The notes beneath the pieces are model-generated. The model ran no database searches and was not told where the DNA came from. It saw only the letters and a list, made by a program, of their open reading frames with translations. This document shows positions 1 to 64,000 of a DNA stretch of 64,000 nt, one piece after another. The stretch is from a bacterium. Lineage in GTDB: Bacteria > Patescibacteriota > Minisyncoccia > Phycocordibacterales > GWA1-40-21. Every line of letters starts with the position of its first letter. Position 1 is the first letter of the stretch. The position numbers were made by a program, and so were the translations under genes. The stretch is taken from the NCBI GenBank assembly GCA_037131755.1, contig JBAXQJ010000004.1, positions 1,094 through 65,093 on the forward strand. Direction: 5' to 3'.

Positions 1-521
1 TATTCAAAAATAGTCTTAGAAACTAAATTCCAAAACTTTTGCGAATGATTAAATTCTTTCAGATGACAAAGCTCATGGACAATTATGTAATTAACTAGTT
101 TATCAGGCAACAGAACAATTTTATAATTAAAATTCAGGTTACCTTTTCTTGAACAGCTACCCCAGCGTGTTTTCTGATTCTTAATATTTATTTTGTTAAA
201 TCTAATCTTATAAATCTTATTGAACTTAGCCACTTTCTTCTCGGCTAACTCCTGAGCTTGCTGTTTATACTTTGTATAATCGGCATCAGAATTTTTAGTA
301 ATAAATGTTTTACTAAATGATCCAAAATAATCGAGCTTATCCAATATCCATTGAGATTTTTTTATTATAAACTGTTCAATTGTGTTCACGGCAATATTGG
401 TCGGAGCAGTAACTACAAAATTACCGTCACAATAAATTGCCAGTCTCATTCTTCGAGCTCGGTTGCTTACCTTTATAGTATATTCAACTTTTCTTTTATG
501 TAGCTCGATGTGTTTTTTCAT
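1..521 (-). CDS. DUF45/YgjP-like zinc metallohydrolase (partial; C-terminus runs off window start)
   Basis: Unlisted minus-strand ORF with ATG at 521-519, 3 nt after the hsdR stop. Own translation: MKKHIELHKRKVEYTIKVSNRARRMRLAIY...TRWGSCSRKGNLNFNYKIVLLPDKLVNYIIVHELCHLKEFNHSQKFW. The HELCH...H (HExxH) motif and TRWGSC segment are typical of DUF45 proteins that often sit beside Type I R-M loci. Confidence 0.6.
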   Translation of the reverse strand, partial: MKKHIELHKRKVEYTIKVSNRARRMRLAIYCDGNFVVTAPTNIAVNTIEQFIIKKSQWILDKLDYFGSFSKTFITKNSDADYTKYKQQAQELAEKKVAKFNKIYKIRFNKINIKNQKTRWGSCSRKGNLNFNYKIVLLPDKLVNYIIVHELCHLKEFNHSQKFWNLVSKTIFE

Positions 522-524
522 AAG

Positions 525-3440
525 CTAGAATTTCTTAATGACAATATCAATTAAACGATTAAGATACTTATTAAAATCTGAAACCTTTATTTGATCTTTA
601 TAATCCTTGAGAATTAGTTCTTGAAGTGTCCGCTTGGCTTCCTTTAAAAACTCTTCACGTTTCGATGAATCCTGCCAGCCGTCATCTAAGATGTCGGCTA
701 ATCGTGCCGCCATTTCTTTAATAAATTCTTTAACAATAGTTTCATCGGAGTCGCTAATAAATTCTTCGGACACGACAAATAACCCATACTCACCGAGCGA
801 ATAACCAAGTCCCTTGGCTTCTTCTGCCTTAGTCTTGATATCATTCATTAATTCATAGTAGCGCTTGATTCGTTCTGCTAAATCTATTTGATGTTTTTCA
901 AATTCTTGTCGAATGGCACTTAGTCTTTCACTGAACTTCTTAAAGGCTGGATGTGTATCGATATTAATCGATATCTCTCGCTTAAGCATCTTCTCAAGAT
1001 TAAGTGCCTTTTCGTCTTCGTTCATCTTGTCCAAGCGTTCAAGTGTATATAAATCATTAACCTTTAATTCTCTAAAATTTTTGGTTATGCCTTCATAGTC
1101 AATTTTTTCCTGAATAAGACTTTTAATTTTGCCGCCATATTCTGCCAAAGAAAAAGCATCGACACCGTCATCATCTTGGAACTCTTTTACAAAGGCTAAA
1201 TAAAAACTAGTAACCCACTCAAAAGTACGAATATACTCCATTAAGAATGGATCAGGCGATAGGATTTCGAATAGCATCTTAAGACGTGCGTATTTGTCCT
1301 TAAAAAATTGCTGCTTATTTTGATTATCAATAAAAATCTTGAGACAACGACGCAAATTATCAATTGATGGGTCTTCAATATTTACACCTGTAAATAATTC
1401 CATCACCTCTTCAATTACTTTAACAAATTCCTTTTTAAGACGTTCAATATCGATCATTGCGCTATCAACCACGCTCTCGTCAAAGTTGAGCGCATCATAA
1501 AGATTTTTGGTAACACCATAATAATCGATAATCTTGCCACACCCTTTATTTGGATAAACTCTATTTGTGCGAGCGATTGCCTGCAGTAGATTATGGTCTC
1601 TTAATGGTTTGTCCAAATACATAACCTGCTCAACTGGAGCATCAAATCCAGTCAATAGCATGTCACAAACTAATAAAAATTTAAGTGGGTGGCTTGCATC
1701 TTTAAACTGCTCTATAACCTTCTCTCGTTTTTGCTTATTAGTATTATATTTTTTTAGATCGTCGCTATCGCTATTAGGATCGCCGGGCGAGTAAACAACT
1801 TCTGACCATTCTGCTGGCACTAACTTATCAAGCATCTCCTTGTATTTTGCAGTTGCTTCACGATCGTAACATACAATCTGTGCTTTAAAACCATTCGGCA
1901 AAACATATAACTTGTAATGCTCAACGATATCCTGAATTACCGCTTCCATGCGTTTTTCAAGTTTAACTAAAGCTTCTTTTTTGCCATATTTTTTCATTAG
2001 CAACTCCCTCTGGCTATCATTGAGATCTGCGGTCATTTCCGCAAACTGCTTATCAAGCTTTTCTTCATCAACAAAAAACTTTGACAGCCTTGCTTCGTAG
2101 GTAACTGGTAATGTTGCGCCATCATCAATAGCTTGTTGAATTGAGTAGTAATCTAAATAACGCTCACCCTCTTCACCAAAGTTGCGGTGGGTATTTAATG
2201 TAAGTTTATCAATAGGGGTACCAGTAAAGCCAAAGAAAAAAGCGTTCTTAAACGCATTGCGCATCTTTATCGCAGAAATACCTTCATTATCACGATGAGC
2301 CTCGTCTGAAAGCACAATCACATTGCCTTCGATAGCTTCTACGTCCTGCAATTCATTAAACTTTTGAATAGTGGAAATAAATATACCCCTGTCAGCTCCC
2401 TTAATCTTTTTCTCTAAATCCTTTCGAGATTCAACTCGAATTAAGTTTTGTCCACCCCATGCTTCAAACTCATCAAAAACTTGTTGGTCTAGATCAATGC
2501 GATCAATTAATATAAATACCTTAGGATTTTTTAGCTGTTCATCAAATCGTAATTTCCAAGCAGCAAAAAACATAGTCAGGGTTTTTCCTGATCCTTGCGT
2601 ATGCCAAATTAAACCCTTCATTAATTCGCCATCCTTAACACGGCTAACAATCTTATTGGTAGCATAAAGTTGCTGATATCGAGCAATCTTCTTTGTATAA
2701 CTATCTTTCTTCTTCTCAAATACAATAAAGTTTTTAATAATATCTAAGACCTGAGTTTTGTCTAACAAATAATGTAGAGTTAAATCTAATTCTTCGTCAT
2801 ACTTCTTATTGCCACCGTGCAAATCTTCACGCCAAGTTAAAAAATATTGTTTTGGAGAATATGTTGCACCATAAACAGTTTTCAGTCCGTCCGTAGAGAT
2901 GTTAAAGCAATTAGGTAAAAATAATTTTGGCGCAACCTTTTCATACCGCTTAATCTGATCAATAGCATTTTCAAAATTAACGCTACTTGAGGCGGTGGGG
3001 CTTTTTGCTTCAATATCGCAAATCGGCAAACCATTGATAAAAATCATTACATCTGGTCGAATGTTTTCTGTCACACCCTCAAAGTAAAACTGATTGGTCA
3101 CAATAAATTGATTATTATCAATATTATCAAAATCAATAATCTTATAATCCTTAAACTGTCCAGAAGCAGGGTCTTTTATGTTTATGCCGTTTCTTAAGAC
3201 GAATAAAAATGACTCATTGGTGTCCAATTTCTTTACTTCACGAACTACGCTTTGAGCGATATCGTCGGTCGAATTATTAATTCTCTTAACTGCCTCTAAA
3301 AGATGTGGTGAAATAATATATTCATTTTCAAATATTCTCAGTTTAGAAAATTCATCAGCGCGAATATATTTATAACCGAGATTATCGGCAATAAATTTAA
3401 TTACATGGTTTTCGATCGTATGTTGTTCGTTAAATTTCAT
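525..3440 (-). CDS. hsdR: Type I restriction enzyme R subunit (HsdR)
   Basis: 971 aa; SF2 helicase motifs (HTQGSGKTLTMF Walker A, VLSDEAHRDNEG DEAH box); N-terminal nuclease-like region; adjacent to HsdM/S gene. Confidence 0.85.
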   Translation of the reverse strand: MKFNEQHTIENHVIKFIADNLGYKYIRADEFSKLRIFENEYIISPHLLEAVKRINNSTDDIAQSVVREVKKLDTNESFLFVLRNGINIKDPASGQFKDYKIIDFDNIDNNQFIVTNQFYFEGVTENIRPDVMIFINGLPICDIEAKSPTASSSVNFENAIDQIKRYEKVAPKLFLPNCFNISTDGLKTVYGATYSPKQYFLTWREDLHGGNKKYDEELDLTLHYLLDKTQVLDIIKNFIVFEKKKDSYTKKIARYQQLYATNKIVSRVKDGELMKGLIWHTQGSGKTLTMFFAAWKLRFDEQLKNPKVFILIDRIDLDQQVFDEFEAWGGQNLIRVESRKDLEKKIKGADRGIFISTIQKFNELQDVEAIEGNVIVLSDEAHRDNEGISAIKMRNAFKNAFFFGFTGTPIDKLTLNTHRNFGEEGERYLDYYSIQQAIDDGATLPVTYEARLSKFFVDEEKLDKQFAEMTADLNDSQRELLMKKYGKKEALVKLEKRMEAVIQDIVEHYKLYVLPNGFKAQIVCYDREATAKYKEMLDKLVPAEWSEVVYSPGDPNSDSDDLKKYNTNKQKREKVIEQFKDASHPLKFLLVCDMLLTGFDAPVEQVMYLDKPLRDHNLLQAIARTNRVYPNKGCGKIIDYYGVTKNLYDALNFDESVVDSAMIDIERLKKEFVKVIEEVMELFTGVNIEDPSIDNLRRCLKIFIDNQNKQQFFKDKYARLKMLFEILSPDPFLMEYIRTFEWVTSFYLAFVKEFQDDDGVDAFSLAEYGGKIKSLIQEKIDYEGITKNFRELKVNDLYTLERLDKMNEDEKALNLEKMLKREISINIDTHPAFKKFSERLSAIRQEFEKHQIDLAERIKRYYELMNDIKTKAEEAKGLGYSLGEYGLFVVSEEFISDSDETIVKEFIKEMAARLADILDDGWQDSSKREEFLKEAKRTLQELILKDYKDQIKVSDFNKYLNRLIDIVIKKF

Positions 3441-3460
3441 ATTTTTAGCAGCCTGAAAGA

Positions 3461-5725
3461 TTAGATCTTTTTGTTAAATAAACTATTTATCAATCCTCTT
3501 TTTCTCTGCATATACTTATCTAGCAATTGTTGTCTTAACTCCGCTTCACGCTTTACAGCTTCAAGTATGCTCGCTATTTCTTTTTGTTCATCTTCAGATG
3601 TGGGCAAATACAAGCTTTTTGACAAAAATTTTGTATTTGAAATATTGATAGTATTTTTTGCACCTTTTGATACTATGGTTTGTAGGTAATTATTTGTATT
3701 AATATTAGATTCAAAATACGCATCCAATATTACTCCTATAAAGTAATTTTTCGGCTCAAAAACTCCATACAAAGGAGAAACGATAGCATCCGTAGTAATT
3801 TTGCTTTGTTTAATTATACCGTAAGGGAAATCTCCTGTTGGACTCTTTGTATATATAATATCTCCAGGTCTAACAAGTTTATATTTTGAAGTGTCTTTTG
3901 CTGAATATGATCTGCCCAAATGCTCTATTTGGTTTACGACTCCCTTTTTTACAGATACAGAATGAACCTCTTCTTTTCCTGTGCTGAACAACTTATGTTC
4001 AGTTAAAACATCGCTAAGAAGAGTGTCCTTCCATTTATCCTTAGTAACTTGGCGCTTAGTTAAATCCAGGATACTAGCTTTGTATTTCTTTAGCTCCTCC
4101 TCAATAGAGTTTATTTCATTTTCTAAAGCTTCCAAGTCAACATCGATCTCTTTTTTAGAGGTGTCAACATAGCGCCTAATATCTAAATTAAAATCATTCT
4201 CAATAATTTTATTAAGAGATACTATTTCTGAATAATTTTTTATTGACTCAAATGACTCAAATGTATTAATAATTTTTTTTATATCTGATACACGCAATCT
4301 ATTTTGTTTTTTATCAATCTCAAAACCTTCCTCTGCACTTATTATCAAAATCTTATTCTTTTTTTCGGGAGATTTATTTTTGTTGAGAATAACAATTACA
4401 GCCGGAATTTTTGTTCCATAAAATAACTTTTGTGGCAATGATATAATTCCTTCTATGAGATCATTATTTAGAATAGCCTCCCTAATTTTTCCCTCAGAAC
4501 CGCCACGAAATAATACTCCATGTGGCAAAACAATTCCTGCACGACCATTTTCATTCATAGACTTAATTATATGCAAGATGAAAGCAAAGTCCGCATTTTT
4601 ATCTGGTGGCATTTCATATCCAGCTAGTCTGCCATATTTATTTGTTTTAAATACTTCCCACTCCCAATCTTTAATCGAATAGGGAGGATTTGCAACTACT
4701 ATATCAAAGCTCTGTAGCCCACCATGTTGGTTTAAAAATTGAGGATTAGCCAAGGTGTCGCCTCGACGAATATCAGCACTATCAAGACCATGAAGGAACA
4801 TATTTATACGAGCAATTGCAAAAGTACTTAAATTTACCTCCTGGCCATAGAGATATAAGGTTTTTGCTATTTTTTCACCAGATTTATTTTTTAGATAATC
4901 ATATGCCTCAAGCAAAAACCCACCCGAACCGACTGTTGGGTCGTATATGTGATCTTTCTGGTGTGGCTTTAATATGCCAATAATAACTTTTTCAACTTCT
5001 CTCGGAGTGTAAAATTCACCACCTTTTTTTCCTGCATCTGCTGCAAATTGTTTTATTAGGTATTCATAAGCATCACCAAGCAAATCTGAGCTGATATAGT
5101 TACTTCCAAAATTATATTGCGAAAAATGATTAATAAGTTTCTGCAGAGTTTCGTTTGGAAAGCGATCCTTGTTAGCAAAATCAAGATCGTCAAAAATTTT
5201 GTCGAGTTTAGGACTATTGGCATTGGTTAGCTTTTCAAAAATCTCATTTAGCTTTTGACCGATACCATCAGCTTGTTCTGTGATTACAGTCCAACGACAA
5301 TCTTTAGGAACTTGGAAACGATGATTGTAGTCAGCACGGGCTATATCTTCATTATTATATTCGTCCATTACTTTCTGATATTCTTCATCCCAAACATCGC
5401 TGATACGTTTATAAAACAACAATCCAAAGATATATTTTTTATAATCCGAGCTGTCAATTTTGCCACGCAAGATGTCAGCACTTTTCCAAAGCATTGCCTC
5501 GAGTTGGGGTAGTGTAAGTTGACTACCCATTTTATCAACGATGGCTTCAATGTCTTGTGGGCGATATTTGCGATCACCACGTTTTCCAGCTCTAAGTGGA
5601 ACCAAAATTCCATCCTTTTCCCAATTACGAAGAGTGTCTTGATGAATTGAGAAAATTTCAGCTACCTGACTAATAGAAAGAAGCTCTGGCATGCCTTTTA
5701 ATTTTTCTTGTATGTCTTTGCGCAT
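3461..5725 (-). CDS. hsdM: Type I R-M methyltransferase fused to a single HsdS target-recognition domain, with N-terminal MerR/Xis-like HTH
   Basis: 754 aa. N-terminal LSISQVAEIFSIHQDTLRNWEKDGILVPLR helix-turn-helix; HsdM N-domain (LWKSADILRG...LLFYKRISD); N6-adenine MTase motif VVANPPYS; C-terminal about 230 aa resemble an HsdS TRD plus conserved helix (LVRPGDIIYT...ISNTKFLSKSLYLPTSEDEQKEIASILEAV). Confidence 0.75.
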   Translation of the reverse strand: MRKDIQEKLKGMPELLSISQVAEIFSIHQDTLRNWEKDGILVPLRAGKRGDRKYRPQDIEAIVDKMGSQLTLPQLEAMLWKSADILRGKIDSSDYKKYIFGLLFYKRISDVWDEEYQKVMDEYNNEDIARADYNHRFQVPKDCRWTVITEQADGIGQKLNEIFEKLTNANSPKLDKIFDDLDFANKDRFPNETLQKLINHFSQYNFGSNYISSDLLGDAYEYLIKQFAADAGKKGGEFYTPREVEKVIIGILKPHQKDHIYDPTVGSGGFLLEAYDYLKNKSGEKIAKTLYLYGQEVNLSTFAIARINMFLHGLDSADIRRGDTLANPQFLNQHGGLQSFDIVVANPPYSIKDWEWEVFKTNKYGRLAGYEMPPDKNADFAFILHIIKSMNENGRAGIVLPHGVLFRGGSEGKIREAILNNDLIEGIISLPQKLFYGTKIPAVIVILNKNKSPEKKNKILIISAEEGFEIDKKQNRLRVSDIKKIINTFESFESIKNYSEIVSLNKIIENDFNLDIRRYVDTSKKEIDVDLEALENEINSIEEELKKYKASILDLTKRQVTKDKWKDTLLSDVLTEHKLFSTGKEEVHSVSVKKGVVNQIEHLGRSYSAKDTSKYKLVRPGDIIYTKSPTGDFPYGIIKQSKITTDAIVSPLYGVFEPKNYFIGVILDAYFESNINTNNYLQTIVSKGAKNTINISNTKFLSKSLYLPTSEDEQKEIASILEAVKREAELRQQLLDKYMQRKRGLINSLFNKKI

Positions 5726-5785
5726 ATTTTATGGATTAATAATCTTAATCCTAGTATACATCAAATATTTTGTAAAGTCAATCGT

Positions 5786-5805
5786 TCATAGGTTATCATA
5801 GGTTA
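5786..5805. promoter_or_regulatory. tandem direct repeat tcataggtta x2 in divergent hsdM / recombinase promoter region
   Basis: Perfect 10-bp tandem duplication in the 181-bp intergenic region between divergent genes. Confidence 0.3.
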
Positions 5806-5906
5806 AGATAATTTATCACTATATTTATTATAGTAATATTAGGCATTTTTAAGGGACTTGGGACGCTCTGGACTCTTCTGTAGATATGCGTCATCAATGT
5901 TAGTAT

Positions 5907-7226
5907 ATGAATACAATACAAATGCCCGTAGGGGTGACGAGCAAAATAATCACCCCAGTTAAGGCAAAATACTGCCTTTATGCCCGAAAATCGACCGAAA
6001 GCGAGGAAAGGCAGGTCTTATCAATAGATAGCCAAATTAAGGAGATGCTTGAGCTGGCTGAACGAGAGCAACTGGACATCGTAGAACTCAAAAGAGAGTC
6101 TCACAGCGCTAAAGAGGCTGGACAGCGACCAGTTTTTAATGAAATTATAGCCGAGATAAAGGAGGGTAAATTTAATGCCATTTTGACATGGGCTCCTGAC
6201 CGTATATCAAGAAATGCAGGCGACCTAGGCAAAATTGTGGATTTAATGGATTCTGGTGCCCTGCTTGAGATAAGGACATATGGTCAGAAATTTAGCAATA
6301 ACCCGAACGAGAAGTTTCTGCTCATGATTCTCGGATCACAAGCCAAACTTGAAAACGACAACAGAGGCATTAATGTCAGACGAGGACTAAGGACTAGGGC
6401 TGAGATGGGTTTGTGGGTAGGTCTAGCACCGCTAGGCTATCTGAACCAAAGACGGATGGACAAGAAGTGCCAAGTGGTAGTTGATCCGCTACGTGCGCCA
6501 GCCATCAAGCAGATGTTTGAGAAAATGGCTTACGAAAAGTTTAGTGGGCGAAAATTATTCAACTGGCTCAAACATGATCTAAACTTTTACACCCGAGGCA
6601 ACAAGCCGCTAACGTTGGCTGGTGTTTATAGAATAATAAATAATCCATTCTACTACGGCGTATTTGAGCGACCAGTCGGTAGTGGCAACTGGTATCAAGG
6701 AAAACATAAGCCTCTAATTAGTAAGGACTTATACGACAAAGCACAAGCTCAATTAAAACGAGATCAAATTGTTAGAGAAAATAAAGAGTTTGCATTCACT
6801 AAACTATTCACTTGCGGTTATTGTGGCTCGGGCATATCGGCAGAGGAAAAATACAAACCGCTCAAGGACGGAACACATGCAAGATACATCTACTACTCCT
6901 GTTCGAGGGCACGAGATCGCAATTGCAAGAATAAATACATAAGAGAAGAAGAATTGATTACTGAACTGCTAAAAATATTAGACAAGGTAAATATTAACGA
7001 GCTAGGAATGCGGCAAAAACTGGAAGATGAAATTGCCAGATTCAATATCTTCCAACGATCAGTGCTTGGCGCAACTGATAAAATCAAAACCAACAAAGAA
7101 ATGGATATTAGAAACTATGCTAAATATCTACTCAAAGAGGGAGCGACATCGGATAAGCGAGAGTTGCTCGGAAATTTAAGGTCGAAGATAATGTACAAGG
7201 ATAAAGTATTAACTTTGATTGAATAG
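5907..7226 (+). CDS. large serine recombinase (resolvase/integrase family)
   Basis: 439 aa; N-terminal resolvase catalytic domain (CLYARKSTESEERQVLSIDSQ, catalytic Ser); recombinase domain; Cys-rich zinc ribbon (CGYCGSG...YYSCSRARDRNC). Confidence 0.8.
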   Translation: MNTIQMPVGVTSKIITPVKAKYCLYARKSTESEERQVLSIDSQIKEMLELAEREQLDIVELKRESHSAKEAGQRPVFNEIIAEIKEGKFNAILTWAPDRISRNAGDLGKIVDLMDSGALLEIRTYGQKFSNNPNEKFLLMILGSQAKLENDNRGINVRRGLRTRAEMGLWVGLAPLGYLNQRRMDKKCQVVVDPLRAPAIKQMFEKMAYEKFSGRKLFNWLKHDLNFYTRGNKPLTLAGVYRIINNPFYYGVFERPVGSGNWYQGKHKPLISKDLYDKAQAQLKRDQIVRENKEFAFTKLFTCGYCGSGISAEEKYKPLKDGTHARYIYYSCSRARDRNCKNKYIREEELITELLKILDKVNINELGMRQKLEDEIARFNIFQRSVLGATDKIKTNKEMDIRNYAKYLLKEGATSDKRELLGNLRSKIMYKDKVLTLIE

Positions 7227-7238
7227 CATTTAGCACCA

Positions 7239-8591
7239 TCAATAAGCTTTGAATAGACGGCGAATTAATTTTTTAAAATACCGTTTTAAAGAATTATCTC
7301 TATTTAGATATTTTGAAATAAAATCATTGGCGCTTTTTATTTCCACGCTTTTTAGCCAACTAATTATTTCTTTATTAATTTTGAGTGTTTCTATAGCGTC
7401 TTGATTATTCAACTCCTTGCCTCTATGTATTACTTCATTTCGTATTTTATCGTAATTTGTGCACCATCCATTCCATAGAATCGCACTTTCTTTTGATAAT
7501 TTTTTTTCAGATACTTCGAATACAAGATCTTTTATTCTGTCTTTTGTATTCCATTTTCTATTCAATATTGCTTGAACATCTTCGGGGCTCAACCCCTTTT
7601 TTATATAGGCAGAAAAAAGAAAATTTTCTAAAAATATTTCGAATGCTTGAAAAATTTTAACGACTGCTAAAGTATACGCCTTTTTACTAATAGACGACGC
7701 CCCGTCTAGCAATAATAACTCATACAACAATGGCATCTCGTCATTTTTTAGCATCAACTCAATCGTCTTGAGCATGTTTAACGGTCTATTCATTATCGCA
7801 TCACCTATGCCATACCCCAATGAACTTATATATAGATGATTGTTGTGATCAACAAAATATACGTTATTTATGTTCAAAGAACCTAATCTCTCAACATAAT
7901 CTTCTTGCGTAACATATCTATACACATCCAAAAGCTTATTAATAACCTCGAGTGAAATTTCTGAGATTGTATTAATCACAGAACTAATATTCTTATTTAT
8001 TTCTTCAATCTTAAAGTCAGTATCTATTTGAATAATGACTTTTGTGTATCTGAACGTCCCATTAGCATCTCTTTCTTTTTCAATGTTTTTACCAGTCCAA
8101 TGTTGTTGCCAACCAAGACTTTCATTTATGGGAAATTGGGGACCAGTCAATACCGTATCTTTGAAATAAGTAGTTTTATTTTCAGCTAAATAATCAGCAT
8201 AATCTGAGTCAACTGTTGAAGTAGTCCAGATTTTTTGAAGTCGGACGTTAGCGACATGTTCTTTCCCCTTGTAGTTAATATCAAAATCGTAGTTATTTGG
8301 CACATGTAGACAATATGGCAGAGTCGCTTCAATAATGGTATTACAATCAAATTCTTCTTTCAAAAATGATGGATCAGTCAATTGATAAACTGGCGATGTA
8401 GTTGTGATTATAAACGCCTTTTCTAGGTTTACTTTATTTAAATCATTAGTTAGCAATTGTTTCTGCTGATCTGACGATAATTTTTCAAATTCTTTTTTGT
8501 TAACCAAAACATAAAAATTAACCACCTCCTGTTTATTTTTAAGGTGGGACTTGGCTTGTATTTCTAATAATTGCCAATCTTTTTCAGTCAT
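7239..8591 (-). CDS. hypothetical protein with C-terminal HEPN-like motif (candidate Abi/defence effector)
   Basis: 450-aa ORF with no recognisable enzymatic domain apart from RNEVIHRG (Rx4H) near the C-terminus in a helical region. Sits in the island between the recombinase and tRNA-Ser. Confidence 0.5.
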   Translation of the reverse strand: MTEKDWQLLEIQAKSHLKNKQEVVNFYVLVNKKEFEKLSSDQQKQLLTNDLNKVNLEKAFIITTTSPVYQLTDPSFLKEEFDCNTIIEATLPYCLHVPNNYDFDINYKGKEHVANVRLQKIWTTSTVDSDYADYLAENKTTYFKDTVLTGPQFPINESLGWQQHWTGKNIEKERDANGTFRYTKVIIQIDTDFKIEEINKNISSVINTISEISLEVINKLLDVYRYVTQEDYVERLGSLNINNVYFVDHNNHLYISSLGYGIGDAIMNRPLNMLKTIELMLKNDEMPLLYELLLLDGASSISKKAYTLAVVKIFQAFEIFLENFLFSAYIKKGLSPEDVQAILNRKWNTKDRIKDLVFEVSEKKLSKESAILWNGWCTNYDKIRNEVIHRGKELNNQDAIETLKINKEIISWLKSVEIKSANDFISKYLNRDNSLKRYFKKLIRRLFKAY

Positions 8592-8655
8592 ATGTATATT
8601 ATACCAAAAATGCCCCTAATAGGGGCATTCGGGTCTATCCGATACTAAATTGTAT

Positions 8656-8747
8656 TGGCGGAGACGGCGAGATTCGAACTCGCGGAGCCCTATAAGAGGC
8701 TCACCTCTTTAGCAAAGAGGCACATTAGACCACTCTGACACGTCTCC
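8656..8747 (-). tRNA. tRNA-Ser (anticodon GCU), CCA encoded
   Basis: Manual fold of GGAGACGTGTCAGAGTGGTCTAATGTGCCTCTTTGCTAAAGAGGTGAGCCTCTTATAGGGCTCCGCGAGTTCGAATCTCGCCGTCTCCGCCA: 7-bp acceptor, anticodon loop TTGCTAA, long variable arm, TTCGAAT T-loop. Confidence 0.8.
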
Positions 8748-8794
8748 AGAAACTGTTTATTCAATTGTTATATCTTCAAAAGAATCAACGTCTG

Positions 8795-8932
8795 GGTCCT
8801 CTTTAGCAAAGAGGCACATTAGGTCACAAGTTTTTGTCTGCTGACAAAACTCGCGACCCCGACTCGCGCCGTCGCGCTCCGTCTTTGATTTGCTCCACGT
8901 ATTCGCAAAGCAACACCCTGACACGTCTCCAA
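8795..8932 (-). pseudogene. duplicated 5' half of tRNA-Ser interrupted by about 96-bp insertion in the D-loop
   Basis: cctctttagcaaagaggcacattag (8795-8820) and ctgacacgtctcca (8919-8932) are identical to the intact tRNA segments 8705-8749; the 6 nt between them are replaced by about 96 nt. Confidence 0.5.
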
Positions 8933-9098
8933 AAATCATAACAAAATAAGACTATCATATTAAATCCGTTTTTTCTAGTCACGCTCTTAAACAAAGATCT
9001 GACTGATCTCAAGCTGATCTTCTCGGTCCGTCTCTCGCCTATCAGGAAAAACTTAACAAGAAAAACACCCGGTCAAAACCAGGTGCGAAAGCCATTAT

Positions 9099-9485
9099 TT
9101 AATTCTGTTGATTTCTCCGACGAAAGATCTCCTGGCGGACTTCGAGCAATTTAGGCAGAACTTTCTTCCAAACAACCTCTTCATACTCGTAAAAATGGAT
9201 AACCAGCACCGCGACGACCATTCTCGGATGATGATTCTTAAACCTGGTCGCGGCCACCCAACTTGATTTTACCTGCACGTACAGAGAACCGATGTCTCGC
9301 GTTTCCACCACGAGATCAATCCCGCGGGTATCCTCTTCCTTCGTGGCAAATCGCACAGTCTTGAACCAGTCAAGACCATAGGCAAATTTTAATATGGCTT
9401 CAAATGTCCGTTCTTCCGCCTTCTTACCCTTGGCCAATTCGACATGGCCGAGCCGGCGATCGGCAAAAACAGCTTGATTGTTCAT
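9099..9485 (-). CDS. hypothetical protein
   Basis: 128-aa ORF; no confident domain assignment. Confidence 0.45.
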   Translation of the reverse strand: MNNQAVFADRRLGHVELAKGKKAEERTFEAILKFAYGLDWFKTVRFATKEEDTRGIDLVVETRDIGSLYVQVKSSWVAATRFKNHHPRMVVAVLVIHFYEYEEVVWKKVLPKLLEVRQEIFRRRNQQN

Positions 9486-9567
9486 AATCCCCCTTCCTTT
9501 CCTAAGTTTAAATTACCTTAAATTTACCAAAATGTCTAGGGTGAGGAAACTGTGGACCGATTTTATC

Positions 9568-10023
9568 TTACTTCAAATCACCGACATAGTACTGGTCCAA
9601 CAGACTGTTCGCATATGAGGAATGCGGTCGGCCGCCGGGACGGCCTTTGGTGTCAAACGCCACGGTGGCATCCTTTCCGCAATACGAGTCGATGGTGTAA
9701 GTTCCTCCGGGATGATTGATGTCGTAATTGCTCAAATCATAGACTTTGGCGTTTATGATCATCCAGCAATCTGAAGCCGTACTGTGCTTTGCCACTTCAG
9801 CCGCATTCAGGACGACTGTCTTGCCGGAAGTCGGTTTAATTGAAGTTGCAGTTGAGGCACTTCTGGTATTACCGCCGGCTTTCAAATTATTATTTTGATA
9901 AAAAACCAAGCCCGCCGTCAGAATAGCGGTGACAACGCAGAAAAATATGAACAATGATACGCCAGTTAATTTCTTCATTTGATTACAACATGCTAAATTC
10001 TTCAGCGTGAATATTTTTATCAT
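9568..10023 (-). CDS. membrane-anchored cytochrome b5-like heme-binding domain protein
   Basis: N-terminal TM helix; C-terminal DCWMIINAKVYDLSNYDINHPGG...GKDATVAFD matches the cytochrome b5 HPGG heme-binding signature. Overlaps the downstream reductase gene by 41 nt. Confidence 0.6.
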   Translation of the reverse strand: MIKIFTLKNLACCNQMKKLTGVSLFIFFCVVTAILTAGLVFYQNNNLKAGGNTRSASTATSIKPTSGKTVVLNAAEVAKHSTASDCWMIINAKVYDLSNYDINHPGGTYTIDSYCGKDATVAFDTKGRPGGRPHSSYANSLLDQYYVGDLK

Positions 10024-11287
10024 TTACGCCTAGGCTGATAAACTGCTCGGTCAATGATTTCATAAAAGCCGACGGACCGCAAATATAGATTTCTTCCCTG
10101 ATCAGATTACCGCTTTGGGTGGCAATCTCTTTGGCACTTATCCTTCCCTGCTCCTTGGAAATCCACGGCAAAACCCGAAACTTCTTGTTGGCCGACATGA
10201 CCGTCTGAAGCTCCGCCAGCAATACCAACTCTTTCTTTTCCGCCACGCAATAATACAAATCGATATTATGATTTCCCTCTTTCAGACTTCGCGCCATGCT
10301 CAGAAACGGCGTGATGCCGACCCCGCCAGCAATCCAGATTTCTTTTTTATCGCTTTGGCTATCTTCAAAAAAACTGCCGAAAGGTCCCTCGATCATCACC
10401 TTCATGCCGGTACGCATTTTGTCAAAATCGCTGGTAAAATCGCCGAGAGACTTGATCACGAGCTTGATTTTTTCCTCACTGACCGATGAAGAAATGGAAA
10501 AAGGATGCGGTTCGGAACTGATACCGGTGGCGACAAATCGGATATAGATAAACTGGCCGGGACGGAAATCCATCGCTCGTTCATTTGGTTTCAATTCAAG
10601 TTCGACGATTTTGTCGTGCAAAACCCTGACGGCTTTTATCTCATACTCGTAGTCATTATTGAAAAACTTTCGGAAAAAAGAGCGATACGCTCCAGCAAGT
10701 AAGCCCCAGACTGAAAAGAACAAAATATAGTAACGGATAAACAAGTCGCGCGAGATATCGCTAGTGATAAGGAAGGTGTGGACTAGGGCAAAAACAAAAA
10801 CGACGACCATCACCTTGTGCGATATTCGCCAAACATGATACTTAATTTTTACGAAGATGGTCAGGATCAGGAGAATAATCATGAGAGTCAACGCCCAAAT
10901 GCCGGCGTCCATCGCCAAACCATTTCCCGGCAGCAAGAACAGGGCCGCGCTTCTCACCGAAACAGAAACATATTTCACCACCAGAAACAGAGGGTGGAAT
11001 AAGAGCAGAGAAAAAGACAAAGACCCGAGGAATCGATGGGCGCCATAAAAGCGATGCAGACCGCCGAAAATCCGATCAAAGAAAGTTGAACGACTGCTTA
11101 AAATAAGATTGATGGCAAAAATAGTCATACCCAAAAGACCGGCTATTTGCCCAAGACTGGTCATCGTCGTGTTCAGATTCAGAAATCTCAGAGACAACGG
11201 TTCAAGGAAAAACCAACGGGCAATCGGGACCAGACATAGGACTGCCAAGACGGCAGTCGGAAGACTTTTTGATTTAATCAATTTCAT
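9983..11287 (-). CDS. ferric reductase / NOX-like transmembrane flavocytochrome (FRD TM domain + FAD + NAD(P) binding)
   Basis: 434 aa; about 6 TM helices with paired His (GLHRFYGAHRF; YHVWRISHKV...LVHTF); FAD-binding HPFSISSS motif; NAD-binding GGVGITPF motif. Confidence 0.7.
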   Translation of the reverse strand: MKLIKSKSLPTAVLAVLCLVPIARWFFLEPLSLRFLNLNTTMTSLGQIAGLLGMTIFAINLILSSRSTFFDRIFGGLHRFYGAHRFLGSLSFSLLLFHPLFLVVKYVSVSVRSAALFLLPGNGLAMDAGIWALTLMIILLILTIFVKIKYHVWRISHKVMVVVFVFALVHTFLITSDISRDLFIRYYILFFSVWGLLAGAYRSFFRKFFNNDYEYEIKAVRVLHDKIVELELKPNERAMDFRPGQFIYIRFVATGISSEPHPFSISSSVSEEKIKLVIKSLGDFTSDFDKMRTGMKVMIEGPFGSFFEDSQSDKKEIWIAGGVGITPFLSMARSLKEGNHNIDLYYCVAEKKELVLLAELQTVMSANKKFRVLPWISKEQGRISAKEIATQSGNLIREEIYICGPSAFMKSLTEQFISLGVNDKNIHAEEFSML

Positions 11288-11311
11288 ACGGTAAATGGAA
11301 TGCGCCGCCGC

Positions 11312-11773
11312 TTAATCCCTTTCCTCGTTGTTGTAAGATAGCTTCTTTAGTCCTTTTTCAAGGAACCAAAAAATCGTAAAGATAATCAAGGTAAGGCCAG
11401 TGGCGATTGCCGCTGGAACATAATAGCCGAATCCGCACGCCATACCGACTCCAGCCGAAACCCACAGGCCGGCGGCGCTGGTCAGACCGGAAACTTTTGA
11501 CTCCTTATGAAAAACCAAGCCGGCACCGATAAAGCCGATACCGGAGATGATGGCTGGTCCGAGGAAAATCGGGTTGAAGGCAACCGTTCCGGTCAATTTT
11601 TCACCCATAAGAAGCGAAATGAGAGCAAACAAAGCTGAGCCCATACCCGCCAAAGCGTACGTGCGCATTCCGGCGCTTTTGCCAGCCAGCGTCCTTTCTA
11701 TTCCAACCAGACCGCCAAGGGCGACCGCAATACTGAGACGAATCAAGATATCAATAGTCGTTAGTTCTAACAT
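11312..11773 (-). CDS. mgtC: MgtC/SapB family membrane protein
   Basis: 153 aa; N-terminal LIRLSIAVALGGLVGIERTLAGKSAGMRTYALAG is characteristic of the MgtC family. Confidence 0.7.
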   Translation of the reverse strand: MLELTTIDILIRLSIAVALGGLVGIERTLAGKSAGMRTYALAGMGSALFALISLLMGEKLTGTVAFNPIFLGPAIISGIGFIGAGLVFHKESKVSGLTSAAGLWVSAGVGMACGFGYYVPAAIATGLTLIIFTIFWFLEKGLKKLSYNNEERD

Positions 11774-11981
11774 TGTAAAAATTAATTAAATCTTATATAA
11801 GCAATATTTTAACATATTTTTTACAAATCGAAAATCAAGACCGCTTTCGCTAGTTTTAGTAGACGGCGTCATGTGTCCCGTCGCCAAAGCGATGGCGACG
11901 TGTGATTAAAACCAAGCTTCAGCGAGTCAAGCCCGACTTCGCCTGTTCGTATTATGGAAAGACTTTTGCTATGATACAGCA

Positions 11982-14222
11982 ATGTTACTCCAAGATCCGA
12001 TAGATAAAAATTTCCGTTTGCAGGGCGATCAAAAGGCGGCCTTAAAGAAAATCGGCATCAAGACGATCGAGGATTTGCTCTACCATTTCCCGACTCGCTA
12101 CGGCGATACGGCGGAAATAAAAAATATCAGCACTTTAGTAGCTGGAGAAACGGCAGTGATTTATGGACGGATTACCAATCTCAAAACTGGCAAGGCTTTT
12201 ATCAAGAAGACGTCGATTTCCGACGCCTACATCGAGGACGAAAGCGGGAAAATAAAAGTGATCTGGTTCCATCAGCCCTACATTGCCAAGATAATTCACG
12301 AAGGCGCTTTTGTCCGAGTGGAAGGCAAGGTCTCCGAAAAGAAATCCTCTATACCAAGGCTAAACCTTGGTATAGACCAAGGTTTAGCCTTGGTCGGTGG
12401 GGAGAAAAAGATTTTGTCTTTTATCAACCCCAAAATCGAAACGGTGGCCAAAATACCGATCGGCGTCGGCGAGTCACTCTTTGGGGAAGATGGCGAAGAA
12501 CATTCGCTTTATCCGGTTTACCCCGAGAGCAAAGGCATCACTTCCAATTGGCTGTATCATGGCATACAGAAAATCCTCAAGGATGGAATTCTCGACCAAA
12601 TCACCGATCCGATACCCGATTTTATTCTCAAAACTTACAATCTCCCCTCGCTCGCCACGGCCCTGGTCTGGATCCATGCGCCCAAAAAACAAACCGACGC
12701 TCTGGCGGCCCGCAAGCGCTTTGCTTTTGAAGAAGTTTTTTACATCCAGCTCCAGAAAAAGAAAGATAAAAAAACTTGGGAAATCGATCCGGCGTTTAAA
12801 ATAGAGAAGGATCAAAAAGATATCGATTCCTTTACCAAACGCTTCCCATTTGAAGCCACTGGCGCACAAAAGAAAGCGATCGACCAAATTCTCTCGGATA
12901 TGAGGCGCGGTTTTGCGATGGGTCGGTTACTTGAAGGCGATGTCGGCTCTGGCAAGACGGCTGTCGCTGCGGCCGCTGTTTTTGCCACGACCACTTCCCG
13001 TCCATTTGGCCAAAATTTTGGCGCCCTGCAAACCGCCTATATGTGCCCGACCGAAATCCTGGCCAAACAGCAGTTCGAATCTTTCATAAAATATTTTACT
13101 TATCTCGGTATCAATATCGGACTCATTACTTCAAGCGGTTGCCGAAAATTCCCATCCAAAGTCAATCCAAATGGCTGGACCGATATCTCGCGCACCCAGC
13201 TTTTGAAATGGGTAGCCAATGGCGAGATCCCGATTCTGGTCGGAACGCACTCCTTGATCCAGAAAACGATTAAATTCAAGCACTTGGCTTTCGTGATCAT
13301 CGATGAACAGCATCGGTTCGGGACTAATCAAAGGCAAAAATTATTCAAGAAGAACGAGCCGGATGGCAAACCCAACCCTCACCTGCTTTCGATGACGGCG
13401 ACTCCGATTCCCCGCACTCTGGCGCTCACCGTCTATGGCGATTTGGATCTGTCCGTCCTCGACGAAATGCCGGCCGGCCGCAAACCGATCATCACGGAAA
13501 TTGTCTTACCCAAAGAGGAAACGCGCCAAGAGACTTATGAAAAAATCCGCGCCGAATTAAGATCCGGTCGACAAGTCTATATCATCTGTCCGCGCATCGA
13601 CGAACCGGATCCCAACAAAGAAATGGCCGTGCTGGCAAAATCAGTGACGGAAGAAGCCAAGCGTCTCAAAGAAAAGATCTTTCCGGAATACGAGATCGGC
13701 GTTCTCCACGGTAAGATGAAAGACGATGAAAAAGAAGAGGTGATGGCCGAATTTTCGGCTGGTAAAATTCACATCCTTTGTGCCACCTCGGTCGTGGAAG
13801 TCGGCGTGAATGTGCCGAACGCGACTGTCATCGTGATCGAGGGTGCCGAACGTTTCGGCCTGGCCCAGCTCCATCAGCTTCGCGGCCGGGTTATTCGTGG
13901 CAACCATCAGGCTTACTGCTACATTTTTGCCGATACCAAAACCGACAAGACGATACAGCGCTTGCGGGCATTTAAGAATTCCGCAAACGGTTTCGAGTTG
14001 GCGGAGTTCGATCTCAAACTCCGCGGTCCGGGCGAGCTCGGCGGCAACAAACAATGGGGCATTTCGGATATCGGCATGGAGGCGCTCAAAAATATCAAAA
14101 TGGTCGAAGCCGCCCGCGCGGAAGCTGGATATCTTTTGGAAAATGATTTTGAGTTGCAAAAATACCCCCTGCTAAAAGAAAAATTAAAATGCAGAAAGAC
14201 TGAAGAAATTCATTTTGAATAG
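11982..14222 (+). CDS. recG: ATP-dependent DNA helicase RecG
   Basis: 746 aa; wedge/OB N-domain; helicase motifs (GDVGSGKT, IIDEQHRFG DEQH box); C-terminal helicase lobe. Confidence 0.85.
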   Translation: MLLQDPIDKNFRLQGDQKAALKKIGIKTIEDLLYHFPTRYGDTAEIKNISTLVAGETAVIYGRITNLKTGKAFIKKTSISDAYIEDESGKIKVIWFHQPYIAKIIHEGAFVRVEGKVSEKKSSIPRLNLGIDQGLALVGGEKKILSFINPKIETVAKIPIGVGESLFGEDGEEHSLYPVYPESKGITSNWLYHGIQKILKDGILDQITDPIPDFILKTYNLPSLATALVWIHAPKKQTDALAARKRFAFEEVFYIQLQKKKDKKTWEIDPAFKIEKDQKDIDSFTKRFPFEATGAQKKAIDQILSDMRRGFAMGRLLEGDVGSGKTAVAAAAVFATTTSRPFGQNFGALQTAYMCPTEILAKQQFESFIKYFTYLGINIGLITSSGCRKFPSKVNPNGWTDISRTQLLKWVANGEIPILVGTHSLIQKTIKFKHLAFVIIDEQHRFGTNQRQKLFKKNEPDGKPNPHLLSMTATPIPRTLALTVYGDLDLSVLDEMPAGRKPIITEIVLPKEETRQETYEKIRAELRSGRQVYIICPRIDEPDPNKEMAVLAKSVTEEAKRLKEKIFPEYEIGVLHGKMKDDEKEEVMAEFSAGKIHILCATSVVEVGVNVPNATVIVIEGAERFGLAQLHQLRGRVIRGNHQAYCYIFADTKTDKTIQRLRAFKNSANGFELAEFDLKLRGPGELGGNKQWGISDIGMEALKNIKMVEAARAEAGYLLENDFELQKYPLLKEKLKCRKTEEIHFE
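12350..12395. repeat. palindromic repeat element (two inverted units) lying in-frame inside recG
   Basis: tataccaaggctaaaccttggtata + gaccaaggtttagccttggtc; the 27-mer ctataccaaggctaaaccttggtatag is identical to the copy at 53347-53373; translated as IPRLNLGIDQGLALVG within RecG. Confidence 0.7.
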
Positions 14223-14288
14223 AATAATATCGGAAAGATAAGCCTGATTGCGATAAGCCTTTTTTTACGCTAATATCCATAGGTAAAT

Positions 14289-14361
14289 GCGCGTGTAGCT
14301 CAGTTGGTAGAGCGGTCGTCTTATACACGACTGGTCCCAGGTTCGAATCCTGGCACGCGCA
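14289..14361 (+). tRNA. tRNA-Ile (anticodon UAU)
   Basis: Manual cloverleaf of GCGCGTGTAGCTCAGTTGGTAGAGCGGTCGTCTTATACACGACTGGTCCCAGGTTCGAATCCTGGCACGCGCA: perfect 7-bp acceptor, 5-bp anticodon stem GTCGT/ACGAC, loop CTTATAC (U33, anticodon TAT, A37), discriminator A, no encoded CCA. Confidence 0.75.
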
Positions 14362-14476
14362 CAAACTAAAGCCGGGTTTTCATCAGATGAAAACCCGGCT
14401 GAGTATTTTATATGATTGGTCGCCAAGGTCTCACCTTTCCCGTCGCCGACTCCTCCCCAAGGAGAGACCTTGTCGC

Positions 14477-16462
14477 CTAGTTTTGATGCTCAATATCCTG
14501 TTTCTTCTTCAAAGGGATGCCGTGCGCCACGATTATTTTTTCATATTCATCGCGTTCGATCGTCTCTACCTCGATCAACCTCTTAGCAATCACATCGAGA
14601 AGTGGACGATGGGTTGTCAAAATTTCCTCGGCCCGGCCCAAATTGTTTTCCATAATCGCCGAGACTTCGGCATCGATTTGCGCGCCGACTTTTTCCGAGT
14701 AGTCATGATCGCCCACGCCTTTGCCATACAAGGCCCGGCCACCCTCACCTTCCAAGGCTACGGCCCCCATTTTGTCGGACATGCCGTACTTCGTCACCAT
14801 ATCGCGAGCCAAGGCGGTCGACACCTGCAAATCATTTGACGGCCCGGTGGTGATATCTTTGAAAATCATTTTTTCGGCCACATACCCGCCCAAAGAAACG
14901 GCAATGTCATCCAAAAATTCTTTCTTGCTCTGCAACTTTCTGTCTTGTAATGGCAAATGCAAGGTGTAACCGGCGGCCCGACCGCGGGAGATAATCGAAA
15001 TCTTGTGCACCGGATCGGCATAAAGCAAAACCGATGAAACCAAGGCGTGACCGGCTTCGTGATAAGCGGTAATTTCTTTTTCTTTCTTGGACAACAAATG
15101 GCTTTTTCTCTCCGGACCCATCATCACTTTTTCGATCGAACGGATCAAATCGAACTGCGCCACTTTCTGTCTGTTTTCTCGAGCAGCCAGGATTGCCGCT
15201 TCATTCATCAGTGAGAACAAATCCGCACCGGAAAAACCAGGCGTTCTCTCCGCGATCACCACCAAATTTACATCTTCGGCAAACGGCTTTTCCTTGGCAT
15301 GCACTTTCAAAATCGCCTCGCGATCATTTCGATCCGGCAGATCGATCACCACTCGGCGATCAAACCGGCCCGGTCGGAGCAAAGCGGGATCCAAAACATC
15401 CGGACGATTAGTCGCCGCCATCACAATCACTTTTTCATTGGGTTCAAAGCCGTCCATCTCCACCAGGATCTGATTCAAGGTTTGCTCGCGTTCGTCATTG
15501 CCACCGCCCATTCCCGCTCCGCGCACTCGGCCGACGGCATCGATTTCATCCACAAAGATAATCGCTGGCGCCATCTGCTTGGCCATCTTGAACAAGTCGC
15601 GAACACGGCTGGCACCCACACCGACGAACATTTCCACGAATTCAGAACCGGAAATAGAAAAGAAAGCTACGCCCGCCTCCCCAGCGACGGCTCGAGCGAG
15701 CAAGGTTTTTCCCGTACCCGGCGCGCCCATCAAAAGTATACCTTTGGGAATTCGCGCTCCGATTTCCAAAAATTTCTTGGGATTTTTCAAAAAATCAACG
15801 ACTTCGGATAATTCTTCTTTCGCTTCTTTGGCTCCGGCCACATCGGCAAAAGTTATTTTTTGTTTCTTGTCCGACGGCAAGATCATTCGCGCCTTGGATT
15901 GACCGAAACTGAAAGCCTGCATACCAGCCCCTTTCACCTGTCGAGTGAGCAGCCAAAATATGAAAGCGATAACCAGAAGCGGCAGCACAAACGGCGCCAA
16001 GGCCAAAAACCAATAACTGAATCCGCCCTCGGCCACGACATCGATTTTCACGTTCGCCATCTTTTCCGGAGCGACTTTGTAGTTGGCCAAAGTTTGAGAT
16101 AAAGCTGTCGCATCTTCTTTTTGCGAACTTTTTATCACCGGCGTACCGCTCGCTACCGGATTGTAAGTTATCGACAAATCATTGCCACTCACTTCAATTT
16201 TTTGCACTAGGCCGGCGGAGATATCGGTCGCCAGTTGGGAAATCGGAATTTGCTCAACCTTTTTTGACCCGCTGCCAAGCATCGAATACAAGGTGATGAT
16301 GACTAATAAAATCAAGATGACATTTATGATATTGGAAACTAGTCCGCCGCCAAAATTTGGCATTTTGGGTATTCCCCGCCCGCCTTTCTTGGGTGAAGAC
16401 ATGTTTGGACCCTTTGCCGGGCCTTTGGTTTTAAGTATTTGCATATGAGGATAATAACACAA
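14477..16462 (-). CDS. ftsH: ATP-dependent zinc metalloprotease FtsH
   Basis: 661 aa; N-terminal TM helices; AAA+ module ([14 protein letters not shown]); zinc-binding HEAGHALV. Confidence 0.9.
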
Positions 16463-16525
16463 AATATGCCTTCCGTTAAACCCACTGGAATTCCCAATCT
16501 ACCAGACTTCTGTTAAGATAGCGTT

Positions 16526-16972
16526 ATGAGTGCGACACTTATCCAAAACAAAAAAGCTTTCTTCAACTACGAAATCACGGAAAAATTTACCGCCGGCGTG
16601 GAGCTTTTTGGTTATGAAGTAAAGACCTTGCGTTCCAAGCAAGGCTCGCTTGATGGCGCTTATATTATCGTCCGGGGTGGCGAAGCGTATCTCGTCGGTT
16701 CAAACATACCCGCCTACCAACCCAAAAACGCGCCCAAAGAATACGACTCCAAGAGAAACCGCCGACTCCTTTTGTCCAAGAAAGAGATTTCTTACCTCTC
16801 AAACGCCGGCGACGCCCAGGGATTGACAATAGTGCCTATAGAGTTATATAATAGTGGGAAGTTTATCAAGCTGTCTTTCGGCATCGGCAAAGGAAAAAAG
16901 AAGTTTGATAAGCGCGAAGATATCAAAAAGCGCGAATCAAATCGCGACATTGAAAGAACTTTGAAATATTAG
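16526..16972 (+). CDS. smpB: SsrA-binding protein SmpB
   Basis: 148 aa; KKAFFNYEITEKFTAGVELFGYEVKTLRSKQGSLDGAYI matches SmpB. Confidence 0.9.
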   Translation: MSATLIQNKKAFFNYEITEKFTAGVELFGYEVKTLRSKQGSLDGAYIIVRGGEAYLVGSNIPAYQPKNAPKEYDSKRNRRLLLSKKEISYLSNAGDAQGLTIVPIELYNSGKFIKLSFGIGKGKKKFDKREDIKKRESNRDIERTLKY

Positions 16973-16980
16973 CTGGTATT

Positions 16981-17050
16981 TTGTAGACAGTAGATTGTAG
17001 ACAGAAAGAAATTTCTTCACACAGTATACGCTCTACCACATACTATCTAC
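16981..17050 (+). promoter_or_regulatory. GTAGATTGTAG-family promoter-proximal motif upstream of tmRNA
   Basis: ttgtagacagtagattgtagacag ... ctatctacaa inverted arrangement, with TTCACA / TACTAT -35/-10-like hexamers immediately upstream of the tmRNA 5' end. Confidence 0.35.
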
Positions 17051-17055
17051 AAAAT

Positions 17056-17473
17056 GGGGATGCATGTTTTGACAAAAAACCAAACCCTTTCGTGCAAAGC
17101 AGAGCTCCAACAACTCTTTAAAAGGTTGGAAATTGTAATTGCAAACACATTAGTTGCAAAGGCAAAGTCTCTTGTTTCTCCATATTTTGGAGTACAGGAT
17201 CTTGCTTTCGCCTACGTTGCTTAATCTTTTTAGATTAGCCTAGGCGGCGTCTCTCTCGCCTATTTCGCGGAGACGGGACGAGGCGTAATATACGCGAATA
17301 TATTTTGCAGTAGTCTCGACTGCAAACCGAGAACAAGAGAATCGGCTTATGATCATTTTTCTGATTTTGAAATCATAAGCTAAAATCCGTCACAAGACGG
17401 GACTAAATCAGATACGCTTTGTAGACTCGTCTGTGTTAATTTTTTGGACGCGGTTTCAATACCGCCATCTCCA
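17056..17473 (+). ncRNA. ssrA: putative tmRNA (SsrA)
   Basis: Begins GGGGATGCATGTTTTGAC (tmRNA-like 5' end) downstream of smpB. The 3' end CATCTCC-A can pair with 5' GGGGATG (one G-U) to form a tRNA-like acceptor, preceded by a T-arm-like GCGGTTTCAATACCGC. An internal ORF ends ...DLAFAYVA-TAA at 17222-17224. Not covariance-model verified. Confidence 0.5.
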
Positions 17474-17712
17474 CACTTTCAAAAATCCGCTCATTCTGAT
17501 GGGCGATTTTTGTTGTGTGGATATGAGCAAGCAAACTGCTTTGCTTGCGGGCGGTATTGAAAAGATTGGCGCTGTTTTGTCGGCAAAACCGCCAATCACG
17601 CGCCGTGGGCGGCAATTACCGCCATGTTTCTCAAACCCATTGACGAAACAACTGGAATGTGATAATTTTTTGACTGGAGTTTAAACCAAAAAAGTTAGAG
17701 AGGAATTGATAA

Positions 17713-18072
17713 ATGAACATGTATTTTGAGACGAGGACGGTCGGTCGGTTGATCTGCAATTTCGCAGGGTATGTCTTGGCGCTGATGCTTATCATCGCCT
17801 TGACCCTCCCCGCCTGGCCCTGTTCAACCGCAAATGAATTCGCCAAAATGGCGACGGGGTTTGTCCACCTCGGTATTTCGGTCTTTTTAATCTCGATTGC
17901 GACCTACTTGCGATCGAACCGCAATACTTATCACTGGGCGGAAAACAAGCCGGGTGGAACACGCTGGGACAAAATATCGCCAGTTGAACAAAAAATGTTC
18001 CAGTTTTCCCTCATTTTCTTTATTGCCGCCATTGGCACCTTTGCCTGCTTCATGTTGAGCAAGTTTCTGTAA
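17713..18072 (+). CDS. hypothetical membrane protein
   Basis: 119 aa with 3 predicted hydrophobic helices; followed by an intrinsic terminator. Confidence 0.45.
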   Translation: MNMYFETRTVGRLICNFAGYVLALMLIIALTLPAWPCSTANEFAKMATGFVHLGISVFLISIATYLRSNRNTYHWAENKPGGTRWDKISPVEQKMFQFSLIFFIAAIGTFACFMLSKFL

Positions 18073-18091
18073 GTTTCAAGGATGTTCCTTG

Positions 18092-18121
18092 GCCCACCCT
18101 AAACCGGTGGGCTGTTTTTTG
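18092..18121 (+). terminator. rho-independent terminator
   Basis: gcccacc-ctaaacc-ggtgggc stem-loop followed by TTTTTT. Confidence 0.6.
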
Positions 18122-18140
18122 CCTAAAATTTTCCACGTAA

Positions 18141-18177
18141 AAAGCCAAAATTTTATCAATAAAATTTTGGCTTTTTA
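18141..18177. terminator. bidirectional AT-rich terminator hairpin
   Basis: aaagccaaaatttt ... aaaattttggcttttt near-perfect palindrome flanked by A-run and T-run, between convergent genes. Confidence 0.5.
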
Positions 18178-18222
18178 GCTCACCCGTTCGGGCAGAGGAT
18201 CGTCATTTTGGATAAACATGGC

Positions 18223-18528
18223 TTATTCAGTGACCAAAGAATGATTCTCTAGTTTGGATGAAGCCTGTTTTCTTTTTCTGCTTTTGCGGGCAGTTTCGAA
18301 GTTTGATAGATAGCTCGACAGCATTGTACCGACGGCGCAACCGAGAGCATATGATACAACCAAGTACCAATTGTCCAGGTCGTCGACAAAAATTCGCAGG
18401 ACGTAGAACCAAATCAGAACGTTTACGACAGTCACCAGACCACTCATATAAGTTCGGGATTCGGCCACGGTTTTTGTCCAATAAGCCACCACAAACATCT
18501 CCACTACGCCTAATATAAAAAGAAGCAT
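18223..18528 (-). CDS. hypothetical small membrane protein
   Basis: 101 aa, two hydrophobic helices, basic C-terminus. Confidence 0.45.
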   Translation of the reverse strand: MLLFILGVVEMFVVAYWTKTVAESRTYMSGLVTVVNVLIWFYVLRIFVDDLDNWYLVVSYALGCAVGTMLSSYLSNFETARKSRKRKQASSKLENHSLVTE

Positions 18529-18742
18529 AGCTTTTCCTTAATTACAAATTGTTAAAGTTCGACCAGATCTGGACGATTTTGCCGCCAGATCCCGGTTTTT
18601 AGGCCGAGTAAACAAAATATGCCCTTTCGTGGCATATTCAAATTTACCCATATATTATACCTGAATTATTGCAAAAATCAAGCCTTTATGATACCATAGC
18701 GTCTGGTTTTTAAACAATGTTTTTCAGAAAGAGGAGGCTGGT

Positions 18743-19081
18743 TTGAAAAAAATTGGTATAAATGTTCCTTGCAATAAGGCGTCGGGACTATGGTCCGCCA
18801 TAATCTTGATGGCCATGTCGGTAGTGACACCGCTGTTTTGGGTGGGCTTGTTCTGGGCGACAGCCTGGCTGTCCAAGCAATTGCTCTACTACGGCTGTGT
18901 CAGTGAGAGCGTTTGGATCGAATGGTCGATGAAGGGCTTGATTATAGGCCTTTTTGGTACCGAGATTTTCTTGCTAGGTGCCAACATTAAGGGCTCGGAA
19001 ATGTGGCGGCGATTCAAGCTTTTGTTTCAAAAACAAGCCCAGGCCGACAATGGATTCCGTCGGTGGAAAAGCAGTCTTTGA
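18743..19081 (+). CDS. hypothetical membrane protein
   Basis: 112 aa; GAGG RBS-like aagaggagg upstream; hydrophobic helices. Confidence 0.45.
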   Translation: MKKIGINVPCNKASGLWSAIILMAMSVVTPLFWVGLFWATAWLSKQLLYYGCVSESVWIEWSMKGLIIGLFGTEIFLLGANIKGSEMWRRFKLLFQKQAQADNGFRRWKSSL

Positions 19082-19100
19082 AAACGTCAGACAGAGGTTG

Positions 19101-19132
19101 GCTGCGGACTTAATTGTCCGCAGCTTTTTTGT
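19101..19132 (+). terminator. rho-independent terminator
   Basis: gctgcggac-ttaatt-gtccgcagc followed by TTTTTTGTT. Confidence 0.65.
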
Positions 19133-19250
19133 TATCAAAGCCCGGTTTTCTTGCTTTCAGCCTCTATCTATGCTATAAATATAGGCGTCTCATTCCACTC
19201 TTTAGTTATAAGGAATAGATGTTTTACTCTTAAAAGTAGGTCTCTACTTT

Positions 19251-19832
19251 TTGCGAATACAACATATTGGACGATGTTATCGTTCAAAAAGAGACGTTAA
19301 TCAATTTAATAAATTGAGTAATATAAAAGTCAGAATAAATCATCAGATCAGAGCGCTGGAATTGCGTGTGATTGGCCCTCAAGGTGAAAACTTTGGTGTC
19401 ATTTCTCACCGCGATGCCCTGGCCAAGGCTCAAGAATTGAATTTGGATTTGATAGAAATATCGCCAAATGCCAATCCTCCGATTGCCAAGATCACCGATT
19501 TCGGCAAGTGGCAATACGATGAAAAGAAGAAACAGAAAGTCGCCAAAACCAAACTTCATACCGTCGAGACCAAAAGTCTCCAGGTGAAAATTGGAACCGA
19601 CGAACACGATCTTCTGCTCAAAGCCTCCAAGGCTTCAGCTTGGCTCAAAGAAGGCCATCGCATCAAAATCGATCTCTTCCTCACCGGTCGCTCCAAGTAC
19701 ATGGATTTCAAATTCTTAAACGAAAGACTGGATCGAATCTTGAAACTGATTACTGAGAAATTCAAGGTTGCCGAACCGGCCAAAAAAGGCTTGAAAGGTT
19801 TGACAATGGTGATAGAAAAAAGCGCCAATTAA
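19251..19832 (+). CDS. infC: translation initiation factor IF-3 (start codon uncertain; ORF begins with TTG)
   Basis: RINHQIRALELRVIGPQGENFGVISHRDALAKAQELNLDLIEISPNANPPIAKITDFGKWQYD matches IF-3 N- and C-domains. The true start is probably internal/non-canonical, as IF-3 commonly is. Confidence 0.8.
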   Translation: MRIQHIGRCYRSKRDVNQFNKLSNIKVRINHQIRALELRVIGPQGENFGVISHRDALAKAQELNLDLIEISPNANPPIAKITDFGKWQYDEKKKQKVAKTKLHTVETKSLQVKIGTDEHDLLLKASKASAWLKEGHRIKIDLFLTGRSKYMDFKFLNERLDRILKLITEKFKVAEPAKKGLKGLTMVIEKSAN

Positions 19833-19886
19833 AAATTATTTATTAATCGATCGGGAAAAAATTAATAATTCCCTATCAAAAACAGG

Positions 19887-20072
19887 ATGAAAACAAACAA
19901 ATCATTTACCAAAAGATTGAAGGTGACACGAAGAGGCAAGGTTATCGGCCGAGTTGCCGGACAAGGACACTTTAATTCCAAAGAAAGCCGCCGTAGCCAG
20001 TTGGCCAAAAAACGAACAGTGGCGGTCAAATTTAAAAACAAAGATCTGGGACGCTTCCTATCAAACGCATAA
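19887..20072 (+). CDS. rpmI: 50S ribosomal protein L35
   Basis: 61 aa, basic; position between infC and rplT. Confidence 0.8.
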   Translation: MKTNKSFTKRLKVTRRGKVIGRVAGQGHFNSKESRRSQLAKKRTVAVKFKNKDLGRFLSNA

Positions 20073-20100
20073 TTTAAATATTAGTTAAACACACAAAACA

Positions 20101-20445
20101 ATGACAAGAGTAAAAAGAGGAGTATTAAAGACCAAGACCCGAAGAAACCTGTTGAAGCAAGTCAAAGGTTATCGTTTTGCCCGATCCAAAAAAGAGTCCG
20201 CAGCTTTTGAAGCTTTGGCTCATGCCGGGGCTTATGCGTTTGCCCACCGCCGAGACAAGAAAGGTTCTGCTCGCCGACTATGGAATGTGAAGATCAATGC
20301 TTCTCTCCGACCGCTTGGTTTTTCTTATAGCAAGTTCATCGGGGCAATGAAAAAGAAAGGCATGACCGTTGACCGAAAGATCCTCGCTGATTTGGCCATG
20401 AATAATCCTGAGACTTTCTCAAGATTTGTCGGCCAGGTAAAGTAA
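20101..20445 (+). CDS. rplT: 50S ribosomal protein L20
   Basis: MTRVKRGVLKTKTRRNLLKQVKGYRFARSK... matches L20. Confidence 0.9.
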   Translation: MTRVKRGVLKTKTRRNLLKQVKGYRFARSKKESAAFEALAHAGAYAFAHRRDKKGSARRLWNVKINASLRPLGFSYSKFIGAMKKKGMTVDRKILADLAMNNPETFSRFVGQVK

Positions 20446-20470
20446 TATCAATATTTTCAATAAGAAATCA

Positions 20471-20506
20471 AAAGAGCGGTTGGGCAAGGCCCAACCGCTC
20501 TTTTGA
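20471..20506. terminator. bidirectional terminator between rplT and RNase J
   Basis: aaagagcggttgggc-aag-gcccaaccgctcttt, 15-bp stem with A/T runs on both sides. Confidence 0.65.
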
Positions 20507-20528
20507 TTTCTGTTGATTGAGATTCTTA

Positions 20529-21905
20529 TTAATCCAATTCCACGGAATCACCGAGCTGGGGATGATAAGCATCAACGCCAACATAATCCCGGAGACGCTG
20601 GACCAAAAATAGCGCGGATTTAGGCTCGCCCATTACCGCAAAAACCTTTGTTAGTTTGTGATTATTTTCGGCAGTCTCAACAAATTCGATCAAGTGATCA
20701 GAGTCCTTATGTGATGAATAACCGGAAATAGAATCGATTTTCGCCCGGACGTCCTTTTTCTCACCAAAGATTTCTACCGTCTTGGCACCGTCTTGCAACT
20801 GTCGTCCCAGACTGCCGGCTGCTTGATAACCGACAAGTAGGATCTCGGCATTGGGATTGGTCATGTAATGATTCTCATGCATTACTACCCGCCCACCGAC
20901 CGACATTCCCGAACCGGCCATGATGATTTTAGGGTTCGGCACATGCTCAATCGCCATCGACTCCTCGGTCCGAACCGTAAATTTCAGGCGGGGAAAACTA
21001 AAAATATCGTCGCCAGAATGAATATCCGCCAAAGCCTTGTTATTGAAATCTTTCTCGTACCGCCTGTAAACATCGGTAATCTTGGCCGCCAAAGGCGAGT
21101 CGATAAAAACCGGCACTTGCTGCTTGATTTCTCCGCCCTCGAACAACTCATTCATTTCATAAATAATCATCTGTGTTCTCTCCAGGGAAAAAGCCGGAAT
21201 GATCAGGGTGCGCTTGTATTTTATCGCATCCATAATCGCTTGTTTCAATTTTTTGCGACGCTCTTCTTTTGGCTCATGATTTCTGTCACCGTAGACGCTT
21301 TCCATTACCAAGTAATCAGCATCCGTGATGTCTTCGGTATCTCGCAAAAGCAAAGATGGTGAGTTACCCAAATCGCCAGTAAAAACAATTCTCTTGGCTT
21401 CTCCGGCATCGTTTTTGTATGATAGTTCAATCATCGCTGAACCTAAGATATGGCCGGAGTCCTTCATATACATTGAAACACCGTCCTTTAATTCATGGTG
21501 GGTGTGATAAGGTACGGTTTCCCAAAGCTTTAAAGATTGAACAACGTCCTTTTCTTCATAAATCGGCAAGACTCCATGATGCTGGGCGTTGCTTTGCAAA
21601 ATCCGCACGGTGTCATCCAACAATAGCGCGGCCAGGTCTCTTGTCTCTGGAGTGCTCAAGATTTGGCCACGGAAACCATCTTTGACCAATTTAGGAATAC
21701 GACCGATGTGATCGATGTGGGCATGTGTTATCAATAAAAAATCAATCGTCGCCGGATTATAGGAAAAATCTGAACGGTTAAAATTCTCTGATTCCCCATT
21801 GCCCTGTTCCAGACCGCAATCAATTAAAATTTTCACTTCGGAGTTTTCCAGCAAAAAATTGGCGCCCGTTACCGTTCCTGTTCCTCCATAAAATGTTAAT
21901 TTCAT
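20529..21905 (-). CDS. rnj: beta-CASP metallo-beta-lactamase ribonuclease (RNase J-like)
   Basis: 458 aa; MBL motif HAHIDHIG; beta-CASP region; typical size for a compact RNase J. Confidence 0.7.
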   Translation of the reverse strand: MKLTFYGGTGTVTGANFLLENSEVKILIDCGLEQGNGESENFNRSDFSYNPATIDFLLITHAHIDHIGRIPKLVKDGFRGQILSTPETRDLAALLLDDTVRILQSNAQHHGVLPIYEEKDVVQSLKLWETVPYHTHHELKDGVSMYMKDSGHILGSAMIELSYKNDAGEAKRIVFTGDLGNSPSLLLRDTEDITDADYLVMESVYGDRNHEPKEERRKKLKQAIMDAIKYKRTLIIPAFSLERTQMIIYEMNELFEGGEIKQQVPVFIDSPLAAKITDVYRRYEKDFNNKALADIHSGDDIFSFPRLKFTVRTEESMAIEHVPNPKIIMAGSGMSVGGRVVMHENHYMTNPNAEILLVGYQAAGSLGRQLQDGAKTVEIFGEKKDVRAKIDSISGYSSHKDSDHLIEFVETAENNHKLTKVFAVMGEPKSALFLVQRLRDYVGVDAYHPQLGDSVELD

Positions 21906-21937
21906 TATTCGTAATAATTAAGCGGTGAATAAATACC

Positions 21938-22399
21938 CTAGGCCTTATAATCAACTATTCCTCCCTTGATATCTGGTGGACAAGACAAACCACTAACCGG
22001 CACGCACTTCTTTGTCTTGGTAAAATAAAGGTAAGCCAAGAACGAGCCAATGATACCACTCACAATGTCCCCGATCGTGTCCAAACCATAGCCTGGTTGA
22101 TAAACTGAGGTTATCCCCGCTTTGATCTCGTATACTTCCCACAAAAAACCAGCAGCAGCTGAAATCAAGATCGCAATAGCAAAACTTTTAAACTTGTAAT
22201 CTCTTAATGAATTGATTTGATTAAAGATAAACAGTACCCACAAGACCAATAACGATAACCACAAACCGCCTAAGACATGAACCACTATATCTAGCCAACG
22301 GAAAGACCAGTACCAATGATAATAAGTGGCCAGAAAATGCAGGGTCAGAAAAGTTATTAAGACAAGAATTGAGAATGGAAACGGCCTTTGCTTGAACAT
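21938..22399 (-). CDS. hypothetical integral membrane protein
   Basis: 153 aa, 4 hydrophobic helices. Confidence 0.5.
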   Translation of the reverse strand: MFKQRPFPFSILVLITFLTLHFLATYYHWYWSFRWLDIVVHVLGGLWLSLLVLWVLFIFNQINSLRDYKFKSFAIAILISAAAGFLWEVYEIKAGITSVYQPGYGLDTIGDIVSGIIGSFLAYLYFTKTKKCVPVSGLSCPPDIKGGIVDYKA

Positions 22400-22416
22400 A
22401 GGAATATTATACCCTA

Positions 22417-22458
22417 TCCTAATTAAAAAATCATTCCGAAGAATGATTTTTTAATTAG
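22417..22458. other. perfect 19-bp AT-rich inverted repeat (possible terminator/attenuator)
   Basis: cctaattaaaaaatcattc-cgaa-gaatgattttttaattagg. Confidence 0.35.
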
Positions 22459-22622
22459 GATTGTTATGAGATATTCTCCTAGAAATATATCTAGGTGGGT
22501 GTCCGCAGATAGACGACCAAGGCCGCTACCGATGTAGAACTCCCGTGCAAAATTATTTAAGCTAGAAAATATCCCTAACAACCCTACCTATATTATACAC
22601 CCAAATAAACAAAAGCAAATGG

Positions 22623-23390
22623 TCAATAAACCCTTAAAATAGATATGATTCCGCTGGCACCGGTAGATACTCCGATGGTATCCACATTAGAGATAACGAT
22701 AGGCGTATTGGCCGGCACGGTCAATAAATTAGTTCCGGCTGACGTAGCCGAACTGACAATCCTGTCGTTACCGCAGAAACCATATAAACTCGTCGGCACG
22801 ACGGTCACTCCATTAATCGTCAGGTAATCATCGGCGCTGATATCTGTCTTAGCTTTCAAAATGACATCAAAAGGATACTGCTCGGTAGTGGTAGACCTGG
22901 AGGACTGAACGCACACCCCAGTACCCCTTGACGGAAACATCGCGCTTAAATTCAAAGTAGCAATCTCCTCCGGTAGACGAACACAAGTCCCCACCACTCC
23001 GAACAGGCTGGTGCCGGTGGCAATGTTAGCGGCAATTAGGTTTGGTTCAGCCGTCGATAACGACGAAGTCGAATAAAAGCCAGCATCGATAACCCCTGAG
23101 TTGTTTAGGCTTCGCCAAGAGACGGTGTTCCAGATGTCAGTCAGAGTATTGAGAGAGGGAGTGGGAATAGTCGCTGGCGCAAAAGCATGATTAGCCAAAG
23201 TAGCTCCGGTATTTGAGGAGATTTTGTTGAGGATATCATCCAAAGTGTACATCGACGCGGCGGGAGAGGAGGCAGGAACAAGAGAGCCGGCAATAACGGG
23301 GATTGTCAAAACAAAAGTAACGATCAGGGGTATGAGGATTTTCTGTCTGATATTTCCTTTTATCATAAGGCTATTATAGCAATTTAACAA
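22623..23390 (-). CDS. secreted protein, paralog family member A (shared N-terminal module)
   Basis: Signal peptide; the motifs SLVPASSP...YTLDDILNKISS and NIATGTSLFGVVGT are shared with the next two genes. Confidence 0.6.
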   Translation of the reverse strand: MLNCYNSLMIKGNIRQKILIPLIVTFVLTIPVIAGSLVPASSPAASMYTLDDILNKISSNTGATLANHAFAPATIPTPSLNTLTDIWNTVSWRSLNNSGVIDAGFYSTSSLSTAEPNLIAANIATGTSLFGVVGTCVRLPEEIATLNLSAMFPSRGTGVCVQSSRSTTTEQYPFDVILKAKTDISADDYLTINGVTVVPTSLYGFCGNDRIVSSATSAGTNLLTVPANTPIVISNVDTIGVSTGASGIISILRVY

Positions 23391-23417
23391 ACAAAAATCA
23401 TCATCCGCCTGTTAGAC

Positions 23418-24527
23418 TTATTGCACCAGGCTTCGGCCAGAGCCAGCATTGTAAAGATTGGCAATCTCCGTCTCAGTCAAAGTGCGATTCCAAATGGCCC
23501 CTTCATCAACATCACCATAATAATATCTCAAAAACGGTGCGCCGCTTTCCCCCGACCGATAATAGCCGCCCGGGAAATGACCAAGATGGGTATAGGCGCT
23601 CATTGTTCCGTCAACAGTCAAACTATTGGGAACTTTTACGCCGTCGACATAGACATTCAAAGTGGTGCCGTTAGCGGTAGCGGCAAAATGATGCCAATTC
23701 AGATCGGTAAGATGATAACCGGTACCTTTCCAATAGCCATTTAATACCATCAACTGGTTTGAAGAGACATCGCCATAGCTGTCACCGCCACCGATCATTA
23801 GAGCAAAAGTATCGGCACTCCAATCATGACCCCAGCCGATCATCTGACCGTTCCTCATGTTCAGCTGACTGGCCTTGGCCCAGACAGAAACACTGAAAAT
23901 TTCCTGCGTTGGCATATTATTCATATTCAGACTCACTTCACGCGCCCCATTGAAAGCAAAAGCATTGGCAAATTTGCCGGCACTGTAAGCAGCACTGCCA
24001 ATCGTCCAGGACGCATTATTGGAATTACCGGAATTATCGTCGGTATTGTCATTGCCAGGCCAATAGCCGATCATTCCGGCTCTTAAACCGCTCACGATCT
24101 GACCTTCCGTTGGCTGACACGCTGGCGGCACATAAGTGCCCACCACTCCGAACAGACTGGTGCCGGTAGCAATGTTGGCTGGCTGGAGATCGGTATCGAT
24201 ATCGGATAAGGTGGCAGTCGGGTAAATCCCCTTTTCTAAGATTGAGCTATCTGGATTAATGGTTTTATGGGAAGGAATGTTGTTCCAAAGTTCAGCTAGA
24301 GTCAAAAAAGTTCCAGCCGGAATCAGCTCGGGATTGTAAGCATGCGAAGAAACGGAAAAAGTACTGGAGGAAATCCGATTATTGATATCCGAAAGCGTGT
24401 AGGCAAAAGTGCCAGGAGAAATTGTTGGCGTAAGGGAGCCCGCAAAAGCGGAAAGCGTAAACAAAATGGCGCCAGACAGCAGATTGATCAGAATTTTGTT
24501 CGGCATTGTATTTAAGATTACTGGCAT
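23418..24527 (-). CDS. secreted protein, paralog B, with C-terminal LamG/concanavalin-like domain
   Basis: Signal peptide; shared N-module (YTLSDINNRISS...NIATGTSLFGVVGT); C-terminal jelly-roll-like segment (LNVYVDGVKV...LTETEIANLYN). Confidence 0.6.
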   Translation of the reverse strand: MPVILNTMPNKILINLLSGAILFTLSAFAGSLTPTISPGTFAYTLSDINNRISSSTFSVSSHAYNPELIPAGTFLTLAELWNNIPSHKTINPDSSILEKGIYPTATLSDIDTDLQPANIATGTSLFGVVGTYVPPACQPTEGQIVSGLRAGMIGYWPGNDNTDDNSGNSNNASWTIGSAAYSAGKFANAFAFNGAREVSLNMNNMPTQEIFSVSVWAKASQLNMRNGQMIGWGHDWSADTFALMIGGGDSYGDVSSNQLMVLNGYWKGTGYHLTDLNWHHFAATANGTTLNVYVDGVKVPNSLTVDGTMSAYTHLGHFPGGYYRSGESGAPFLRYYYGDVDEGAIWNRTLTETEIANLYNAGSGRSLVQ

Positions 24528-24922
24528 AGCAGACTGCCAGTCACGCCCAAAATGGTGGTGCTGGCTTTGATATTGCTGGGCACCAAATCAGTGTCGACTT
24601 GTGCTAAATTTGTTTGATCATAGATACCAGCCTCGATCGAGACAGTCGAGCTTGAAACTGTTTTGTGGGGTGGAATGGCGTTGTAAATTTCTTCCAAAGA
24701 CGGCATGGAGACAGCATTGGTCGCCACGGTTGGCTTCAAATCGTGTCCGGCTGAAACATAACCAGGGGTGGTAAGTTTTTGATAGATATCATTTAGGGTA
24801 TAGTAATTGGAAATCAAAGGGACGCTCGCTGTTGGCACAAGCTTGTCAGCGATTACCACGCCGCCAACGACAAAAAAGATGGCGACTAGATTGATTAGGA
24901 TGTTTTTGAATAAAGTATTCAT
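24518..24922 (-). CDS. secreted protein, paralog C (N-module only)
   Basis: Signal peptide; YTLNDIYQKLTT ... TTILGVTGSLLCQ resembles the N-module of paralogs A and B. Confidence 0.55.
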   Translation of the reverse strand: MNTLFKNILINLVAIFFVVGGVVIADKLVPTASVPLISNYYTLNDIYQKLTTPGYVSAGHDLKPTVATNAVSMPSLEEIYNAIPPHKTVSSSTVSIEAGIYDQTNLAQVDTDLVPSNIKASTTILGVTGSLLCQ

Positions 24923-24955
24923 ACCTGTATTATAGCAAACATTATCGCTTATGGA

Positions 24956-25576
24956 CTATTCCAAAATTCCGTCCAAATTCACATCGTAAAGGATCTCGTC
25001 CTGAATCAGACGATAATTCAGAAGCTCTTCCTCGGTAAACCAGAGATTTATTTCGTTCTGAGCCTCTTCCACCGAACCGGAAGCGTGGACCAGGTTACGA
25101 ATGGCTCGGCCATCGGTATCGGCAATGACATAAGAATCAATGACAAAATCACCGCGGATCGTACCGACATCGGAGGTGAGCGGCTCGGTACCGCCAGTCA
25201 GCTTTCGAACGACAGCAACGGCATTTACCCCCTGCCAGCACATGACCACGACCGGACCGCTCGTCATATAGCTTGTCAGGTTTTTCAAGACGCGGTTACC
25301 GACTTCGATTGGGTCCATTGAGGGCGGGGTCAGGCCTTTCTTTTGATAACTGCCGATGGATTTCTCACCGACTTTTCGCACCCATTCCGGGTCCAAAGTA
25401 TAATGTTTTTCGGCCATTTCCGCCTTGGGTATCAGGAATTTCAGGCCGGTCAATTTCAGACCGACTCGTTCATAACGGCCGATGATTTCCCCGATCAACG
25501 TTCGCTGAACGCCATCTGGTTTGATGATTACGAAAGTCCTTTCGTTTTTCATATGAGTGCTTTGCGGTATAGCCAT
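24956..25576 (-). CDS. ndk: nucleoside diphosphate kinase with terminal extensions
   Basis: FVIIKPDGVQRTLIGEIIGRYE...GDFVID...NLVHASGS(V) NDK motifs. Confidence 0.8.
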   Translation of the reverse strand: MAIPQSTHMKNERTFVIIKPDGVQRTLIGEIIGRYERVGLKLTGLKFLIPKAEMAEKHYTLDPEWVRKVGEKSIGSYQKKGLTPPSMDPIEVGNRVLKNLTSYMTSGPVVVMCWQGVNAVAVVRKLTGGTEPLTSDVGTIRGDFVIDSYVIADTDGRAIRNLVHASGSVEEAQNEINLWFTEEELLNYRLIQDEILYDVNLDGILE

Positions 25577-25659
25577 AAATTTAAAATAGTTAATAGCGAG
25601 TAATGTAGAAATTATAGTACCGAACAGGCAAAGAGTCCAGGCGGTCTATTCTAAACTTT

Positions 25660-25752
25660 AACCGGTCGTCTGTTGATTTTTAAGTGTCTGGTTGAGGCTA
25701 TTTCCATAGCCGACCCGATGACCGAAAAAATCAACAGGCGACCGGTTTATTT
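25660..25752. other. long inverted repeat / structured element between ATPase and ndk
   Basis: accggtcgtctgttgattttt ... aaaaatcaacaggcgaccggt (21-bp arms, 1 mismatch), about 44-nt spacer containing a ggctat-ttcc-atagcc hairpin, followed by a T-run. Confidence 0.4.
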
Positions 25753-25761
25753 TTTTAATGG

Positions 25762-28596
25762 CTAAATCTTAAACGGCGACACGGCCGGAGCTGGCGGGGG
25801 CGGAACGTCTTTTTTTTCATATTTTTTCACAATCTCTTTTTCTACCTCTTCCCGCTCCCGGCCAAACTTGAGATAGGACAATTCTTTGAGTTTGGAAATG
25901 ATAGTTGGATCACCTTTTGGCGGCAGCATATTTTGGATATTGAACGGCTTGACCGGCACTCCTTTGGCCAGCATTTTTAGATAACAGTTGAAATTATCGA
26001 TATTCATAATGTCTCGGGCCGTAAAGACCGGCGCAAATTGTTTTTCCAAAAATTCGGCATCTTCGGAACCGACCCGGAAAGCCGCGATGGAACCAACGTT
26101 GCCAAAGACGGAGTCTTTGATCTTTTCATCGAGTTGTTTGATATATTGATGAGCGATATTGAGTGACAGTTTGTATTTTCGCGCTTCGGACAAAATTGTT
26201 GAGATCGAATCAGTGGTAATGTTTTGGAATTCATCGATGTACAAATAAAACGGCGGGGTATCGGTGCCCAGAGAATCGACTCGCGACAGGGCCGCCATCA
26301 AAATCTTGCCGACGACGATCAAACCGATCAGGTTGGCATTGATATCTCCCAGACGGCCTTTGGACAAATTGACCAGCAGGATTTTCTTGTTATCCATGAT
26401 TTCGCGAAAATTGAAAGATGATTTTTCCTGGGCTACCACCGGTCGCATAATCTCGTTTGCCAAGAAAACATCAAACTTGCTGGTGATATACGGCACGATA
26501 TTGGCGAGCGACGCTTCGCCGCCAGCCTTTTCCGCCACCTCCCGCCAGAACTGAACCACAACTGGGTTTTTACAATGAGACAGTTTTAGCTCGCGAAACT
26601 GCTTATTGGCCAGAACCCGCGAAACATCCAAAAGAGTGTTGCCGGTTTCTGGATCTTCCAAGACCAGCATTGTCGCGTTGCGGAAATACTGCTCGAACAT
26701 CGGTCCACCCGCCACTTTCATATCAAACAATTTATTAAAAATCGACAGCATTTCGTTTACCACAAAAGTCTTTTGTTCCGGGAAACGAACATCGTACTCG
26801 AGCATATTGAGGGCCATCGGTCGTGGCGTATAGGCCGGATCGAAATAAATCACATCTTCGTAACGCTCCTTGGGAATGATCGATAAGATATCCTGAATAT
26901 CCGAACCGTGCGGATCGATCATACAGACACCGTCACCGTTTTTAATATCCTGGGCGATCATATTCTTGAGCAGAGTCGTCTTACCAGTACCAGTCTGACC
27001 GATGGCATAGAAATGTCGGAGGCGATCCTCTTTGGCCATATAGATTTTGGTCTCAACGTTTCGGTTTGTGTTTGTTCCCAAGAGAATTCCCTCCGTTGGT
27101 AGGCCAAGCGGCGCCGGTGCCGTCCCGCTCTTGGAGATTTTCACGCCCGGTGAAGCACGCATCTCGCCCGATGGTAAATGCAACATCGTTGTGATTTCCC
27201 GGATATTCAAAGGCATTTTCTGACTATTTTCGAACACTCGAAAGGAAAACTCCCGGAGGACTTTTTTGAGCTCCCGGCCTTTCATTCGGGCAAAGGATAC
27301 TCGATTACTGCCGGTATTTTCAAACTGATTAAAAGCTGATTCAAGGTCAATCAGGATTCTTTCGGCTTCGGACTCGGTTGGGGCGGAAGCAACTAATCGG
27401 ATATTGGTTTCGACGGTTGGTGACTGGATCTTGGCATTCAAATTTTCCAAGATCGCCTTGTCCGGCAAATTCCTTGGGTCTTCGCCTTTTTTGTCTTTTT
27501 CCTTATCCTTGTCTTTCTTGTTTTTTTCCGCTGACTTAAAAAGGGCTTTGCCGAAATCCTTCACTACCGACTTGAGCATGCCGGCAAAAGTCAGACGGTC
27601 CATCTTGATCGCGTCCTTCAGTTTCATCCCCTTATCAATATCTTGCAAAGCTCGCTTGTAGAAACGGGTGTAATGCTCCCCGACCGGCTTGAACACCAGC
27701 TGAATGGCGGCACCGGCGCCGTCTTTGCTGATTTTTGAGAAAGCGTTCAAGATTATATTTAGCGGATCATAATCAAAATGCTCATAATATTTGATCGGAT
27801 AAAAATGATTGGCGAGCTGTTTACCACAAGATACGACCGACTTACCGGTTTCATTAAAAATATTATAATCGTCTTTCTTCTCGAAAATCTTGGCGTTGGG
27901 GAAAATGGCCAGGATCTGTTTTTCAAACAAACCGACCTTGCTGTTAGGTACGGCGACATAGAAAACCGTTTCCTCACTGCCATTACTGTTAGCCAGTTCC
28001 ACCGTAAAATACTGCGGACCGTCCGTCTCATCAGAAACAGCAATCATGCCGGCATAAAACTGCTCCATTTTGGAAATTAATTCTTTCAAGTTACGCTGCT
28101 TGTCTTTTTCTTCTGTCGGTTCCGGCAAAGAAACTTCAAACAAGGTCATCTTGAGCGACCTGAAGAAAGGCGATTTTTCCAATCGGCCGGCAATCGGCAA
28201 GCCCGCCTTGATATATTGAACCAAGAAGCGGTGGAAATCGTCATCCAAATGCGAATCGTTCATTTTTTCCACGATGGACAAGGCATTCATCAGGCCTTTG
28301 GATTGCAAAACGGTCACCAGCTCTTCCATTTTGGTATCATGCTCTTCCGGCATTAAATCCAGGACGATTGCGTCAATTTCTTTTGGTTGCAACTGATACT
28401 CCGGTTCCAAGACTTTCTCTGGTTTTTCGGCTTTGTAGTCGATGATCTTTTCGGTAATCACCGCTTCACGAACCGGCTCTAGACCTTTTTCCGCAATCGT
28501 CTTTTCGTGCTTGGCCACCTGGGCGCGCAAAAAATTCAATTCCTCCTGGGGAGAACTGAATTTCTGTTCCATTTTTTCAAAACTACCTTCGGTCAT
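25762..28596 (-). CDS. VirB4/TraC/VirD4-superfamily P-loop ATPase (FtsK/HerA-like) with large N-terminal domain of unknown function
   Basis: 944 aa; Walker A AIGQTGTGKTTL; Walker B LYIDEF; downstream R-finger/HQ...QL region; no N-terminal TM helices. Confidence 0.6.
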   Translation of the reverse strand: MTEGSFEKMEQKFSSPQEELNFLRAQVAKHEKTIAEKGLEPVREAVITEKIIDYKAEKPEKVLEPEYQLQPKEIDAIVLDLMPEEHDTKMEELVTVLQSKGLMNALSIVEKMNDSHLDDDFHRFLVQYIKAGLPIAGRLEKSPFFRSLKMTLFEVSLPEPTEEKDKQRNLKELISKMEQFYAGMIAVSDETDGPQYFTVELANSNGSEETVFYVAVPNSKVGLFEKQILAIFPNAKIFEKKDDYNIFNETGKSVVSCGKQLANHFYPIKYYEHFDYDPLNIILNAFSKISKDGAGAAIQLVFKPVGEHYTRFYKRALQDIDKGMKLKDAIKMDRLTFAGMLKSVVKDFGKALFKSAEKNKKDKDKEKDKKGEDPRNLPDKAILENLNAKIQSPTVETNIRLVASAPTESEAERILIDLESAFNQFENTGSNRVSFARMKGRELKKVLREFSFRVFENSQKMPLNIREITTMLHLPSGEMRASPGVKISKSGTAPAPLGLPTEGILLGTNTNRNVETKIYMAKEDRLRHFYAIGQTGTGKTTLLKNMIAQDIKNGDGVCMIDPHGSDIQDILSIIPKERYEDVIYFDPAYTPRPMALNMLEYDVRFPEQKTFVVNEMLSIFNKLFDMKVAGGPMFEQYFRNATMLVLEDPETGNTLLDVSRVLANKQFRELKLSHCKNPVVVQFWREVAEKAGGEASLANIVPYITSKFDVFLANEIMRPVVAQEKSSFNFREIMDNKKILLVNLSKGRLGDINANLIGLIVVGKILMAALSRVDSLGTDTPPFYLYIDEFQNITTDSISTILSEARKYKLSLNIAHQYIKQLDEKIKDSVFGNVGSIAAFRVGSEDAEFLEKQFAPVFTARDIMNIDNFNCYLKMLAKGVPVKPFNIQNMLPPKGDPTIISKLKELSYLKFGREREEVEKEIVKKYEKKDVPPPPAPAVSPFKI

Positions 28597-28639
28597 TTGA
28601 AGAAATTATATCATATAAATATGCCTAATGGAAAAATAA

Positions 28640-29611
28640 TCATCTGTTTATTATTTTACCCATAAGCTTATATCCATTTCCATGACTTAACATCCCTAAA
28701 TATGATGCCGCTGTTTCTTTTTTCTGACTTTCCTCTAATCTCTTAAACATTTTGTTTTTAGTACTTGTCCTTAATACCCTATGATTCGGAAAATGCACCC
28801 AGCCCAAAAAATCCATACCAGATGCCAGGGTTTTTATAAAAATCTTTTGGGGATGCATACGCAATTTTAATTTTTGCTCCAGAAATTTGCTGATTATAGG
28901 CACCAGTTTTTCCAATTCACTTTTATCCTGCGAGAAAAAAACAAAATCATCGGCATACCTTATGTAATATCCTGCTTTCAACTTATGCTTTACAAATTGG
29001 TCAAATTCGTTCAGATACACATTCACCAAGAGCTGAGAGGTTAAATTACCGAGCGGCAAGCCCTTATAAATCATACCGCTATGGAAACTTTTAATGATAG
29101 TTCGCAATAAAACAAGAACATTCCGGTCTTTTATATTTTTCTTCAGAATTTCAAACAGTATTTTCTGATCAATGGACGCAAAACACTTCCTGATATCCCC
29201 TTTCAAAATCCAAACGGTTTTAGTGTGATTAAAAGACGCCCTTTTGCCAAAATTCCTGAACCTATCTAGGGCTTTGTGTGTTCCTTTTCCTAACCGGCAA
29301 GAATACGAATCAAAAATAAATTTTCGGTCAAAAAACGGATACAAAATCCGGTAAACCGCCCGGTGCAACACCCTGTCCCGCACGCTTGCCTTGTGTATGT
29401 CTCTCGGCTTCGGATCATTTACCTTGAAATTCTCGTAATTGTCATGAACATAAGTTTTGTTTTTCAAATCATCATGCAGGTCAATCAGATTGTCCATCAA
29501 TCTCAGTTTGAATTCCGGCACATCTTTCTTATCCTTTTTACCCCTTGAAAATTCCTGCCAGGCAAGGAGTAAGTTTTCCAAAGATATGATATGGTCATAG
29601 GCATGAGTCAA
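28640..29611 (-). CDS. diversity-generating retroelement reverse transcriptase
   Basis: 323 aa, RT domains only; YADD box (YIRYADDFVFF); DGR-type motif 4 LPLGNLTSQ ([I/L]GxxxSQ) in place of the group II QGxxxSP; TTG start at 29611. Confidence 0.8.
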   Translation of the reverse strand: MTHAYDHIISLENLLLAWQEFSRGKKDKKDVPEFKLRLMDNLIDLHDDLKNKTYVHDNYENFKVNDPKPRDIHKASVRDRVLHRAVYRILYPFFDRKFIFDSYSCRLGKGTHKALDRFRNFGKRASFNHTKTVWILKGDIRKCFASIDQKILFEILKKNIKDRNVLVLLRTIIKSFHSGMIYKGLPLGNLTSQLLVNVYLNEFDQFVKHKLKAGYYIRYADDFVFFSQDKSELEKLVPIISKFLEQKLKLRMHPQKIFIKTLASGMDFLGWVHFPNHRVLRTSTKNKMFKRLEESQKKETAASYLGMLSHGNGYKLMGKIINR

Positions 29612-29633
29612 AAATTTTCTAACAATAATGTCA

Positions 29634-29647
29634 CCCCCCCCCCCCCC
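29634..29647. repeat. homopolymeric C14 (G14 on minus strand) tract
   Basis: 14 consecutive C, 22 nt upstream of the RT start codon and between an ATG (29628) and the Avd-like reading frame. Confidence 0.9.
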
Positions 29648-29781
29648 GCAACACCCTGCCCGTCATTAACAGCCTGAAAGACGCTTATTTTCTCTGGATT
29701 TCCTATTTTGTCCATCTGCCTAATATACACAAATATTCGCTTGGTGAAAATGTTAGCAAATTATTTATTGAGACTATTGAA

Positions 29782-30006
29782 ATGACGGCTTATGCCGAGT
29801 TTTTGACCAGAACGGAAAAATTACCTTATATAAAAGTAGCAGTACGAAAATTAGATACACTAAAAGTTATGATTCAAATAGTCTGGGAAATAAAGGCTTT
29901 GGACGAGAAAAAATATATTGCTTTGTCAGAAAAACTGAACGAGACCGGCAAGATGCTTGGTGGCTGGCATAATAAATTAGCCAAAGAAAACTCCCCGACT
30001 AAATAA
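29782..30006 (+). CDS. avd: Avd-like accessory protein (four-helix-bundle family), N-terminally truncated in this frame; frame extends upstream to 29629 without a start codon
   Basis: C-terminus EKKYIALSEKLNETGKMLGGW resembles the Avd/TIGR02436 family. In-frame upstream segment ENAYFLWISYFVHLPNIHKYSLGENVSKLFIETIE also resembles the family N-terminus but lacks an ATG. The ATG at 29628 is in the -1 frame, across the C14 tract. Confidence 0.5.
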   Translation: MTAYAEFLTRTEKLPYIKVAVRKLDTLKVMIQIVWEIKALDEKKYIALSEKLNETGKMLGGWHNKLAKENSPTK

Positions 30007-30028
30007 TCGGGGAGAAATAAAGAGAGTA

Positions 30029-30150
30029 GCGGGACCGAGAAGGCAAACCCATTGTCACTGTTCCACCTGTTGTCAGGGTTACCGTTGTAGGCATTGAGCC
30101 TGTAGTCGTTGTACCGGTTCGTACCGAGCACGTTCGGGTTGCCGTCAGAA
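30029..30150 (-). repeat. DGR template repeat (TR)
   Basis: 122 bp, 109/122 identical to 30648-30769; all 13 mismatches are A (minus strand) in this copy. Confidence 0.85.
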
Positions 30151-30631
30151 ATCGTAATGAAACCATCTGTAGCGTTACCCTGGAATACTCGTCGGGACGC
30201 ATAAGTCTGTGTGATCTAAAATCACCCAGTTTCATTACCAAGTATCTTTATTTTTTATAAAGTGTCTGCATAAATCCTCTGTCTCAAACCGTGGCCCAAA
30301 ACATTCTCAACTTATGGATACTGGATTCGGCGGCAACAAACCTTGGCCTGTTACTTATACTCGCCTACTACCGATTTTATTCTAGCACAAAACTGTATTT
30401 TATCTGAAAAACGAAACCACCCTTTTAAAGGTGGTATTCTCGGAGTCTTTCGGCCATTTGTATTACAAGTGTAGCAAGTATAGAGAGATAGTCAATAATA
30501 AAATTTGAGCATTTTAAAACCCCATACTTTCGTATGAGGTTCCGATTCTACGCTGTATTCGGAAAGCGTTGTGACTTTGTCACATTTTTTCGAAGCCAAG
30601 GACAAAGACTCCGAGTGCCAGCGCCTAAATC

Positions 30632-31300
30632 CTAGGCCTGAGCACCAACTTGCGGGACCGAGAAGGCAAACCCACCGCCACCGCTCCACCTGCGGTCAGG
30701 GTTACCGTGGCAGGCAAAGAGCCTGTAGTCGTTGTACCGGTTCGTACCGAGCACGACCGGGTTGCCGTCAGAATCAGGAATAGGTTCGTGCATGGTGATA
30801 ATCCAGTCCAAACCCATTTCCTTGATTTCCTCATCCGAGAACATGTCCCGGATCAAGCAGGCTACTTCGGCATGCGGATCAGTCATCTTCCGTTTCTTGG
30901 CGTTACCACGAATATTCTTCGTGATTCGGTCATTGTCGGAGAACAACTTTCCAGGGATAACACCAATCTGGTGAACCGTCCCTGCCTTGGTCGGCTTAAA
31001 GTTCTTGTGTCGGAGCACGCTTTGGGCGTAACTGCCAACAGGTAAACCTTTGCCATTCAAGTGAACGATCCACTCTTCGCCGGTTTTCCCGTTCGAGACG
31101 ACCGTGAAATAAATCACGCCGTCCGCGTCTCGGGTCCACTTCATACCATCATTGAACCGCCCCTCGATTGCCCGCTGGAGAAAAGCATCAAGTTTTTCCG
31201 GATCAAATCCGTATTCCTTCTGAAGGAAAACCTGACGACCGATTTCCGCCAACTTACCGCCCAGTCTCGCCTGCAGATCGCCATTAAGTTTTGTACTCAT
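30632..31300 (-). CDS. DGR target (variable) protein, probable C-type-lectin-like fold with C-terminal VR
   Basis: 222 aa; the VR encodes the C-terminal NPD.R...GFAFSV segment, which resembles CLec-type VRs; no signal peptide. Confidence 0.7.
   Translation of the reverse strand: MSTKLNGDLQARLGGKLAEIGRQVFLQKEYGFDPEKLDAFLQRAIEGRFNDGMKWTRDADGVIYFTVVSNGKTGEEWIVHLNGKGLPVGSYAQSVLRHKNFKPTKAGTVHQIGVIPGKLFSDNDRITKNIRGNAKKRKMTDPHAEVACLIRDMFSDEEIKEMGLDWIITMHEPIPDSDGNPVVLGTNRYNDYRLFACHGNPDRRWSGGGGFAFSVPQVGAQA
30648..30769 (-). repeat. DGR variable repeat (VR) at 3' end of target gene
   Basis: Counterpart of the TR. The 13 differences all fall at TR adenines, mostly within AAC codons: TR peptide LGTNRYNDYRLNAYNGNPDNRWNSDNGFAFSVP versus VR LGTNRYNDYRLFACHGNPDRRWSGGGGFAFSVP. 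Confidence 0.85.
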
Positions 31301-31550
31301 GACAATCTCCTTTCTGTTTTACCCGCCATTATGACAGGTTTGGTTATGTTTGCTGGACTCTTCGCCACAGCTTTTAAGTGATTTTCTAAAAACCAACTAA
31401 AAGCTGTGGCGAATTTGCCTATCTCCTCGTCTTTTTAAGGTTCGGTTTATCTGTAACAAGTATAGCACCTATTACAATATTTGTCAATACTTACCAAGTT
31501 CCGTCAAGACCCACAAAGGACCGACCTTTGTATGTCCTTATTTAAGGCCA

Positions 31551-31575
31551 CATACCAAGGTTTAGCCTTGGTATG
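31551..31575. repeat. palindromic repeat element copy (loop in opposite orientation)
   Basis: cataccaaggtttagccttggtatg, 36 nt downstream of map. Confidence 0.65.
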
Positions 31576-31586
31576 ACTTTAGTGGG

Positions 31587-32360
31587 TTATAACATAGTCA
31601 ATATTTCCGCTCCGTCTTTGGTTATCACAATCGTATGCTCAAAATGAGCGCTTCTCTTGCCATCGGCGGTCCGATAGGTGTAGTCGTCATCATCTTGGAT
31701 AATATGCTTACTCCCCTCGTTTAACATCGGTTCAATGGCCAGCACCATGCCGACTTTCAATTTCTCCCCTTTTTCTTCCAGGCAATAGTTTGGCACATAA
31801 GGATCTTCGTGGGGCTTGTAGCCGACACCGTGGCCGCACAATTCCTCCACAATCCCATAGCGGAGCGGTCGGACATATTTTTCAATCGCATAGCTGATAT
31901 CGCGGACATGGTTACCCGCGAGAGCAGCAGCGATTCCCTCGTCCAAAGCGCTTTTTGTGACACTGATTAATTTTTGTGCCGCCTCATCGATTTTTCCCAC
32001 TGGTACAGTAACAGCATGATCAGTAAAAAGGCCTTTGTGATTTAACCCCATGTCGAGTGACACAATATCACCCTCTTTCAAGATAATCGGCTTTTCGTTG
32101 GGAATACCGTGAACAATCACATCGTTGACCGACACGCAAATAGCGGCTGGGTAAGCACGCTTGACCCCCGGCGGTCGATAATTCAGAAAGGCTGCTTTAT
32201 CACCATTTTCTTCGGCTAGTTTGATGGCCAGATCGTTTAAATCATTAGTGGATACTCCGGGTTTTACCGCTTTGGCCACTTGGCTCACGATAAAAGCTAG
32301 GCGTTTCCCGCCCTCGCGCAGTATCTCTATTTCTTCTGGTGTTTTAATCGTAACCGCCAT
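31587..32360 (-). CDS. map: methionine aminopeptidase type I
   Basis: 257 aa; the metal-ligand pattern (D, D, H, E, E) typical of MAP is conserved. Confidence 0.9.
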   Translation of the reverse strand: MAVTIKTPEEIEILREGGKRLAFIVSQVAKAVKPGVSTNDLNDLAIKLAEENGDKAAFLNYRPPGVKRAYPAAICVSVNDVIVHGIPNEKPIILKEGDIVSLDMGLNHKGLFTDHAVTVPVGKIDEAAQKLISVTKSALDEGIAAALAGNHVRDISYAIEKYVRPLRYGIVEELCGHGVGYKPHEDPYVPNYCLEEKGEKLKVGMVLAIEPMLNEGSKHIIQDDDDYTYRTADGKRSAHFEHTIVITKDGAEILTML

Positions 32361-32410
32361 AATAATGCTAATTATTACAGCCGATAGCTAAAATAGCAAG
32401 TCTGGATAGC

Positions 32411-32603
32411 AAGAGCGAGCCTTTGCCGCTTGGAAAATTCTCTAAGGCAAAGCGAGTTATTGCTTTTTGCGGGTTAGCGGAGCCAGCTTAGAAAATTAAA
32501 GAATTTTTTAGAAAAATCAAACTGTTTGAGGAATATTCTGATATGACGAGTTTTTGATTTTTCGTTAAGAAAAATGACTTAATTTTCAAGCTGGCGCAGC
32601 GCT
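32411..32603. repeat. MITE/ERIC-like intergenic repeat, copy 1
   Basis: About 135-bp core (gcgggttagcggagccagcttagaaaattaaag ... gatatgacgagtttttgatttttcg ... ttaattttcaagctggcgcagcgc) is more than 85% identical to 44892-45025; internal terminal inverted repeats ccagcttagaaaattaa / ttaattttcaagctgg. Confidence 0.7.
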
Positions 32604-32604
32604 A

Positions 32605-32633
32605 GGCCCGCCCAAATCAGATTTGGGCGGGCC
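32605..32633. other. GC-rich 13-bp perfect stem-loop downstream of adk
   Basis: ggcccgcccaaat-cag-atttgggcgggcc; no adjacent U-run. Confidence 0.4.
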
Positions 32634-32661
32634 GTAAGCAAAAGGTAATGACGAGCGATCC

Positions 32662-33294
32662 TTATAGTCCCAATTTATTTATTATCTCCTGATGGACTTC
32701 TTCAATGGTTTTTTCACCATTGATATCCAAGAAAATATAATTGGTATTGTCTTTGTAATAATTGATCGTTGGCATCACTTCGGCATCAAACCATTTCAGC
32801 CTTTTTTCAATCGCCTCCTGTTTGTCATCCTTGCGGGCCCGGCCTTCCAATCTCTTTTTTGCCCACTCCCGGCTAACATTCATATAAATGACTACCGGTA
32901 AAGACACCTTGTAGAAAGTCAAAGCCGAATCAAGCAATTGCGCTTCGTGCAATTTTCGAGGACAGCCATCAAAAAGAAGATTCTCTTTGCCGGTATAATG
33001 GGTGAACAAATAATTTTCCCATAATGCGACCATCACTGCCTCCGGCATCAAACCGCCAGCTTCCATAATCTCTTTCGATAATTTCTGGGTGTAGGTCTTA
33101 CCCTTCACAAATTCGCGAAGGAAAGCGCCGGTTTCGATATGCAGGGTCTGGCAAGATTTATCTTTTTCACACAGGAATTTTGATAGTAAATCCGCCTGAG
33201 TCCCCTTGCCGCAACCAGATCGGCCAATAAAAATATAAGCGCGTGGAATAGACCACATCGGTTCCTTCTTTTCTCGTTTAAAAAAATTTAACAT
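32662..33294 (-). CDS. adk: adenylate kinase
   Basis: 210 aa; P-loop GRSGCGKGTQ; lid/NMP-binding regions. Confidence 0.85.
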   Translation of the reverse strand: MLNFFKREKKEPMWSIPRAYIFIGRSGCGKGTQADLLSKFLCEKDKSCQTLHIETGAFLREFVKGKTYTQKLSKEIMEAGGLMPEAVMVALWENYLFTHYTGKENLLFDGCPRKLHEAQLLDSALTFYKVSLPVVIYMNVSREWAKKRLEGRARKDDKQEAIEKRLKWFDAEVMPTINYYKDNTNYIFLDINGEKTIEEVHQEIINKLGL

Positions 33295-33402
33295 GGGAAA
33301 ATTATAACATATTTTAAAAAGTTAGTGTTATTGAAAGTAGTGAGATATTGCTTTTTAAAAGCATTACGGAGTGAAATTTATAGCAATAAATTTCATGAGT
33401 AT

Positions 33403-33432
33403 AGAAAAAGTGCCGCGTCGGCGGCACTTTTA
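33403..33432 (-). terminator. rho-independent terminator after rplE (operon ends here)
   Basis: gtgccgc-gtcg-gcggcac with flanking A5/T4 runs, about 30 nt downstream of the rplE stop. Confidence 0.55.
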
Positions 33433-33464
33433 TCGTGGTTTTAAAAAGTAATATCGAACGGTTT

Positions 33465-34022
33465 TTATTTCTTAGCATCGTCAGCTTTGAATGGGAAGCC
33501 GAGATATTCCAGGAAGGCAGCTGCTTCAGCCTTATTCTTTGCTGTTGTATTTACCGTAATAGTCATCCCGAAAACATCTTTCAGTTCTTCATCGGCTGTT
33601 TCTGGGAAAATAGTGTTTTCTTTGATACCAATGGAATAGTTACCCATTTCATCAATACCTTTTCTTAGGATACCACGAAAGTCTTTAGTTCGAGGGAAAG
33701 CCACCAAAACCATTTTATCGACAAAAGCCATCATTCTGTCGCCACGCAAAGTGACAACCAAGCCAACCGGGTCACCTTGTCGAACTTTGAACGAAGCGAT
33801 CGACTTCTTGGCCCCGCGAAGCGCCGGCTTCTGGCCGGTAATTTTGACCACTCGATCAGTAATAGTTTCGATTTTCTTCTTATCCTTGAGGGAACCGATA
33901 CCAACATTCACCACCACCTTCTGGAGCTTTGGCACCTGCATGATATTTTTGTAACCCATCTTACCCTTTAGGGCTTCAAAGGTTTTCTCCTGCTTTTCTT
34001 TGGTTGTAATAATTTTTGACAT
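33465..34022 (-). CDS. rplE: 50S ribosomal protein L5
   Basis: 185 aa; matches the L5 family. Confidence 0.9.
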   Translation of the reverse strand: MSKIITTKEKQEKTFEALKGKMGYKNIMQVPKLQKVVVNVGIGSLKDKKKIETITDRVVKITGQKPALRGAKKSIASFKVRQGDPVGLVVTLRGDRMMAFVDKMVLVAFPRTKDFRGILRKGIDEMGNYSIGIKENTIFPETADEELKDVFGMTITVNTTAKNKAEAAAFLEYLGFPFKADDAKK

Positions 34023-34087
34023 AATTTTTATTTAAAATTCTTGATTCCTGCTTTCGCAGGAATGACAGAAAACATTGCGCAATTTTC

Positions 34088-34387
34088 TTATATTTCCTTG
34101 CCGGTCTTCTTGCTGATGCGAACGTTTTTGCCACCAATTTCCTTCTTGCCAATACGTACGCCTTTCTTCCCTTCCAAAATCATAACATTGGAAACATGGA
34201 TCGGAAGAGCTTTTTCGACGATCTGGCCTTTGGAATTAGCTTTGGTTGCTCGCTGGTGTTTCTTTTTCATATTGACACCCTCGATAATCACTTTGTCTTC
34301 ACGAGGAAAAGCGACAATCACTTTGCCTGTTTTGCCCTTGTCTTTTCCGGCGATCACTATTACATTGTCATTTTTCTTTATTTTCAT
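34088..34387 (-). CDS. rplX: 50S ribosomal protein L24
   Basis: KOW motif IKKNDNVIVIAGKDKGKTGKVI. Confidence 0.9.
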   Translation of the reverse strand: MKIKKNDNVIVIAGKDKGKTGKVIVAFPREDKVIIEGVNMKKKHQRATKANSKGQIVEKALPIHVSNVMILEGKKGVRIGKKEIGGKNVRISKKTGKEI

Positions 34388-34567
34388 ATATTTTCTTGGC
34401 GAGCGAAGCGAGTCTTTGAAAATAATGACCCTCGCACCAATTTTACTGAATTTAAGCTGTTAATTTATCGTGTGTTTGTGTTGTTAAACCTTTATCTATC
34501 ATCCTCCATAACTCTGTGAAATTGGTGTTAGGGTTTGATAAATATATTCACTTTGCTCATTATTTAT

Positions 34568-34939
34568 CTAAACTATTTCCGGTGCCTTTGAAGCAATACC
34601 CTGAAAACCTTTTTCTGAGATTTCTCGGGGAATCGGACCGAAGACGCGTCCAGCCAGAGGCTCACCCTTGGCTTTATCAATAGTCACCACGGCATTCTCA
34701 TCAAATCGAATATATGAACCGTCTTTTCGTCGGAAAGGAAATCGCTGTCGAACGACAACGGCGTACAAGACGTCTTTCTTCTTTACGGATTTTCGTGGCT
34801 CCGCCTTCTGGACTGACAACATGACCACATCGCCGATCTGGGCAATCGCCTTCTTTGATGATCCAAGCACCTTGAAGATACGTCCAATCTTGGCGCCGGT
34901 GTTGTCTGCTATTTGAACTAGGGATCTATCTTGAATCAT
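34568..34939 (-). CDS. rplN: 50S ribosomal protein L14
   Basis: MIQDRSLVQIADNTGAK... matches L14. Confidence 0.9.
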   Translation of the reverse strand: MIQDRSLVQIADNTGAKIGRIFKVLGSSKKAIAQIGDVVMLSVQKAEPRKSVKKKDVLYAVVVRQRFPFRRKDGSYIRFDENAVVTIDKAKGEPLAGRVFGPIPREISEKGFQGIASKAPEIV

Positions 34940-34964
34940 CTTTTTTGAATTAAATTTTTAAATC

Positions 34965-35225
34965 TTATTTCTCTACCACTTTGAAACATTTATCCTTGGA
35001 AATCGGTCTGGTCTCGATAATCTCTACCACTTCGCCCTCCTTGTGCTTATTGCCAGCATCATGAGCCTTGAACTTTTTCTGTCGGCGGAGGAATTTGCCA
35101 TACATCGGGTGTTTGGTAAATCTTTCAACCAGGACGACGACGGTGTCTTTCATTTTAGCTGAAACAATCTTGCCGGAAAGTACCTTTCCACCCTTCTCTT
35201 CTTTTGTTTGTATTTTCTTTTCCAT
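34965..35225 (-). CDS. rpsQ: 30S ribosomal protein S17
   Basis: 86 aa; matches the S17 family. Confidence 0.85.
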
Positions 35226-35236
35226 TGTTTTATAAA

Positions 35237-35422
35237 TTATTCAGCTTTCTTAGTATTTAGGATGGTCATGATCTGGGCAATTTCTTTTTTCAAATTCTTG
35301 CCTTCTTTCAAATTTCGAGTCTTGCTTCCGGCCAAGCCAAATCGAAAAACTCGAACGGCCTCCTTCTTTTCCGCCAACAAAGCTTTCAACTCTTTTTCTG
35401 TTTTTTTAAGTAATTCTTTCAT
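35237..35422 (-). CDS. rpmC: 50S ribosomal protein L29
   Basis: 61 aa, helical; matches L29. Confidence 0.8.
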
Positions 35423-35431
35423 GGCTTTATA

Positions 35432-35857
35432 TTAGATCAAATCTCGGCTAATTATTTTCACTTTGACACGGATCTTGGTACCGCCCTTTCGCAGAGCTTC
35501 GCGAGCGGTCTTTTCATCAGCTCCATCCACTTCAAACAAGACTCGGCCAGGATTGATAACCGCCTCATAACCCTGAGGATCTCCTTTACCCTTACCCATT
35601 TTCACTTCGGCTGGCTTCTGGGTATATGGTCGGTCAGGAAAGATTCTGGTCCACAACTTACCGGTTTTACCAAGGGAGTGAGAAATAGTCTTTCGAGCCG
35701 CTTCGATTTCGGTGGAACGGATTCGGCCGGCAGAAGTCGCCTTCAAGCCAAAAGAGCCAAAAGAAACTTTTGTTCCTCTGGTAGCGTTGGGAATTTTTTT
35801 AGGATTCTCACGACCGGTATGCCACTTTCGATATTTTACTTTCTTTGGTAATAACAT
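35432..35857 (-). CDS. rplP: 50S ribosomal protein L16
   Basis: MLLPKKVKYRKWHTGR... matches L16. Confidence 0.9.
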   Translation of the reverse strand: MLLPKKVKYRKWHTGRENPKKIPNATRGTKVSFGSFGLKATSAGRIRSTEIEAARKTISHSLGKTGKLWTRIFPDRPYTQKPAEVKMGKGKGDPQGYEAVINPGRVLFEVDGADEKTAREALRKGGTKIRVKVKIISRDLI

Positions 35858-35871
35858 GTTTTTAAATAAGA

Positions 35872-36564
35872 TTATTTCTGAACTTCTTTCTTGGCGTTTT
35901 GGACATTACGAGCCGCAAAGATTTGACCCTTGTAAATCCAAACCTTGATACCAATATCACCATAAGTCATGTGAGCTTTCTCCTGGGCGTAATCGATATC
36001 CGCTCGCAAAGTCTGAAGCGGAATTCTCCCCTTCTTCAACTCTTCGGATCGAGCCATTTCCGCACCGCCAAGTCGTCCACCCATATAAATCTTGACTCCT
36101 TGGACTTCTCGGTTGGCCATAACTTTTTCGATCGTCTGTTTCAAAACACGGCGGAAAGGCATACGCTTTTCCAAACCTTCGGCGACCATATAAGCCACGA
36201 CGGCGGCGTTTGATTCTGGCGATTTGATTTCTTCAATGTCCAGCTTAAAATCCTGAGCCAAAGCCAACTTGTGTCGCTTCATGAATTTGACAATGTCGTT
36301 TCGCAACTTGTCTGAACCCTCGCCGTTTCGGCCAATAAGGACGCCCGGTCGTGAAGTCTTGACGATCACCTTGAATGACTTTTGGTTTCGCTCCATTTCA
36401 ATAGAACCGATATACATGCCGCGGAGTTTCTTCTCCAAATATTCTCGCAACAAAATATCCGCCTTCAAAGCGTCGCGAAAATCCTTGTTAGAAGAAAACC
36501 AGCGAGATTTCCAATCTCTCAAGATTCCGAGTCTATGTGAATATGGGTGAACTGTATGGGACAT
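35872..36564 (-). CDS. rpsC: 30S ribosomal protein S3
   Basis: 230 aa; KH domain; matches S3. Confidence 0.9.
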   Translation of the reverse strand: MSHTVHPYSHRLGILRDWKSRWFSSNKDFRDALKADILLREYLEKKLRGMYIGSIEMERNQKSFKVIVKTSRPGVLIGRNGEGSDKLRNDIVKFMKRHKLALAQDFKLDIEEIKSPESNAAVVAYMVAEGLEKRMPFRRVLKQTIEKVMANREVQGVKIYMGGRLGGAEMARSEELKKGRIPLQTLRADIDYAQEKAHMTYGDIGIKVWIYKGQIFAARNVQNAKKEVQK

Positions 36565-36597
36565 ATAAAATTAAATATTAAATATAAAAACCAAGGA

Positions 36598-36990
36598 TTA
36601 TTTCTTTTTAGCGGCCTTCTTGACCGGTTTGACGGATTTTGCCACGACTGGGGCCTCCTCTTTTGTGCTCAAAACCAAAGCAACATGGCTGGTTCGCTTG
36701 CGGATCGGATAAGCCACACCACGAGCGCGAGGCATTCTTCGGTACAAGATCTGACCACCATCAACAGTAAAAGACTTGACGATCAAGTCTTCTTTTTCAA
36801 TACCAAAATTATTCTTAGCATTGGCCACCGCTGACAAGAGTAATGATAGTAATGGATCAGCCGCTCGCTTGACAGCATAGGTCAAAGTGGTGATAGCATC
36901 CTCTACTTTTTTGCCCTTAACTAGATCAGATACCAATCTGACTTTTCGTGGGGACTGTCTATAATCATTTAATTTTGCGGTGATGTTCAT
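36598..36990 (-). CDS. rplV: 50S ribosomal protein L22
   Basis: 130 aa; matches L22. Confidence 0.85.
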   Translation of the reverse strand: MNITAKLNDYRQSPRKVRLVSDLVKGKKVEDAITTLTYAVKRAADPLLSLLLSAVANAKNNFGIEKEDLIVKSFTVDGGQILYRRMPRARGVAYPIRKRTSHVALVLSTKEEAPVVAKSVKPVKKAAKKK

Positions 36991-37013
36991 TGTTTTTTAT
37001 TCTCTTATATCTG

Positions 37014-37049
37014 CCAATCTACTTTCTACTAACTACAATCTACTTTTTA
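37014..37049 (-). promoter_or_regulatory. GTAGATTGTAG-family motif between rpsS and rplV
   Basis: Minus-strand reading gtagattgtagttagtagaaagtagattgg; homologous to 62751-62788, 16981-17005 and 45541-45600. Confidence 0.35.
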
Positions 37050-37381
37050 GTTTCGACAGTGGCTTTAGCAGACTGAGCGGCTGAGATTTCAGCTTCTTTC
37101 TTCTTGATATCCAATTCTTTCTGCATCTTACCACCATGGCGATGGAATTTCCTGGTTGGAGAAAATTCGCCCAATCGATGGCCAACCATATCTTCGGTCA
37201 CCAAAACTTCGATGTGCTCTCGGCCATTGTAAACGCCAAAATTGAATCCCACCATTTCTGGAGCGATTTGGCAGCGTCGGACCCAAGTCTTAATAACACC
37301 GGTTTCAATCGGCTTTTTCCCTTCTATCTTTTTTAGAAGTCTTTCGTCAACGTATGGTCCTTTTTTAATTGATCTTGCCAC
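37040..37381 (-). CDS. rpsS: 30S ribosomal protein S19
   Basis: [19 protein letters not shown]... matches S19 with a C-terminal extension. Confidence 0.9.
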
Positions 37382-37654
37382 GGTATTAAAATTAAAGATT
37401 AAAAATCAAAACGTAAAATATTGAGTCCGCCCAAGCGAACAAATATCCTGAATTCCTCTCATCTGTAGACAGACAAAACGATCCAGAATCCATCTTCGTA
37501 ACTCTTAGCGTTAAAAAAACAGAGCTCTTTCAAGCTCCGAGTATATTAGCAGAGGACGATTCAGAAGTCAAGCAAAATAAAAGCGGTATTTATCTCGGAG
37601 CGAGGTACCTGCCCATAAGGAGCTCGACCACATCTCGTCCTACGTTGCCGATAA

Positions 37655-37684
37655 CAAAAACAACCCCCGAAGGGGTTGTTTTTG
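37655..37684. terminator. strong bidirectional intrinsic terminator hairpin inside the rplB-rpsS spacer
   Basis: caaaaacaacccc-cgaa-ggggttgtttttg, 13-bp stem with U-runs readable on both strands. Confidence 0.55.
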
Positions 37685-37791
37685 CTTAAAAATAAAAGCG
37701 GTATGAACCCTTATATTGCCTTCCTCGGCTCGGAAATGGAAAAGATTACTTTTTCATTTCGCTCGCTCTACGTCGGCAATAAGTTTTGAAA

Positions 37792-38643
37792 TTACTTCTC
37801 GTCCTTATTCTTTCCAACCTTTCGGCGGGAAACTATCAGATAATTGGAGTATTTCTTAGGAGTTCGTGACTTCTGACCCTTACCGACATGTCGGCCGGTC
37901 GCCGTCTTGGCATAACGCAAACCTCTACCCTGTCGCTGTTCACCTCCACCGTATGGGTGATCGACTGGGTTCATCACTGAGGCTCTCACGGTTGGCCTGA
38001 TACCTAACCAGCGAGAACGACCAGCTTTACCAATGTTCACCAATTTATTTTCATTGTTTGAAACTTCACCAACGCAAGCATAACAGCTTTCTGGGACCTT
38101 TCGGACTTCAGTTGAAGGCAGTTTCAGGTGGGTATAACCGGCATCGTTTGCAATGACCTGGACGAAGTTTCCTCCGGCTCGGCCAAGCTTGCCACCGTTT
38201 CCCGGCTTGAGCTCGACATTGTAAACAAAGGTACCGACACCGATCTTTTTGAGCGGCAAACGGTTACCAGGCTTGATTTCAGCATTTTCTGAGACGATGA
38301 AAGTATCTCCGACTTTGACTGATTTTGGCAAGACGACATAGCGTTTCTCGCCATCAGCATAAACCGCTAGGCCGATAAAGGCTGTTCGGTTTGGATCGTA
38401 CTCGACAGAGACGATCTTGGCTGGCACGTCGAACTTATCGTAAGTGAAATCCACTTCGCGCATCAAGCGCTTGTGTCCGCCACCTCGGCATTTCATCGTG
38501 ACGCGACCGTAATTGTTACGGCCAACGCTTCGCTTTCGTCCGAAAGTGAGGGCTTTGAGCGGTTCGTTGGTGGTGATCACCTGTCGGTAATCAATACCGG
38601 TCATCTGTCGTCGACTTGGACTTGTAGGATTGTATCTTTTCAT
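37792..38643 (-). CDS. rplB: 50S ribosomal protein L2
   Basis: 283 aa; matches L2. Confidence 0.9.
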   Translation of the reverse strand: MKRYNPTSPSRRQMTGIDYRQVITTNEPLKALTFGRKRSVGRNNYGRVTMKCRGGGHKRLMREVDFTYDKFDVPAKIVSVEYDPNRTAFIGLAVYADGEKRYVVLPKSVKVGDTFIVSENAEIKPGNRLPLKKIGVGTFVYNVELKPGNGGKLGRAGGNFVQVIANDAGYTHLKLPSTEVRKVPESCYACVGEVSNNENKLVNIGKAGRSRWLGIRPTVRASVMNPVDHPYGGGEQRQGRGLRYAKTATGRHVGKGQKSRTPKKYSNYLIVSRRKVGKNKDEK

Positions 38644-38653
38644 GGTAGTTGTA

Positions 38654-39019
38654 TTAGATAAATGCTATCTTATCCCCTTTCTTCAAGAAGACAACGGCTT
38701 TTTTGACGCCCGACATAGAACCTTTTTTGCCTTTGGCAAAAACTTTCTTGGAAGGTAATTTGGTTATATTCACCTTCACTGCATCAACTTTGTATAATTC
38801 TTTTATCGCCTTGGCGACAGTTTTCTTCGTCGCAACGGCGGTAATTTCGAAAGTGTAAACACCTTCGCTCTCAGCCTTGATCCCTGACTTTTCAGTAATT
38901 CTTGGCTTTTTGATGATCGCACCGGCATCAAAAGATCCGGAATTGATCACGCTAGGGCTATTCGTAGAAGCTTTCGCTTCTTTTGCAGCTCCTTTGTTTT
39001 TTTTCATTTCTGTTTTCAT
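38654..39019 (-). CDS. rplW: 50S ribosomal protein L23 (N-terminally extended)
   Basis: C-terminal 90 aa match L23; about 30-aa Lys/Ala-rich N-terminal extension. Confidence 0.8.
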   Translation of the reverse strand: MKTEMKKNKGAAKEAKASTNSPSVINSGSFDAGAIIKKPRITEKSGIKAESEGVYTFEITAVATKKTVAKAIKELYKVDAVKVNITKLPSKKVFAKGKKGSMSGVKKAVVFLKKGDKIAFI

Positions 39020-39146
39020 TAATGTATTTCTGGTAATTAGGGCGAGTTATTGTCTTTTTAGAGACTAGCGAGCGCGACGGCGCAAGCTCGAGGAAAAATT
39101 TAGCAAAATTTTATCCGTGCTCTAAAAAGATAATAACGAGCGACTT

Positions 39147-39884
39147 TTATTTAATCTTGTTAGCCAAGAATTTGACTGAATCAGCGGCGTTTTCGATAAT
39201 CAGATATTTATGATTCAAAACATCCAAAGTGTTGATATTTCTTGATTCATCAACAAAGATGTTACCGAAATTTCGGAAACTCTTTTCGACGGCCTTATCC
39301 TTTTTGGCGATGGCGATGTAAGCCGAGTTATTCTTCTTTGACAAAATATTCTCACAACCTGGAATCTTGGCAAAGTTTGAAAGAGTAGCAAGGGCGTCTT
39401 TCGTCTTTGGAGCAGCAAAGCTGATCTTGTCGACAAATATAACCTCGCCATCCTTGTATTTTCGAGACAAGATCGTGAAGAGAGCTTTCGCATTCATCTT
39501 CTTGTTGACCTTTCTTGAATAATCTTTGTCATTTCGAGGACCGTGAGCGACACCTCCACCCACCCAAATCGGTGATCGGGTTGAGCCGTGTCGAGCGCGT
39601 CCAAGGCCTTTCTGCTGCCATGGCTTCTTGCCTCCTCCGGAGACATCGCCGCGATTCTTGGTGTGGGCAATGTTGGCTCGCTTGTTGGACATAAGAGACA
39701 CCACTACCTGATGAACCAAGTCGGCATTCCAAGGCAACGCGAAAATCGATTCTGGCAATTTGATGGTATCCACGGCCTTGCCTTTCTGGTCATAAATTTT
39801 TGAATCCAAAGAGATTTCCGTCTTTTTAGCGGCGGCTTTCTCTTTTCTTGGAGTCTTGATCTTTTTTAGTATTTTTTCTGTCAT
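39147..39884 (-). CDS. rplD: 50S ribosomal protein L4
   Basis: 245 aa; matches L4. Confidence 0.85.
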   Translation of the reverse strand: MTEKILKKIKTPRKEKAAAKKTEISLDSKIYDQKGKAVDTIKLPESIFALPWNADLVHQVVVSLMSNKRANIAHTKNRGDVSGGGKKPWQQKGLGRARHGSTRSPIWVGGGVAHGPRNDKDYSRKVNKKMNAKALFTILSRKYKDGEVIFVDKISFAAPKTKDALATLSNFAKIPGCENILSKKNNSAYIAIAKKDKAVEKSFRNFGNIFVDESRNINTLDVLNHKYLIIENAADSVKFLANKIK

Positions 39885-39888
39885 GGTT

Positions 39889-40506
39889 TTATCCGATTAT
39901 TTCCAACAAGGTTCCTCTTCGACCGGCGACGGCGCCAGAGATGAGAAGTTCGTTGGTGGCTGAATCAATTTGCACGACCTTTAGACCTTTCATGGTAATC
40001 ATATCCGAACCCATTCGGCCGGCCATGCGCATGCCCACTGGCACTTTGTTTCGCAAACCGCCACCGATGGAACCTGGGGCTCTTTCACAGTGCTTCTGAC
40101 CATGGCTTCGTGGCTGACCAGCAAAACCGTGGCGCTTGATAACACCCTGAAAACCCTTACCTTTGGAAATCGATGAAACGCAGATATTGTCCCCTTCTTT
40201 AAAAACAGACAAATCCACCTTGTCTCCAACTTTCAAATCCATTTTGTCTTTCGCATCAAAAAATCTGAATTCTTTGATGAAGCGGAAATTGCCATTGTTT
40301 TTGCAGTGGCCTTTGACCGCTTTGCTGATGTTCTTTTCCTTTTTTACGCCAAAGCCAACCTGAATGGCATCATAACCATCAGATTCTTTGGTCTTAACTT
40401 GAGTCACGACAACCGGTCCGGCATCCACCACAGTAACGGGGACGACGTTTCCTTTATCATCGAAAACCTGAGTCATATTCTTTTTTACTCCCAGTATGAA
40501 TTTCAT
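39889..40506 (-). CDS. rplC: 50S ribosomal protein L3
   Basis: 205 aa; matches L3. Confidence 0.9.
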   Translation of the reverse strand: MKFILGVKKNMTQVFDDKGNVVPVTVVDAGPVVVTQVKTKESDGYDAIQVGFGVKKEKNISKAVKGHCKNNGNFRFIKEFRFFDAKDKMDLKVGDKVDLSVFKEGDNICVSSISKGKGFQGVIKRHGFAGQPRSHGQKHCERAPGSIGGGLRNKVPVGMRMAGRMGSDMITMKGLKVVQIDSATNELLISGAVAGRRGTLLEIIG

Positions 40507-40514
40507 GGTATTCT

Positions 40515-40883
40515 TTAAATCATTTTCACATCTATGTTCACACCTGATGGCAAACTTAGATTGGTCAAGGCTTCGATAACCTTTGCCGATGGATTAATAA
40601 TATCGATCAATCGCTTGTGCACTCTCATCTCAAACTGTTCTCGCGCATTTTTATAGACGAAAGAAGCTCTGTTGACTGTATACTTTTTAATCTCTGTTGG
40701 CAGAGGTATTGGTCCCAGGACTTTAACGTCAAACCGCAAGGCAGTATCGATGATTTGTCGCACAGACGCATCAAGGATCTTGCTGTCATAAGCGCGAACG
40801 CGAATTCGGAGTTTTGATCCGGCATCTTTGGCGGCGGCGCTTTTAGCAGTCTTTTTAACGATCTTTTTAGTAGTTTTTTCCAT
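40515..40883 (-). CDS. rpsJ: 30S ribosomal protein S10 (N-terminally extended)
   Basis: C-terminal 100 aa match S10 (LRIRVRAYDSKILD...). Confidence 0.85.
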   Translation of the reverse strand: MEKTTKKIVKKTAKSAAAKDAGSKLRIRVRAYDSKILDASVRQIIDTALRFDVKVLGPIPLPTEIKKYTVNRASFVYKNAREQFEMRVHKRLIDIINPSAKVIEALTNLSLPSGVNIDVKMI

Positions 40884-40884
40884 A

Positions 40885-40916
40885 TTTAGCTTATTAGCTT
40901 TTTAGCTTATTAGCTT
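40885..40916. repeat. 16-bp tandem direct repeat tttagcttattagctt x2 immediately upstream of rpsJ
   Basis: Perfect tandem duplication in the promoter/leader region. Confidence 0.5.
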
Positions 40917-41043
40917 GTGGCCTCTTAGGCGGATTTTTATGTCCGGCCTAAAAAGCCAAGAAGCTACTTCCCTAAAAGCTGCAGAAACCCGATCCGACGA
41001 GGGACGTACCTCTTCTGGACCAGTTTCCGCTATTTAATATTTA

Positions 41044-42237
<1,194 letters not shown>

Positions 42238-42563
42238 ATTTTTATGGGCCGACTTTACTTGCTTAAGCGGAGCGCGCGAGAACGTTGGCTCTGCCTATTC
42301 AACTAAAGCGACTAAAAATTATTTTGCCTTCCATTTTACAATGGAGAGCGATTAATAAATCGACTTATAATGGTGTAAATTAATTTACACAGCGAAATCC
42401 GCCCGCTCGAACATATACCAGTTCATCAGCGAGAAAATTACGGTTTGGTAATATTAACAAATTAAGAAAAAATGTCAAATACAGCGCTTCGGCCCTGGTC
42501 AGGCAGTCTCCTCCCCCGCCCACGATTATCATAGAAAGGTTCGAACTGGGTAATTTAATAAAC

Positions 42564-42600
42564 AAAATAGCGGGTTTGGCTACGCCAAACCCGCTATTTT
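42564..42600 (-). terminator. rho-independent terminator downstream of fusA
   Basis: aaaatagcgggtttggc-tac-gccaaacccgctatttt, 17-bp stem with U-run on the minus strand. Confidence 0.55.
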
Positions 42601-42615
42601 AAAATTATAAAATCT

Positions 42616-44757
42616 CTATTTTCTCGCTTCCGCTATCTCCTTGGCGACGTTAGGCGGTACAATATCATAGTGATCAAACTCCATGTTTACGGAGGCACGG
42701 CCCTCAGTCATCGAACGCAAGGTCGTAATATAACCGAACATTTCTGACAACGGAACCTTGGCATCAATCACTTTATTCATACCGCGTTCACCCATTTCTT
42801 CAATCACCCCTCGCTTGGAGTTTAGATGGCCAGCGACATCACCCATGAATTTCTCTGGGACAACGACTTCAACCTTCATGATCGGTTCCAAAATAACCGG
42901 TCGAGCACGCTTGGCAGCGTCTTGGAAAGCCTGTGACGCAGCGATCTTGTAGGCGATTTCTGACGAATCCACGTCGTGGTACGAACCGAACAAAAGTTCG
43001 ACGGAAATATCCACCATTTTGTAACCAGCCGACACACCGCGCTCCATTCCTTCGACAACACCCTTTTCGACAGCTGGGATGAATTCCTGAGGAATAACAC
43101 CACCCTTGATCGAATCGATGAATTCAAAACCGTCAACCCGGTGAACGTTCTTGGGGATTTTCTCGCCTTCAACCAATTTCTCCAAAGGCTTGATTTTCAA
43201 TTTGACGTGACCGTACTGACCCTTACCTCCAGACTGCTTGATGTATTTGTATTCAGCTTCCGCTTCGCCGGTAATGGTTTCCTTGTAGGCCACTTGTGGC
43301 TTGCCAACGTTGGCTTCCACACCGAATTCTCGCTTCATACGATCAACGAGAATTTCCAAGTGCAATTCACCCATACCTTTGATCACCGTCTCGCCAGTAT
43401 CACCATCGGAGACAATTTTGAAAGTTGGATCTTCATCAGAAAGTTTCTTCAAAGCCATACCCATCTTTTCCTGATCAGCCTTAGTCTTTGGCTCGATTTT
43501 CAAGGAAATAACAGGTTCTGGGAAGACAATCTGATCAAGAATGATTGGATTTTCTTCATCGCAGAAAGTATGAGAGGTCTTGGCATCTTTCAAACCGACA
43601 GCCGCCGCGATTTCTCCGGCATAGACGATCTCCACTTCTTCTCGCTTGTCTGCCTGCATTCGCACGATACGGCCAAGCCTTTCTTTCTTGCCGGTCGTTG
43701 AGTTGTAAATATAGATTCCTGGGGTAACAGAACCTGAGTAGACTCGGAAATAGGTCAGCTGTCCGACGAATGGGTCAGTCTGCAACTTGAAAGCCAGGGC
43801 TGCAAACGGCTCTTCGTTTGAAGCATGTCGGAACACTTCCTCTCCCGTATTTGGATTGATACCTTTGACCGGAGGAATATCGGTTGGCGCTGGCAAATAA
43901 TCCACCACGGCATCCAAAACCAATTGAACACCCTTATTCTTCAAGGCGGAACCAGTCATAACCGGGACCAAAGTATTGGCAATGGTCGCCTTTCGCAAAA
44001 TCGTTTTCAAAGTCTCGATTGGGATTTCTTTACCATCCAGATAGTCAGCCATCGCTGCTTCATCTTGCTCCACGATCTTTTCAACGGTTTCCGCTCGGTA
44101 TTTCTTGGCCTTTTCCAAATATTCGGCTGGGATTTCCTTTTCAACCAAAACATTACCCATATCACCCTCAAAATAGACAGCCTTCATTTTCAGCAAGTCG
44201 ATGACCGCTTCAAAAGCGTCCTCCTCGCCGATCGGGATCTGCATTCGGATGGCATTCTTGGTCAAACGGCTCAAAATAGACTGGTATGATCGCTCAAAAG
44301 AACCGCCGGTTCGATCGAGTTTGTTGATGAAACAGATTCGAGGCACTTTTCCGTCATCCGCATAGCGCCAGTTGGTTTCTGACTGCGGTTCCACGCCGGC
44401 CACGCCGTCAAACACCACCACAGCACCATCGAGCACACGAAGAGAACGCTTCACCTCGGCGGTAAAGTCGATGTGTCCAGGAGTATCGATGATGTTGAAC
44501 ATCACCTTTCGGCTGATATCCTTGCCCATATAGGATGGGTTCCAAAAACACGTGATGGCCGCCGAGCAGATAGTGATTCCTCTCTCTCGTTCCTGTTCCA
44601 TCCAGTCGGTGGTCGTCTCACCATCGTGCACTTCACCGATTTTGTGCGACTGTCCGGTATAATACAAAATACGTTCAGACGTCGTTGTCTTACCAGCATC
44701 GATGTGGGCGATGATTCCGAAATTTCGAACTTTTTCTAGAGGATATAGGCGTGCCAT
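42616..44757 (-). CDS. fusA: elongation factor G
   Basis: 713 aa; [14 protein letters not shown], domains II-V. Confidence 0.95.
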
Positions 44758-44837
44758 ATAATAAAATTGTTAATATAAATAAAACCAGGTTTAATTGGTG
44801 ACTGTAGGATACATTAAAAATAAGTAAAAAGCAAACA

Positions 44838-44866
44838 AATAACCGTCCGAGGACGGTTATTTGTTA
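44838..44866. other. stem-loop between rpsG and fusA (possible attenuator/terminator)
   Basis: aaataaccgtc-cgag-gacggttattt. Confidence 0.4.
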
Positions 44867-44870
44867 AGAC

Positions 44871-45053
44871 GAGAGCGAGGTTTCTTGTTTTACGTGTTAG
44901 CGGAGCTGGTTTAGGAAATCAACGAGCTTTTTAGAAAAATCAAACTGTTTGAGGAATATTCTGATATGACGAGTTTTTGATTTTTCGTGAAGAAAAGCGA
45001 CTTGATTTTCAAACTGGCGCAGCGCGGAAAGCAAAACAAGAAACCGAGCGTCC
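44871..45053. repeat. MITE/ERIC-like intergenic repeat, copy 2 (flanked by 13-bp inverted repeats ggtttcttgtttt / aaaacaagaaacc)
   Basis: Core 44892-45025 aligns base-for-base with 32469-32602, including gatatgacgagtttttgatttttcg and ctggcgcagcgc. Confidence 0.7.
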
Positions 45054-45054
45054 T

Positions 45055-45525
45055 TTACCAGGCAAAGTGAGCAAAAGCCTTGTTGGCTTCGGCCATTTTG
45101 TGGGTATTTTCTCGCTTGCGGACAGCTTCACCTTCGTTTTTAGAAGCGGCAATGATTTCATCGGCCAATTTCTTGGCGATTGGCGCACCCTTCTTGCCTC
45201 GAGCAGCTTCGATAATCCATTTCATGGAGACGGCTTGTCGTCGTTCTGGTCGAACCTCGACTGGCACCTGATAGTTGGCACCACCGACTCGCTTGGATCG
45301 CACCTCCACGTTTGGAGCGGTATTAGACAAAGCTAATTCAAAGGTTTCCAAAGGGTTGGAAGTCTTGGTCTTTTCTTTGATCTCGTCAAAAGCACCGTAA
45401 ACAATCTTGGTGGCAATGCTTTTCTCGCCGGCCAACATCATATAATTGATGAACTTGGCGACTTTAGGTGAATTGTACTTAAGATCTGGCTGTATGTCTT
45501 TCTTTGTTTTTAGTTTTCTTCGCAT
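45055..45525 (-). CDS. rpsG: 30S ribosomal protein S7
   Basis: 156 aa; matches S7. Confidence 0.9.
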
Positions 45526-45540
45526 TGTTTTGTATATAGT

Positions 45541-45600
45541 AGTTCGTAGATTGTAGAGAGTATTTCTATATACTATCTACAATATACTGTCTACAAATTA
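45541..45600 (-). promoter_or_regulatory. GTAGATTGTAG-family motif between rpsL and rpsG
   Basis: Minus-strand reading ttgtagacagtatattgtagatagtata...ctctacaatctacgaact. Confidence 0.35.
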
Positions 45601-46014
45601 TTTTGCGGCCTTTGGTTTCTTGGCACCATACTGGCTGCGACCTTTCATTCTCTTCTCTACCCCGCCGGCATCAAGCACGCCACGGACGATTTGATAACGC
45701 AAACCGACATCTTTTACACGACCGCCTCGGAGCATAACCACGGAGTGTTCCTGCAAATTGTGTCCCATACCGGGGATATAAGCGGTGACTTCCAAACCAT
45801 TGGTAAGCTTGACACGAGCGATCTTTCGGATAGCGGAGTTAGGCTTCTTCGGGGTCTTGGTCGTCACTTTTGTACAAACGCCTCGTTTAAACGGAGCATT
45901 ATAAAAAGTCGGTCGGTTTTCCAAACGATTGAATCCTTTGGTCAAAGCCACAGACTTTGGCTTTCGCGCCACCTTTCGGCGATTCTTTTTGATTAACTGA
46001 TTGATTGTTGGCAT
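45598..46014 (-). CDS. rpsL: 30S ribosomal protein S12
   Basis: 138 aa; matches S12, which includes the PKKPNSA motif. Confidence 0.9.
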
Positions 46015-46300
46015 AAATGATTTTTAAAGAGTGAAACGATTATAAAAATCTTTACCCTGTCAAATACCGCTTCACGGTAATCCGCCCTGGGCGGATTATT
46101 TGACGGGGTTGAAAATATATTCGTCAAGCTCATTATTTTCTAATAAATCTCAAACAAAACCACAGAAGTCTTTAAACTTCTGCAACTCGTTTAAATTCAA
46201 CTCATAAAGCGACAAAATCGCTTAGAAACGCAGGCATACAGCCAAGTAGCTAACGTTGCCGAGCACTATAGCATAGGTTTTGGCCAAATGTAAAGCTCGG

Positions 46301-46906
46301 TTAAACCAGTAACTTAAACAGCCACCCCACGACCACACCGACAATCGAGCTAAAAAACAAAATGAAAGCGATCAGGACGATAAAACCATACTTTTCGATT
46401 GATTGCATAAAACGCTCATAACGATAAGGGATAAATGACATCAAGATTTTTGATCCGTCCAAGGGCGGGATCGGCACGAGATTGAAGACAGCCAAGACTA
46501 GGTTGATCATTATGATATAGCCAATCAGACTGACCGTCTCGACAGAAAGACCGAAAGCAAGGCCAAAACGCAAGATAATCGCAAATGCAACGGCGATCAA
46601 AAAGTTGGTAGCAATACCGGCAATTGACACCATAAACTCCCCAACCCGGCGATTTCTCAGATTATAAGGATTATACGGTACTGGCTTGGCCCAGCCAAAA
46701 ACAAAACCGGCATTGGTGGCAATCAGAATAAAAGGGACCAGGACAGAACCAAACCAATCGATATGCTTTAAGGGGTTCAAGGTCAGACGCCCTTGGTATT
46801 TGGCCGTCGAATCGCCAAAGGCATAGGCCATCGCTCCATGAGCGACTTCGTGAGCCATCACAGAGACAATTAAAATTGCGATTTGAAAGAAAATATTTAT
46901 ATCCAT
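46301..46906 (-). CDS. M50 family (site-2 protease-like) membrane metalloprotease
   Basis: 201 aa; HEVAHG HExxH in the first TM helix; multiple TM helices. Confidence 0.7.
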   Translation of the reverse strand: MDINIFFQIAILIVSVMAHEVAHGAMAYAFGDSTAKYQGRLTLNPLKHIDWFGSVLVPFILIATNAGFVFGWAKPVPYNPYNLRNRRVGEFMVSIAGIATNFLIAVAFAIILRFGLAFGLSVETVSLIGYIIMINLVLAVFNLVPIPPLDGSKILMSFIPYRYERFMQSIEKYGFIVLIAFILFFSSIVGVVVGWLFKLLV

Positions 46907-47029
46907 TTTTATGTTTTAGATTTAAGGTCTTGCTTTTTTGAAATTATATGATAGCATACGGGGACGTAAAACATAAGTCTTTGACGGTATTATTAATTTG
47001 ACTTAGTCGTTATTCGTTAAATAAATCCC

Positions 47030-47275
47030 ATGGCAAAAGTTTGTGCAATAACAAGAAAAAGTTCACTCGTCGGCGGCGGCTATTCAAACCGAACCCGTGC
47101 CACCAAATTCAACCCGACCGGTAAGGTTCGAAAATATGTCAATCTTCAGAAAAAGAAGGTTTTTGTACCAGAACTGAACAAGTCATTCAACCTCGTCATT
47201 TCCACTCGCGCGATCAAGACTATCCAGAAAAACGGCGCTTATGCGACTTTGAAAAAAGCAGGGGTGATCAAATAA
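47030..47275 (+). CDS. rpmB: 50S ribosomal protein L28
   Basis: MAKVCAITRKSSLVGGGYSNRTRATK... matches L28. Confidence 0.85.
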   Translation: MAKVCAITRKSSLVGGGYSNRTRATKFNPTGKVRKYVNLQKKKVFVPELNKSFNLVISTRAIKTIQKNGAYATLKKAGVIK

Positions 47276-47290
47276 GATAAGATTCAAACA

Positions 47291-47330
47291 AAACAGGCGG
47301 GTCGCTTCGCGACCCGCCTGTTTTGTTTTT
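47291..47330 (+). terminator. rho-independent terminator after rpmB
   Basis: aaacaggcgggtcgc-ttc-gcgacccgcctgttt followed by TGTTTTT. Confidence 0.7.
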
Positions 47331-47337
47331 ATATATA

Positions 47338-47367
47338 AAAACAAGGGCGACCCAGTGAGTCGCCCTT
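47338..47367 (-). terminator. rho-independent terminator for the convergent minus-strand gene
   Basis: aagggcgac-ccagtga-gtcgccctt with U-run on the minus strand. Confidence 0.55.
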
Positions 47368-47389
47368 TCAATATCAAACCGTCAAAAGA

Positions 47390-47932
47390 TCATCCAACCT
47401 TGGGAAGACGCGACATATCCGGTCGCGGTCCGTACTTCTTCGGAGGGGCTTCCTTGGGTTCAACCTTGGTTTGCCGGCCAAGCAGTTTGTCCGCTTCGAC
47501 CACGCTCCGCTTCAAAACCTTCAAGGTCTGGAGTTCGGTCACGAACGATTCCTTGGGCTTGCCGCCCTTGAGATCTTCCGGCTGGACCGAAGCATAAAGC
47601 AAGCCGCCGATCCGTTCCGAGATGGCAACCACCACTCCCTCCTGGCCAGACACGACATCCTTGGCGCGATCGCCGAGCTTGGCACCGTCGGGAACAGCCA
47701 AAGGTTTGGCCGGCGACGAAACTTTTCCGCGCGTACAGACCAGTAGCTGGGCTTCATCGAAAGTCTGCGTTGAATCTTCAACCTTGAGATCGCCGGCGAG
47801 CGGAGTCTGTACTCCGACGCGCACGCATCCCAACAGGTGTTCGGCCCGAAAGACGACAATACCCCGGAAACCCGTGATAATGTCTTTCACTTCATCGCCC
47901 GGACGCACCAAGACAGGTTCAAACTTACTCAT
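47390..47932 (-). CDS. hypothetical protein with two KOW-like motifs
   Basis: 180 aa; VRPGDEVKDIITGFRGIVV and AKLGDRAKDVVSGQEGVVVA resemble tandem KOW/SH3-like elements; Lys/Pro-rich C-terminus. Confidence 0.5.
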   Translation of the reverse strand: MSKFEPVLVRPGDEVKDIITGFRGIVVFRAEHLLGCVRVGVQTPLAGDLKVEDSTQTFDEAQLLVCTRGKVSSPAKPLAVPDGAKLGDRAKDVVSGQEGVVVAISERIGGLLYASVQPEDLKGGKPKESFVTELQTLKVLKRSVVEADKLLGRQTKVEPKEAPPKKYGPRPDMSRLPKVG

Positions 47933-48007
47933 CAGTCCTCCTTTTTGTATTTACCATACTTATCCAAGCGCTCGCCTAGATTTCGGAATTATTATACTCA
48001 GTAAAAT

Positions 48008-48913
48008 CTAAATGTCAAGACTGACCTTAATTCCGTCGGATTGAAATCTGACCATTCCCCCATTCATCGTCTCTAAGACGTTATCCTTGAATTTATTAAA
48101 CATGTCCAGAACTTCTTTGTTGGGGTGACCGTATTTATTATTCAAGCCGGCCGAGACGACAGCATACATCGGCGAGACATAGCCAACGAACAATTCCGAG
48201 TTGGAACTTTTCGACCCATGGTGGCCGGCTTTGTAAACGTCGCTATCAAGCAAGTTTCCGTATTTCGAAACCAGATATTTTTCAACGGCGATTGGCGAAT
48301 CACCAGTAAACAAAAAAGAGTTCTTGCCGTAGACCAGCTTGCCGACAATCGATGAGGTGTTTGTCTCCCAGTGAGCAGCGTCTTTGTCCGGAAACAAGAT
48401 TTCAAAGTCGGCGCCACCACCCAAAGAAATATCTTCTGGCCGATCGATTATTTCTTCTTTGATTTTCTTATCTTCAACAATCTTCATTAGTTCCCGATAA
48501 ACCGCCGAACTTGAAGTAGCGCCGGTATGGACGAATAAGCCCACCGAATACCGATTCAATACTGAAACGAGCCCGGCAATATGGTCTTGGTCAGGATGGG
48601 TTGCCACAACCACATCAATTGACCGATCGTAAAACGGCATCACTTTGCCCAATTCTGCGAGCACGCTGTTATCAGGGCCGCCGTCGATCAGCATTTGCCT
48701 TGCACTAGGAGAACTAATAAAAATCGCATCCCCCTGCCCGATGTCCAAAAATGATACCCGCAGCAAAGAATCGCTCTTTTGGTAAACGGCATAGAAAATA
48801 AGCGAATTGATGATCAGTATTCCCAGAAGGGAAAATAATTTCAGTTTGGATATTTTCACCAAATAATAATAACATAATCTCCCGACAGCCACGCCGATAT
48901 TTGACACATACAA
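48008..48913 (-). CDS. ComEC/Rec2-type metallo-beta-lactamase domain protein (stand-alone, membrane-anchored)
   Basis: 301 aa; N-terminal TM helix; GQGDAIFI...ATHPDQDHIAGL MBL motifs typical of the ComEC C-terminal domain. Confidence 0.65.
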   Translation of the reverse strand: MYVSNIGVAVGRLCYYYLVKISKLKLFSLLGILIINSLIFYAVYQKSDSLLRVSFLDIGQGDAIFISSPSARQMLIDGGPDNSVLAELGKVMPFYDRSIDVVVATHPDQDHIAGLVSVLNRYSVGLFVHTGATSSSAVYRELMKIVEDKKIKEEIIDRPEDISLGGGADFEILFPDKDAAHWETNTSSIVGKLVYGKNSFLFTGDSPIAVEKYLVSKYGNLLDSDVYKAGHHGSKSSNSELFVGYVSPMYAVVSAGLNNKYGHPNKEVLDMFNKFKDNVLETMNGGMVRFQSDGIKVSLDI

Positions 48914-48956
48914 TTATGTATGATAATGTGTTTCCAAACAAACCAAGGAGATCATT

Positions 48957-49178
48957 GTGAAGAAAAGGACAGCCAAAGATATTGTGAAGGAAAATGTCGA
49001 CGCTTGGGGCGAAGGGAAACCGCGCTACCAGATCGACATCGACGACCTGAGAATTCTGCTCGCCGATCCGAACAGTACCAAAGTCTGCATCGACCACGAC
49101 AACGGCGACGGCACTTACTTTTCGGAAGTGCAGAACAGCGGACGGTTCTTTGCTTGTTCCTCCAAGGAACAGGTTTGA
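48957..49178 (+). CDS. hypothetical small protein
   Basis: 73 aa; GTG start 6 nt after AAGGAG RBS; followed by an intrinsic terminator. Confidence 0.5.
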   Translation: MKKRTAKDIVKENVDAWGEGKPRYQIDIDDLRILLADPNSTKVCIDHDNGDGTYFSEVQNSGRFFACSSKEQV

Positions 49179-49195
49179 AACAAAAAAACAAAACA

Positions 49196-49230
49196 GGCGG
49201 GCCATCAGATGGCTCGCCGTATTTTTTTAT
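49196..49230 (+). terminator. rho-independent terminator
   Basis: ggcgggccatc-a-gatggctcgcc stem (one G-U) followed by TATTTTTTTAT. Confidence 0.55.
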
Positions 49231-49235
49231 AAAAA

Positions 49236-49661
49236 TTAATTCAAATCAATCGCCTGCGACAAAGGGAAACCTTTACTCACCCGGCAGGCAAAATCCGCAA
49301 TGTATTCGGCTTGGTCGCTCGCCATCGCAGTTCGCTGTTTCCCGACAACCATCAAAGCAATCTGATTGTGCAACTCCCTTCTCGCCGGATCAGACCCTGG
49401 TAGTCTAGATAATTCCGGATTGATGACAATATTTATGTATTTTTCACAAGTCTTGAACAACCGCTCTTCCACCGGTGAACCCTCTTTGGGCGGATTACCC
49501 TTGAAACCAAATTTTTTCCAGAGAATTTTCAACCTCTCGCTTCTTTCCGTTGACTCATTTTTTGTCAAAACCTTTTCCGCTTCAAAAGACGTCTCCGCTT
49601 TGGGCAATTCGCTCTTATCGACGTAAGCTTCCGGATCAAAAAAGTTACCTTCAAAATTCAT
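49236..49661 (-). CDS. hypothetical protein
   Basis: 141-aa ORF; no recognisable domain. Confidence 0.5.
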   Translation of the reverse strand: MNFEGNFFDPEAYVDKSELPKAETSFEAEKVLTKNESTERSERLKILWKKFGFKGNPPKEGSPVEERLFKTCEKYINIVINPELSRLPGSDPARRELHNQIALMVVGKQRTAMASDQAEYIADFACRVSKGFPLSQAIDLN

Positions 49662-49755
49662 AGACTCAGTATAACACCAAAAATGATAAAAAATAATTGA
49701 CTAATGCAAAATCATAAGTTACTTTGTTAAGAGATAAACAACAAAGGGGGAAATA

Positions 49756-50058
49756 ATGCCAGAAATTCATCCGAAAGATCTTTATGCCTTTGATTTGGAT
49801 TGTCGCCGAATCAATCCCGAATTACACAGGAAGTTCAAAGAAACCGTCCTGGCCGCCATTCAAACCGACGAAGCCAGACTGGTCTTTTTGCGAGAGTTGG
49901 TCAGTTCCAACCCGTCAACCGGGTCAAAAATAGTTTTTGATGGGCACAAGCAGGCTTTCAAGAAACAGAAAGCGATCCTAAAAATTGCCTGTGATTTCCA
50001 TAAGGTTAAGATGCCGGATTTCTCCTATTTGGAGATACTGGCCTGGAAAGCGATGTAA
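49756..50058 (+). CDS. hypothetical protein
   Basis: 100 aa; AAAGGGGGA RBS; followed by a terminator. Confidence 0.5.
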   Translation: MPEIHPKDLYAFDLDCRRINPELHRKFKETVLAAIQTDEARLVFLRELVSSNPSTGSKIVFDGHKQAFKKQKAILKIACDFHKVKMPDFSYLEILAWKAM

Positions 50059-50076
50059 CGGCAACGAACAAGTGAG

Positions 50077-50107
50077 TGCTCGAAAACCTCGAGCATTTAT
50101 TTTTTTG
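50077..50107 (+). terminator. rho-independent terminator
   Basis: tgctcga-aaacc-tcgagca followed by TTTATTTTTTT. Confidence 0.65.
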
Positions 50108-51623
50108 CCAAATTTTCCCGAAGAATGACCAGGCCATAGAAGACATAGATGAAGATCAACAAAGATAAGCTAAAATTAGTTACTTGTAAAATTGCAAAAG
50201 GTAAATGGGCGAAAAAACCGATGACTTTTAGCATATAAATGAGCAACCAGTAGCTGATAAAAGCGACTGGCAAAGCCAAGATCGGCGAGATAAAAGCTAA
50301 AGATCCGGTCAAAAAACCGGCAAGCATCACGGTTGGGATTAGAGGCAAAATTAATAAGTTGGCCGGCAAAGAAACCAGGGACAGGACGCCCATCTTGTAA
50401 AGCAAGAAAGGCAAAACAAAGATTTGCGTGGCAATCGTCGCCATAATCAGCTCACGAAGCTGAAACTTGGCCGTGATAAAGCCCAACCTCTTTTCAACGA
50501 TTGGCGAAACAAAAATCAAAGCCAGGGTGGCCATAAATGACAACTGAAACGAAGTGTCAAAAACCAGAATTTTCGGGTTTTGAATAAGCATAAAAACGCC
50601 AGCCACGAGAAGAGCGCGAGTGATGTCATAAGTCCGGGCCGTCGCCTTTGACAAAATGACGAGCAGAGCCATCACCGAAGCCCGGATTACCGTCGCCGAA
50701 CCGCCGGTCATCAAAGCAAAAAGCAGTATTCCGATGGCGCCAAAAGACATCGAAATTGCCCGCGGGAGAAAAGCAAAAAACGCCATAATTCCTTCGGCGA
50801 CGATTGTGATGTTGTAGCCGGACAAGGCGACAATATGGATCACGCCGGCGTTCCGAAAATCATTTTGCAAATCTTTGGGAAAGGAACTTTTTGCCCCCAA
50901 GAGCAGGCCGCCCAAAAAAGTCGACTCCGGCTCGCTAATCAAATTATTAATCTTCGTCATAAAGGCGTTTTTGATTTTAAACATCAATCCCTTGATATAA
51001 CTCCCCTGCCCGCCTTCAAGGTATTTTATTTGCGCAAAACTGACCTGGTAATAAATATCGTCTTTCGCCAAGTAGCTTTCGTAGTCAAAAACCTTGTCAC
51101 TGGTAGTAGAAAAATTTTCCACCATCTGTAATTCACCGCTTACCGCCAACCGGTCGCCGTATTGGTATTCCGGAATCAACCCCGTTCTGACCAAAATCTT
51201 CCCGGAAATTTCTTTACCATCTCCGTCCGCCAGTATTTTTTCAGCGGAAATGACTAGTTGAGTGCCATTTTCTTTGACATTCGGCTCGTCAGAAACCACT
51301 CCAACGATTTGTATCTTTTGATCGGCATATTCCGTAAAATTATTATCTGAACGGCCCAGATCTTTTATCTCATAACGCAAGATACCCAAAGCAAGAAACA
51401 TGATAAATAGGCCGATCAGAACCAAGGACGGTTTTCGGGAGCCGCTCCCGAAAACCGTCCTTGGTGATTCGCCGACTGATATGAATTTAACGTAGGCAAG
51501 AACAGCTGCGGACAAAAGGCATAATAAAAGAAAAAATGAAAAGCCAAATTTCGTAAACGAGCTAGCAAAAATACCGAGCGCAAACCCGGCAATGGCCGTG
51601 TAAAAAAATGATTGATTTCCCAT
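50097..51623 (-). CDS. comEC: ComEC/Rec2-like competence membrane channel (N-terminal plus competence domains, no MBL domain)
   Basis: 508 aa; about 10 TM helices; architecture and hydropathy typical of the ComEC core. The MBL domain is encoded separately at 48008-48913. Confidence 0.6.
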   Translation of the reverse strand: MGNQSFFYTAIAGFALGIFASSFTKFGFSFFLLLCLLSAAVLAYVKFISVGESPRTVFGSGSRKPSLVLIGLFIMFLALGILRYEIKDLGRSDNNFTEYADQKIQIVGVVSDEPNVKENGTQLVISAEKILADGDGKEISGKILVRTGLIPEYQYGDRLAVSGELQMVENFSTTSDKVFDYESYLAKDDIYYQVSFAQIKYLEGGQGSYIKGLMFKIKNAFMTKINNLISEPESTFLGGLLLGAKSSFPKDLQNDFRNAGVIHIVALSGYNITIVAEGIMAFFAFLPRAISMSFGAIGILLFALMTGGSATVIRASVMALLVILSKATARTYDITRALLVAGVFMLIQNPKILVFDTSFQLSFMATLALIFVSPIVEKRLGFITAKFQLRELIMATIATQIFVLPFLLYKMGVLSLVSLPANLLILPLIPTVMLAGFLTGSLAFISPILALPVAFISYWLLIYMLKVIGFFAHLPFAILQVTNFSLSLLIFIYVFYGLVILRENLAKK

Positions 51624-51722
51624 AATATCAAATATAGCTGTGTCATTCCCGCGCAGACAGGAATCCAGTTCTGATTTTTCTGGATCCCCGCATTCGCGAG
51701 GATGACAGATAAAAATACAAGA

Positions 51723-52433
51723 TTATGCCCTCCAGCTCTTGATTATTTCTTCCTCATTCTCCGGCGAAACAGATTTCTGAAATTTTACCCCCTTGACCCC
51801 CTTCACTCTCCTTTCACATTCCGCCCAGGTCGCATCCTTATAGACTACCCCGCCAACCAGACTCACGTAGGAATAGGCTTTGGCATTGGAATTGGTTTTT
51901 TTGATTTTTTTCACGGTATCATGACCGACGTTATGAATATCGATTTTGTAATCAGAGATTTTCCCAGCAAATAATTTTACTTTCTCACCGAGAGCCAAAC
52001 CCGAAGCAATCTCGTCACAGCGTTCATTGCCAGCCACGCCAATATGCCCGCCGACATAATTCCATTTTATCTTTTTCCCTTGAGCCGCTGTCGCCAATTT
52101 TTCCCACAAATCGCGATTGGAAACATCCTCTTTGTTTTTCGTTTGCCAGCCGTTTTTCTGCCAGCCAAAAACCCACCCCGTCATGCCGTTGATCACGTAT
52201 TTAGAATCCGTATTAACTACGATGTTTTCCTTTACCCCTTGTTTATCAACCAAACTCAAGGCTTCCAGCGCTCCGGTCAATTCCATCCGATTATTGGTCG
52301 TATGCTTGTCGAATCCCCCCAGTTCCACCACCCGATCACCCACGACCACGATCGCTCCCCACCCGCCAGGACCGGGATTACCTTTGGAGGCACCGTCAGA
52401 GAAAATAATTACTTTATCAGTCATAAACGACAT
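51723..52433 (-). CDS. rnhA: ribonuclease HI with C-terminal hybrid-binding (HBD/viroplasmin-like) domain
   Basis: RNase H catalytic residues (FSDGASKGNPGPGGWG, ...E..., ...D..., HIGVAGNERCD); C-terminal AYSYVSLVGGVVYKDATWAECERRVKGVKGVKFQKSV matches the HBD consensus. Confidence 0.8.
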   Translation of the reverse strand: MSFMTDKVIIFSDGASKGNPGPGGWGAIVVVGDRVVELGGFDKHTTNNRMELTGALEALSLVDKQGVKENIVVNTDSKYVINGMTGWVFGWQKNGWQTKNKEDVSNRDLWEKLATAAQGKKIKWNYVGGHIGVAGNERCDEIASGLALGEKVKLFAGKISDYKIDIHNVGHDTVKKIKKTNSNAKAYSYVSLVGGVVYKDATWAECERRVKGVKGVKFQKSVSPENEEEIIKSWRA

Positions 52434-52511
52434 TATAGCCTAATTTTAAAACAAAAAGAAAGGCGGCCTCGTAGTAGAGGTCGCCTTGTGAGACTTGCGT
52501 CTCGTTTCGGG

Positions 52512-53228
52512 TCAGAACTTGCGGGAAATATCTGCTCCCCAGACAAGCTGTTCGCCCCGTGATGCATCATCCTGAAGCGGTGCCGTGAACTGGAGGCTCA
52601 ACACCTTTACGGTCCACAGTCCTCGCTGCAAGCTGAGATCGGAAGATCCACCCAAGATCCAGTTCGGAGTTCCATTGTATGTGCCGTCGTCTTTGGTCAG
52701 ACCAACATCACAATTCAACGAAGCTCCACCACCCAGGTCCCAGGATTCACGGTGTCCGACGGTGACGTACGTTCCGCAATCATAACTGCTACCACCTGTC
52801 GGCAGTGCCAGTTCGACTCGGACATAACAGACGTTGCCGCCGATTTCCCAGTGAGGAGCAAAGATGCTGTCGGACCATTTCCGGAACGTATTGGAAAAGT
52901 CATAATAACTTATCCCCACGTCCGTAGAAAATCCGTTGATCTTGCCCGCCCAGCCGTAGCAGATGTCGGTCTCATTTCCCGCGTCCGTATTCAGGCCAGT
53001 GGAGTTCCACAGGCCGAAATAGACGGAACCGTCTTCGATAGGCGAAGGCAGTTTTTTCTCAGTCGTGAAATTGATCCCCGACTGAACCGCCGGACCGTCC
53101 GTAAAGACTGTCCCCGACTGCTTGCCAACGTACTTGCTGACAAAGCCGGAGTTCACCGACAAGTCAGAACCGTAGCTGGAAACCGACGCCAACACCGCAA
53201 ACACCAAACCCAACATCGTTTTTTTCAT
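52512..53228 (-). CDS. secreted beta-rich hypothetical protein (possible beta-barrel; C-terminal Phe)
   Basis: 238 aa; signal peptide MKKTMLGLVFAVLASVSS; alternating hydrophobic pattern; terminal ...ISRKF. Confidence 0.5.
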   Translation of the reverse strand: MKKTMLGLVFAVLASVSSYGSDLSVNSGFVSKYVGKQSGTVFTDGPAVQSGINFTTEKKLPSPIEDGSVYFGLWNSTGLNTDAGNETDICYGWAGKINGFSTDVGISYYDFSNTFRKWSDSIFAPHWEIGGNVCYVRVELALPTGGSSYDCGTYVTVGHRESWDLGGGASLNCDVGLTKDDGTYNGTPNWILGGSSDLSLQRGLWTVKVLSLQFTAPLQDDASRGEQLVWGADISRKF

Positions 53229-53346
53229 CTTTTATCCTTCTCTATTTTTCTGTCCGCCAGCACACTATGTGCCAGCAAGGAACTTTTATACCCTCAATTA
53301 TAGCATAATATATAGCCTTTTGTCAAGCAATAATTCCGCCAAGCTT

Positions 53347-53373
53347 CTATACCAAGGCTAAACCTTGGTATAG
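53347..53373. repeat. palindromic repeat element copy
   Basis: ctataccaaggctaaaccttggtatag, identical to 12348-12374. Confidence 0.7.
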
Positions 53374-53414
53374 TGGCTTAAAATATGAGTTTCTGGAAGA
53401 TTGTCCTTGGGATT

Positions 53415-55205
53415 TTAGGAAATATCGACAATCCGGAGACGGAGTTCGTCGAAACCACGGAAAGTCGACTTTTCAAAGTTGGCTAGGAGGCTTATTTTAT
53501 CACCCTTTTTAAGTTCCCCCTCTCCCACTTCGCCAGGCCTTCCGGGGACAGGCCAACCAGTAGCTTTCATAAAAAATCCAATGGCTTTTACCGGTCGTCC
53601 TTTTGAATTATTAAAAGTCAGTTCTAAATGATTATTCTCCTTGCCGAAGATCTTTACGTTTTCTATGATTGACCCTTCAAACAAAAACAAGGGTTTGGGA
53701 TTGCCGGTACCAAACGGCGCCAGTTTTTCGATCAATTTGTAATTATCTCGCGTCACGTCATCAAAAGTAATCTCAGCATCAGCTAATACTTCCTCTTTGA
53801 TAATAGTTCCTTTCAAAATCACTTTTTCGTAAGCGAGCTGCAATTTCTCTTCCAGCAAATGCACTTTTTCCTGCACAACGGCAAAACCGCCAGACATGCT
53901 GTGGCCGCCAAACTCGATAAATATTCCCGTCTCGACTTCGTTCATCAAATCCAAAGTACTGACACAGCCATCGCCCCGACAGGAACCTTTTAAAATATTT
54001 CCGCCGTCACGGCCCCACAAAAAAACCGGCCGGTTGTGATCATCCACCAGAGAATTCGCCACGAGTCCCAGAAGCGACGGCTTCCACTCGGGATTGCCGA
54101 TCACAACCACTTTGTGATCGAAACCGTCATCATAACGCTTCTTCATTATCTTTCGAACCTCTTTGACGATGCTCGCAACCGTCCCCTTTCTTTCATTATT
54201 TATATGATCCAGGTGTTTGGCACAAACGTCCGCTTCCGCATCGGTTTCGGCAACAAAAAGCCTGAAGGCATCTTCCGGACTGCCCATCCGGGAAGCGGCA
54301 TTGATCCGCGGTGAAATGGAAAAGCCGACATCGTCTTCGGTGATTTGCTTTTGATCGATTTTCAATAAGCGCAATAATTTCAGCAAGCCCAAACGCGGAC
54401 TTTTGCGCAACACTTTCAGACCATAATAAGCCAAGGCTCGATTTTCGCCGACCAAAGGAACCATATCCGACAAAGTCGCAATACCGACCATATCCAGCAA
54501 CCATTTTTCCATGCCTTCCTTCAGGCCAAAATCTTTTTTCTTTAGAATAGCCTGTACCAGCTTGAAAGCAACGCCGGCCCCGCACAATTCCCTAAAAGGG
54601 TACCTGGAATCTGATCTTTTGGTATCAATGACCGCGACGCAGTTGGGAATATTTTCTATTCGCTCGTCCGGACAACTTTTGTCAGAACAAATACTGACGG
54701 GCATATGATGATCGGTGATGATTACCTCGATACCCTGTTCCTTAGCTCGAATGACTTCCTCAATGTCGGCGATACCGCAATCGACAGTGATGACCAGCCT
54801 TACTCCGACTCCTTTCAGTTTTTCAACCGCTTCATGGTTCAGGCCGAAACCCTCCAAGTGCCGATGCGGGATGTAATTGATAAAATTTTCATAACCAATT
54901 TTTTTAAAAAAATCATGCAAAATGACTCCGCCGGGAATGCCGTCGGCATCATAGTCGCTGTAAATGGCAATTTTCTCGTCTCCGGCAATGGCGTTTAAGA
55001 TCCTTTCCACGGCCTTATCCATATCTGGCAAAAGAAAAGGGTCATTCAAATCCCTTTCATAATCGGGCTGCAAAAAAGCTTCGGCAGCCTCTCGGGTTTC
55101 AATCCCCCGATTCAAAAGCAATCGCTTAAGCAATTCCGGATAGCCGGCCAGTTTCTCCAAGTCTTTTTCGTCCCGTTTTTTGCTCAAAAAAGTCATTGGT
55201 TTCAT
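53415..55205 (-). CDS. recJ: single-stranded-DNA-specific exonuclease RecJ
   Basis: 596 aa; DHH motifs (DYDADG, ITDHH); DHHA1 and OB-fold C-terminus. Confidence 0.85.
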
Positions 55206-55609
55206 TATACCAAATCTGGCAAAAATGTTATTATTTAGCGATGAAAGACAATAATTGTATTTTTTGCAAAATAGTCAGCAAGGAAATTCCAGCCAATATC
55301 GTCTATGAAGACGACAAATTCCTGGCTTTCTTGGATATCAATCCCCGCTCGCCCGGCCACACTCAGGTAATTCCCAAGGACCATTATCGCTGGGTCTGGG
55401 ACATACCAAATGCCGGCGAATATTTCGAGGTAGCAAAAAAGATTGCCCTGGCTCAAAAGAAAGCTTTTAATACCGAATCCGTCTGGAGTCGGATCAATGG
55501 CGAAGAAATACCGCACGCCCATATTTGGATTTTCCCGGCCGATGGCACGCCCGGCGACAAAAAAGATTTTGCAGAAAATCTGGCCAAAATCAAAACCGCC
55601 CTGGACTAG
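55196..55609 (+). CDS. HIT family hydrolase
   Basis: 137 aa; CIFCKI...; histidine triad [10 protein letters not shown]. Confidence 0.75.
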
Positions 55610-55666
55610 GGGCGGTTTTTCGATACAGAGGGGAATCAAAAATTTCTTCTCTTGGAGATAAAAAGG

Positions 55667-56434
55667 CTACAAGCTATCCACCGACTTTAACAATTGTGAA
55701 AACTTATCGGTCTGACGGCTTTCGTGGCCAACCAGAAGACCTTGAATTTCTCCGCCTCTCACGATATCGACGGCATTATTTTTGCTGACTGAGCCACCGT
55801 AAAGAATTGGAATGTCGATGATGGCTTTGTGGGTGTAGATCTCGCTCAACACCTTTTTAATAAAGATGGTGGTCGTATGGACATCTTCCGGCTTCATCGC
55901 CTCATCATCGCTCTTGCCGATCGCCCAGACCGGTTCGTAAGCGACGACTAGCTTTGCCAGATATCTTTTTTGCAATTTGCCCAAGGAATTTACTATCTGG
56001 GCCCGCAAAAGGTGCAAATATTCACCGTGGTCATCGCGGGATTTTTCCCCGACACATAAGACAACCCGCAAACCGGCTTTCAAGGCCGTGCTGATTTTCT
56101 TGGCGACCATCTCGTCCGTTTCGCCAAGCTCACGCCTCTCCGAATGGCCGATGATTACATAGCCTTCGCCTTCTTTCTTAAGCATGGTCGGACTGATTTC
56201 ACCAGTAAAAGATCCGCTCTTCTCCCAGAAGACGTCCTGGGCGCCCAAGATTACTCCGCCGTTGCTGATTTTTTCCAAATCAGACAAGTAGACGAACGGC
56301 GGACAAATCACAACATTGGTATTTTTTAAGTCTTTGGCGGTTTTTTGCGTGTCACGAAAAATTTCTTTGGCTTTTTCAACCGTTTCGGGGTTCATCTTCC
56401 AGTTGGCGACAATTAACTTCTTGTTCTTTTTCAT
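55667..56434 (-). CDS. tpiA: triosephosphate isomerase
   Basis: VANWKMN, IGHSERR, AYEPVWAIG, ILYGGSV motifs. Confidence 0.9.
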   Translation of the reverse strand: MKKNKKLIVANWKMNPETVEKAKEIFRDTQKTAKDLKNTNVVICPPFVYLSDLEKISNGGVILGAQDVFWEKSGSFTGEISPTMLKKEGEGYVIIGHSERRELGETDEMVAKKISTALKAGLRVVLCVGEKSRDDHGEYLHLLRAQIVNSLGKLQKRYLAKLVVAYEPVWAIGKSDDEAMKPEDVHTTTIFIKKVLSEIYTHKAIIDIPILYGGSVSKNNAVDIVRGGEIQGLLVGHESRQTDKFSQLLKSVDSL

Positions 56435-56502
56435 CCGACAATTATATCACAGCTGCAGGAGTTTTTTCCATCACCGCAAAAAACCGGACGTGAAAATTTA
56501 GA

Positions 56503-57789
56503 TTACTCCGTTTCCTTGTATTTAGTCACCGTATAACCACCAGCGGGACCGGTGACGAAATTAGGATTAATCAAACCAGTATCATAATCTATTACCGTCG
56601 AGCCAGGCATGATTATTTTATTTGCCGTCGCCTCCTTGGCGTGAGCGCTGCCACTAAAATATAATGTGCCTTTTTGCGCATTCAGAACGACTGCTCCGAC
56701 TGAACCACTGATCTTGATCGCATACTCACCACCACAAGCTGTTCCATCACAAGTGCTGTTCGTCGCCATTAAGATGAAGCTGCCGGCACTGCCAGTTCCT
56801 TGGACGGAAGCGCTGCCACCAATCTCCACTCGACCGTCAGACACAATAATGCCGGCATTAGATCCGTAAGTGGAACTTAATTTTATTTTAGCTGAACCAT
56901 CAACAATAATTTTTCCTTTAACATACAAAGTACCAGTCATGGTCAGCTCTCCGCTGCCACCCACATTCAAGTCGCCGGTAATCACTTTTGGACCAAGCGA
57001 TACTTTGTCATTTCCGCCAACGCTGTAATTACCGGTGTAGGTACCGCCAAGCAAGGCATCGGCCTTCCAGTCAGCGATCTTATCATCAGGAACCGGCATA
57101 TCTACCAAAGCTGGATCAGCGCTAGAAATACAACTTTTATTATTATAAGTACCAGACTGACATTTTATCAGACCAGCCGCATTGGTATAATTTACGGTAT
57201 GGGCCCAAGCATCTCCCACCCCGCCAGTTCCGACCGTAAAACGATTCCATTGGCCCTCTCCAGTTATAAGACCGCTTGGTCCGGCCGAGATGGCCGTTCC
57301 GGTAATAACACAGCTACTGCATCCGTTGATTGATCCGCTAGAATAAACACTGCCATTGACTCGGGAACTGCCAGTCATCACAAAACCGCCATTTCCCACC
57401 TGGATGCCATAACTGAAAGACACTCCTTCACCAGCGGTCACTTTCGTCTCCAAATTCCTAAAATAATTGGAATTGTTCCCGATCGAAGTGATGATTTTTC
57501 CGCCCAAATCATCCAAAATAGTAGTAGTCGCAAACAAATTATCCAAAGACACCAAATTCGTGCCGCCAAAACGGAGATTATTTTTTACGCGGTAAACCGA
57601 ATCACCAAGAGCCGAGTCGGACAGATAAAAAGACCGCTTGGAATTAAACAAATCTGAAGAATTTTTTATATTCCTAACAGTCGGACCGATCAGGCCGGAA
57701 ATGATCAAGGCCGATACCGCAACAAACAGAACCAGAGTGATAATCATCACCTGGCCACGATTATTTGTTTTTTTTCTCAAGGAATTCAT
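56503..57789 (-). CDS. large pilin/pseudopilin-like protein (N-terminal TM anchor, Gly/Ser/Thr-rich beta region)
   Basis: 428 aa; N-terminal RGQVMIITLVLFVAVSALIISGL; located in the pilin cluster. Confidence 0.5.
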   Translation of the reverse strand: MNSLRKKTNNRGQVMIITLVLFVAVSALIISGLIGPTVRNIKNSSDLFNSKRSFYLSDSALGDSVYRVKNNLRFGGTNLVSLDNLFATTTILDDLGGKIITSIGNNSNYFRNLETKVTAGEGVSFSYGIQVGNGGFVMTGSSRVNGSVYSSGSINGCSSCVITGTAISAGPSGLITGEGQWNRFTVGTGGVGDAWAHTVNYTNAAGLIKCQSGTYNNKSCISSADPALVDMPVPDDKIADWKADALLGGTYTGNYSVGGNDKVSLGPKVITGDLNVGGSGELTMTGTLYVKGKIIVDGSAKIKLSSTYGSNAGIIVSDGRVEIGGSASVQGTGSAGSFILMATNSTCDGTACGGEYAIKISGSVGAVVLNAQKGTLYFSGSAHAKEATANKIIMPGSTVIDYDTGLINPNFVTGPAGGYTVTKYKETE

Positions 57790-57796
57790 TTTTTAC

Positions 57797-58318
57797 TTAA
57801 TTATTCAGACGCAAAGTTATCGAATCATAAAATTTTTCGGCTTTCTGGTAAGTGCTTGTCCCGGCCATCAAATCCAATTCCATTTTAATCAAAGTAGAGG
57901 TGGAAGTCGTCGCGATATTGAAAATCAAAGCGGTCGAGGTGGCACTATTGGTCATCAGCGGGCCAAAATACAGGCCATCAATATCCATTTTGACCTGGCC
58001 GGAATTCTGATAAAACTTGGTCACGTGAGGCACATCAGAAACATCGACGGTATTCAACTGCAAGACTCCACTCGAGGTGGCAAAGGTGCTGCTCGCAACA
58101 TTTACGCTAATCGCTTCTCGTGTCTCCTTGGTAATCCTTTCAAAAACGGAAACGGCATTTGTCGACAAGCCACTCAAGACGGCAACATTTCGATTCGTTT
58201 TTTGTATCGCAAACAGCAGGTCGATAATGCCGGCACTAATCAAGATGAAAATCGCCAAATAAATGAGAGTTTCGATCAGAGTAAATCCGGAGTTTGTTTT
58301 TTTGTTCAGCTTGATCAT
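57797..58318 (-). CDS. type IV pilin-like protein (prepilin N-terminal motif)
   Basis: GFTLIETLIYLAIFILIS class III signal/N-methylation motif. Confidence 0.65.
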   Translation of the reverse strand: MIKLNKKTNSGFTLIETLIYLAIFILISAGIIDLLFAIQKTNRNVAVLSGLSTNAVSVFERITKETREAISVNVASSTFATSSGVLQLNTVDVSDVPHVTKFYQNSGQVKMDIDGLYFGPLMTNSATSTALIFNIATTSTSTLIKMELDLMAGTSTYQKAEKFYDSITLRLNN

Positions 58319-58788
58319 GGTTTTGTTATATAAGCGGAGATCGACTTCGTGGTGGTGCTGCCAGCGTCTGACCAGGTTACCAAAACGGAAACCTTTTTGG
58401 TGTTTTGATCGAGCGAACCGCCAGTCGAAACGATGTTGTCGTTGCCATCCCGATTGACGCTGCTCACCACAAAAGCCCGCTGATAAGCATTGTCAATCAA
58501 AGCGCTTGTCGTCGTTGCCTGCCAGGTGGTACCCGTCCATCGGAAATAATACGAAGTGGCGCCGGCCGCGGGGAAATTAGTCCAATCAGAATTCTTTAAG
58601 AAAATTACTGCTTCCTGGCCTTCTTCCAAGAGATAGGTGGCTTTCACGCTCTTGAGGCTGGCAGCGGCTGTCTTGTAATAAATCGAATTGGCACTGATCA
58701 AAATGACAAAAACCAAAAGGACGACCGCCGAAGCAACAATGACTTCCGCCAGACTCATCCCTCTTTTGTCAGATTTTAAATATTTCAT
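58315..58788 (-). CDS. type IV pilin/pseudopilin-like protein
   Basis: RGMSLAEVIVASAVVLLVFVIL prepilin-like N-terminus. Confidence 0.6.
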   Translation of the reverse strand: MKYLKSDKRGMSLAEVIVASAVVLLVFVILISANSIYYKTAAASLKSVKATYLLEEGQEAVIFLKNSDWTNFPAAGATSYYFRWTGTTWQATTTSALIDNAYQRAFVVSSVNRDGNDNIVSTGGSLDQNTKKVSVLVTWSDAGSTTTKSISAYITKP

Positions 58789-58792
58789 ACGA

Positions 58793-59269
58793 TTAATATT
58801 GGATCACGCCCGTCTGAAAGACCGTCAGGGATTTTAGGCTTGAAGTGCTGGAAACCAAGACTAGTGAGACGGTCCCGGTCGCGCTGGCATAGCCAGTAAT
58901 TTTATTAAAGACGATATTGGACGTTCCCCCAGTCAGAGAAATGCCGGAAATTTTTGTTCGCGCGTTCAAATAATAAGTTTCCAGCGAGGAAGTGGCCGAG
59001 TAGCTTGGCCCGCTGAATAGGGTGGCGGAAGTCGAGGCAAAATGAACGCCAAAACTGCTGTCGTTCTTTGAATTCATCGACATGGACCGGGAACGTTCCG
59101 TGAGAGCGACGACCGATGAAAAGTCTTTGCTCAAGCTTTGGCTGGATAGGAGATTATAAAAAGCAAAGATCACCAGCGAAGCCATAACAATGCTAATGGC
59201 GATAATGACCAGCAATTCAATCAGAGTAAAACCAGAAAGTGATTTTTGACTAGTGAGACTTTTTTTCAT
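58793..59269 (-). CDS. type IV pilin-like protein
   Basis: SGFTLIELLVIIAISIVMASL prepilin motif. Confidence 0.65.
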   Translation of the reverse strand: MKKSLTSQKSLSGFTLIELLVIIAISIVMASLVIFAFYNLLSSQSLSKDFSSVVALTERSRSMSMNSKNDSSFGVHFASTSATLFSGPSYSATSSLETYYLNARTKISGISLTGGTSNIVFNKITGYASATGTVSLVLVSSTSSLKSLTVFQTGVIQY

Positions 59270-59453
59270 TTATCTTATTATACAAAAAAACCCAGAACTA
59301 AGCGAGGGCAAGAGTAGCTTCTTAGCTGGTAGCTTGTAGGAAGATAATTTTAATACATTATGAGTCTGTTCATTTTGCGTGTTAACGGAGCCGGCTTAGA
59401 AAATTAAAGAGGTTTTTAATAAAACAAAGCATTAGATACACCGTTCTCAATTA

Positions 59454-59623
59454 AGCGAGTATTTGGGTTTTTGCGAGTTAGCGTAGTGATAGTTAAAAAT
59501 CAAGATAATTTTTAGAAAAATTCATCTGTCTGACGAGTCTGCGAGGAGTTATGAATTTTTTGTAAAGAAAATTATCTATGATTTTTCTATCACGAAGCGC
59601 TTTAGCAAAAACCCAAATACGAG
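59454..59623. repeat. MITE/ERIC-like repeat, diverged copy 3, bounded by 17-bp terminal inverted repeats
   Basis: cgagtatttgggttttt ... aaaaacccaaatacgag flank a core related to copies 1 and 2 (ttgcgagttagcg..., tttttagaaaaat, ctgacgag). A further partial copy (gcgtgttaacggagccggcttagaaaattaaag) lies at 59377-59409. Confidence 0.55.
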
Positions 59624-60838
59624 CTATATCTTATCCATCACCGAATAAATCGGCGAGATCATTGAGATAGCAAAGAAACCAACAGCCGCACCGATTAGTA
59701 CCATGAGAACCGGTTCGATGATTGTCGACATATCTTTAGTCCGCTGATCGACATCGGCCTCATAGAAAATCGCTACCTCTGACAGCATGCTTGCCATTTT
59801 ACCGGTTTCCTCACCAACGCTCATCATTTCGCCGACAAACGGCGGATAGAGATCCGGACTCTTCATAAAAATCGTCGAGATATTCTCGCCTTTTTCCACA
59901 ACCGATTTCGCTTCAATCAAGACTTTCTTGTAATAATAATTACCCATCACTTCGGCCGTGATCTCAATTGCCTGGGCAAAAGGCACTCCAGCCTCGAGCA
60001 AGGAAGACAAGGTTCGGGCGACGCGCGCCGTATTGGTTTCGCGCACCAGTTCTCCAATCAAAGGAGCCTTGATTGCGATAAGATTCATCGTCCGACTGCC
60101 TTGAGGAGTCTTTGCCCAGACATAAATTACAGAAATGGTCGTCAACAAAATAATGATCGCATACAGCCAATGGGCCGACAAAAAGTCGCTCAGCATGATG
60201 ATAAATTGCGTACTGGCCGGCAAATCCGTACCGGCATCCCGGAAAGTACCAACGAGACCGGGTACAACGTAAATAAACATGAGGACTCCGACGACAAGCA
60301 TCACGGAAATTATGACGGCCGGATAGATCATCGCCCCTTTCACTTTCTTTTGGATTTTATAGGTCTTGTCCATTTGTTCGGCGATATTATTCAAAGACTT
60401 GGACAAGCTGCCCCCCTCCTCTCCCGCTCGGACCATCGAGACAAACAGTCCGGAAAATACTGAGGGTTGAGTCTTCATCGCTTCGCTGAAAGTTTTTCCC
60501 TTCTTTATTTCCAGGTTCAGGGCGGCCATCACCTTGGAAAATCTCGCGTTTTTTATCTGGCGCTCCAACACCGACAAAGCCCGAGTGAGGGACAGTCCGG
60601 CATCGAGCATCAAGCCGAGGTTTTTGGCAAAGGCGATTTTCTGGGCGACAGAAACCCTGCCAATGATGGAATTGACAATAGACATGAGATCAAAACTGTT
60701 CTTCTTGACCTCCTCGGCCGAAATAAGCATCGCTTCTTCGGACTTGATGTCGTTGTACAAGTCCAAACGGTTTTGGGCTTCTTTGATTCCCTCAACCCTT
60801 TCCCCGTTATTTTTTATCGCCTTATACTTGAATTTCAT
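59624..60838 (-). CDS. pilC: type IV pilus assembly platform protein PilC (GspF family)
   Basis: 404 aa; two GspF repeats; 3 TM segments. Confidence 0.8.
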   Translation of the reverse strand: MKFKYKAIKNNGERVEGIKEAQNRLDLYNDIKSEEAMLISAEEVKKNSFDLMSIVNSIIGRVSVAQKIAFAKNLGLMLDAGLSLTRALSVLERQIKNARFSKVMAALNLEIKKGKTFSEAMKTQPSVFSGLFVSMVRAGEEGGSLSKSLNNIAEQMDKTYKIQKKVKGAMIYPAVIISVMLVVGVLMFIYVVPGLVGTFRDAGTDLPASTQFIIMLSDFLSAHWLYAIIILLTTISVIYVWAKTPQGSRTMNLIAIKAPLIGELVRETNTARVARTLSSLLEAGVPFAQAIEITAEVMGNYYYKKVLIEAKSVVEKGENISTIFMKSPDLYPPFVGEMMSVGEETGKMASMLSEVAIFYEADVDQRTKDMSTIIEPVLMVLIGAAVGFFAISMISPIYSVMDKI

Positions 60839-60845
60839 ATGACTT

Positions 60846-62600
60846 TTATTCGGTTATGACGCGCATCACTTCTTCGATCGTTGTGAGGCCTTGGGCCGCT
60901 TTGAAAATTCCATCTTCAAACATCGTCATCATCCCTTCTTTCTTGGCCTGTTCAGCAATGACGCCGTCTGGCTCGCCCTTCAAGACCAGCTCTTTGATCG
61001 TCGAGCTCATTTTCAAGACTTCATTGATACAAATTCGGCCGCTAAAACCGTCCTTGGATTCAGGATTTTCTTTTGGTTTATAGAAAGGAATTTTGTCCCA
61101 CGTCGCATCCTTGAAAATATTTTCCTGCTTCAGCGCCAGCAGAATTTTATCCAGGTCGACAGTCTTGCCCAGAGCCTCTATTTCCGTTTTGGACAGGTAA
61201 TACTTTTCCTTGATATTGCATAACTTGCGGATAAGTCGCTGACCGATCACCACGTTCACCGTTGAGACGATCAGGAAAGGTTCGATCTTCATATCAATGA
61301 GTCGAGGCATCGCGCCGGCGGCCGAGTTGGTGTGCAAAGTAGAAAGCACCAAGTGACCAGTGAGCGAAGCGTTGACAGCGAGGGAAGCCGTCTCCGTGTC
61401 GCGGATTTCTCCCACCATCACAATGTCGGGGTCTTGTCGCACTAGCGAGCGGAGGCCATTGGCAAAAGTAAAACCGATTTCCGGCTTGACTTGGGTTTGG
61501 TTGACCCGGTTCATCTGGTATTCGATCGGGTCCTCAATCGTGGAAATATTCACGTTGGGCGTATTTAAAATATCGAGCAAGGTATAAAGAGTGGTGGTTT
61601 TACCGGAACCGGTCGGACCGGTAGTCAGGATCATGCCGGTCGTCTGTTTGATCGCTTCGTGCAGTTTCTCCAAGCCTTCCCCGTGGAAACCCATCGCTTC
61701 CAAAGTAAAACCGGAGACGCTTTCGCGCAAGAGACGCATGACGGCCTTCTCACCAAAATAAGTCGGCAGCAAAGACACGCGGAAAGAAACTTTTTCGTCA
61801 TTGACTTCCATTTTGAAGCGGCCGTCTTGCGGCAAACGCTTTTCATCCAACTTTAAATTCGCCAAGACTTTGATGCGGGCAATGACGCTGGTCGCAATAT
61901 CCTTGGGCAGCACCATCGCGTCATGTAAGATGCCGTCGATTCGATAACGGACCAACAATTGATTCTCCAGCACTTCCACGTGAATATCGGAAGCATTTTG
62001 CGTGATGGCGTGCTTGAGCAAGGTCTCCAAAATACGCACCACCGGCAAATCTTCAGCCATTTTTTTCAAATCCGCTTCGCTGTTGTCGCTGTTTTTGCCA
62101 CTCATCATTACCTTGAGGGCATTGGCGTCTTTTTGAATAATATCGCCAAATTCCGCCCGAAGGCTTTTTTGATACTGCAAAAGAACGGCCTTGATCGAGT
62201 CGCTGTCGGTAAGGCGCGAGACAATGCGCAGACCGACTTTCTTCTTAATAAAATCAATCGCCGTCAGATCTTTTGGATCAAGCAGCGCCACCTCGAGCGC
62301 ATCATCGGTCTTTTTAAAGGCGACAATGTTATTTTTTCGGGCAATCGGCTCGGGAATCAGAGACAGGACATTCGGATCGACTTTCTGGGTTTTCAAGCTG
62401 ACAAAAGGAATTCCGAAGACGTACGCCTCGGCACGACGGAAATCGTTTTCACTTATTTTACCTAGATTGATCAAGATGTGACCTGGACTTTGTTTGTCTT
62501 TGCTTTTCGCCGACTCGGCTTCGGCTTCATCATAATCGACTTCGGTGACCAGACCGGAATCGATCAAAAATTCTTTTAGTTGTTTGTCTTGGGTGGACAT
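60846..62600 (-). CDS. pilB: type IV pilus assembly ATPase PilB (GspE family)
   Basis: 584 aa; Walker A GPTGSGKTTTLY; Asp box; His box; N-terminal GSPII-like domain. Confidence 0.85.
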   Translation of the reverse strand: MSTQDKQLKEFLIDSGLVTEVDYDEAEAESAKSKDKQSPGHILINLGKISENDFRRAEAYVFGIPFVSLKTQKVDPNVLSLIPEPIARKNNIVAFKKTDDALEVALLDPKDLTAIDFIKKKVGLRIVSRLTDSDSIKAVLLQYQKSLRAEFGDIIQKDANALKVMMSGKNSDNSEADLKKMAEDLPVVRILETLLKHAITQNASDIHVEVLENQLLVRYRIDGILHDAMVLPKDIATSVIARIKVLANLKLDEKRLPQDGRFKMEVNDEKVSFRVSLLPTYFGEKAVMRLLRESVSGFTLEAMGFHGEGLEKLHEAIKQTTGMILTTGPTGSGKTTTLYTLLDILNTPNVNISTIEDPIEYQMNRVNQTQVKPEIGFTFANGLRSLVRQDPDIVMVGEIRDTETASLAVNASLTGHLVLSTLHTNSAAGAMPRLIDMKIEPFLIVSTVNVVIGQRLIRKLCNIKEKYYLSKTEIEALGKTVDLDKILLALKQENIFKDATWDKIPFYKPKENPESKDGFSGRICINEVLKMSSTIKELVLKGEPDGVIAEQAKKEGMMTMFEDGIFKAAQGLTTIEEVMRVITE

Positions 62601-62700
62601 ATGGAAATATCAAAAAAAATTAAATATCAAAATGTAAAGATGAAAAACAAAATTACTAACAATATTATATCGCAGAAAGACACTAGCGCCAAGTACAGAA

Positions 62701-62737
62701 AGCCGGCGGTTTGTTCTGAACAAACCGCCGGCTTTAT
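62701..62737. other. 17-bp perfect stem hairpin downstream of the FN3 gene (possible terminator)
   Basis: aaagccggcggtttgtt-ctg-aacaaaccgccggcttt. Confidence 0.4.
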
Positions 62738-62750
62738 TAATTCTTTTCTT

Positions 62751-62788
62751 CTGTCTACTTTATCTACTAACTACTGCCACAATCTACG
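62751..62788 (-). promoter_or_regulatory. GTAGATTGTAG-family motif upstream of pilB
   Basis: Minus-strand reading cgtagattgtggcagtagttagtagataaagtagacag; the TAACTAC...AATCTAC architecture is shared with 37014-37049. Confidence 0.35.
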
Positions 62789-62790
62789 TA

Positions 62791-63999
62791 TTACTGCTCC
62801 TGGATTCCCCCCGAATAAATGACGGTGGATGAAGTAGCGGTACAGTTGGCGGTGTATTGCGAATTGTATACCGACAGACCGAGAGTCTTCAAACCCAAGG
62901 TTGTAAATATCTTATTCAATGGATTCGTATTGATTCCGTAAATATAGCTAATGTTACCAGTCAGCGAGTCAGTCACCGTCCATTTTTTCGCATAAGTGCT
63001 CAAGTTGGTTGCTGGTGAAGTAGTAGCGGTCCATTGCGTACTGCTATTTACGTAGCTTCTGACTGGAGGAATGATTTTACAAGTAAACGGAGTTGAACAG
63101 GTGGTACTGTTGGACAGTTTGATTGAGGCTGACTCTCTTGATGAAACTATGCCGTCCGAACTTGTAGCTGTTAGCCTGTATTTATACCATTTATTGAGAG
63201 GTAAACCGGTATCGATCCAAGCACCATCATTGTCTGGGTTCACCTGAACCCAACTATTCCAACTTGGACAATTTGCATCTCCATCGGAAACGTTCTGTAT
63301 GCACTGCGCTCTATCTAATCGATACGTCTGGCTATCATATGTCCACGACAGGTCTATACGACCCCCACAGAGAGCCGTAGCGGATATGCTGGTGACGGGT
63401 GCGGGGCAGGATCCTGAGGAAGTTATATTCATTGGCGTTGTTGTCGAAAAGACTGACGACAAGGCTCCATCGACATTCTGGGATTTCATCTTGTAGCCAT
63501 GGCTGGATGCGACTGCTGACACGATAGTTACATAAGTAGAACTGGTTGAAGCGACTTCCGTCGTACCATTGCTTTCATAAATCCTGTACTTAACTGCTCC
63601 AGGAACCGCATCCCAATACAATGATGTCTTTCCTCCACAATATCCAGGTTGACCACTCATATAGACACCCCCAGAACTGCCCCCACCAGTATATATTATA
63701 ACCGGGGTCGGTGGAGCAACTATTGGGGCACAATCAGCAGAAGATGTAACGGCTACAGGACTCGAGGTGGCGGAGCTACCATAGTCACTAACTCCTTTGA
63801 TTGAATATTGATAATTAGTACTGGTGGCTAAACCTATGTCAGTAAAAGATAAGCTAGTCGTTGATGTTAACAAGACATTATTTCGATAAAGATTATAACT
63901 TGTAGCGTCTGTGGCATTATTCCAGGATAAATTAACTTTTCCGCCACAAGCACCAGTTATAGCGGTAAGAACAGGGACAGCCGGAATAGGGCGAGCCAC
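62791..63999 (-). CDS. fibronectin type III repeat-containing surface protein (partial; N-terminus beyond window end)
   Basis: Repeated CGGK(V/T)(N/S)L(S/Y)W...Y(N/R)(L/I)YR FN3-like units; Ser/Thr-rich. Confidence 0.55.
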   Translation of the reverse strand: MARPIPAVPVLTAITGACGGKVNLSWNNATDATSYNLYRNNVLLTSTTSLSFTDIGLATSTNYQYSIKGVSDYGSSATSSPVAVTSSADCAPIVAPPTPVIIYTGGGSSGGVYMSGQPGYCGGKTSLYWDAVPGAVKYRIYESNGTTEVASTSSTYVTIVSAVASSHGYKMKSQNVDGALSSVFSTTTPMNITSSGSCPAPVTSISATALCGGRIDLSWTYDSQTYRLDRAQCIQNVSDGDANCPSWNSWVQVNPDNDGAWIDTGLPLNKWYKYRLTATSSDGIVSSRESASIKLSNSTTCSTPFTCKIIPPVRSYVNSSTQWTATTSPATNLSTYAKKWTVTDSLTGNISYIYGINTNPLNKIFTTLGLKTLGLSVYNSQYTANCTATSSTVIYSGGIQEQ

Positions 64000-64000
64000 C

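What the first reader, a model, noticed from the sequence alone, without database searches (positions are those of the whole stretch)
14289..14361. tRNA-Ile with a genomically encoded UAU anticodon
The gene folds perfectly and carries anticodon TAT. Most bacteria decode AUA with a CAU-anticodon tRNA modified to lysidine by TilS. A genuine UAU tRNA-Ile is known from only a few reduced genomes (Mycoplasma mobile and a few others I recall) and implies loss of tilS and an adapted IleRS.
Basis: partly seen in the sequence, partly recalled or inferred. Interest (0 to 1): 0.5.

Follow-up and report, generated by a model that had tools for sequence, protein, structure and literature searches.

The report
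Clade-wide tRNA-Ile(UAU) in Paceibacteria
The window holds a real isoleucine tRNA with a DNA-encoded UAU anticodon, and the same gene sits beside ftsH in about 70 related ultra-small (CPR, class Paceibacteria) bacteria, so a large uncultured lineage appears to read the AUA codon without the usual lysidine enzyme TilS.

Summary
Window 14289-14361 (+) is a canonical 73-nt tRNA with anticodon TAT (ARAGORN; Rfam 75.2 bits, E 1e-14).

The organism is a CPR bacterium of class Paceibacteria. The gene is not a one-off. 70 of 80 related species-level genomes carry a tRNA(TAT) just downstream of ftsH. Among 57 distinct sequences, 99.7% of stem positions pair, 16 of 21 pairs show compensatory changes, and C32-U33-U34-A35-U36-A37 is invariant.

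AUA is in use: 9.5% of Ile codons in 12 core genes here, about 30% across relatives. AUA aligns with I/V/L exactly as AUU and AUC do, so the tRNA is an Ile decoder.

TilS and IleRS are absent from the window and from 1.24 Mb of related loci. The whole genome could not be scanned. Published annotation tables of three other Paceibacteria list no TilS (K04075), and one of them, which also lists tRNA genes, has only two CAU tRNAs. All three have a type-2 (eukaryote-like, PF19302) IleRS. That matches the Bifidobacterium/Neorickettsia pattern, not the Mycoplasma mobile one. Saccharimonadia, another CPR class, keeps an essential tilS upstream of ftsH.

Verdict: a new, very large member group of a known kind. 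tilS loss in this genome is inferred, not shown.

The parts
14289..14361 (+). tRNA-Ile(UAU) gene, 73 nt from position 1 to discriminator A73; CCA not encoded
   Evidence: ARAGORN. Rfam RF00005 75.2 bits, E 1.1e-14. Covariation across 57 distinct orthologues.
14320..14326 (+). Anticodon loop C32-U33-U34-A35-U36-A37-C38; anticodon at 14322-14324
   Evidence: Sequence. The loop is CTTATAC in 70 of 73 orthologues and CTTATAT in 3. Positions 32-37 are invariant in alignment A1.
14370..14400 (.). Palindromic 14-bp hairpin with T-rich tracts on both strands, 8 nt after the tRNA. Likely a bidirectional intrinsic terminator for the convergent tRNA and ftsH.
   Evidence: Terminator scan reports it on both strands. 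Consensus match only; function is inferred.
14248..14276 (+). Weak sigma-70-like promoter candidate: TTGCGA, 17 nt, TAATAT, ending 12 nt before the tRNA 5' end
   Evidence: Read by eye. It matches 8 of 12 consensus positions, below the scan's threshold, and was not reported. Inferred only.
14477..16462 (-). ftsH, the conserved neighbour that anchors the tRNA's position across the clade
   Evidence: Pfam FtsH_ext, AAA, AAA_lid_3 and Peptidase_M41. 70 of 80 related loci have tRNA-Ile(tat) downstream of ftsH, median distance 350 bp.
11982..14222 (+). recG, the upstream neighbour; it ends 66 nt before the tRNA
   Evidence: Pfam RecG_wedge, DEAD, Helicase_C and RecG_dom3_C.

Best explanation
This is a functional, independently transcribed tRNA-Ile whose DNA-encoded UAU anticodon reads the AUA codon. 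It is the Paceibacteria (CPR) version of the lysidine-free AUA decoding system.

Shown:
- The gene is a canonical tRNA.
- It is conserved with compensatory stem changes and an invariant anticodon loop across about 70 species.
- AUA codons are used and behave as isoleucine.

Inferred from relatives and the literature:
- The genome has no TilS and no tRNA-Ile2(CAU).
- The tRNA is charged by a type-2 (eukaryote/archaeal-like) IleRS that tolerates U34, as proposed for Bifidobacterium and Neorickettsia.
- A37 becomes t6A (tsaD is present in a relative).
- U34 is probably left without an xm5 modification (no MnmE/MnmG named in a relative). Unmodified U34 binds AUA strongly and AUG only weakly, as measured for Bacillus subtilis and Mycoplasma mobile UAU tRNAs, with tRNA-Met competing for AUG.
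- The gene probably arose from a tilS/ftsH-linked tRNA-Ile2(CAU) by a C34-to-U transition, followed by loss of tilS.
For: - Real tRNA.
- Organism: FtsH relatives are all Paceibacterota/Parcubacteria MAGs.
- Conservation: tRNA-Ile(tat) in 70 of 80 related loci, median 350 bp downstream of ftsH.
- Covariation in 57 distinct sequences: 99.7% of cells paired, 16 of 21 pairs with double changes, score 0.736 against 0.17 shuffled and at most 0.14 when partners are slid; U8-A14, 32-37 and A73 invariant.
- Codon use: ATA is 52 of 547 Ile codons in 12 core genes, nearly absent from tuf and fusA. Across FtsH, RecG and SmpB of about 80 genomes, ATA accounts for 2345 of 7676 Ile codons. Columns holding ATA show I .52, V .17, L .15, M .03, the same as ATT and ATC.
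- No TilS in the window or in 1.24 Mb of related loci by tblastn and PP-loop motif; the ORFs upstream of ftsH are not TilS or Hpt.
- Published tables: MAG PMX_810_sub (all 866 features) has no K04075, and its one 'lysidine' label is an amidotransferase. It has two tRNA-Met(cat), IleRS with PF19302, tsaD present, and no mnmE/mnmG words. PMX.50 has no K04075 and a PF19302 IleRS. Minisyncoccus archaeiphilus has none in the first 603 of 1305 CDS and a PF19302 IleRS.
- PF19302 marks type-2 IleRS (MupA), while E. coli IleRS has PF06827 instead.
- Literature: tilS-less Bifidobacterium and Neorickettsia have eukaryote-type IleRS (PMC3575796). Unmodified U34 reads AUA well and AUG weakly (PMC3919564).
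- Origin: CAU tRNAs with the same loop apart from C34 (CTCATAC) lie directly upstream of tilS, and of ftsH, in at least 12 metagenome loci.
Against: - The rest of this genome was not available, so absence of tilS, of tRNA-Ile2(CAU), and the type of its IleRS are not shown for it.
- The three published Paceibacteria tables come from other families. Two are incomplete MAGs and one is stored only to 46%. PMX_810_sub lacks the ftsH region and lists no tRNA-Ile(tat), so co-occurrence in one genome is not documented.
- Some bacteria (Lactobacillus casei, Cyanothece, Ferrimonas) carry both tRNA-Ile(TAT) and tilS (PMC3575796), so presence of the tRNA does not by itself prove tilS loss.
- The tRNA lies downstream of ftsH, not upstream where tRNA(CAU)-tilS lies in other phyla, so in-situ descent needs a rearrangement.
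- The modification state of U34 and the charging specificity are unmeasured.
- A38 and C29-G41, identity elements for E. coli IleRS, are not kept: position 38 is C, and the 29-41 pair varies.
Confidence: 0.72

Rival explanations
1. Redundant decoder. The genome also has TilS and tRNA-Ile2(CAU), and the UAU tRNA only supplements AUA reading, as proposed for Lactobacillus casei, Cyanothece and Ferrimonas.
For: Such co-occurrence exists in other bacteria (PMC3575796). Another CPR class, Saccharimonadia, keeps an essential tilS next to ftsH. Only 64 kb of this genome was examined.
Against: No TilS in the window or in 1.24 Mb around ftsH in 80 relatives, including the slot upstream of ftsH where tilS usually sits. 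No K04075 in the published Paceibacteria tables, and only two CAU tRNAs in PMX_810_sub. A redundant gene would not be expected to keep an invariant anticodon loop and full compensatory covariation in 70 species.
Confidence: 0.15
2. The tRNA works only after a wobble modification. U34 is converted to pseudouridine (as in eukaryotic tRNA-Ile, anticodon psi-A-psi) or to an undescribed nucleoside, and this modification, not the bare U, gives IleRS recognition and AUG avoidance. This is a rival for the mechanism step only.
For: Eukaryote-type IleRS naturally charges a psi-A-psi tRNA-Ile (PMC3575796). Taniguchi et al. leave open that UAU may be modified in Mycoplasma suis. On E. coli ribosomes, unmodified UAU reads AUG as well as AUA.
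Against: The two bacterial UAU tRNAs analysed so far, from M. mobile and the B. subtilis suppressor, carry unmodified U34. No MnmE or MnmG is named in the PMX_810_sub table. No candidate enzyme was found in the window.
Confidence: 0.3
3. The tRNA has another identity: AUA is reassigned, or the tRNA is charged with Met, Lys or Arg.
For: The body resembles many other tRNA species (generic D arm and T arm). A38, an E. coli IleRS identity element, is replaced by C38.
Against: ATA codons align with I/V/L in the same proportions as ATT and ATC in 2345 instances. AGA and AAA behave as Arg and Lys in the same test. A35, U36, A37, A73 and U12-A23 are kept in every orthologue; C4-G69 is kept here and in 48 of 57.
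Confidence: 0.02
4. A pseudogene, a chance tRNA-like sequence, or a tRNA brought in by the nearby mobile island or a phage.
For: A low-GC island with a serine recombinase lies about 5.7 kb away.
Against: Rfam E 1e-14. The synteny recG-tRNA-ftsH-smpB-tmRNA is conserved, local GC is 49%, and the gene is present in 70 relatives with compensatory changes.
Confidence: 0.01

Closest known systems
tRNA-Ile(UAU) with eukaryote-type IleRS and no tilS in Bifidobacterium and Neorickettsia (Taniguchi et al. 2013, PMC3575796)
   Same: Genomically encoded TAT anticodon. [quoted passage not shown]
   Different: Here the trait covers a class-level uncultured radiation, at least 70 species, with the gene fixed beside ftsH. 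tilS absence and IleRS type were not shown for this genome itself.
Mycoplasma mobile tRNA-Ile2(UAU) system (unmodified U34, IleRS1 with Arg865 in place of Trp905, ribosome that rejects AUG)
   Same: UAU anticodon decoding AUA. t6A37 is expected. The problem of avoiding AUG is the same.
   Different: [quoted passage not shown] Paceibacteria relatives have type-2 IleRS without that domain. No ribosome data exist for CPR.
Canonical TilS / tRNA-Ile2(CAU to lysidine-AU) system
   Same: Same codon and the same anticodon loop apart from position 34. CAU tRNAs with loop CUCAUAC sit directly upstream of tilS and ftsH in Omnitrophota and other metagenome loci. Both systems are linked to ftsH.
   Different: Here the wobble base is encoded as T and no TilS was found. 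The tRNA is downstream, not upstream, of ftsH.
Archaeal tRNA-Ile3(UAU) of Nanoarchaeum equitans and Korarchaeum cryptofilum, which lack tRNA-Ile2(CAU) (PMC8450103)
   Same: An ultra-small symbiont lineage replaces the modified-cytidine system with a UAU tRNA.
   Different: A different domain. There the lost enzyme would be TiaS (agmatidine), not TilS.
Bacillus subtilis tilS-deletion suppressor tRNA (tRNA1-Ile with G34U)
   Same: Shows that an unmodified UAU anticodon supports growth, binding AUA strongly and AUG weakly (PMC3919564).
   Different: That is a laboratory mutant of tRNA1-Ile charged by a type-1 IleRS. The gene here is natural and ancient.

Membership tests
tRNA (Rfam RF00005) | Cloverleaf with conserved U8, A14, G18-G19, G53-T54-T55-C56, A58 and C61, scoring above the family gathering score | tested here: met
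   75.2 bits against 29, model positions 1-71 of 71, E 1.1e-14. These positions are invariant in 57 orthologues.
tRNA (Rfam RF00005) | Stems maintained by compensatory change among orthologues | tested here: met
   99.7% of cells paired. 16 of 21 pairs have double changes. Covariation score 0.736 against at most 0.14 for slid controls.
Lysidine-independent AUA decoder, tRNA-Ile(UAU) ('tRNA-Ile3') | Genomically encoded TAT anticodon in a 7-nt loop with U33 and A37 | tested here: met
   CTTATAC at 14320-14326. Conserved in 73 of 73 orthologues at positions 32-37.
Lysidine-independent AUA decoder, tRNA-Ile(UAU) ('tRNA-Ile3') | AUA codons are used and mean isoleucine | tested here: met
   52 ATA codons in 12 core genes. 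ATA columns show I .52, V .17, L .15, the same as ATT and ATC.
Lysidine-independent AUA decoder, tRNA-Ile(UAU) ('tRNA-Ile3') | No tilS in the genome | tested here: inconclusive
   None in the window or in 1.24 Mb of related loci. No K04075 in published tables of PMX_810_sub, PMX.50, or 46% of M. archaeiphilus. The whole genome of this organism was not available.
Lysidine-independent AUA decoder, tRNA-Ile(UAU) ('tRNA-Ile3') | No tRNA-Ile2(CAU): only initiator and elongator Met CAU tRNAs | tested here: inconclusive
   No CAU tRNA in the window and one in the 80 loci (L061). PMX_810_sub lists exactly two tRNA-Met(cat). No complete tRNA set was available for this genome.
Lysidine-independent AUA decoder, tRNA-Ile(UAU) ('tRNA-Ile3') | The tRNA is expressed and charged with Ile by the organism's IleRS | not testable with these tools
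   Needs tRNA sequencing, aminoacylation assays or LC-MS.
Bifidobacterium/Neorickettsia subtype (type-2, eukaryote-like IleRS) | [quoted passage not shown] | tested here: inconclusive
   Met in three related Paceibacteria by published Pfam annotation: PF19302 present on the IleRS, PF06827 not listed for it. The marker was validated on MupA against E. coli IleRS. No IleRS gene lies in the window or the loci.
Mycoplasma mobile subtype (type-1 IleRS with Arg/Lys at the Trp905 position) | Bacterial-type IleRS with a Zn-binding domain carrying a substituted wobble-contact residue | tested here: inconclusive
   Related Paceibacteria IleRS carry no PF06827 Zn-finger domain, which argues against this subtype. 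This genome's own IleRS was not seen.

The most novel reading that the evidence does not exclude
The whole class Paceibacteria (Minisyncoccia), a sizeable share of bacterial diversity, has abandoned the 'near-universal, essential' TilS/lysidine system. It decodes AUA with a DNA-encoded UAU tRNA charged by a type-2 IleRS. The gene descends from the tilS/ftsH-linked tRNA-Ile2(CAU) by one C-to-U change. AUG misreading is kept down by an as yet unknown feature of the tRNA or its modification, or of the CPR ribosome. This would also explain the hundreds of unassigned tDNA-Ile(TAT) sequences reported from metagenomes in 2013.
Probability: 0.5. Interest if true: 0.6.

Novelty: new member of a known kind. 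Interest (0 to 1): 0.45.

Why it matters
[quoted passage not shown] Published exceptions number fewer than about 20 genomes.

If a class-level CPR lineage lacks it, the exception becomes a major evolutionary solution. It ties loss of a wobble-modifying enzyme to possession of a type-2 IleRS in a third independent setting. A cultivable member, Minisyncoccus archaeiphilus, could then be used to test how a bare or differently modified UAU anticodon avoids AUG.

There is also a practical point. Pipelines that expect tRNA-Ile2(CAU) and TilS as core markers will score these genomes as incomplete.

Tried and rejected
1. IleRS in the window and 86 loci. Searches by HIGH/KMSKS motifs, tblastn with E. 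coli IleRS and tblastn with MupA found only a small class-I synthetase fragment in L025, which is not IleRS.

2. TilS in the same DNA. The single SGGxDS ORF (L023) is oligopeptidase F. ORFs upstream of ftsH are alanine racemase, a histidine kinase, M3 peptidase, a P-type ATPase, radical SAM proteins or unknowns.

3. Reaching a CPR TilS through the protein database. Aquifex TilS returned only Aquificota. The TilS of metagenome locus L186 turned out to be Omnitrophota. The FtsH search listed only Paceibacteria at 74% identity or more.

5. Literature. No paper in the searchable library combines lysidine or TilS with Patescibacteria or CPR. The IleRS + Patescibacteria hits were irrelevant. Two supplementary sets had no KO tables. 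PMC4615378 is not held.

6. C38 as a special adaptation was rejected. CAU tRNAs with the loop CUCAUAC are common in metagenomes, including tilS-linked ones.

7. The sigma-70 promoter scan did not report a promoter upstream of the tRNA. The TTGCGA-17-TAATAT candidate is by eye only.

Full report
**Observation.** ARAGORN finds three RNA genes in the window: tRNA-Ser(GCT) at 8656-8747 (-), tRNA-Ile(TAT) at 14289-14362 (+), and a tmRNA at 17056-17474. Rfam's tRNA model matches 14289-14361 over its whole length at 75.2 bits (gathering score 29, E 1.1e-14), with no non-canonical pair.

Read from the sequence, the gene is a 73-nt class-I tRNA:
- acceptor stem GCGCGTG/CACGCGC
- U8, A9
- D arm GCTC-AGTTGGTA-GAGC
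- G26
- anticodon arm GTCGT-CTTATAC-ACGAC, with the anticodon at 14322-14324
- variable loop TGGTC
- T arm CCAGG-TTCGAAT-CCTGG
- discriminator A73
- CAA rather than CCA after A73

The same gene occurs in an independent ENA assembly of the same species.

**Context and organism.** The tRNA lies between recG (11982-14222, +) and a convergent ftsH (14477-16462, -). These are followed by smpB and the tmRNA gene. A 14-bp palindromic hairpin flanked by T-runs (14370-14400) sits between the tRNA and ftsH, and looks like a shared bidirectional terminator. A weak promoter-like TTGCGA-17-TAATAT ends 12 nt before the tRNA. That is by eye only; the scan did not report it.

The nearest FtsH proteins in 185,579 species genomes are at most 76% identical. 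All come from CPR MAGs labelled Paceibacterota, Parcubacteria, Taylor-, Kaiser-, Adler- or Nomurabacteria, or Minisyncoccia. The protein database gives the same picture and holds an identical FtsH on a 68-kb contig. No IleRS or TilS gene lies in the window.

**The gene is a clade-wide trait.**
- ARAGORN on the 80 related loci finds a tRNA-Ile(tat) downstream of ftsH in 70 of them.
- The median distance is 350 bp. 33 lie within 300 bp and 65 within 3 kb. 46 are co-oriented with ftsH and 24 are opposite.
- Six of the ten loci without it have less than 1.1 kb of DNA after ftsH.
- The 73 genes give 57 distinct trimmed sequences.
- Aligned and scored against the cloverleaf, 99.7% of 1197 stem cells are standard pairs. 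16 of 21 pairs show changes on both sides. The covariation score is 0.736, against 0.17 for shuffles and at most 0.14 when partners are slid.
- The acceptor stem even switches between G1-C72 (31 sequences) and C1-G72 (23).
- C32-U33-U34-A35-U36-A37 and A73 never change, and position 38 is C in more than 90%.

This is the signature of an essential tRNA whose anticodon is under strict selection.

**Identity.**
- AUA is used in this genome: 52 ATA against 218 ATT and 277 ATC in 12 core genes. It is almost absent from tuf and fusA, as expected for a codon read by a minor tRNA.
- In aligned FtsH, RecG and SmpB orthologues from about 80 genomes there are 2345 ATA codons, about 30% of Ile codons.
- The residues other genomes have in those columns are I .52, V .17, L .15, M .03. 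That is indistinguishable from the profiles of ATT and ATC. AAA, AGA, TTA and GTA give Lys, Arg, Leu and Val.
- AUA therefore means isoleucine.
- Of the E. coli IleRS identity set (recalled from Nureki et al. 1994, not re-read), A35, U36, A37, A73 and U12-A23 are kept in every orthologue, and C4-G69 in this gene and 48 of 57. A38 is C here, and the 29-41 pair varies across the clade.

**Is tilS gone, and what charges the tRNA?** This could only be answered indirectly.
- No TilS-like sequence occurs in the window or in 1.24 Mb around ftsH in 80 relatives.
- The slot upstream of ftsH, where tilS(-hpt) sits in many bacteria, holds a divergent smpB or unrelated genes.
- Published annotation tables helped. 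The full table (866 features) of the Paceibacteria MAG PMX_810_sub has no K04075. Its single 'lysidine synthase' label belongs to an N-acetyl sugar amidotransferase. It lists tRNA-Ile(gat) and exactly two tRNA-Met(cat). That bin also lacks ftsH, so the region where the UAU gene would lie is missing.
- The whole PMX.50 table, and the first 603 of 1305 CDS of the complete Minisyncoccus archaeiphilus genome, also lack TilS.
- All three organisms have an IleRS with Pfam PF19302, and PF06827 is not listed for it. I verified that PF19302 marks the type-2 enzyme (MupA) and PF06827 the bacterial type (E. coli).
- Taniguchi et al. noted that the tilS-less Bifidobacterium and Neorickettsia have a eukaryote-type IleRS, which should accept a UAU-type anticodon because eukaryotic IleRS charges tRNA-Ile(psi-A-psi). 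Paceibacteria fit that pattern, not the Mycoplasma mobile one (type-1 IleRS with Arg865).
- The loss is not CPR-wide. The saccharibacterium Southlakia epibionticum has an essential TilS directly upstream of FtsH.

**Mechanism of AUA versus AUG.** Nothing could be measured here.
- Unmodified U34 in a UAU anticodon binds AUA strongly and AUG weakly on B. subtilis ribosomes (PMC3919564).
- M. mobile tRNA-Ile(UAU) has unmodified U34 and is AUA-specific only on its own ribosome.
- The PMX_810_sub table names tsaD but no MnmE or MnmG. This fits t6A37 with a U34 lacking xm5 groups.
- A different modification, such as pseudouridine or something new, is not excluded.
- C38 is not special. A metagenome scan for the same scaffold with CAT found at least 120 loci with the loop CTCATAC.

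**Origin.**
- In 15 of those loci a TilS gene is present. In at least 12 the CAU tRNA lies immediately upstream of it. In five, ftsH follows: L096, L153, L186, L148 and L118.
- L186 is from Omnitrophota.
- A tRNA-Ile2(CAU)-tilS-ftsH cluster therefore recurs in other phyla, with an anticodon loop that differs from the Paceibacteria one only at position 34.
- This fits the published model of a C-to-T transition in a tRNA-Ile(CAT) gene followed by tilS loss.
- The Paceibacteria gene is on the other side of ftsH, so descent in place is a hypothesis, not a result.

**Comparison with what is known, and novelty.**
- Bacterial tRNA-Ile(UAU) is a known kind: 9 tilS-less species, 19 species, 17 genomes.
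- 371 unassigned tDNA-Ile(TAT) sequences had already been noticed in metagenomes in 2013.
- I found no paper in the searchable library that links TilS or lysidine with CPR/Patescibacteria. Subscription literature and tRNA databases were not searchable.
- I therefore rate this a new, and very large, member group of a known kind, of moderate interest.
- The part still missing is a whole-genome demonstration that tilS and tRNA-Ile2(CAU) are absent from genomes that carry this gene.

Noticed in passing
window 28640-31300 (-): A complete diversity-generating retroelement. Reverse transcriptase ORF at 28640-29611; template repeat at 30029-30150; variable repeat at 30652-30773, at the 3' end of a 222-aa target ORF (30632-31300, no Pfam hit). 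All 13 mismatches in the 122-nt repeat fall on adenines of the template.
   Followed up: partly
window 1-8750: A low-GC (34-36% against 43-49%) island carrying type I restriction-modification hsdR (525-3440) and hsdM (3461-5725), a large serine recombinase (5907-7226) and an unknown 450-aa ORF. It ends at tRNA-Ser(GCT) 8656-8747, so it is probably an element integrated at that tRNA.
   Followed up: no
L013 14396-14485, L016 14871-14960, L025 17243-17332, L034 18295-18382, L065 15469-15554, L069 14175-14262, L077 16262-16349: Seven related Paceibacteria carry a well-formed class-II tRNA-Ser with anticodon ACT (A34; loop TTACTAA), close to tRNA-Ser(GCT). Stem changes among the copies are compensatory. 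A-starting anticodons other than Arg(ACG) are very rare in bacteria. AGA still aligns with Arg. The window does not have it.
   Followed up: partly
L186 2007-3268+, L153 3701-4968+, L096 3828-6248+, L148 936-2979+, L118 (minus strand): In metagenome contigs from other phyla (L186 is Omnitrophota), a CAU tRNA with loop CTCATAC lies directly upstream of tilS, followed by ftsH. Several loci also have another PP-loop protein just before the tRNA, and L186 additionally has mnmA. The substrate tRNA and its modifying enzyme appear to form a conserved cluster.
   Followed up: partly
published tables, not the window: PMX_810_sub_00382, MNSC_03180, PMX.50_00250: In cultured or enriched Paceibacteria the type-2 ileS is adjacent to, or in PMX_810_sub called as one 3504-bp gene with, a histidine-phosphatase (GpmB-like) gene.
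   Followed up: no
window 17056-17476 (+): A tmRNA with the tag AKAKSLVSPYFGVQDLAFAYVA. Relatives share the SPYF...FA(Y/L)A pattern. The smpB-tmRNA pair is conserved next to ftsH across the clade.
   Followed up: no
window 22981-23030 and 24130-24179: A 50-nt repeat at 90% identity inside two neighbouring ORFs (22623-23390 and the Laminin_G_3 protein at 23418-24527), probably paralogous surface proteins. A VirD4/TraG-like coupling protein lies nearby at 25762-28596.
   Followed up: no

What the first reader, a model, noticed from the sequence alone, without database searches (positions are those of the whole stretch)
16981..17050. Recurring GTAGATTGTAG / TCTAC-repeat motif upstream of tmRNA, rplV, rpsG and pilB
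Four spacers (16981-17005, 37014-37049, 45541-45600, 62751-62788) contain the same arrangement of TCTAC/GTAGA pentamers, for example gtagattgtagacag and gtagattgtagttagtag…gtagattgg. All are in the same orientation relative to local transcription and lie 20-150 nt upstream of a gene start. This looks like a shared transcription-factor binding site, a promoter-proximal UP-like element or an RNase processing signal specific to this lineage.
Basis: seen in the sequence. Interest (0 to 1): 0.5.

Follow-up and report, generated by a model that had tools for sequence, protein, structure and literature searches.

The report
Heptamer repeat arrays behind stop codons
The recurring GTAGA/TCTAC motif is real, but it is not a promoter or transcription-factor site: it is a species-specific version of the poorly understood 7-base tandem repeats that fill the gaps between genes in this group of tiny bacteria, here placed directly behind stop codons.

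Summary
Observation confirmed. GTAGA/TCTAC pentamers form exactly four clusters in the window, against 0.075 expected, all at the coordinates given and all intergenic.

The sites are period-7 tandem arrays, (GTAGAnn)3-4, on the sense strand. Each starts at or within 10 nt of the stop codon of the upstream gene (smpB, rpsS, rpsL, a 987-aa ORF). Two lie inside ribosomal-protein operons. One is followed by a terminator-like hairpin and then a promoter-like match before pilB.

At smpB-ssrA and rpsL-rpsG a second, inverted copy of a 22-mer makes a hairpin. The nearest sampled relatives have 9-24 nt spacers there, so the arrays are recent gains.

Across 80 related Paceibacteria loci, period-7 arrays are 17 times commoner than in shuffles. 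Their sequence differs between lineages. They are polar: G-rich and stop-rich after stops, G-poor and start-codon-poor before starts. One array is conserved well beyond its flanking coding DNA.

The closest known kind is the TAACTGA and cyanobacterial heptamer repeats, whose function is unresolved. Most likely these are slippage-born arrays that act, or are filtered, at the mRNA level. The mechanism is inferred, not shown.

The parts
16980..17001 (+). Site 1, stop-proximal arm. The 22-mer TTTGTAGACAGTAGATTGTAGA holds three GTAGAnn units. It begins 8 nt after the smpB stop TAG (16970-16972), and the first GTAGA is 10 nt after the stop.
   Evidence: TRF period 7, 3.0 copies; exact match to the 22-mer pattern; UAG in all three frames within 33 nt of the stop.
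17032..17053 (-). Site 1, inverted arm. On the minus strand it reads TTTGTAGATAGTATGTGGTAGA; on the sense strand it reads TCTAC...TCTACAAA. It ends 2 nt before the mature 5' end of tmRNA (17056).
   Evidence: exact match on the minus strand; the spacer folds at -18.2 kcal/mol (z -3.3) on the sense strand and -24.3 (z -3.7) on the antisense strand.
17016..17044 (+). Promoter-like match TTCACA-17-CATACT in the loop and right arm of site 1. It ends 11 nt before tmRNA and is a candidate ssrA promoter. This is a consensus match only.
   Evidence: 9 of 12 matches; 0.5 such matches expected per shuffle of the region.
37018..37043 (-). Site 2, a direct array on the sense strand: GTAGATTGTAGTTAGTAGAAAGTAGA. 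The TAG of the first unit (37042-37040) is the rpsS stop codon. The array ends 27 nt before the rplV ATG (36990).
   Evidence: (TRF period 7, 5.3 copies, 37018-37054). One search shows no hairpin (z 0.04).
45576..45597 (-). Site 3, stop-proximal arm: TTTGTAGACAGTATATTGTAGA. It starts directly after the rpsL stop TAA (45600-45598).
   Evidence: (exact match).
45529..45557 (+). Site 3, inverted arm. It reads GTAGA on the plus strand, which is TCTACAATCTACGAACTACTATATACAAA on the sense (minus) strand. It ends 3 nt before the rpsG ATG (45525).
   Evidence: 1 mismatch; the sense RNA hairpin has -19.4 kcal/mol, z -4.7, and leaves 13 nt unpaired before the AUG.
62754..62787 (-). Site 4, a direct array on the sense strand: GTAGATTGTGGCAGTAGTTAGTAGATAAAGTAGA. 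It starts 3 nt after the stop TAA (62793-62791) of a 987-aa ORF with no Pfam family.
   Evidence: (full ORF length from L112).
62699..62735 (.). A 17-bp GC-rich hairpin of bidirectional-terminator type, lying between the site 4 array and the pilB promoter-like site (62692-62664). It places the array in the 3' trailer of the upstream ORF.

Best explanation
What it is. The four sites are copies of one species-specific heptanucleotide tandem-repeat element, (GTAGAnn)3-4. It belongs to a class of period-7 intergenic arrays that is general in Paceibacteria (Patescibacteria). That class resembles the TAACTGA and cyanobacterial 'heptamer repeats' described in other phyla.

What is shown:
- Each array lies on the sense strand, at or just behind the stop codon of the upstream gene.
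- Each is C-poor and puts UAG into all three reading frames within about 30 nt.
- In two spacers an inverted copy lies next to the downstream gene, and the two copies can pair into an AU-rich hairpin. The hairpin loops out the extra ~55 nt and leaves ~13 nt of free leader.
- The nearest sampled relatives lack the arrays.

What is inferred:
- The arrays arise by slipped-strand duplication of 7-nt units and by copying between spacers.
- They are transcribed as intercistronic or 3'-trailer RNA.
- They are shaped, and probably used, at the level of the mRNA as a cistron-boundary module. Such a module would stop stray ribosomes in any frame, and would offer either an unstructured tract or a fold-away hairpin between stop and next start. 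It may also bind an unidentified single-strand-binding factor with a 7-nt register.

They are not promoter elements or double-stranded DNA operators.
For: Clustering: 4 clusters against 0.075 expected.

Period: TRF finds period 7 at sites 1-3.

Anchoring to the upstream stop. All four sites have stops in three frames within 33 nt of the stop codon. The background is 7 of 67 window genes and 129 of 1370 genes in all loci.

Extended similarity: the 22-mer occurs four times, which implies copying rather than convergence on a pentamer.

Context: the sites are intra-operon or precede a terminator-like hairpin. No Rfam family matches any of the four spacers.

Recent gain: relatives have rpsS-rplV spacers of 9 and 18 nt and rpsL-rpsG spacers of 11-24 nt.

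Class-level evidence:
- Period-7 arrays in noncoding DNA of 80 related loci plus the window number 59, against 3.4 in dinucleotide shuffles. Periods 5, 6 and 8 give 14, 13 and 16.
- The arrays abut stop or start codons in the str and S10 operons.
- They are polar. Stop-proximal arrays have G>C on the sense strand 11:1, and start-proximal arrays have C>G 14:5 (p=6e-4).
- TAG-sense against CTA-sense is 9:1 next to stops and 3:10 next to starts (p=0.003).
- Start-like NTG codons are depleted on the sense strand before starts (8 against 22).
- One array (GATTTAR, rplW-rplB) is 93-100% identical in three lineages whose flanking coding DNA is only 64-74% identical.
- Hairpins built from inverted heptads recur in the rpsL-rpsG spacer of other lineages with unrelated sequences.

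Independent GTAGAYA arrays in unrelated metagenome contigs also sit 3-22 nt after stop codons in the sense orientation (L098, L099, L101/L107, L103, L106).

Precedent: PMC4679880 and bioRxiv 10.1101/2022.06.06.494920.
Against: - No expression data exist. Transcription through the arrays and any effect on translation or RNA stability are inferred.
- The hairpins are no better on the sense strand than on the antisense strand. Site 1 gives -18.2 against -24.3 kcal/mol, so there is no G-U signature of selection on the sense RNA.
- Three-frame stops are not a general property of the class: 12 arrays on the sense strand against 17 on the antisense strand over all co-directional arrays.
- The polarity could come from seeding by the C-free stop codon plus purifying selection against upstream start codons. 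That needs no positive function.
- Only 4 sites were found in 82 kb of this genome.
- The strains available are 99.7-100% identical, so constraint on the GTAGA arrays themselves could not be measured.
- No candidate binding protein was identified.
Confidence: 0.55

Rival explanations
1. Neutral or selfish simple-sequence DNA. The arrays are slippage products, with heptanucleotide units the favoured slippage unit. They are tolerated in spacers and have no function. Their polarity reflects seeding from the C-free stop codon and removal of arrays that would create upstream start codons.
For: - The nearest relatives lack the arrays, and their orthologous spacers are 9-24 nt.
- The same genome carries other inserted spacer repeats.
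- The site 3 hairpin folds the insert away and restores roughly 16 nt of single-stranded spacing, similar to the ancestral spacer.
- Heptanucleotide units are reported as the commonest long simple repeats in prokaryotes, with a polymerase-slippage explanation (Mrazek 2007, as summarised in PMC4679880).
- There is no strand asymmetry in hairpin stability.
Against: - The GATTTAR array is 93-100% conserved across lineages whose flanking third codon positions are only 39-46% identical.
- The same 22-mer or long array recurs at separate loci in one genome, which local slippage alone does not explain.
- The copies are imperfect, and copy number does not vary among strain contigs: eight for site 1 and three for site 2, counting the window.
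- The start-proximal arrays' C>G bias is not explained by seeding, because start codons also lack C.
Confidence: 0.27
2. Double-stranded DNA operator or promoter element. This is the first reader's view: a lineage-specific transcription factor or nucleoid protein binds the GTAGA repeats and controls the downstream gene.
For: - The motif is shared by four spacers in one orientation.
- Sites 1 and 3 are inverted repeats, as many operators are.
- Promoter-like hexamers overlap sites 1-3.
- In Nostoc, deleting heptamer repeats altered the responses of the recO promoter to NtcA and LexA (bioRxiv 10.1101/2022.06.06.494920).
Against: - Two sites are inside r-protein operons.
- Site 4 is separated from pilB by a hairpin and a better promoter-like match.
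- The 7-bp register is off the helical phase.
- The arm centres are 52 bp apart at site 1 and 47 bp apart at site 3, so the spacing is inconsistent.
- The position is fixed relative to the upstream stop, not to the downstream gene.
- The orthologous spacers of relatives lack it.
- The strand polarity in composition relative to gene ends is hard to explain for a duplex site.
Confidence: 0.07
3. Miniature mobile palindromic element of MITE, REP or PATE type. The ~70-nt elements at sites 1 and 3, with 22-nt terminal inverted repeats and a GTAG head, would be mobilised in trans. Sites 2 and 4 would be half-elements.
For: - Inverted 22-mers are nearly identical between loci.
- They are insertions relative to relatives.
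- GTAG is the conserved head of REP elements. This is recalled from the literature, not tested here.
- The genome carries other dispersed small repeats in spacers.
Against: - No target-site duplication is visible at either element.
- The stems are AU-rich and made of heptads, not a GC-rich REP palindrome.
- Only 4 sites were found in 82 kb.
- No Y1 (RAYT or IS200-type) transposase turned up. Precomputed Pfam hits cover the roughly 50 kb of loci L081, L088, L112, L115 and L116, and my Pfam scans cover 20 window ORFs. The window ORFs between 46 and 53 kb were not scanned.
- The direct-only arrays and the clade-wide period-7 phenomenon are not explained by transposition.
Confidence: 0.08

Closest known systems
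TAACTGA heptamer direct repeats of marine Beggiatoaceae, some Cyanobacteria and Bacteroidetes (MacGregor 2015, PMC4679880)
   Same: - 7-nt units in 2-6 head-to-tail copies.
- Intergenic, with one unit sequence recurring at many loci in a genome.
- Found inside ribosomal-protein operons (fusA, L3, S4, S1), so a translational rather than transcriptional role was proposed there.
- Shine-Dalgarno sequences are rare next to them.
- The function is unknown.
- One relative here (L035) even carries TAACTGA-containing arrays.
   Different: - The unit is different (GTAGAnn) and the phylum is different (Patescibacteria).
- The copies here are imperfect.
- The arrays start at or behind the upstream stop codon rather than a few nt before the start codon.
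- Two of the four sites are inverted pairs, whereas BOGUAY had 169 direct sets and one indirect.
- Copy number is low (4 in 82 kb).
Cyanobacterial contiguous heptamer repeats: the STRR-type repeats recalled from the literature, and Nostoc PCC7120 TTTTGAA/TTCAAAA repeats (bioRxiv 10.1101/2022.06.06.494920)
   Same: - Tandem heptamers near start codons or promoters.
- Several unit families per genome.
- An unidentified binding partner is suspected.
- There is some experimental hint of a regulatory effect.
   Different: - The Nostoc data concern promoter regions of monocistronic genes.
- No polarity with respect to stop codons has been described there.
- The unit sequences are unrelated.
HutP and TRAP type RNA-binding attenuation sites: (UAG-N4)3 for HutP, (G/U)AG repeats for TRAP. 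From general knowledge.
   Same: GUAGAnn repeats give UAG every 7 nt, the same register as the HutP site. Site 4, and metagenome locus L106, have the array directly upstream of a terminator-like hairpin.
   Different: - The position is behind a stop codon rather than in a 5' leader.
- There is no second UAG triplet set at the spacing HutP needs.
- HutP is a Bacillus-type protein, and no homologue could be looked for in this genome.
- This is a lead about how it might work, not a membership claim.
REP/BIME elements and MITEs
   Same: Short palindromic intergenic repeats just 3' of genes. A GTAG motif is present. They are insertions relative to related genomes.
   Different: - The stems are AU-rich and built from heptad units.
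- There is no target-site duplication.
- Copy number is very low.
- No associated transposase was seen.

Membership tests
Intergenic heptanucleotide tandem repeats (TAACTGA/STRR-type long simple sequence repeats) | Unit of 7 nt in head-to-tail copies, at least 2-3 contiguous units | tested here: met
   TRF finds period 7 with 3.0-5.3 copies at sites 1, 2 and 3. Site 4 has the same units with a 1-nt and a 7-nt indel.
Intergenic heptanucleotide tandem repeats (TAACTGA/STRR-type long simple sequence repeats) | Intergenic location, with the same unit recurring at several loci of one genome | tested here: met
   All four clusters are intergenic and there are none elsewhere in 64 kb. No further copy was found in 18 kb of extra sequence from the same genome.
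Intergenic heptanucleotide tandem repeats (TAACTGA/STRR-type long simple sequence repeats) | Arrays end within a few nt upstream of a start codon (TAACTGA type) | tested here: inconclusive
   The GTAGA-sense arrays abut the upstream stop codon instead. Only the inverted arms at sites 1 and 3 abut the downstream gene. In relatives many arrays do end 0-14 nt before a start codon.
Hypermutable contingency simple-sequence repeats (phase variation) | Perfect units with copy number varying between strains | tested here: not met
   The units are imperfect (71-75% matches in TRF). Site 1 is identical in the window and 7 strain contigs, and site 2 in the window and 2 strain contigs. The strains are only 0-0.3% diverged.
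Sigma-70 promoter, UP element or transcription-factor operator | Lies in a promoter-bearing spacer at a fixed distance upstream of the regulated gene or transcription start | tested here: not met
   Two sites are intra-operon (rpsS-rplV and rpsL-rpsG). Site 4 is upstream of a hairpin and of the better promoter-like match. The distance to the downstream gene ranges from 2 to 150 nt.
Sigma-70 promoter, UP element or transcription-factor operator | Conserved in orthologous regulatory regions of related genomes | tested here: not met
   Only one chance-level GTAGA cluster (3 copies, L079, mostly inside the rpsL coding sequence) occurs near rpsL-rpsG in the 80 related loci. The closest L22 relatives have rpsS-rplV spacers of 9 and 18 nt.
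REP/BIME (RAYT-associated) elements | GC-rich imperfect palindrome of 20-40 nt with a GTAG head, many copies, and a RAYT gene in the genome | tested here: not met
   The palindromes are AU-rich heptad arrays. Only 4 sites were found in 82 kb. No Y1 transposase appears among the precomputed Pfam hits for loci L081, L088, L112, L115 and L116 or among the 20 window ORFs I scanned. The window ORFs between 46 and 53 kb and the rest of the genome were not examined.
MITE | Terminal inverted repeats plus a target-site duplication, in multiple copies | tested here: inconclusive
   Sites 1 and 3 have 22-nt inverted arms. No target-site duplication is visible in the flanks. There are only two such elements.
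HutP-type RNA-binding site | Three UAG separated by 4 nt, a second such set about 20 nt away, and a hutP gene in the genome | not testable with these tools
   The UAG-N4 register is present, but no second set exists at sites 2 and 4. The proteome of this genome is not available to search.
Curated RNA families (r-protein leaders and others) | Match to an Rfam covariance model | tested here: not met
   No match at any of the four spacers, even at E<=1.
DNA uptake sequences | Very high genome-wide density, about 1 per kb, of one 9-12-mer | tested here: not met
   4 sites in 82 kb.

The most novel reading that the evidence does not exclude
Paceibacteria, and perhaps other bacteria, may use a polar 'heptad code' at cistron boundaries. 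Lineage-specific 7-nt repeats in the mRNA would be read by a single-strand-binding partner with a 7-nt register. In this species the after-stop unit is GUAGAnn, with its complement before starts.

The partner could be a ring or filament RNA-binding protein working like HutP, S1 or a cold-shock protein. It could instead be the lineage-specific 3' tail of 16S rRNA. Either would hold or release terminating ribosomes and so couple translation of neighbouring genes.

This would explain why the unit is shared within a genome, differs between genomes, is strand-polar, and can be conserved far beyond neutral expectation.
Probability: 0.15. Interest if true: 0.75.

Novelty: new variant of a known kind. 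Interest (0 to 1): 0.42.

Why it matters
Intergenic heptamer repeats have been noticed in cyanobacteria, Beggiatoaceae and Bacteroidetes for decades without a function being assigned. This window shows three things:

- The same kind of element is common in the highly reduced Patescibacteria, even inside the ribosomal-protein operons.
- The arrays are polar with respect to stop and start codons.
- At least one array is under strong purifying selection.

Together these give a concrete, testable handle for a post-transcriptional role. The handle is strand polarity, three-frame stops after genes, and G-poor, start-codon-poor arrays before genes. For annotation, it warns against reading such repeats as promoters or operators.

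Tried and rejected
1. Conservation of GTAGA arrays at orthologous spacers. No GTAGA array occupies the rpsL-rpsG spacer in any of the 80 S7 loci from GTDB species representatives. The one nearby cluster, in L079, has 3 copies and lies mostly within coding sequence.

2. Constraint within the species. All strain contigs are 99.7-100% identical to the window and their arrays are invariant, so this was uninformative.

3. Closer sister species through L22 homologues. The next cluster is already at 80% identity with an 18-nt spacer, and its DNA was not retrievable. The 76% relative has a 9-nt spacer.

4. 'Three-frame stop cassette' as the unifying principle of all heptad arrays. Rejected at class level, with 12 arrays on the sense strand against 17 on the antisense strand. 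It does hold for stop-proximal arrays (9 of 14 against 4 of 14) and for all four GTAGA sites.

5. Absence of Shine-Dalgarno sequences as a mark of array-preceded genes. Not significant, because SD-like motifs are rare everywhere with my crude start calls (1 of 31 against 144 of 1340, p=0.24).

6. Sense-strand G-U evidence for an RNA hairpin. None was found.

7. Metagenome scan with the 22-mer. It found no further copies from this species, only independent GTAGAYA arrays in unrelated contigs.

8. Complementarity to the 16S rRNA 3' tail. It could not be tested, because no rRNA is present in any fetched locus. The single pattern hit was coding sequence.

9. Rfam at a permissive threshold. Nothing matched at the sites.

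10. Extending the genome by 18 kb. No further arrays were found.

Full report

Yes. The four spacers contain the sequences quoted. GTAGA or TCTAC occurs 66 times in the 64-kb window. Clusters of at least three within 70 nt number exactly four: 16983-17046, 37018-37039, 45546-45590 and 62754-62783. Two hundred second-order Markov simulations gave a mean of 0.075 clusters and never more than 2. Among pentamers that cannot overlap their own reverse complement, GTAGA clusters most strongly in the window.

All four clusters are intergenic. Pfam confirms the gene names: SmpB, S19, L22, S12, S7 and PilB. The tmRNA occupies 17056-17476. S7 relatives place the organism in Patescibacteria, in the Paceibacteria/Parcubacteria group near Taylorbacteria.

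**2. Anatomy**

On the sense strand of the local genes, every site begins with period-7 units:
- Site 1: GTAGAca GTAGAtt GTAGA
- Site 2: GTAGAtt GTAGtta GTAGAaa GTAGA
- Site 3: GTAGAca GTATAtt GTAGA
- Site 4: GTAGAtt GTGGCa GTAGtta GTAGAtaaa GTAGA

TRF calls period 7 at sites 1-3.

The fixed reference point is the upstream stop codon. The array starts 10 nt after the smpB TAG, and 3 nt after the TAA of rpsL and of the ORF upstream of pilB. At site 2 the rpsS stop TAG (37042-37040) lies inside the first unit. The distance to the downstream gene varies from 2 to 150 nt.

Sites 1 and 3 are each an inverted pair of one 22-mer, TTTGTAGAYAGTANNTNGTAGA. The four arms are at 16980-17001 (+), 17032-17053 (-), 45529-45550 (+, one mismatch) and 45576-45597 (-). 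None is expected by chance. They fold into hairpins with z-scores of -3.3 to -4.7, but no better on the sense than on the antisense strand.

Sites 2 and 4 have no inverted partner and no structure. They align with each other almost base for base, apart from one extra 7-nt unit. Similarity of this length means the copies are related by descent or copying. They did not merely converge on a pentamer.

**3. Why it is not a promoter or operator**

- Sites 2 and 3 are inside the S10 and str ribosomal-protein operons.
- At site 4 the order on the sense strand is: stop of a 987-aa ORF, the array, a 17-bp GC-rich hairpin (62699-62735), the best promoter-like match (TTGGCG-17-TATAAT, 62692-62664), then pilB. 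The array therefore belongs to the 3' trailer of the upstream gene.
- A 7-bp register is out of phase with the DNA helix. The arm centres are 52 bp apart at site 1 and 47 bp apart at site 3.
- Weak promoter-like hexamers overlap sites 1-3. One of them, TTCACA-17-CATACT, ends 11 nt before tmRNA and may be the ssrA promoter. These are consensus matches only.
- No Rfam family matches any of the spacers, even at E<=1.

**4. Comparison with relatives**

Contigs carrying an identical SmpB, or an L22 at 99% identity, are 99.7-100% identical to the window and have identical arrays. There is no copy-number variation, but also too little divergence to measure constraint.

The next L22 relatives are already at 80% and 76% identity. 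Their rpsS-rplV spacers are 18 and 9 nt. The closest S7 relatives have rpsL-rpsG spacers of 11-24 nt.

The GTAGA arrays are therefore gains in this lineage. Other long spacer insertions in the same operons are also missing from the compact operon of L090. Eighteen further kb of the same genome hold no more GTAGA arrays, so the family is low in copy number.

**5. The wider phenomenon**

Relatives do not have GTAGA in these spacers, but many have their own period-7 arrays there:
- CCTACaa / GTAGG in L068
- TAGAAnn with an inverted CCTAAAT array in L008
- TAGATTT in L016
- TCTAAtt in L050
- ATTTTCA in L012
- AGCTA-type units in several lineages and in this window
- TAACTGA-containing arrays in L035

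In about 135 kb of noncoding DNA from 80 loci plus the window, tandem arrays of at least 2.8 copies number 59 for period 7. Dinucleotide shuffles give 3.4. Periods 5, 6 and 8 give 14, 13 and 16. The arrays abut stop or start codons of co-directional genes: rpsL-rpsG above all, then rpsG-fusA, tuf-rpsJ, rplW-rplB and rplC-rplD.

The arrays are strand-polar.
- Next to a stop codon the sense strand has G>C in 11 arrays and C>G in 1. Next to a start codon it has C>G in 14 and G>C in 5 (Fisher p=6e-4). Ordinary 25-nt flanks show no such skew.
- TAG-rich against CTA-rich sense strands split 9:1 next to stops and 3:10 next to starts (p=0.003).
- Stop codons are enriched on the sense strand after stops (50 against 29).
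- Start-like NTG codons are depleted on the sense strand before starts (8 against 22).

The six GTAGA/TCTAC arms in the window obey this rule.

Three further observations point the same way.
- The array GATTTAR x4 fills the rplW-rplB spacer. It is 93-100% identical in three lineages whose flanking coding DNA is 64-74% identical, with third codon positions 39-46% identical. At least some arrays are therefore under purifying selection.
- Hairpins built from inverted heptads of unrelated sequence recur in the rpsL-rpsG spacer of L008, L042 and L004. They leave 13-21 nt free before the AUG, as at site 3.
- A metagenome scan with the 22-mer found 20 contigs. None is from this species, and nearly all carry GTAGAYA tandem arrays next to genes untypical of Patescibacteria (a CarAB fusion, LigB, HemN, AbgT, MscL). 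Where the context is clear, GTAGA-sense arrays again lie 3-22 nt after a stop codon, in one case directly before a terminator. TCTAC-sense arrays lie just before a start codon.

**6. Most likely explanation**

Shown:
- These are period-7 tandem arrays, anchored to the upstream stop on the sense strand.
- They are C-poor and give UAG in all three frames within 33 nt. All four sites do this, against 7 of 67 window genes and 129 of 1370 genes overall.
- They are sometimes paired with an inverted copy.
- They are recent gains, and they belong to a clade-wide polar class.

Inferred:
- They arise by slipped-strand duplication of 7-nt units and by copying between spacers.
- They are transcribed with the upstream gene.
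- They are shaped, and probably used, at the mRNA level as cistron-boundary modules. That could be through the stop codons and the structure-free or fold-away spacer they provide. It could also be through an unidentified single-strand-binding partner with a 7-nt register.

I put 0.55 on this package as a whole. I am much more confident (about 0.85) in 'heptamer-array element, not a promoter or TF site' than in any particular function.

The main rival, at about 0.27, is that they are functionless slippage or selfish DNA filtered by selection against harmful versions. A duplex-DNA operator or promoter (about 0.07) and a MITE/REP-like mobile palindrome (about 0.08) are less likely, for the reasons listed in those entries.

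**7. Relation to what is known**

The closest described systems are two. One is the TAACTGA heptamer direct repeats of marine Beggiatoaceae, some cyanobacteria and Bacteroidetes (PMC4679880). These are likewise found inside r-protein operons, next to genes without Shine-Dalgarno sequences, and of unknown function, with S1, Csp or CsrA proposed as binders. The other is the contiguous heptamer repeats of Nostoc (bioRxiv 10.1101/2022.06.06.494920).

Heptanucleotide units were already noted as the commonest long simple repeats in prokaryotes (Mrazek 2007, as cited; also PMC4692102).

The present case differs in five ways: the unit sequence, the phylum, the imperfect copies, the position at or behind stop codons, and the frequent inverted pairing. 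I did not find a description of such arrays in Patescibacteria in the library searched. That is not proof that none exists.

**8. Verdict**

It is a new variant of a known but unexplained kind of element. Interest is moderate. The site itself is a low-copy, lineage-specific repeat. The clade-wide polarity and the conserved array make the old question of what bacterial heptamer repeats do more tractable.

Noticed in passing
window 40885-40916; 36566-36589; 37385-37411; 59314-59339: Other short tandem arrays lie in spacers of the same operons. They are TTAGCTTA x4 (period 8), ending 1 nt before the rpsJ start; TAAATAT x3.6, filling rplV-rpsC; AAAATTA x3.4, just upstream of rpsS; and GTAGCTT x3.6, between a pilin gene and pilC. 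AGCTA-type arrays recur at tuf-rpsJ and rpsG-fusA in several relatives.
   Followed up: partly
window 32451-32602, 44874-45025, 59362-59424, 59458-59520: A dispersed repeat family of about 150 nt (86% identity between the two long copies) is inserted in the spacers adk-map, rpsG-fusA and pilin-pilC. Further long spacers with hairpin-like ends lie at 37382-37791 and 39020-39146. The related locus L090 has a compact operon without them. This may be a MITE-like family.
   Followed up: partly
window 12343-12375, 31544-31576, 53341-53373: A small palindromic repeat, ATACCAAGGCTAAACCTTGGTAT, is present three times at 70-94% identity.
   Followed up: no
window 30029-30150 and 30652-30773: A 122-nt direct repeat (89% identity) lies 623 nt apart in a region of long noncoding spacers between map and the DUF8128/T4SS-like gene. 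Relative L090 has these two genes adjacent.
   Followed up: no
window 29634-29647: A homopolymer of 14 C in an intergenic spacer. It could be a slippage-prone tract or an assembly artefact.
   Followed up: no
window 14289-14362: A tRNA-Ile with anticodon TAT (UAU), rather than the usual CAT plus lysidine route.
   Followed up: no
window 3-7226 and L115 8192-14781: A defence and mobility island. It holds a type I restriction HsdR-like helicase (525-3440), an N6-methyltransferase/Eco57I-like protein (3461-5725) and a large serine recombinase (5907-7226). Just beyond the window's left edge lie HamA plus a helicase (Hachiman-like) and a ParB_N-methyltransferase.
   Followed up: no
L019 14061-14087 and 17866-17888; L050 8825-8851; L061 17321-17347: The array GATTTAR x4 fills the rplW-rplB spacer. 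It contains both the L23 stop and the L2 start codon. It is 93-100% identical in three lineages whose flanking coding DNA is 64-74% identical. L019 has the same unit before rplV.
   Followed up: yes
L035 991-1053, 12215-12265, 15850-15911: A Taylorbacteria relative carries inverted arrays containing TAACTGA, the exact heptamer described in Beggiatoaceae, Cyanobacteria and Bacteroidetes. One of them is in the rplW-rplB spacer.
   Followed up: partly
L110 1002-1023: In a metagenome contig, a GTAGAta array directly abuts what looks like the 3' half of a tRNA (…ggttcgattcccac…). This may be an interrupted or intron-containing tRNA gene.
   Followed up: no

What the first reader, a model, noticed from the sequence alone, without database searches (positions are those of the whole stretch)
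22623..24922. Three tandem secreted paralogs sharing an N-terminal module with divergent C-terminal domains (one LamG-like)
All three start with a signal peptide followed by a conserved roughly 110-aa module (Y-T-L-x-D-I…, NIATGTSLFGVVGT) and then diverge. The middle gene adds a concanavalin/LamG-like jelly-roll. A modular, tandemly expanded surface-protein family is typical of adhesins or host-interaction factors in episymbiotic bacteria.
Basis: seen in the sequence. Interest (0 to 1): 0.5.

Follow-up and report, generated by a model that had tools for sequence, protein, structure and literature searches.

The report
Headless-plus-headed secreted stalk protein cassette
Three neighbouring genes encode exported proteins built on one shared, still unannotated N-terminal stalk module: one is the module alone and two carry different binding heads. 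This is a conserved cassette of probable surface lectin-like adhesins, interesting mainly for its architecture and not shown to be a new mechanism.

Summary
Genes A (24518-24922), B (23418-24527) and C (22623-23366), all on the minus strand, share a signal peptide and a module of about 105 aa (BLASTP E 3e-13 to 1e-25). B adds a Laminin_G_3 domain.

- This is not a recent tandem expansion. The cassette, a headless A first and then one or two head-bearing paralogs, recurs in at least six other related metagenomic genomes. Their heads are interchangeable: two LamG types, a DUF1080-like domain, Listeria-Bacteroides-like repeats and a lineage-restricted domain.
- The shared module is not specific to episymbionts. 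It is a leader plus one copy of a roughly 48-aa hairpin repeat. It matches 3,376 representative proteins, is often iterated up to about 30 times, and mostly sits in front of DUF1566/Lcl_C heads. It also occurs in phage virion proteins.
- The module has no Pfam or NCBIfam model and no match in the PDB.
- All cassette proteins carry one conserved cysteine and a proline-rich hinge right after the module. It is the only cysteine in mature A and B.

I propose Sec-exported lollipop-type binding proteins on a common stalk, possibly linked into oligomers by disulfides. The heads evolve more slowly than the module, and no diversifying selection is visible.

The parts
24518..24922 (-). Gene A: headless subunit (134 aa), made of a signal peptide, the shared module and the tail ...SLLCQ.
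   Evidence: ORF. Module HMM E 2.3e-43. A-type orthologs are always the first gene of the cassette.
24848..24922 (-). A signal peptide (aa 1-25, MNTLFKNILINLVAIFFVVGGVVIA|DK).
   Evidence: Read from the sequence. The -3/-1 rule applied is general knowledge. No signal-peptide predictor was available.
24533..24847 (-). A shared module (aa 26-130): a leader with two short TLxDIYxK-type helices, then one stalk repeat of about 48 aa ending in GVTGS.
24524..24526 (-). A hinge cysteine (C133), the only Cys of the protein.
23418..24527 (-). Gene B: module plus LamG head (369 aa; 362 aa if it starts at the ATG at 24506, 11 nt after the A stop codon).
24135..24440 (-). B shared module (aa 30-131 of the 369-aa reading).
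24117..24119 (-). B hinge cysteine (C137, in ...GTYVPPACQPTEG), the only Cys of B.
23460..23945 (-). B head: Laminin_G_3 / concanavalin-A-like jelly-roll (aa 195-356).
   Evidence: Pfam E 2.4e-14. Weak NCBIfam TafC hit on the same region. PDB 4qvs, an S-layer domain protein, E 2.5e-4. 79-82% identical between cassettes.
22623..23366 (-). Gene C: module plus a small lineage-restricted head (247 aa).
   Evidence: (P0001).
22986..23288 (-). C shared module (aa 27-127). Its last 50 nt or so are 90% identical at the DNA level to the same stretch of B.
   Evidence: (repeat D2, 22981-23030 against 24130-24179).
22983..22985 (-). C hinge cysteine (C128, in ...GVVGTCVRLPEE). Two further Cys (152, 198) lie inside the head.
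22626..22982 (-). C head (aa 129-247): no Pfam, NCBIfam or PHROG family. Only a few related clusters exist in 5.8 billion proteins.
   Evidence: The AF2 model is of low confidence.
24929..24936 (-). GCTATAAT -10-like box 6 nt upstream of the A start codon (possible leaderless or short-leader promoter).
   Evidence: Read from the sequence. The function is inferred.
23373..23380 (-). GCTATAAT -10-like box 6 nt upstream of the C start codon.
   Evidence: The function is inferred.
22417..22460 (.). Perfect 20-bp inverted repeat between C and the next gene. It is terminator-like and probably marks the end of the cassette transcript.

Best explanation
A, B and C form a conserved cassette of Sec-exported proteins that sit on the cell surface or are released. 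All three are built on one N-terminal scaffold. After the signal peptide comes a leader with two short helices, then one copy of a roughly 48-aa beta-hairpin stalk repeat, then a single conserved cysteine in a proline-rich hinge. A is the scaffold alone. B displays a conserved LamG (lectin-type) head and C a small lineage-specific head. The scaffold acts as the spacer and assembly part, and the heads bind ligands, most likely glycans or other surface polymers. The overall plan resembles lollipop adhesins such as Legionella Lcl. I further infer, without having shown it, that the scaffolds associate with each other and are locked by a disulfide at the hinge cysteine, so that headless A pairs with head-bearing B and/or C. 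Shown: the homology, the domain make-up, the conservation and variability of the cassette, the repeat nature of the module, and the conserved cysteine. Inferred: export, ligand binding, oligomerisation and the disulfide link.
For: Homology of the module. LamG head. Cassette recurrence with A always first and the heads swapped: window/L001/L002 have A-LamG-C; L003-L008 have A-LamG-C at a different site; L010 has A, another LamG, then LamG; L027 has A and a DUF1080-like head; L032 has A and a head of Listeria-Bacteroides-like repeats (the repeat type is my reading of the sequence, not a Pfam result); the P0141 contig has a 136-aa gene followed by a LamG gene. The module is a leader plus a repeat: 3,376 representative proteins at E<=1e-3; profile positions 2-62 occur once, right after the signal peptide; positions 59-108 are iterated up to about 30 times, with periods of about 47 or 80 aa. 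Heads on the same module: Lcl_C in 50 of 85 relatives, LamG_3 in 3. The module evolves faster than the heads: 45-52% against 70-82% identity, dN 0.35-0.53 against 0.13-0.20, as expected of a spacer. AF2 on three repeats gives locally confident hairpins (pLDDT 71.6) but pTM 0.31, which fits an elongated shape. One Cys lies 1-6 residues after the module in all 11 cassette proteins from 4 genomes. It is the only Cys in mature A and B, and it is absent from the stand-alone Lcl_C-fused relatives. N-modules within one genome show recombination or gene conversion: X and B of L010 are 93% identical, and B and C of the window are 90% identical over 50 nt against 57% over the whole module. Lcl is a trimeric lollipop with an N-terminal helix, a repetitive stalk and a DUF1566 head (PMC11162425).
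Against: There is no experimental or structural evidence for export, binding or assembly. The monomer AF2 model of C is poor (pLDDT 60, pTM 0.31), and no multimer model could be run. One cysteine per chain can link only pairs, so a fully disulfide-linked trimer is not possible. Whether this probably anaerobic organism oxidises thiols outside the cell is unknown. Conserved gene order among genomes whose EF-G is 91% identical could simply be inherited synteny. The N-terminal hydrophobic segment could be an uncleaved membrane anchor instead of a cleaved signal. LamG and DUF1080-type folds also occur in enzymes. No anchoring motif was seen (no LPXTG, no lipobox).
Confidence: 0.5

Rival explanations
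1. The three are independent monomeric secreted binding proteins. They are ordinary paralogs that share a leader or spacer, each works alone, and A is a decoy, a regulator or a decaying remnant.
For: Relatives with the same module occur as single genes fused to Lcl_C, with no A-type partner nearby. C has its own promoter-like box. No assembly machinery is encoded nearby.
Against: A is retained and always comes first in every cassette seen. It is under purifying selection (dN/dS about 0.17 in L003 against L010), so it is not decaying. The unpaired hinge Cys is conserved in all cassette proteins but absent from the single-gene relatives.
Confidence: 0.28
2. The cassette encodes a fimbria assembled by strand donation, analogous to haloarchaeal Tat-fimbriae. 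A would be the major subunit, B the LamG tip adhesin and C an adaptor or anchor, polymerising through the shared N-terminal domain.
For: The gene logic matches TafA/TafC/TafE: a module-only protein, a module-plus-LamG protein, and a third module protein (PMC11821415). NCBIfam TafC hits the B head at E 2.4e-7. A comes first in the operon, as major subunits often do.
Against: The TafC hit covers only the LamG part, at 30 bits against a cutoff of 410. There is no twin-arginine motif. The AF2 models show short helices and hairpins, not an Ig-like sandwich lacking a strand (low confidence). In relatives the repeat is iterated within a single chain, so length comes from tandem repeats and not from polymerisation. 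No dedicated signal peptidase or anchor gene lies in the cassette.
Confidence: 0.1
3. The proteins are secreted glycan-processing or nutrient-scavenging proteins. The jelly-roll heads (LamG_3, DUF1080/3-keto-disaccharide-hydrolase-like) would be catalytic or substrate-capturing modules for host or environmental polysaccharides, not adhesins.
For: One ortholog head matches PF06439 (3keto-disac_hyd), weakly. The Pfam family matched by the B head is described as 'Concanavalin A-like lectin/glucanases superfamily'. The heads are strongly conserved, as expected for a fixed substrate.
Against: No glycoside hydrolase family hit and no catalytic motif was identified. Other heads on the same scaffold are typical binding modules (Lcl_C; the L032 head of Listeria-Bacteroides-like repeats, my reading of the sequence). 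A has no head at all.
Confidence: 0.1
4. The apparent shared module is a compositional artefact of Ser/Thr/Ala-rich secreted proteins.
For: The module is rich in S, T, A and G.
Against: Composition-adjusted BLASTP E-values reach 1e-25. There are 28 invariant columns. Profile hits reach E<1e-30 for 79 representative proteins.
Confidence: 0.01

Closest known systems
Legionella collagen-like protein Lcl and other DUF1566 (Pfam Lcl_C, PF07603) lollipop proteins (PMC11162425)
   Same: Both have a signal peptide, a short N-terminal helical region, a repetitive stalk and a C-terminal lectin-like head. Of 85 relatives of the window's module, 50 carry an Lcl_C head.
   Different: The stalk here is a roughly 48-aa hairpin repeat (a single copy), not collagen GXY. 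The window proteins have no DUF1566; their heads are LamG, a novel domain, or none. Trimerisation is unknown. A separately encoded headless chain and a hinge cysteine are not features of Lcl.
Haloarchaeal Tat-fimbriae TafA/TafC/TafE (PMC11821415; NCBIfam NF052521 TafC)
   Same: Clustered genes share an N-terminal domain: one is the domain alone, one adds a C-terminal laminin-G head, and a third is a minor variant. There is weak sequence similarity between the LamG heads (E 2.4e-7).
   Different: Export is by Sec-type signals, not Tat. The N-terminal domains show no detectable homology. The predicted secondary structure is not a donor-strand beta-sandwich. The score is far below the family cutoff (30 against 410 bits). 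The systems are archaeal and bacterial respectively.
Phage virion proteins of PHROG 38337 and 28171 (function unknown), encoded between the major head and head-tail adaptor genes
   Same: They contain the same hairpin repeat (...AGYYxxTxLxxVDxDLxxxNIxxGxxIFGVxG). The best Foldseek BFVD hit is a 'Tail protein' at 5e-5.
   Different: They have no signal peptide and no leader, and they sit in a phage structural module. Their role (decoration or fibre) is itself uncharacterised.
Complement C1q A/B/C chains and other heterotrimeric collagen-like lectins (analogy from general knowledge only)
   Same: Tandem paralogous genes encode chains that share an N-terminal cysteine-containing region and a stalk, and that assemble with interchain disulfides into a head-bearing complex.
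   Different: There is no homology. All C1q chains carry heads and have a collagen stalk. Assembly is not shown for the window proteins.

Membership tests
Pfam Laminin_G_3 (PF13385), head of B | Score above the Pfam gathering threshold over the whole domain. | tested here: met
   54.1 bits against 27.6, profile positions 4-151 of 151.
Lcl-type DUF1566 lollipop adhesins | C-terminal DUF1566/Lcl_C domain. | tested here: not met
   No Lcl_C hit in A, B or C. It is present in 50 of 85 relatives of the module.
Lcl-type DUF1566 lollipop adhesins | Collagen-like GXY repeat stalk. | tested here: not met
   The sequences contain no GXY tracts. The stalk is the 48-aa hairpin repeat.
Lcl-type DUF1566 lollipop adhesins | Trimeric assembly. 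| not testable with these tools
Tat-fimbriae (TafA/TafC/TafE) | Twin-arginine signal peptide. | tested here: not met
   The n-regions MNTLFKN, MPNK and MIKGNIRQK contain no RR motif.
Tat-fimbriae (TafA/TafC/TafE) | NCBIfam TafC equivalog score. | tested here: not met
   30.2 bits against a cutoff of 410, covering the LamG region only.
Tat-fimbriae (TafA/TafC/TafE) | Ig-like N-terminal beta-sandwich with an N-terminal donor strand. | tested here: inconclusive
   The AF2 monomer shows two short helices and a hairpin, but at pLDDT 60.
Type IV pilins | Class III signal peptide (G|F/M-T-L-x-E) and an N-terminal hydrophobic helix in the mature protein. | tested here: not met
   No such motif is present, and there is no N_methyl hit.
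DGR variable (target) proteins | A variable repeat matching the template repeat of the nearby DGR, with adenine-specific differences. | tested here: not met
   The TR (30029-30150) has a single VR (30652-30773), in a different gene. No copy lies in 22623-24922.
Sortase-anchored or lipoprotein surface proteins | A C-terminal LPXTG sorting signal, or an N-terminal lipobox cysteine. | tested here: not met
   The C-termini are ...SLLCQ...GRSLVQ and ...ILRVY. No Cys lies at the signal peptide cleavage site.
Unnamed 'leader + 48-aa hairpin repeat' family (no Pfam or NCBIfam model) | A leader (GSLxP...YTLxDIYxKL...TLxEIYNAIP) directly after the signal peptide, followed by at least one repeat ending in NIxxGxxIFGVxG. 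| tested here: met
   All three proteins match the full profile (E 4e-36 to 2e-43). The family is defined.

The most novel reading that the evidence does not exclude
The cassette encodes a previously undescribed hetero-oligomeric surface display system. A headless 'light chain' (A) would be covalently paired, through a conserved hinge cysteine, with interchangeable head-bearing 'heavy chains' (B, C and their variants). All would be built on a stalk repeat that has no solved structure and no annotation, and that is shared with thousands of DUF1566 lollipop proteins and with phage virion proteins.
Probability: 0.2. Interest if true: 0.7.

Novelty: new variant of a known kind. Interest (0 to 1): 0.45.

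Why it matters
If the model holds, it defines a large unannotated extracellular stalk module (about 3,400 representative clusters, with no Pfam, NCBIfam or PDB counterpart). It also defines a compact form of it, a headless chain plus chains with swappable heads, in small-genome bacteria whose surface biology is poorly known. The strongly conserved LamG head points to a fixed ligand, so it is a concrete candidate for attachment studies. The conserved unpaired cysteine gives a simple biochemical test. If the proteins turn out to be independent monomers, the finding is an ordinary family of secreted lectin-like paralogs.

Tried and rejected
- An exact look-up of B in public assemblies found nothing. 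A near-identical contig was reached through A instead.
- The GTDB genome scan with the B-ortholog alignment returned only distant LamG relatives at 24-37% identity, so neither organism nor taxonomy could be assigned.
- PDB sequence searches with the module profile and the repeat profile found nothing meaningful.
- AF2 on full-length C gave pLDDT 60 and pTM 0.31, too poor for a fold search.
- A tblastn of a phage-like relative against INPHARED phages found no match.
- dN/dS was uninformative. The near-identical strain L001 has 0-5 differences per gene, and for the distant cassettes dS is saturated (pS 0.6-0.8), so only relative dN is usable.
- The idea that the cassette is a target of the neighbouring DGR was rejected.
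- Pilin, lipoprotein and sortase-substrate readings were rejected from the sequence.
- A functional link to the neighbouring VirD4/TraG-like ATPase or to NDK was rejected, because the cassette sits at another site (M50 peptidase to S12) in relatives.
Full report
**Observation.** Three ORFs lie head to tail on the minus strand at 22623-24922.
- A is 24518-24922 (134 aa).
- B is 23418-24527 (369 aa). The ATG at 24506, 11 nt after the A stop codon, is the start called in the near-identical contig L001 and gives 362 aa.
- C is 22623-23366 (247 aa from the ATG; a TTG at 23390 is the mechanical ORF start).

Each begins with a basic n-region, a hydrophobic stretch of 15-20 residues and an AXA-type site (VIA|D, AFA|G, VIA|G). 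This is read from the sequence; no predictor was available. A module of about 105 residues follows and is truly homologous:
- BLASTP with compositional adjustment gives E 6e-20 (A/B), 1e-25 (B/C) and 3e-13 (A/C).
- 28 alignment columns are invariant, including YTLxDI.
- B and C share the identical 15-mer ANIATGTSLFGVVGT.

After the module, A ends. B continues into a Laminin_G_3 domain (Pfam E 2.4e-14, above the gathering score). C continues into 120 residues with no family match. A six-frame HMM scan finds no further copy in the 64 kb.

**It is a conserved cassette, not a local expansion.** A profile of the three modules recovered relatives from metagenomes, and their contigs show the same arrangement:

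| Source | Arrangement | Site |
|---|---|---|
| L001, L002 (99.6-100% nt identity to the window) | A, LamG, C | between the NDK gene and a DUF2238 gene |
| L003-L008 (EF-G 91% identical to the window) | A (142 aa), LamG (361 aa), C (251 aa) | between an M50 peptidase gene and rpsL |
| L010 | A, a paralog with a different LamG head, then the conserved LamG paralog | same M50 to rpsL site |
| L027 | A, one paralog with a head weakly matching PF06439 (DUF1080-like) | same site |
| L032 | A, a paralog whose head I read as Listeria-Bacteroides-like repeats (not scanned against Pfam) | after the M50 gene |
| Contig of P0141 | a 136-aa gene, then a LamG paralog | after the M50 gene |

In the window the M50 to rpsL junction is empty, so here the cassette sits at a new site. 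This argues against a functional tie to its present neighbours: NDK, a VirD4/TraG-like ATPase and a DGR.

Identity matrices show that A proteins group with A proteins, and, less sharply, B with B and C with C. The triplication therefore predates these genomes. A-type genes are always first and always accompanied by at least one head-bearing paralog.

**What the shared module is.** A profile search of 1.84 billion representative proteins gave 3,376 hits at E<=1e-3 and 79 at E<=1e-30. Mapping the matched stretches shows two parts.
- Profile positions 2-62 form the leader (consensus GSLTP...YTLxDIYxKL...TLxEIYNAIP). It occurs once, immediately after the signal peptide.
- Positions 59-108 form the repeat (...AGYYxTTxLxxVDxDLxxxNIxxGxxIFGVxG). 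It is iterated up to about 30 times in proteins of up to 2,267 aa, with periods of about 47 or about 80 residues.

Among 85 relatives of 640 aa or fewer, 50 end in an Lcl_C (DUF1566) domain, 3 in Laminin_G_3 and 1 in an FGE-sulfatase-type domain. So the window's module is the minimal version, a leader plus one repeat, of a widespread leader, stalk and head architecture.

The leader and repeat have no model in Pfam, NCBIfam or PADLOC-independent libraries I could query, and no sequence match in the PDB. They do match two PHROGs of unknown function. In two IMG/VR viral contigs, proteins carrying the repeat lie between the major head and head-tail adaptor or neck genes. They are therefore probably virion surface proteins.

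**Structure.**
- AF2 on full-length C, with 34 sequences, was poor (pLDDT 60, pTM 0.31). It gave two short helices at the TLxDI motifs, a moderately confident hairpin at NIATGTSLFGVVGT, and an unresolved head.
- AF2 on three consecutive repeats of relative P0140 gave pLDDT 71.6 but pTM 0.31. Each period has beta-hairpins and two short helical turns, which fits an elongated, beads-like stalk.

The fold therefore remains undefined. The only safe statement is that the module looks like a spacer and not a globular domain.

**Clues that the three proteins work together.**
1. A is strictly co-retained with the headed paralogs and always comes first (see the table above).
2. Every cassette protein examined (11 proteins, 4 genomes) has one cysteine 1-6 residues after the module, followed by a Pro-rich segment (CQPTEG, CVRLPEE, CAPPPL, CTPPTP and similar). 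In mature A and B it is the only cysteine. C has it plus a pair inside its head. Single-gene relatives with Lcl_C heads lack it. An unpaired, conserved cysteine in an exported protein is most simply explained by an intermolecular disulfide. This is an inference.
3. Modules within one genome exchange sequence. In L010 the two headed paralogs have 93% identical modules, signal peptide included, on unrelated heads. In the window, B and C are 57% identical in DNA over the module but 90% identical over its last 50 nt.

**Evolutionary rate.** Against the near-identical strain there are too few differences to analyse. Against L003 and L010, synonymous sites are saturated, so dN/dS is unreliable. Relative dN is still clear:

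| Region | dN |
|---|---|
| Module | 0.35-0.53 |
| Heads | 0.13-0.20 |
| EF-G | 0.06 |
| M50 peptidase | 0.27 |

Where dS is measurable, dN/dS is 0.17-0.35 for modules and about 0.04 for the LamG head. The heads are conserved, which suggests a stable ligand. Nothing indicates an arms race.

**Mechanism proposed.** The three are Sec-exported lollipop-type binding proteins. The leader and repeat serve as stalk and association surface, the hinge cysteine locks chains together, and headless A pairs with LamG-bearing B and/or with C. The heads bind a conserved ligand, probably a glycan. I put the general model at about 0.5 and the disulfide-linked hetero-oligomer at about 0.2. The rivals are:
- independent monomeric lectins (0.28);
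- a tafi-like strand-donation fimbria (0.1). The gene logic is the same as TafA/TafC/TafE, but the signals are Sec-type, the TafC hit covers the LamG part only and is far below the cutoff, and in relatives the repeat is iterated within single chains;
- secreted glycan-processing proteins (0.1).

**Comparison with known systems.** The closest functional analogue is Lcl. It is a trimeric lollipop with an N-terminal helix, a repetitive stalk and a DUF1566 head, and most relatives of the module carry exactly that head. However, the window proteins fail the defining features of Lcl: they have no DUF1566 domain and no collagen repeats. They also fail the tests for Tat-fimbriae, type IV pilins, DGR targets, sortase substrates and lipoproteins. 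They do belong to a large, unnamed family defined by the leader plus the hairpin repeat.

**Verdict.** This is a real, well-defined feature and a new variant of a known kind (a modular secreted adhesin-like protein). Its notable points are a headless partner, a conserved hinge cysteine, swappable heads and an unannotated stalk repeat of wide distribution. Interest is moderate (0.45). That the organism is a CPR bacterium was not verified: the GTDB scan found no ortholog.

Noticed in passing
window 28640-31300: A complete diversity-generating retroelement. It has a reverse transcriptase (28640-29611, minus strand; RVT_1 E 1.3e-24), an Avd-like ORF (29782-30006, plus strand; NCBIfam DivGenRetAVD E 1.2e-10), and a template repeat (30029-30150). 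The variable repeat (30652-30773) lies at the C-terminus of a 222-aa ORF (30632-31300, minus strand) that has no signal peptide and no Pfam match. All 13 TR/VR differences fall at TR adenines. It does not target the three paralogs.
   Followed up: yes
window 25762-28596 (minus strand): A 944-aa ATPase with weak VirD4/TraG/TrwB coupling-protein and HerA/DUF87 matches (the L001 copy also carries DUF8128). It lies between the DGR and the NDK gene. Its role is unknown. It is not linked to the cassette in relatives.
   Followed up: partly
window 24929-24936, 23373-23380, 52432-52439 (minus strand): The octamer GCTATAAT lies 6-7 nt upstream of an ATG at three genes, including A and C. This suggests promoters for leaderless or very short-leader mRNAs in this genome.
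   Followed up: partly
window 46015-46300, compared with L003 9388-12837: In at least five related genomes the cassette sits between an M50 peptidase gene and rpsL. In the window that junction is empty (286 bp) and the cassette lies 21 kb away, next to the NDK gene. The whole cassette has therefore been relocated.
   Followed up: partly
window 31587-34022 (minus strand): The ribosomal protein L5 gene (33465-34022) is followed directly by the adenylate kinase gene (32662-33294) and the methionine aminopeptidase gene (31587-32360). The usual S14-S8-L6-L18-S5-L15-SecY stretch of the spc operon is not at this position. I did not check where those genes are.
   Followed up: partly
L009 6898-8717; L028 4190-5669: In two unrelated contigs, the single-gene relative (module plus Lcl_C head) lies immediately downstream of a PG_binding_1 (peptidoglycan-binding) gene. 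This may hint at how such proteins are held at the cell wall.
   Followed up: no
L029 1026-1532; L030 1103-2653 (IMG/VR contigs): Phage proteins built from the same hairpin repeat (PHROGs 38337 and 28171, function unknown) are encoded between the major head protein and the head-tail adaptor or neck genes. That position is typical of head decoration or fibre proteins.
   Followed up: partly
L010 1088-3248: Two adjacent paralogs have 93% identical signal peptides and modules but unrelated LamG heads (about 32% identity). The module is a chimera, B-like in its first half and C-like in its second. This indicates recent recombination or gene conversion between cassette genes.
   Followed up: partly
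window 22417-22460: A perfect 20-bp, AT-rich inverted repeat with a 4-nt loop lies in the 223-bp spacer between gene C and the DUF2238 gene. It is probably a terminator.
   Followed up: no
window 16526-17476: The SmpB gene (16526-16972, as annotated in the syntenic L001) lies next to a tmRNA gene (17056-17476; Rfam 92 bits).
   Followed up: no
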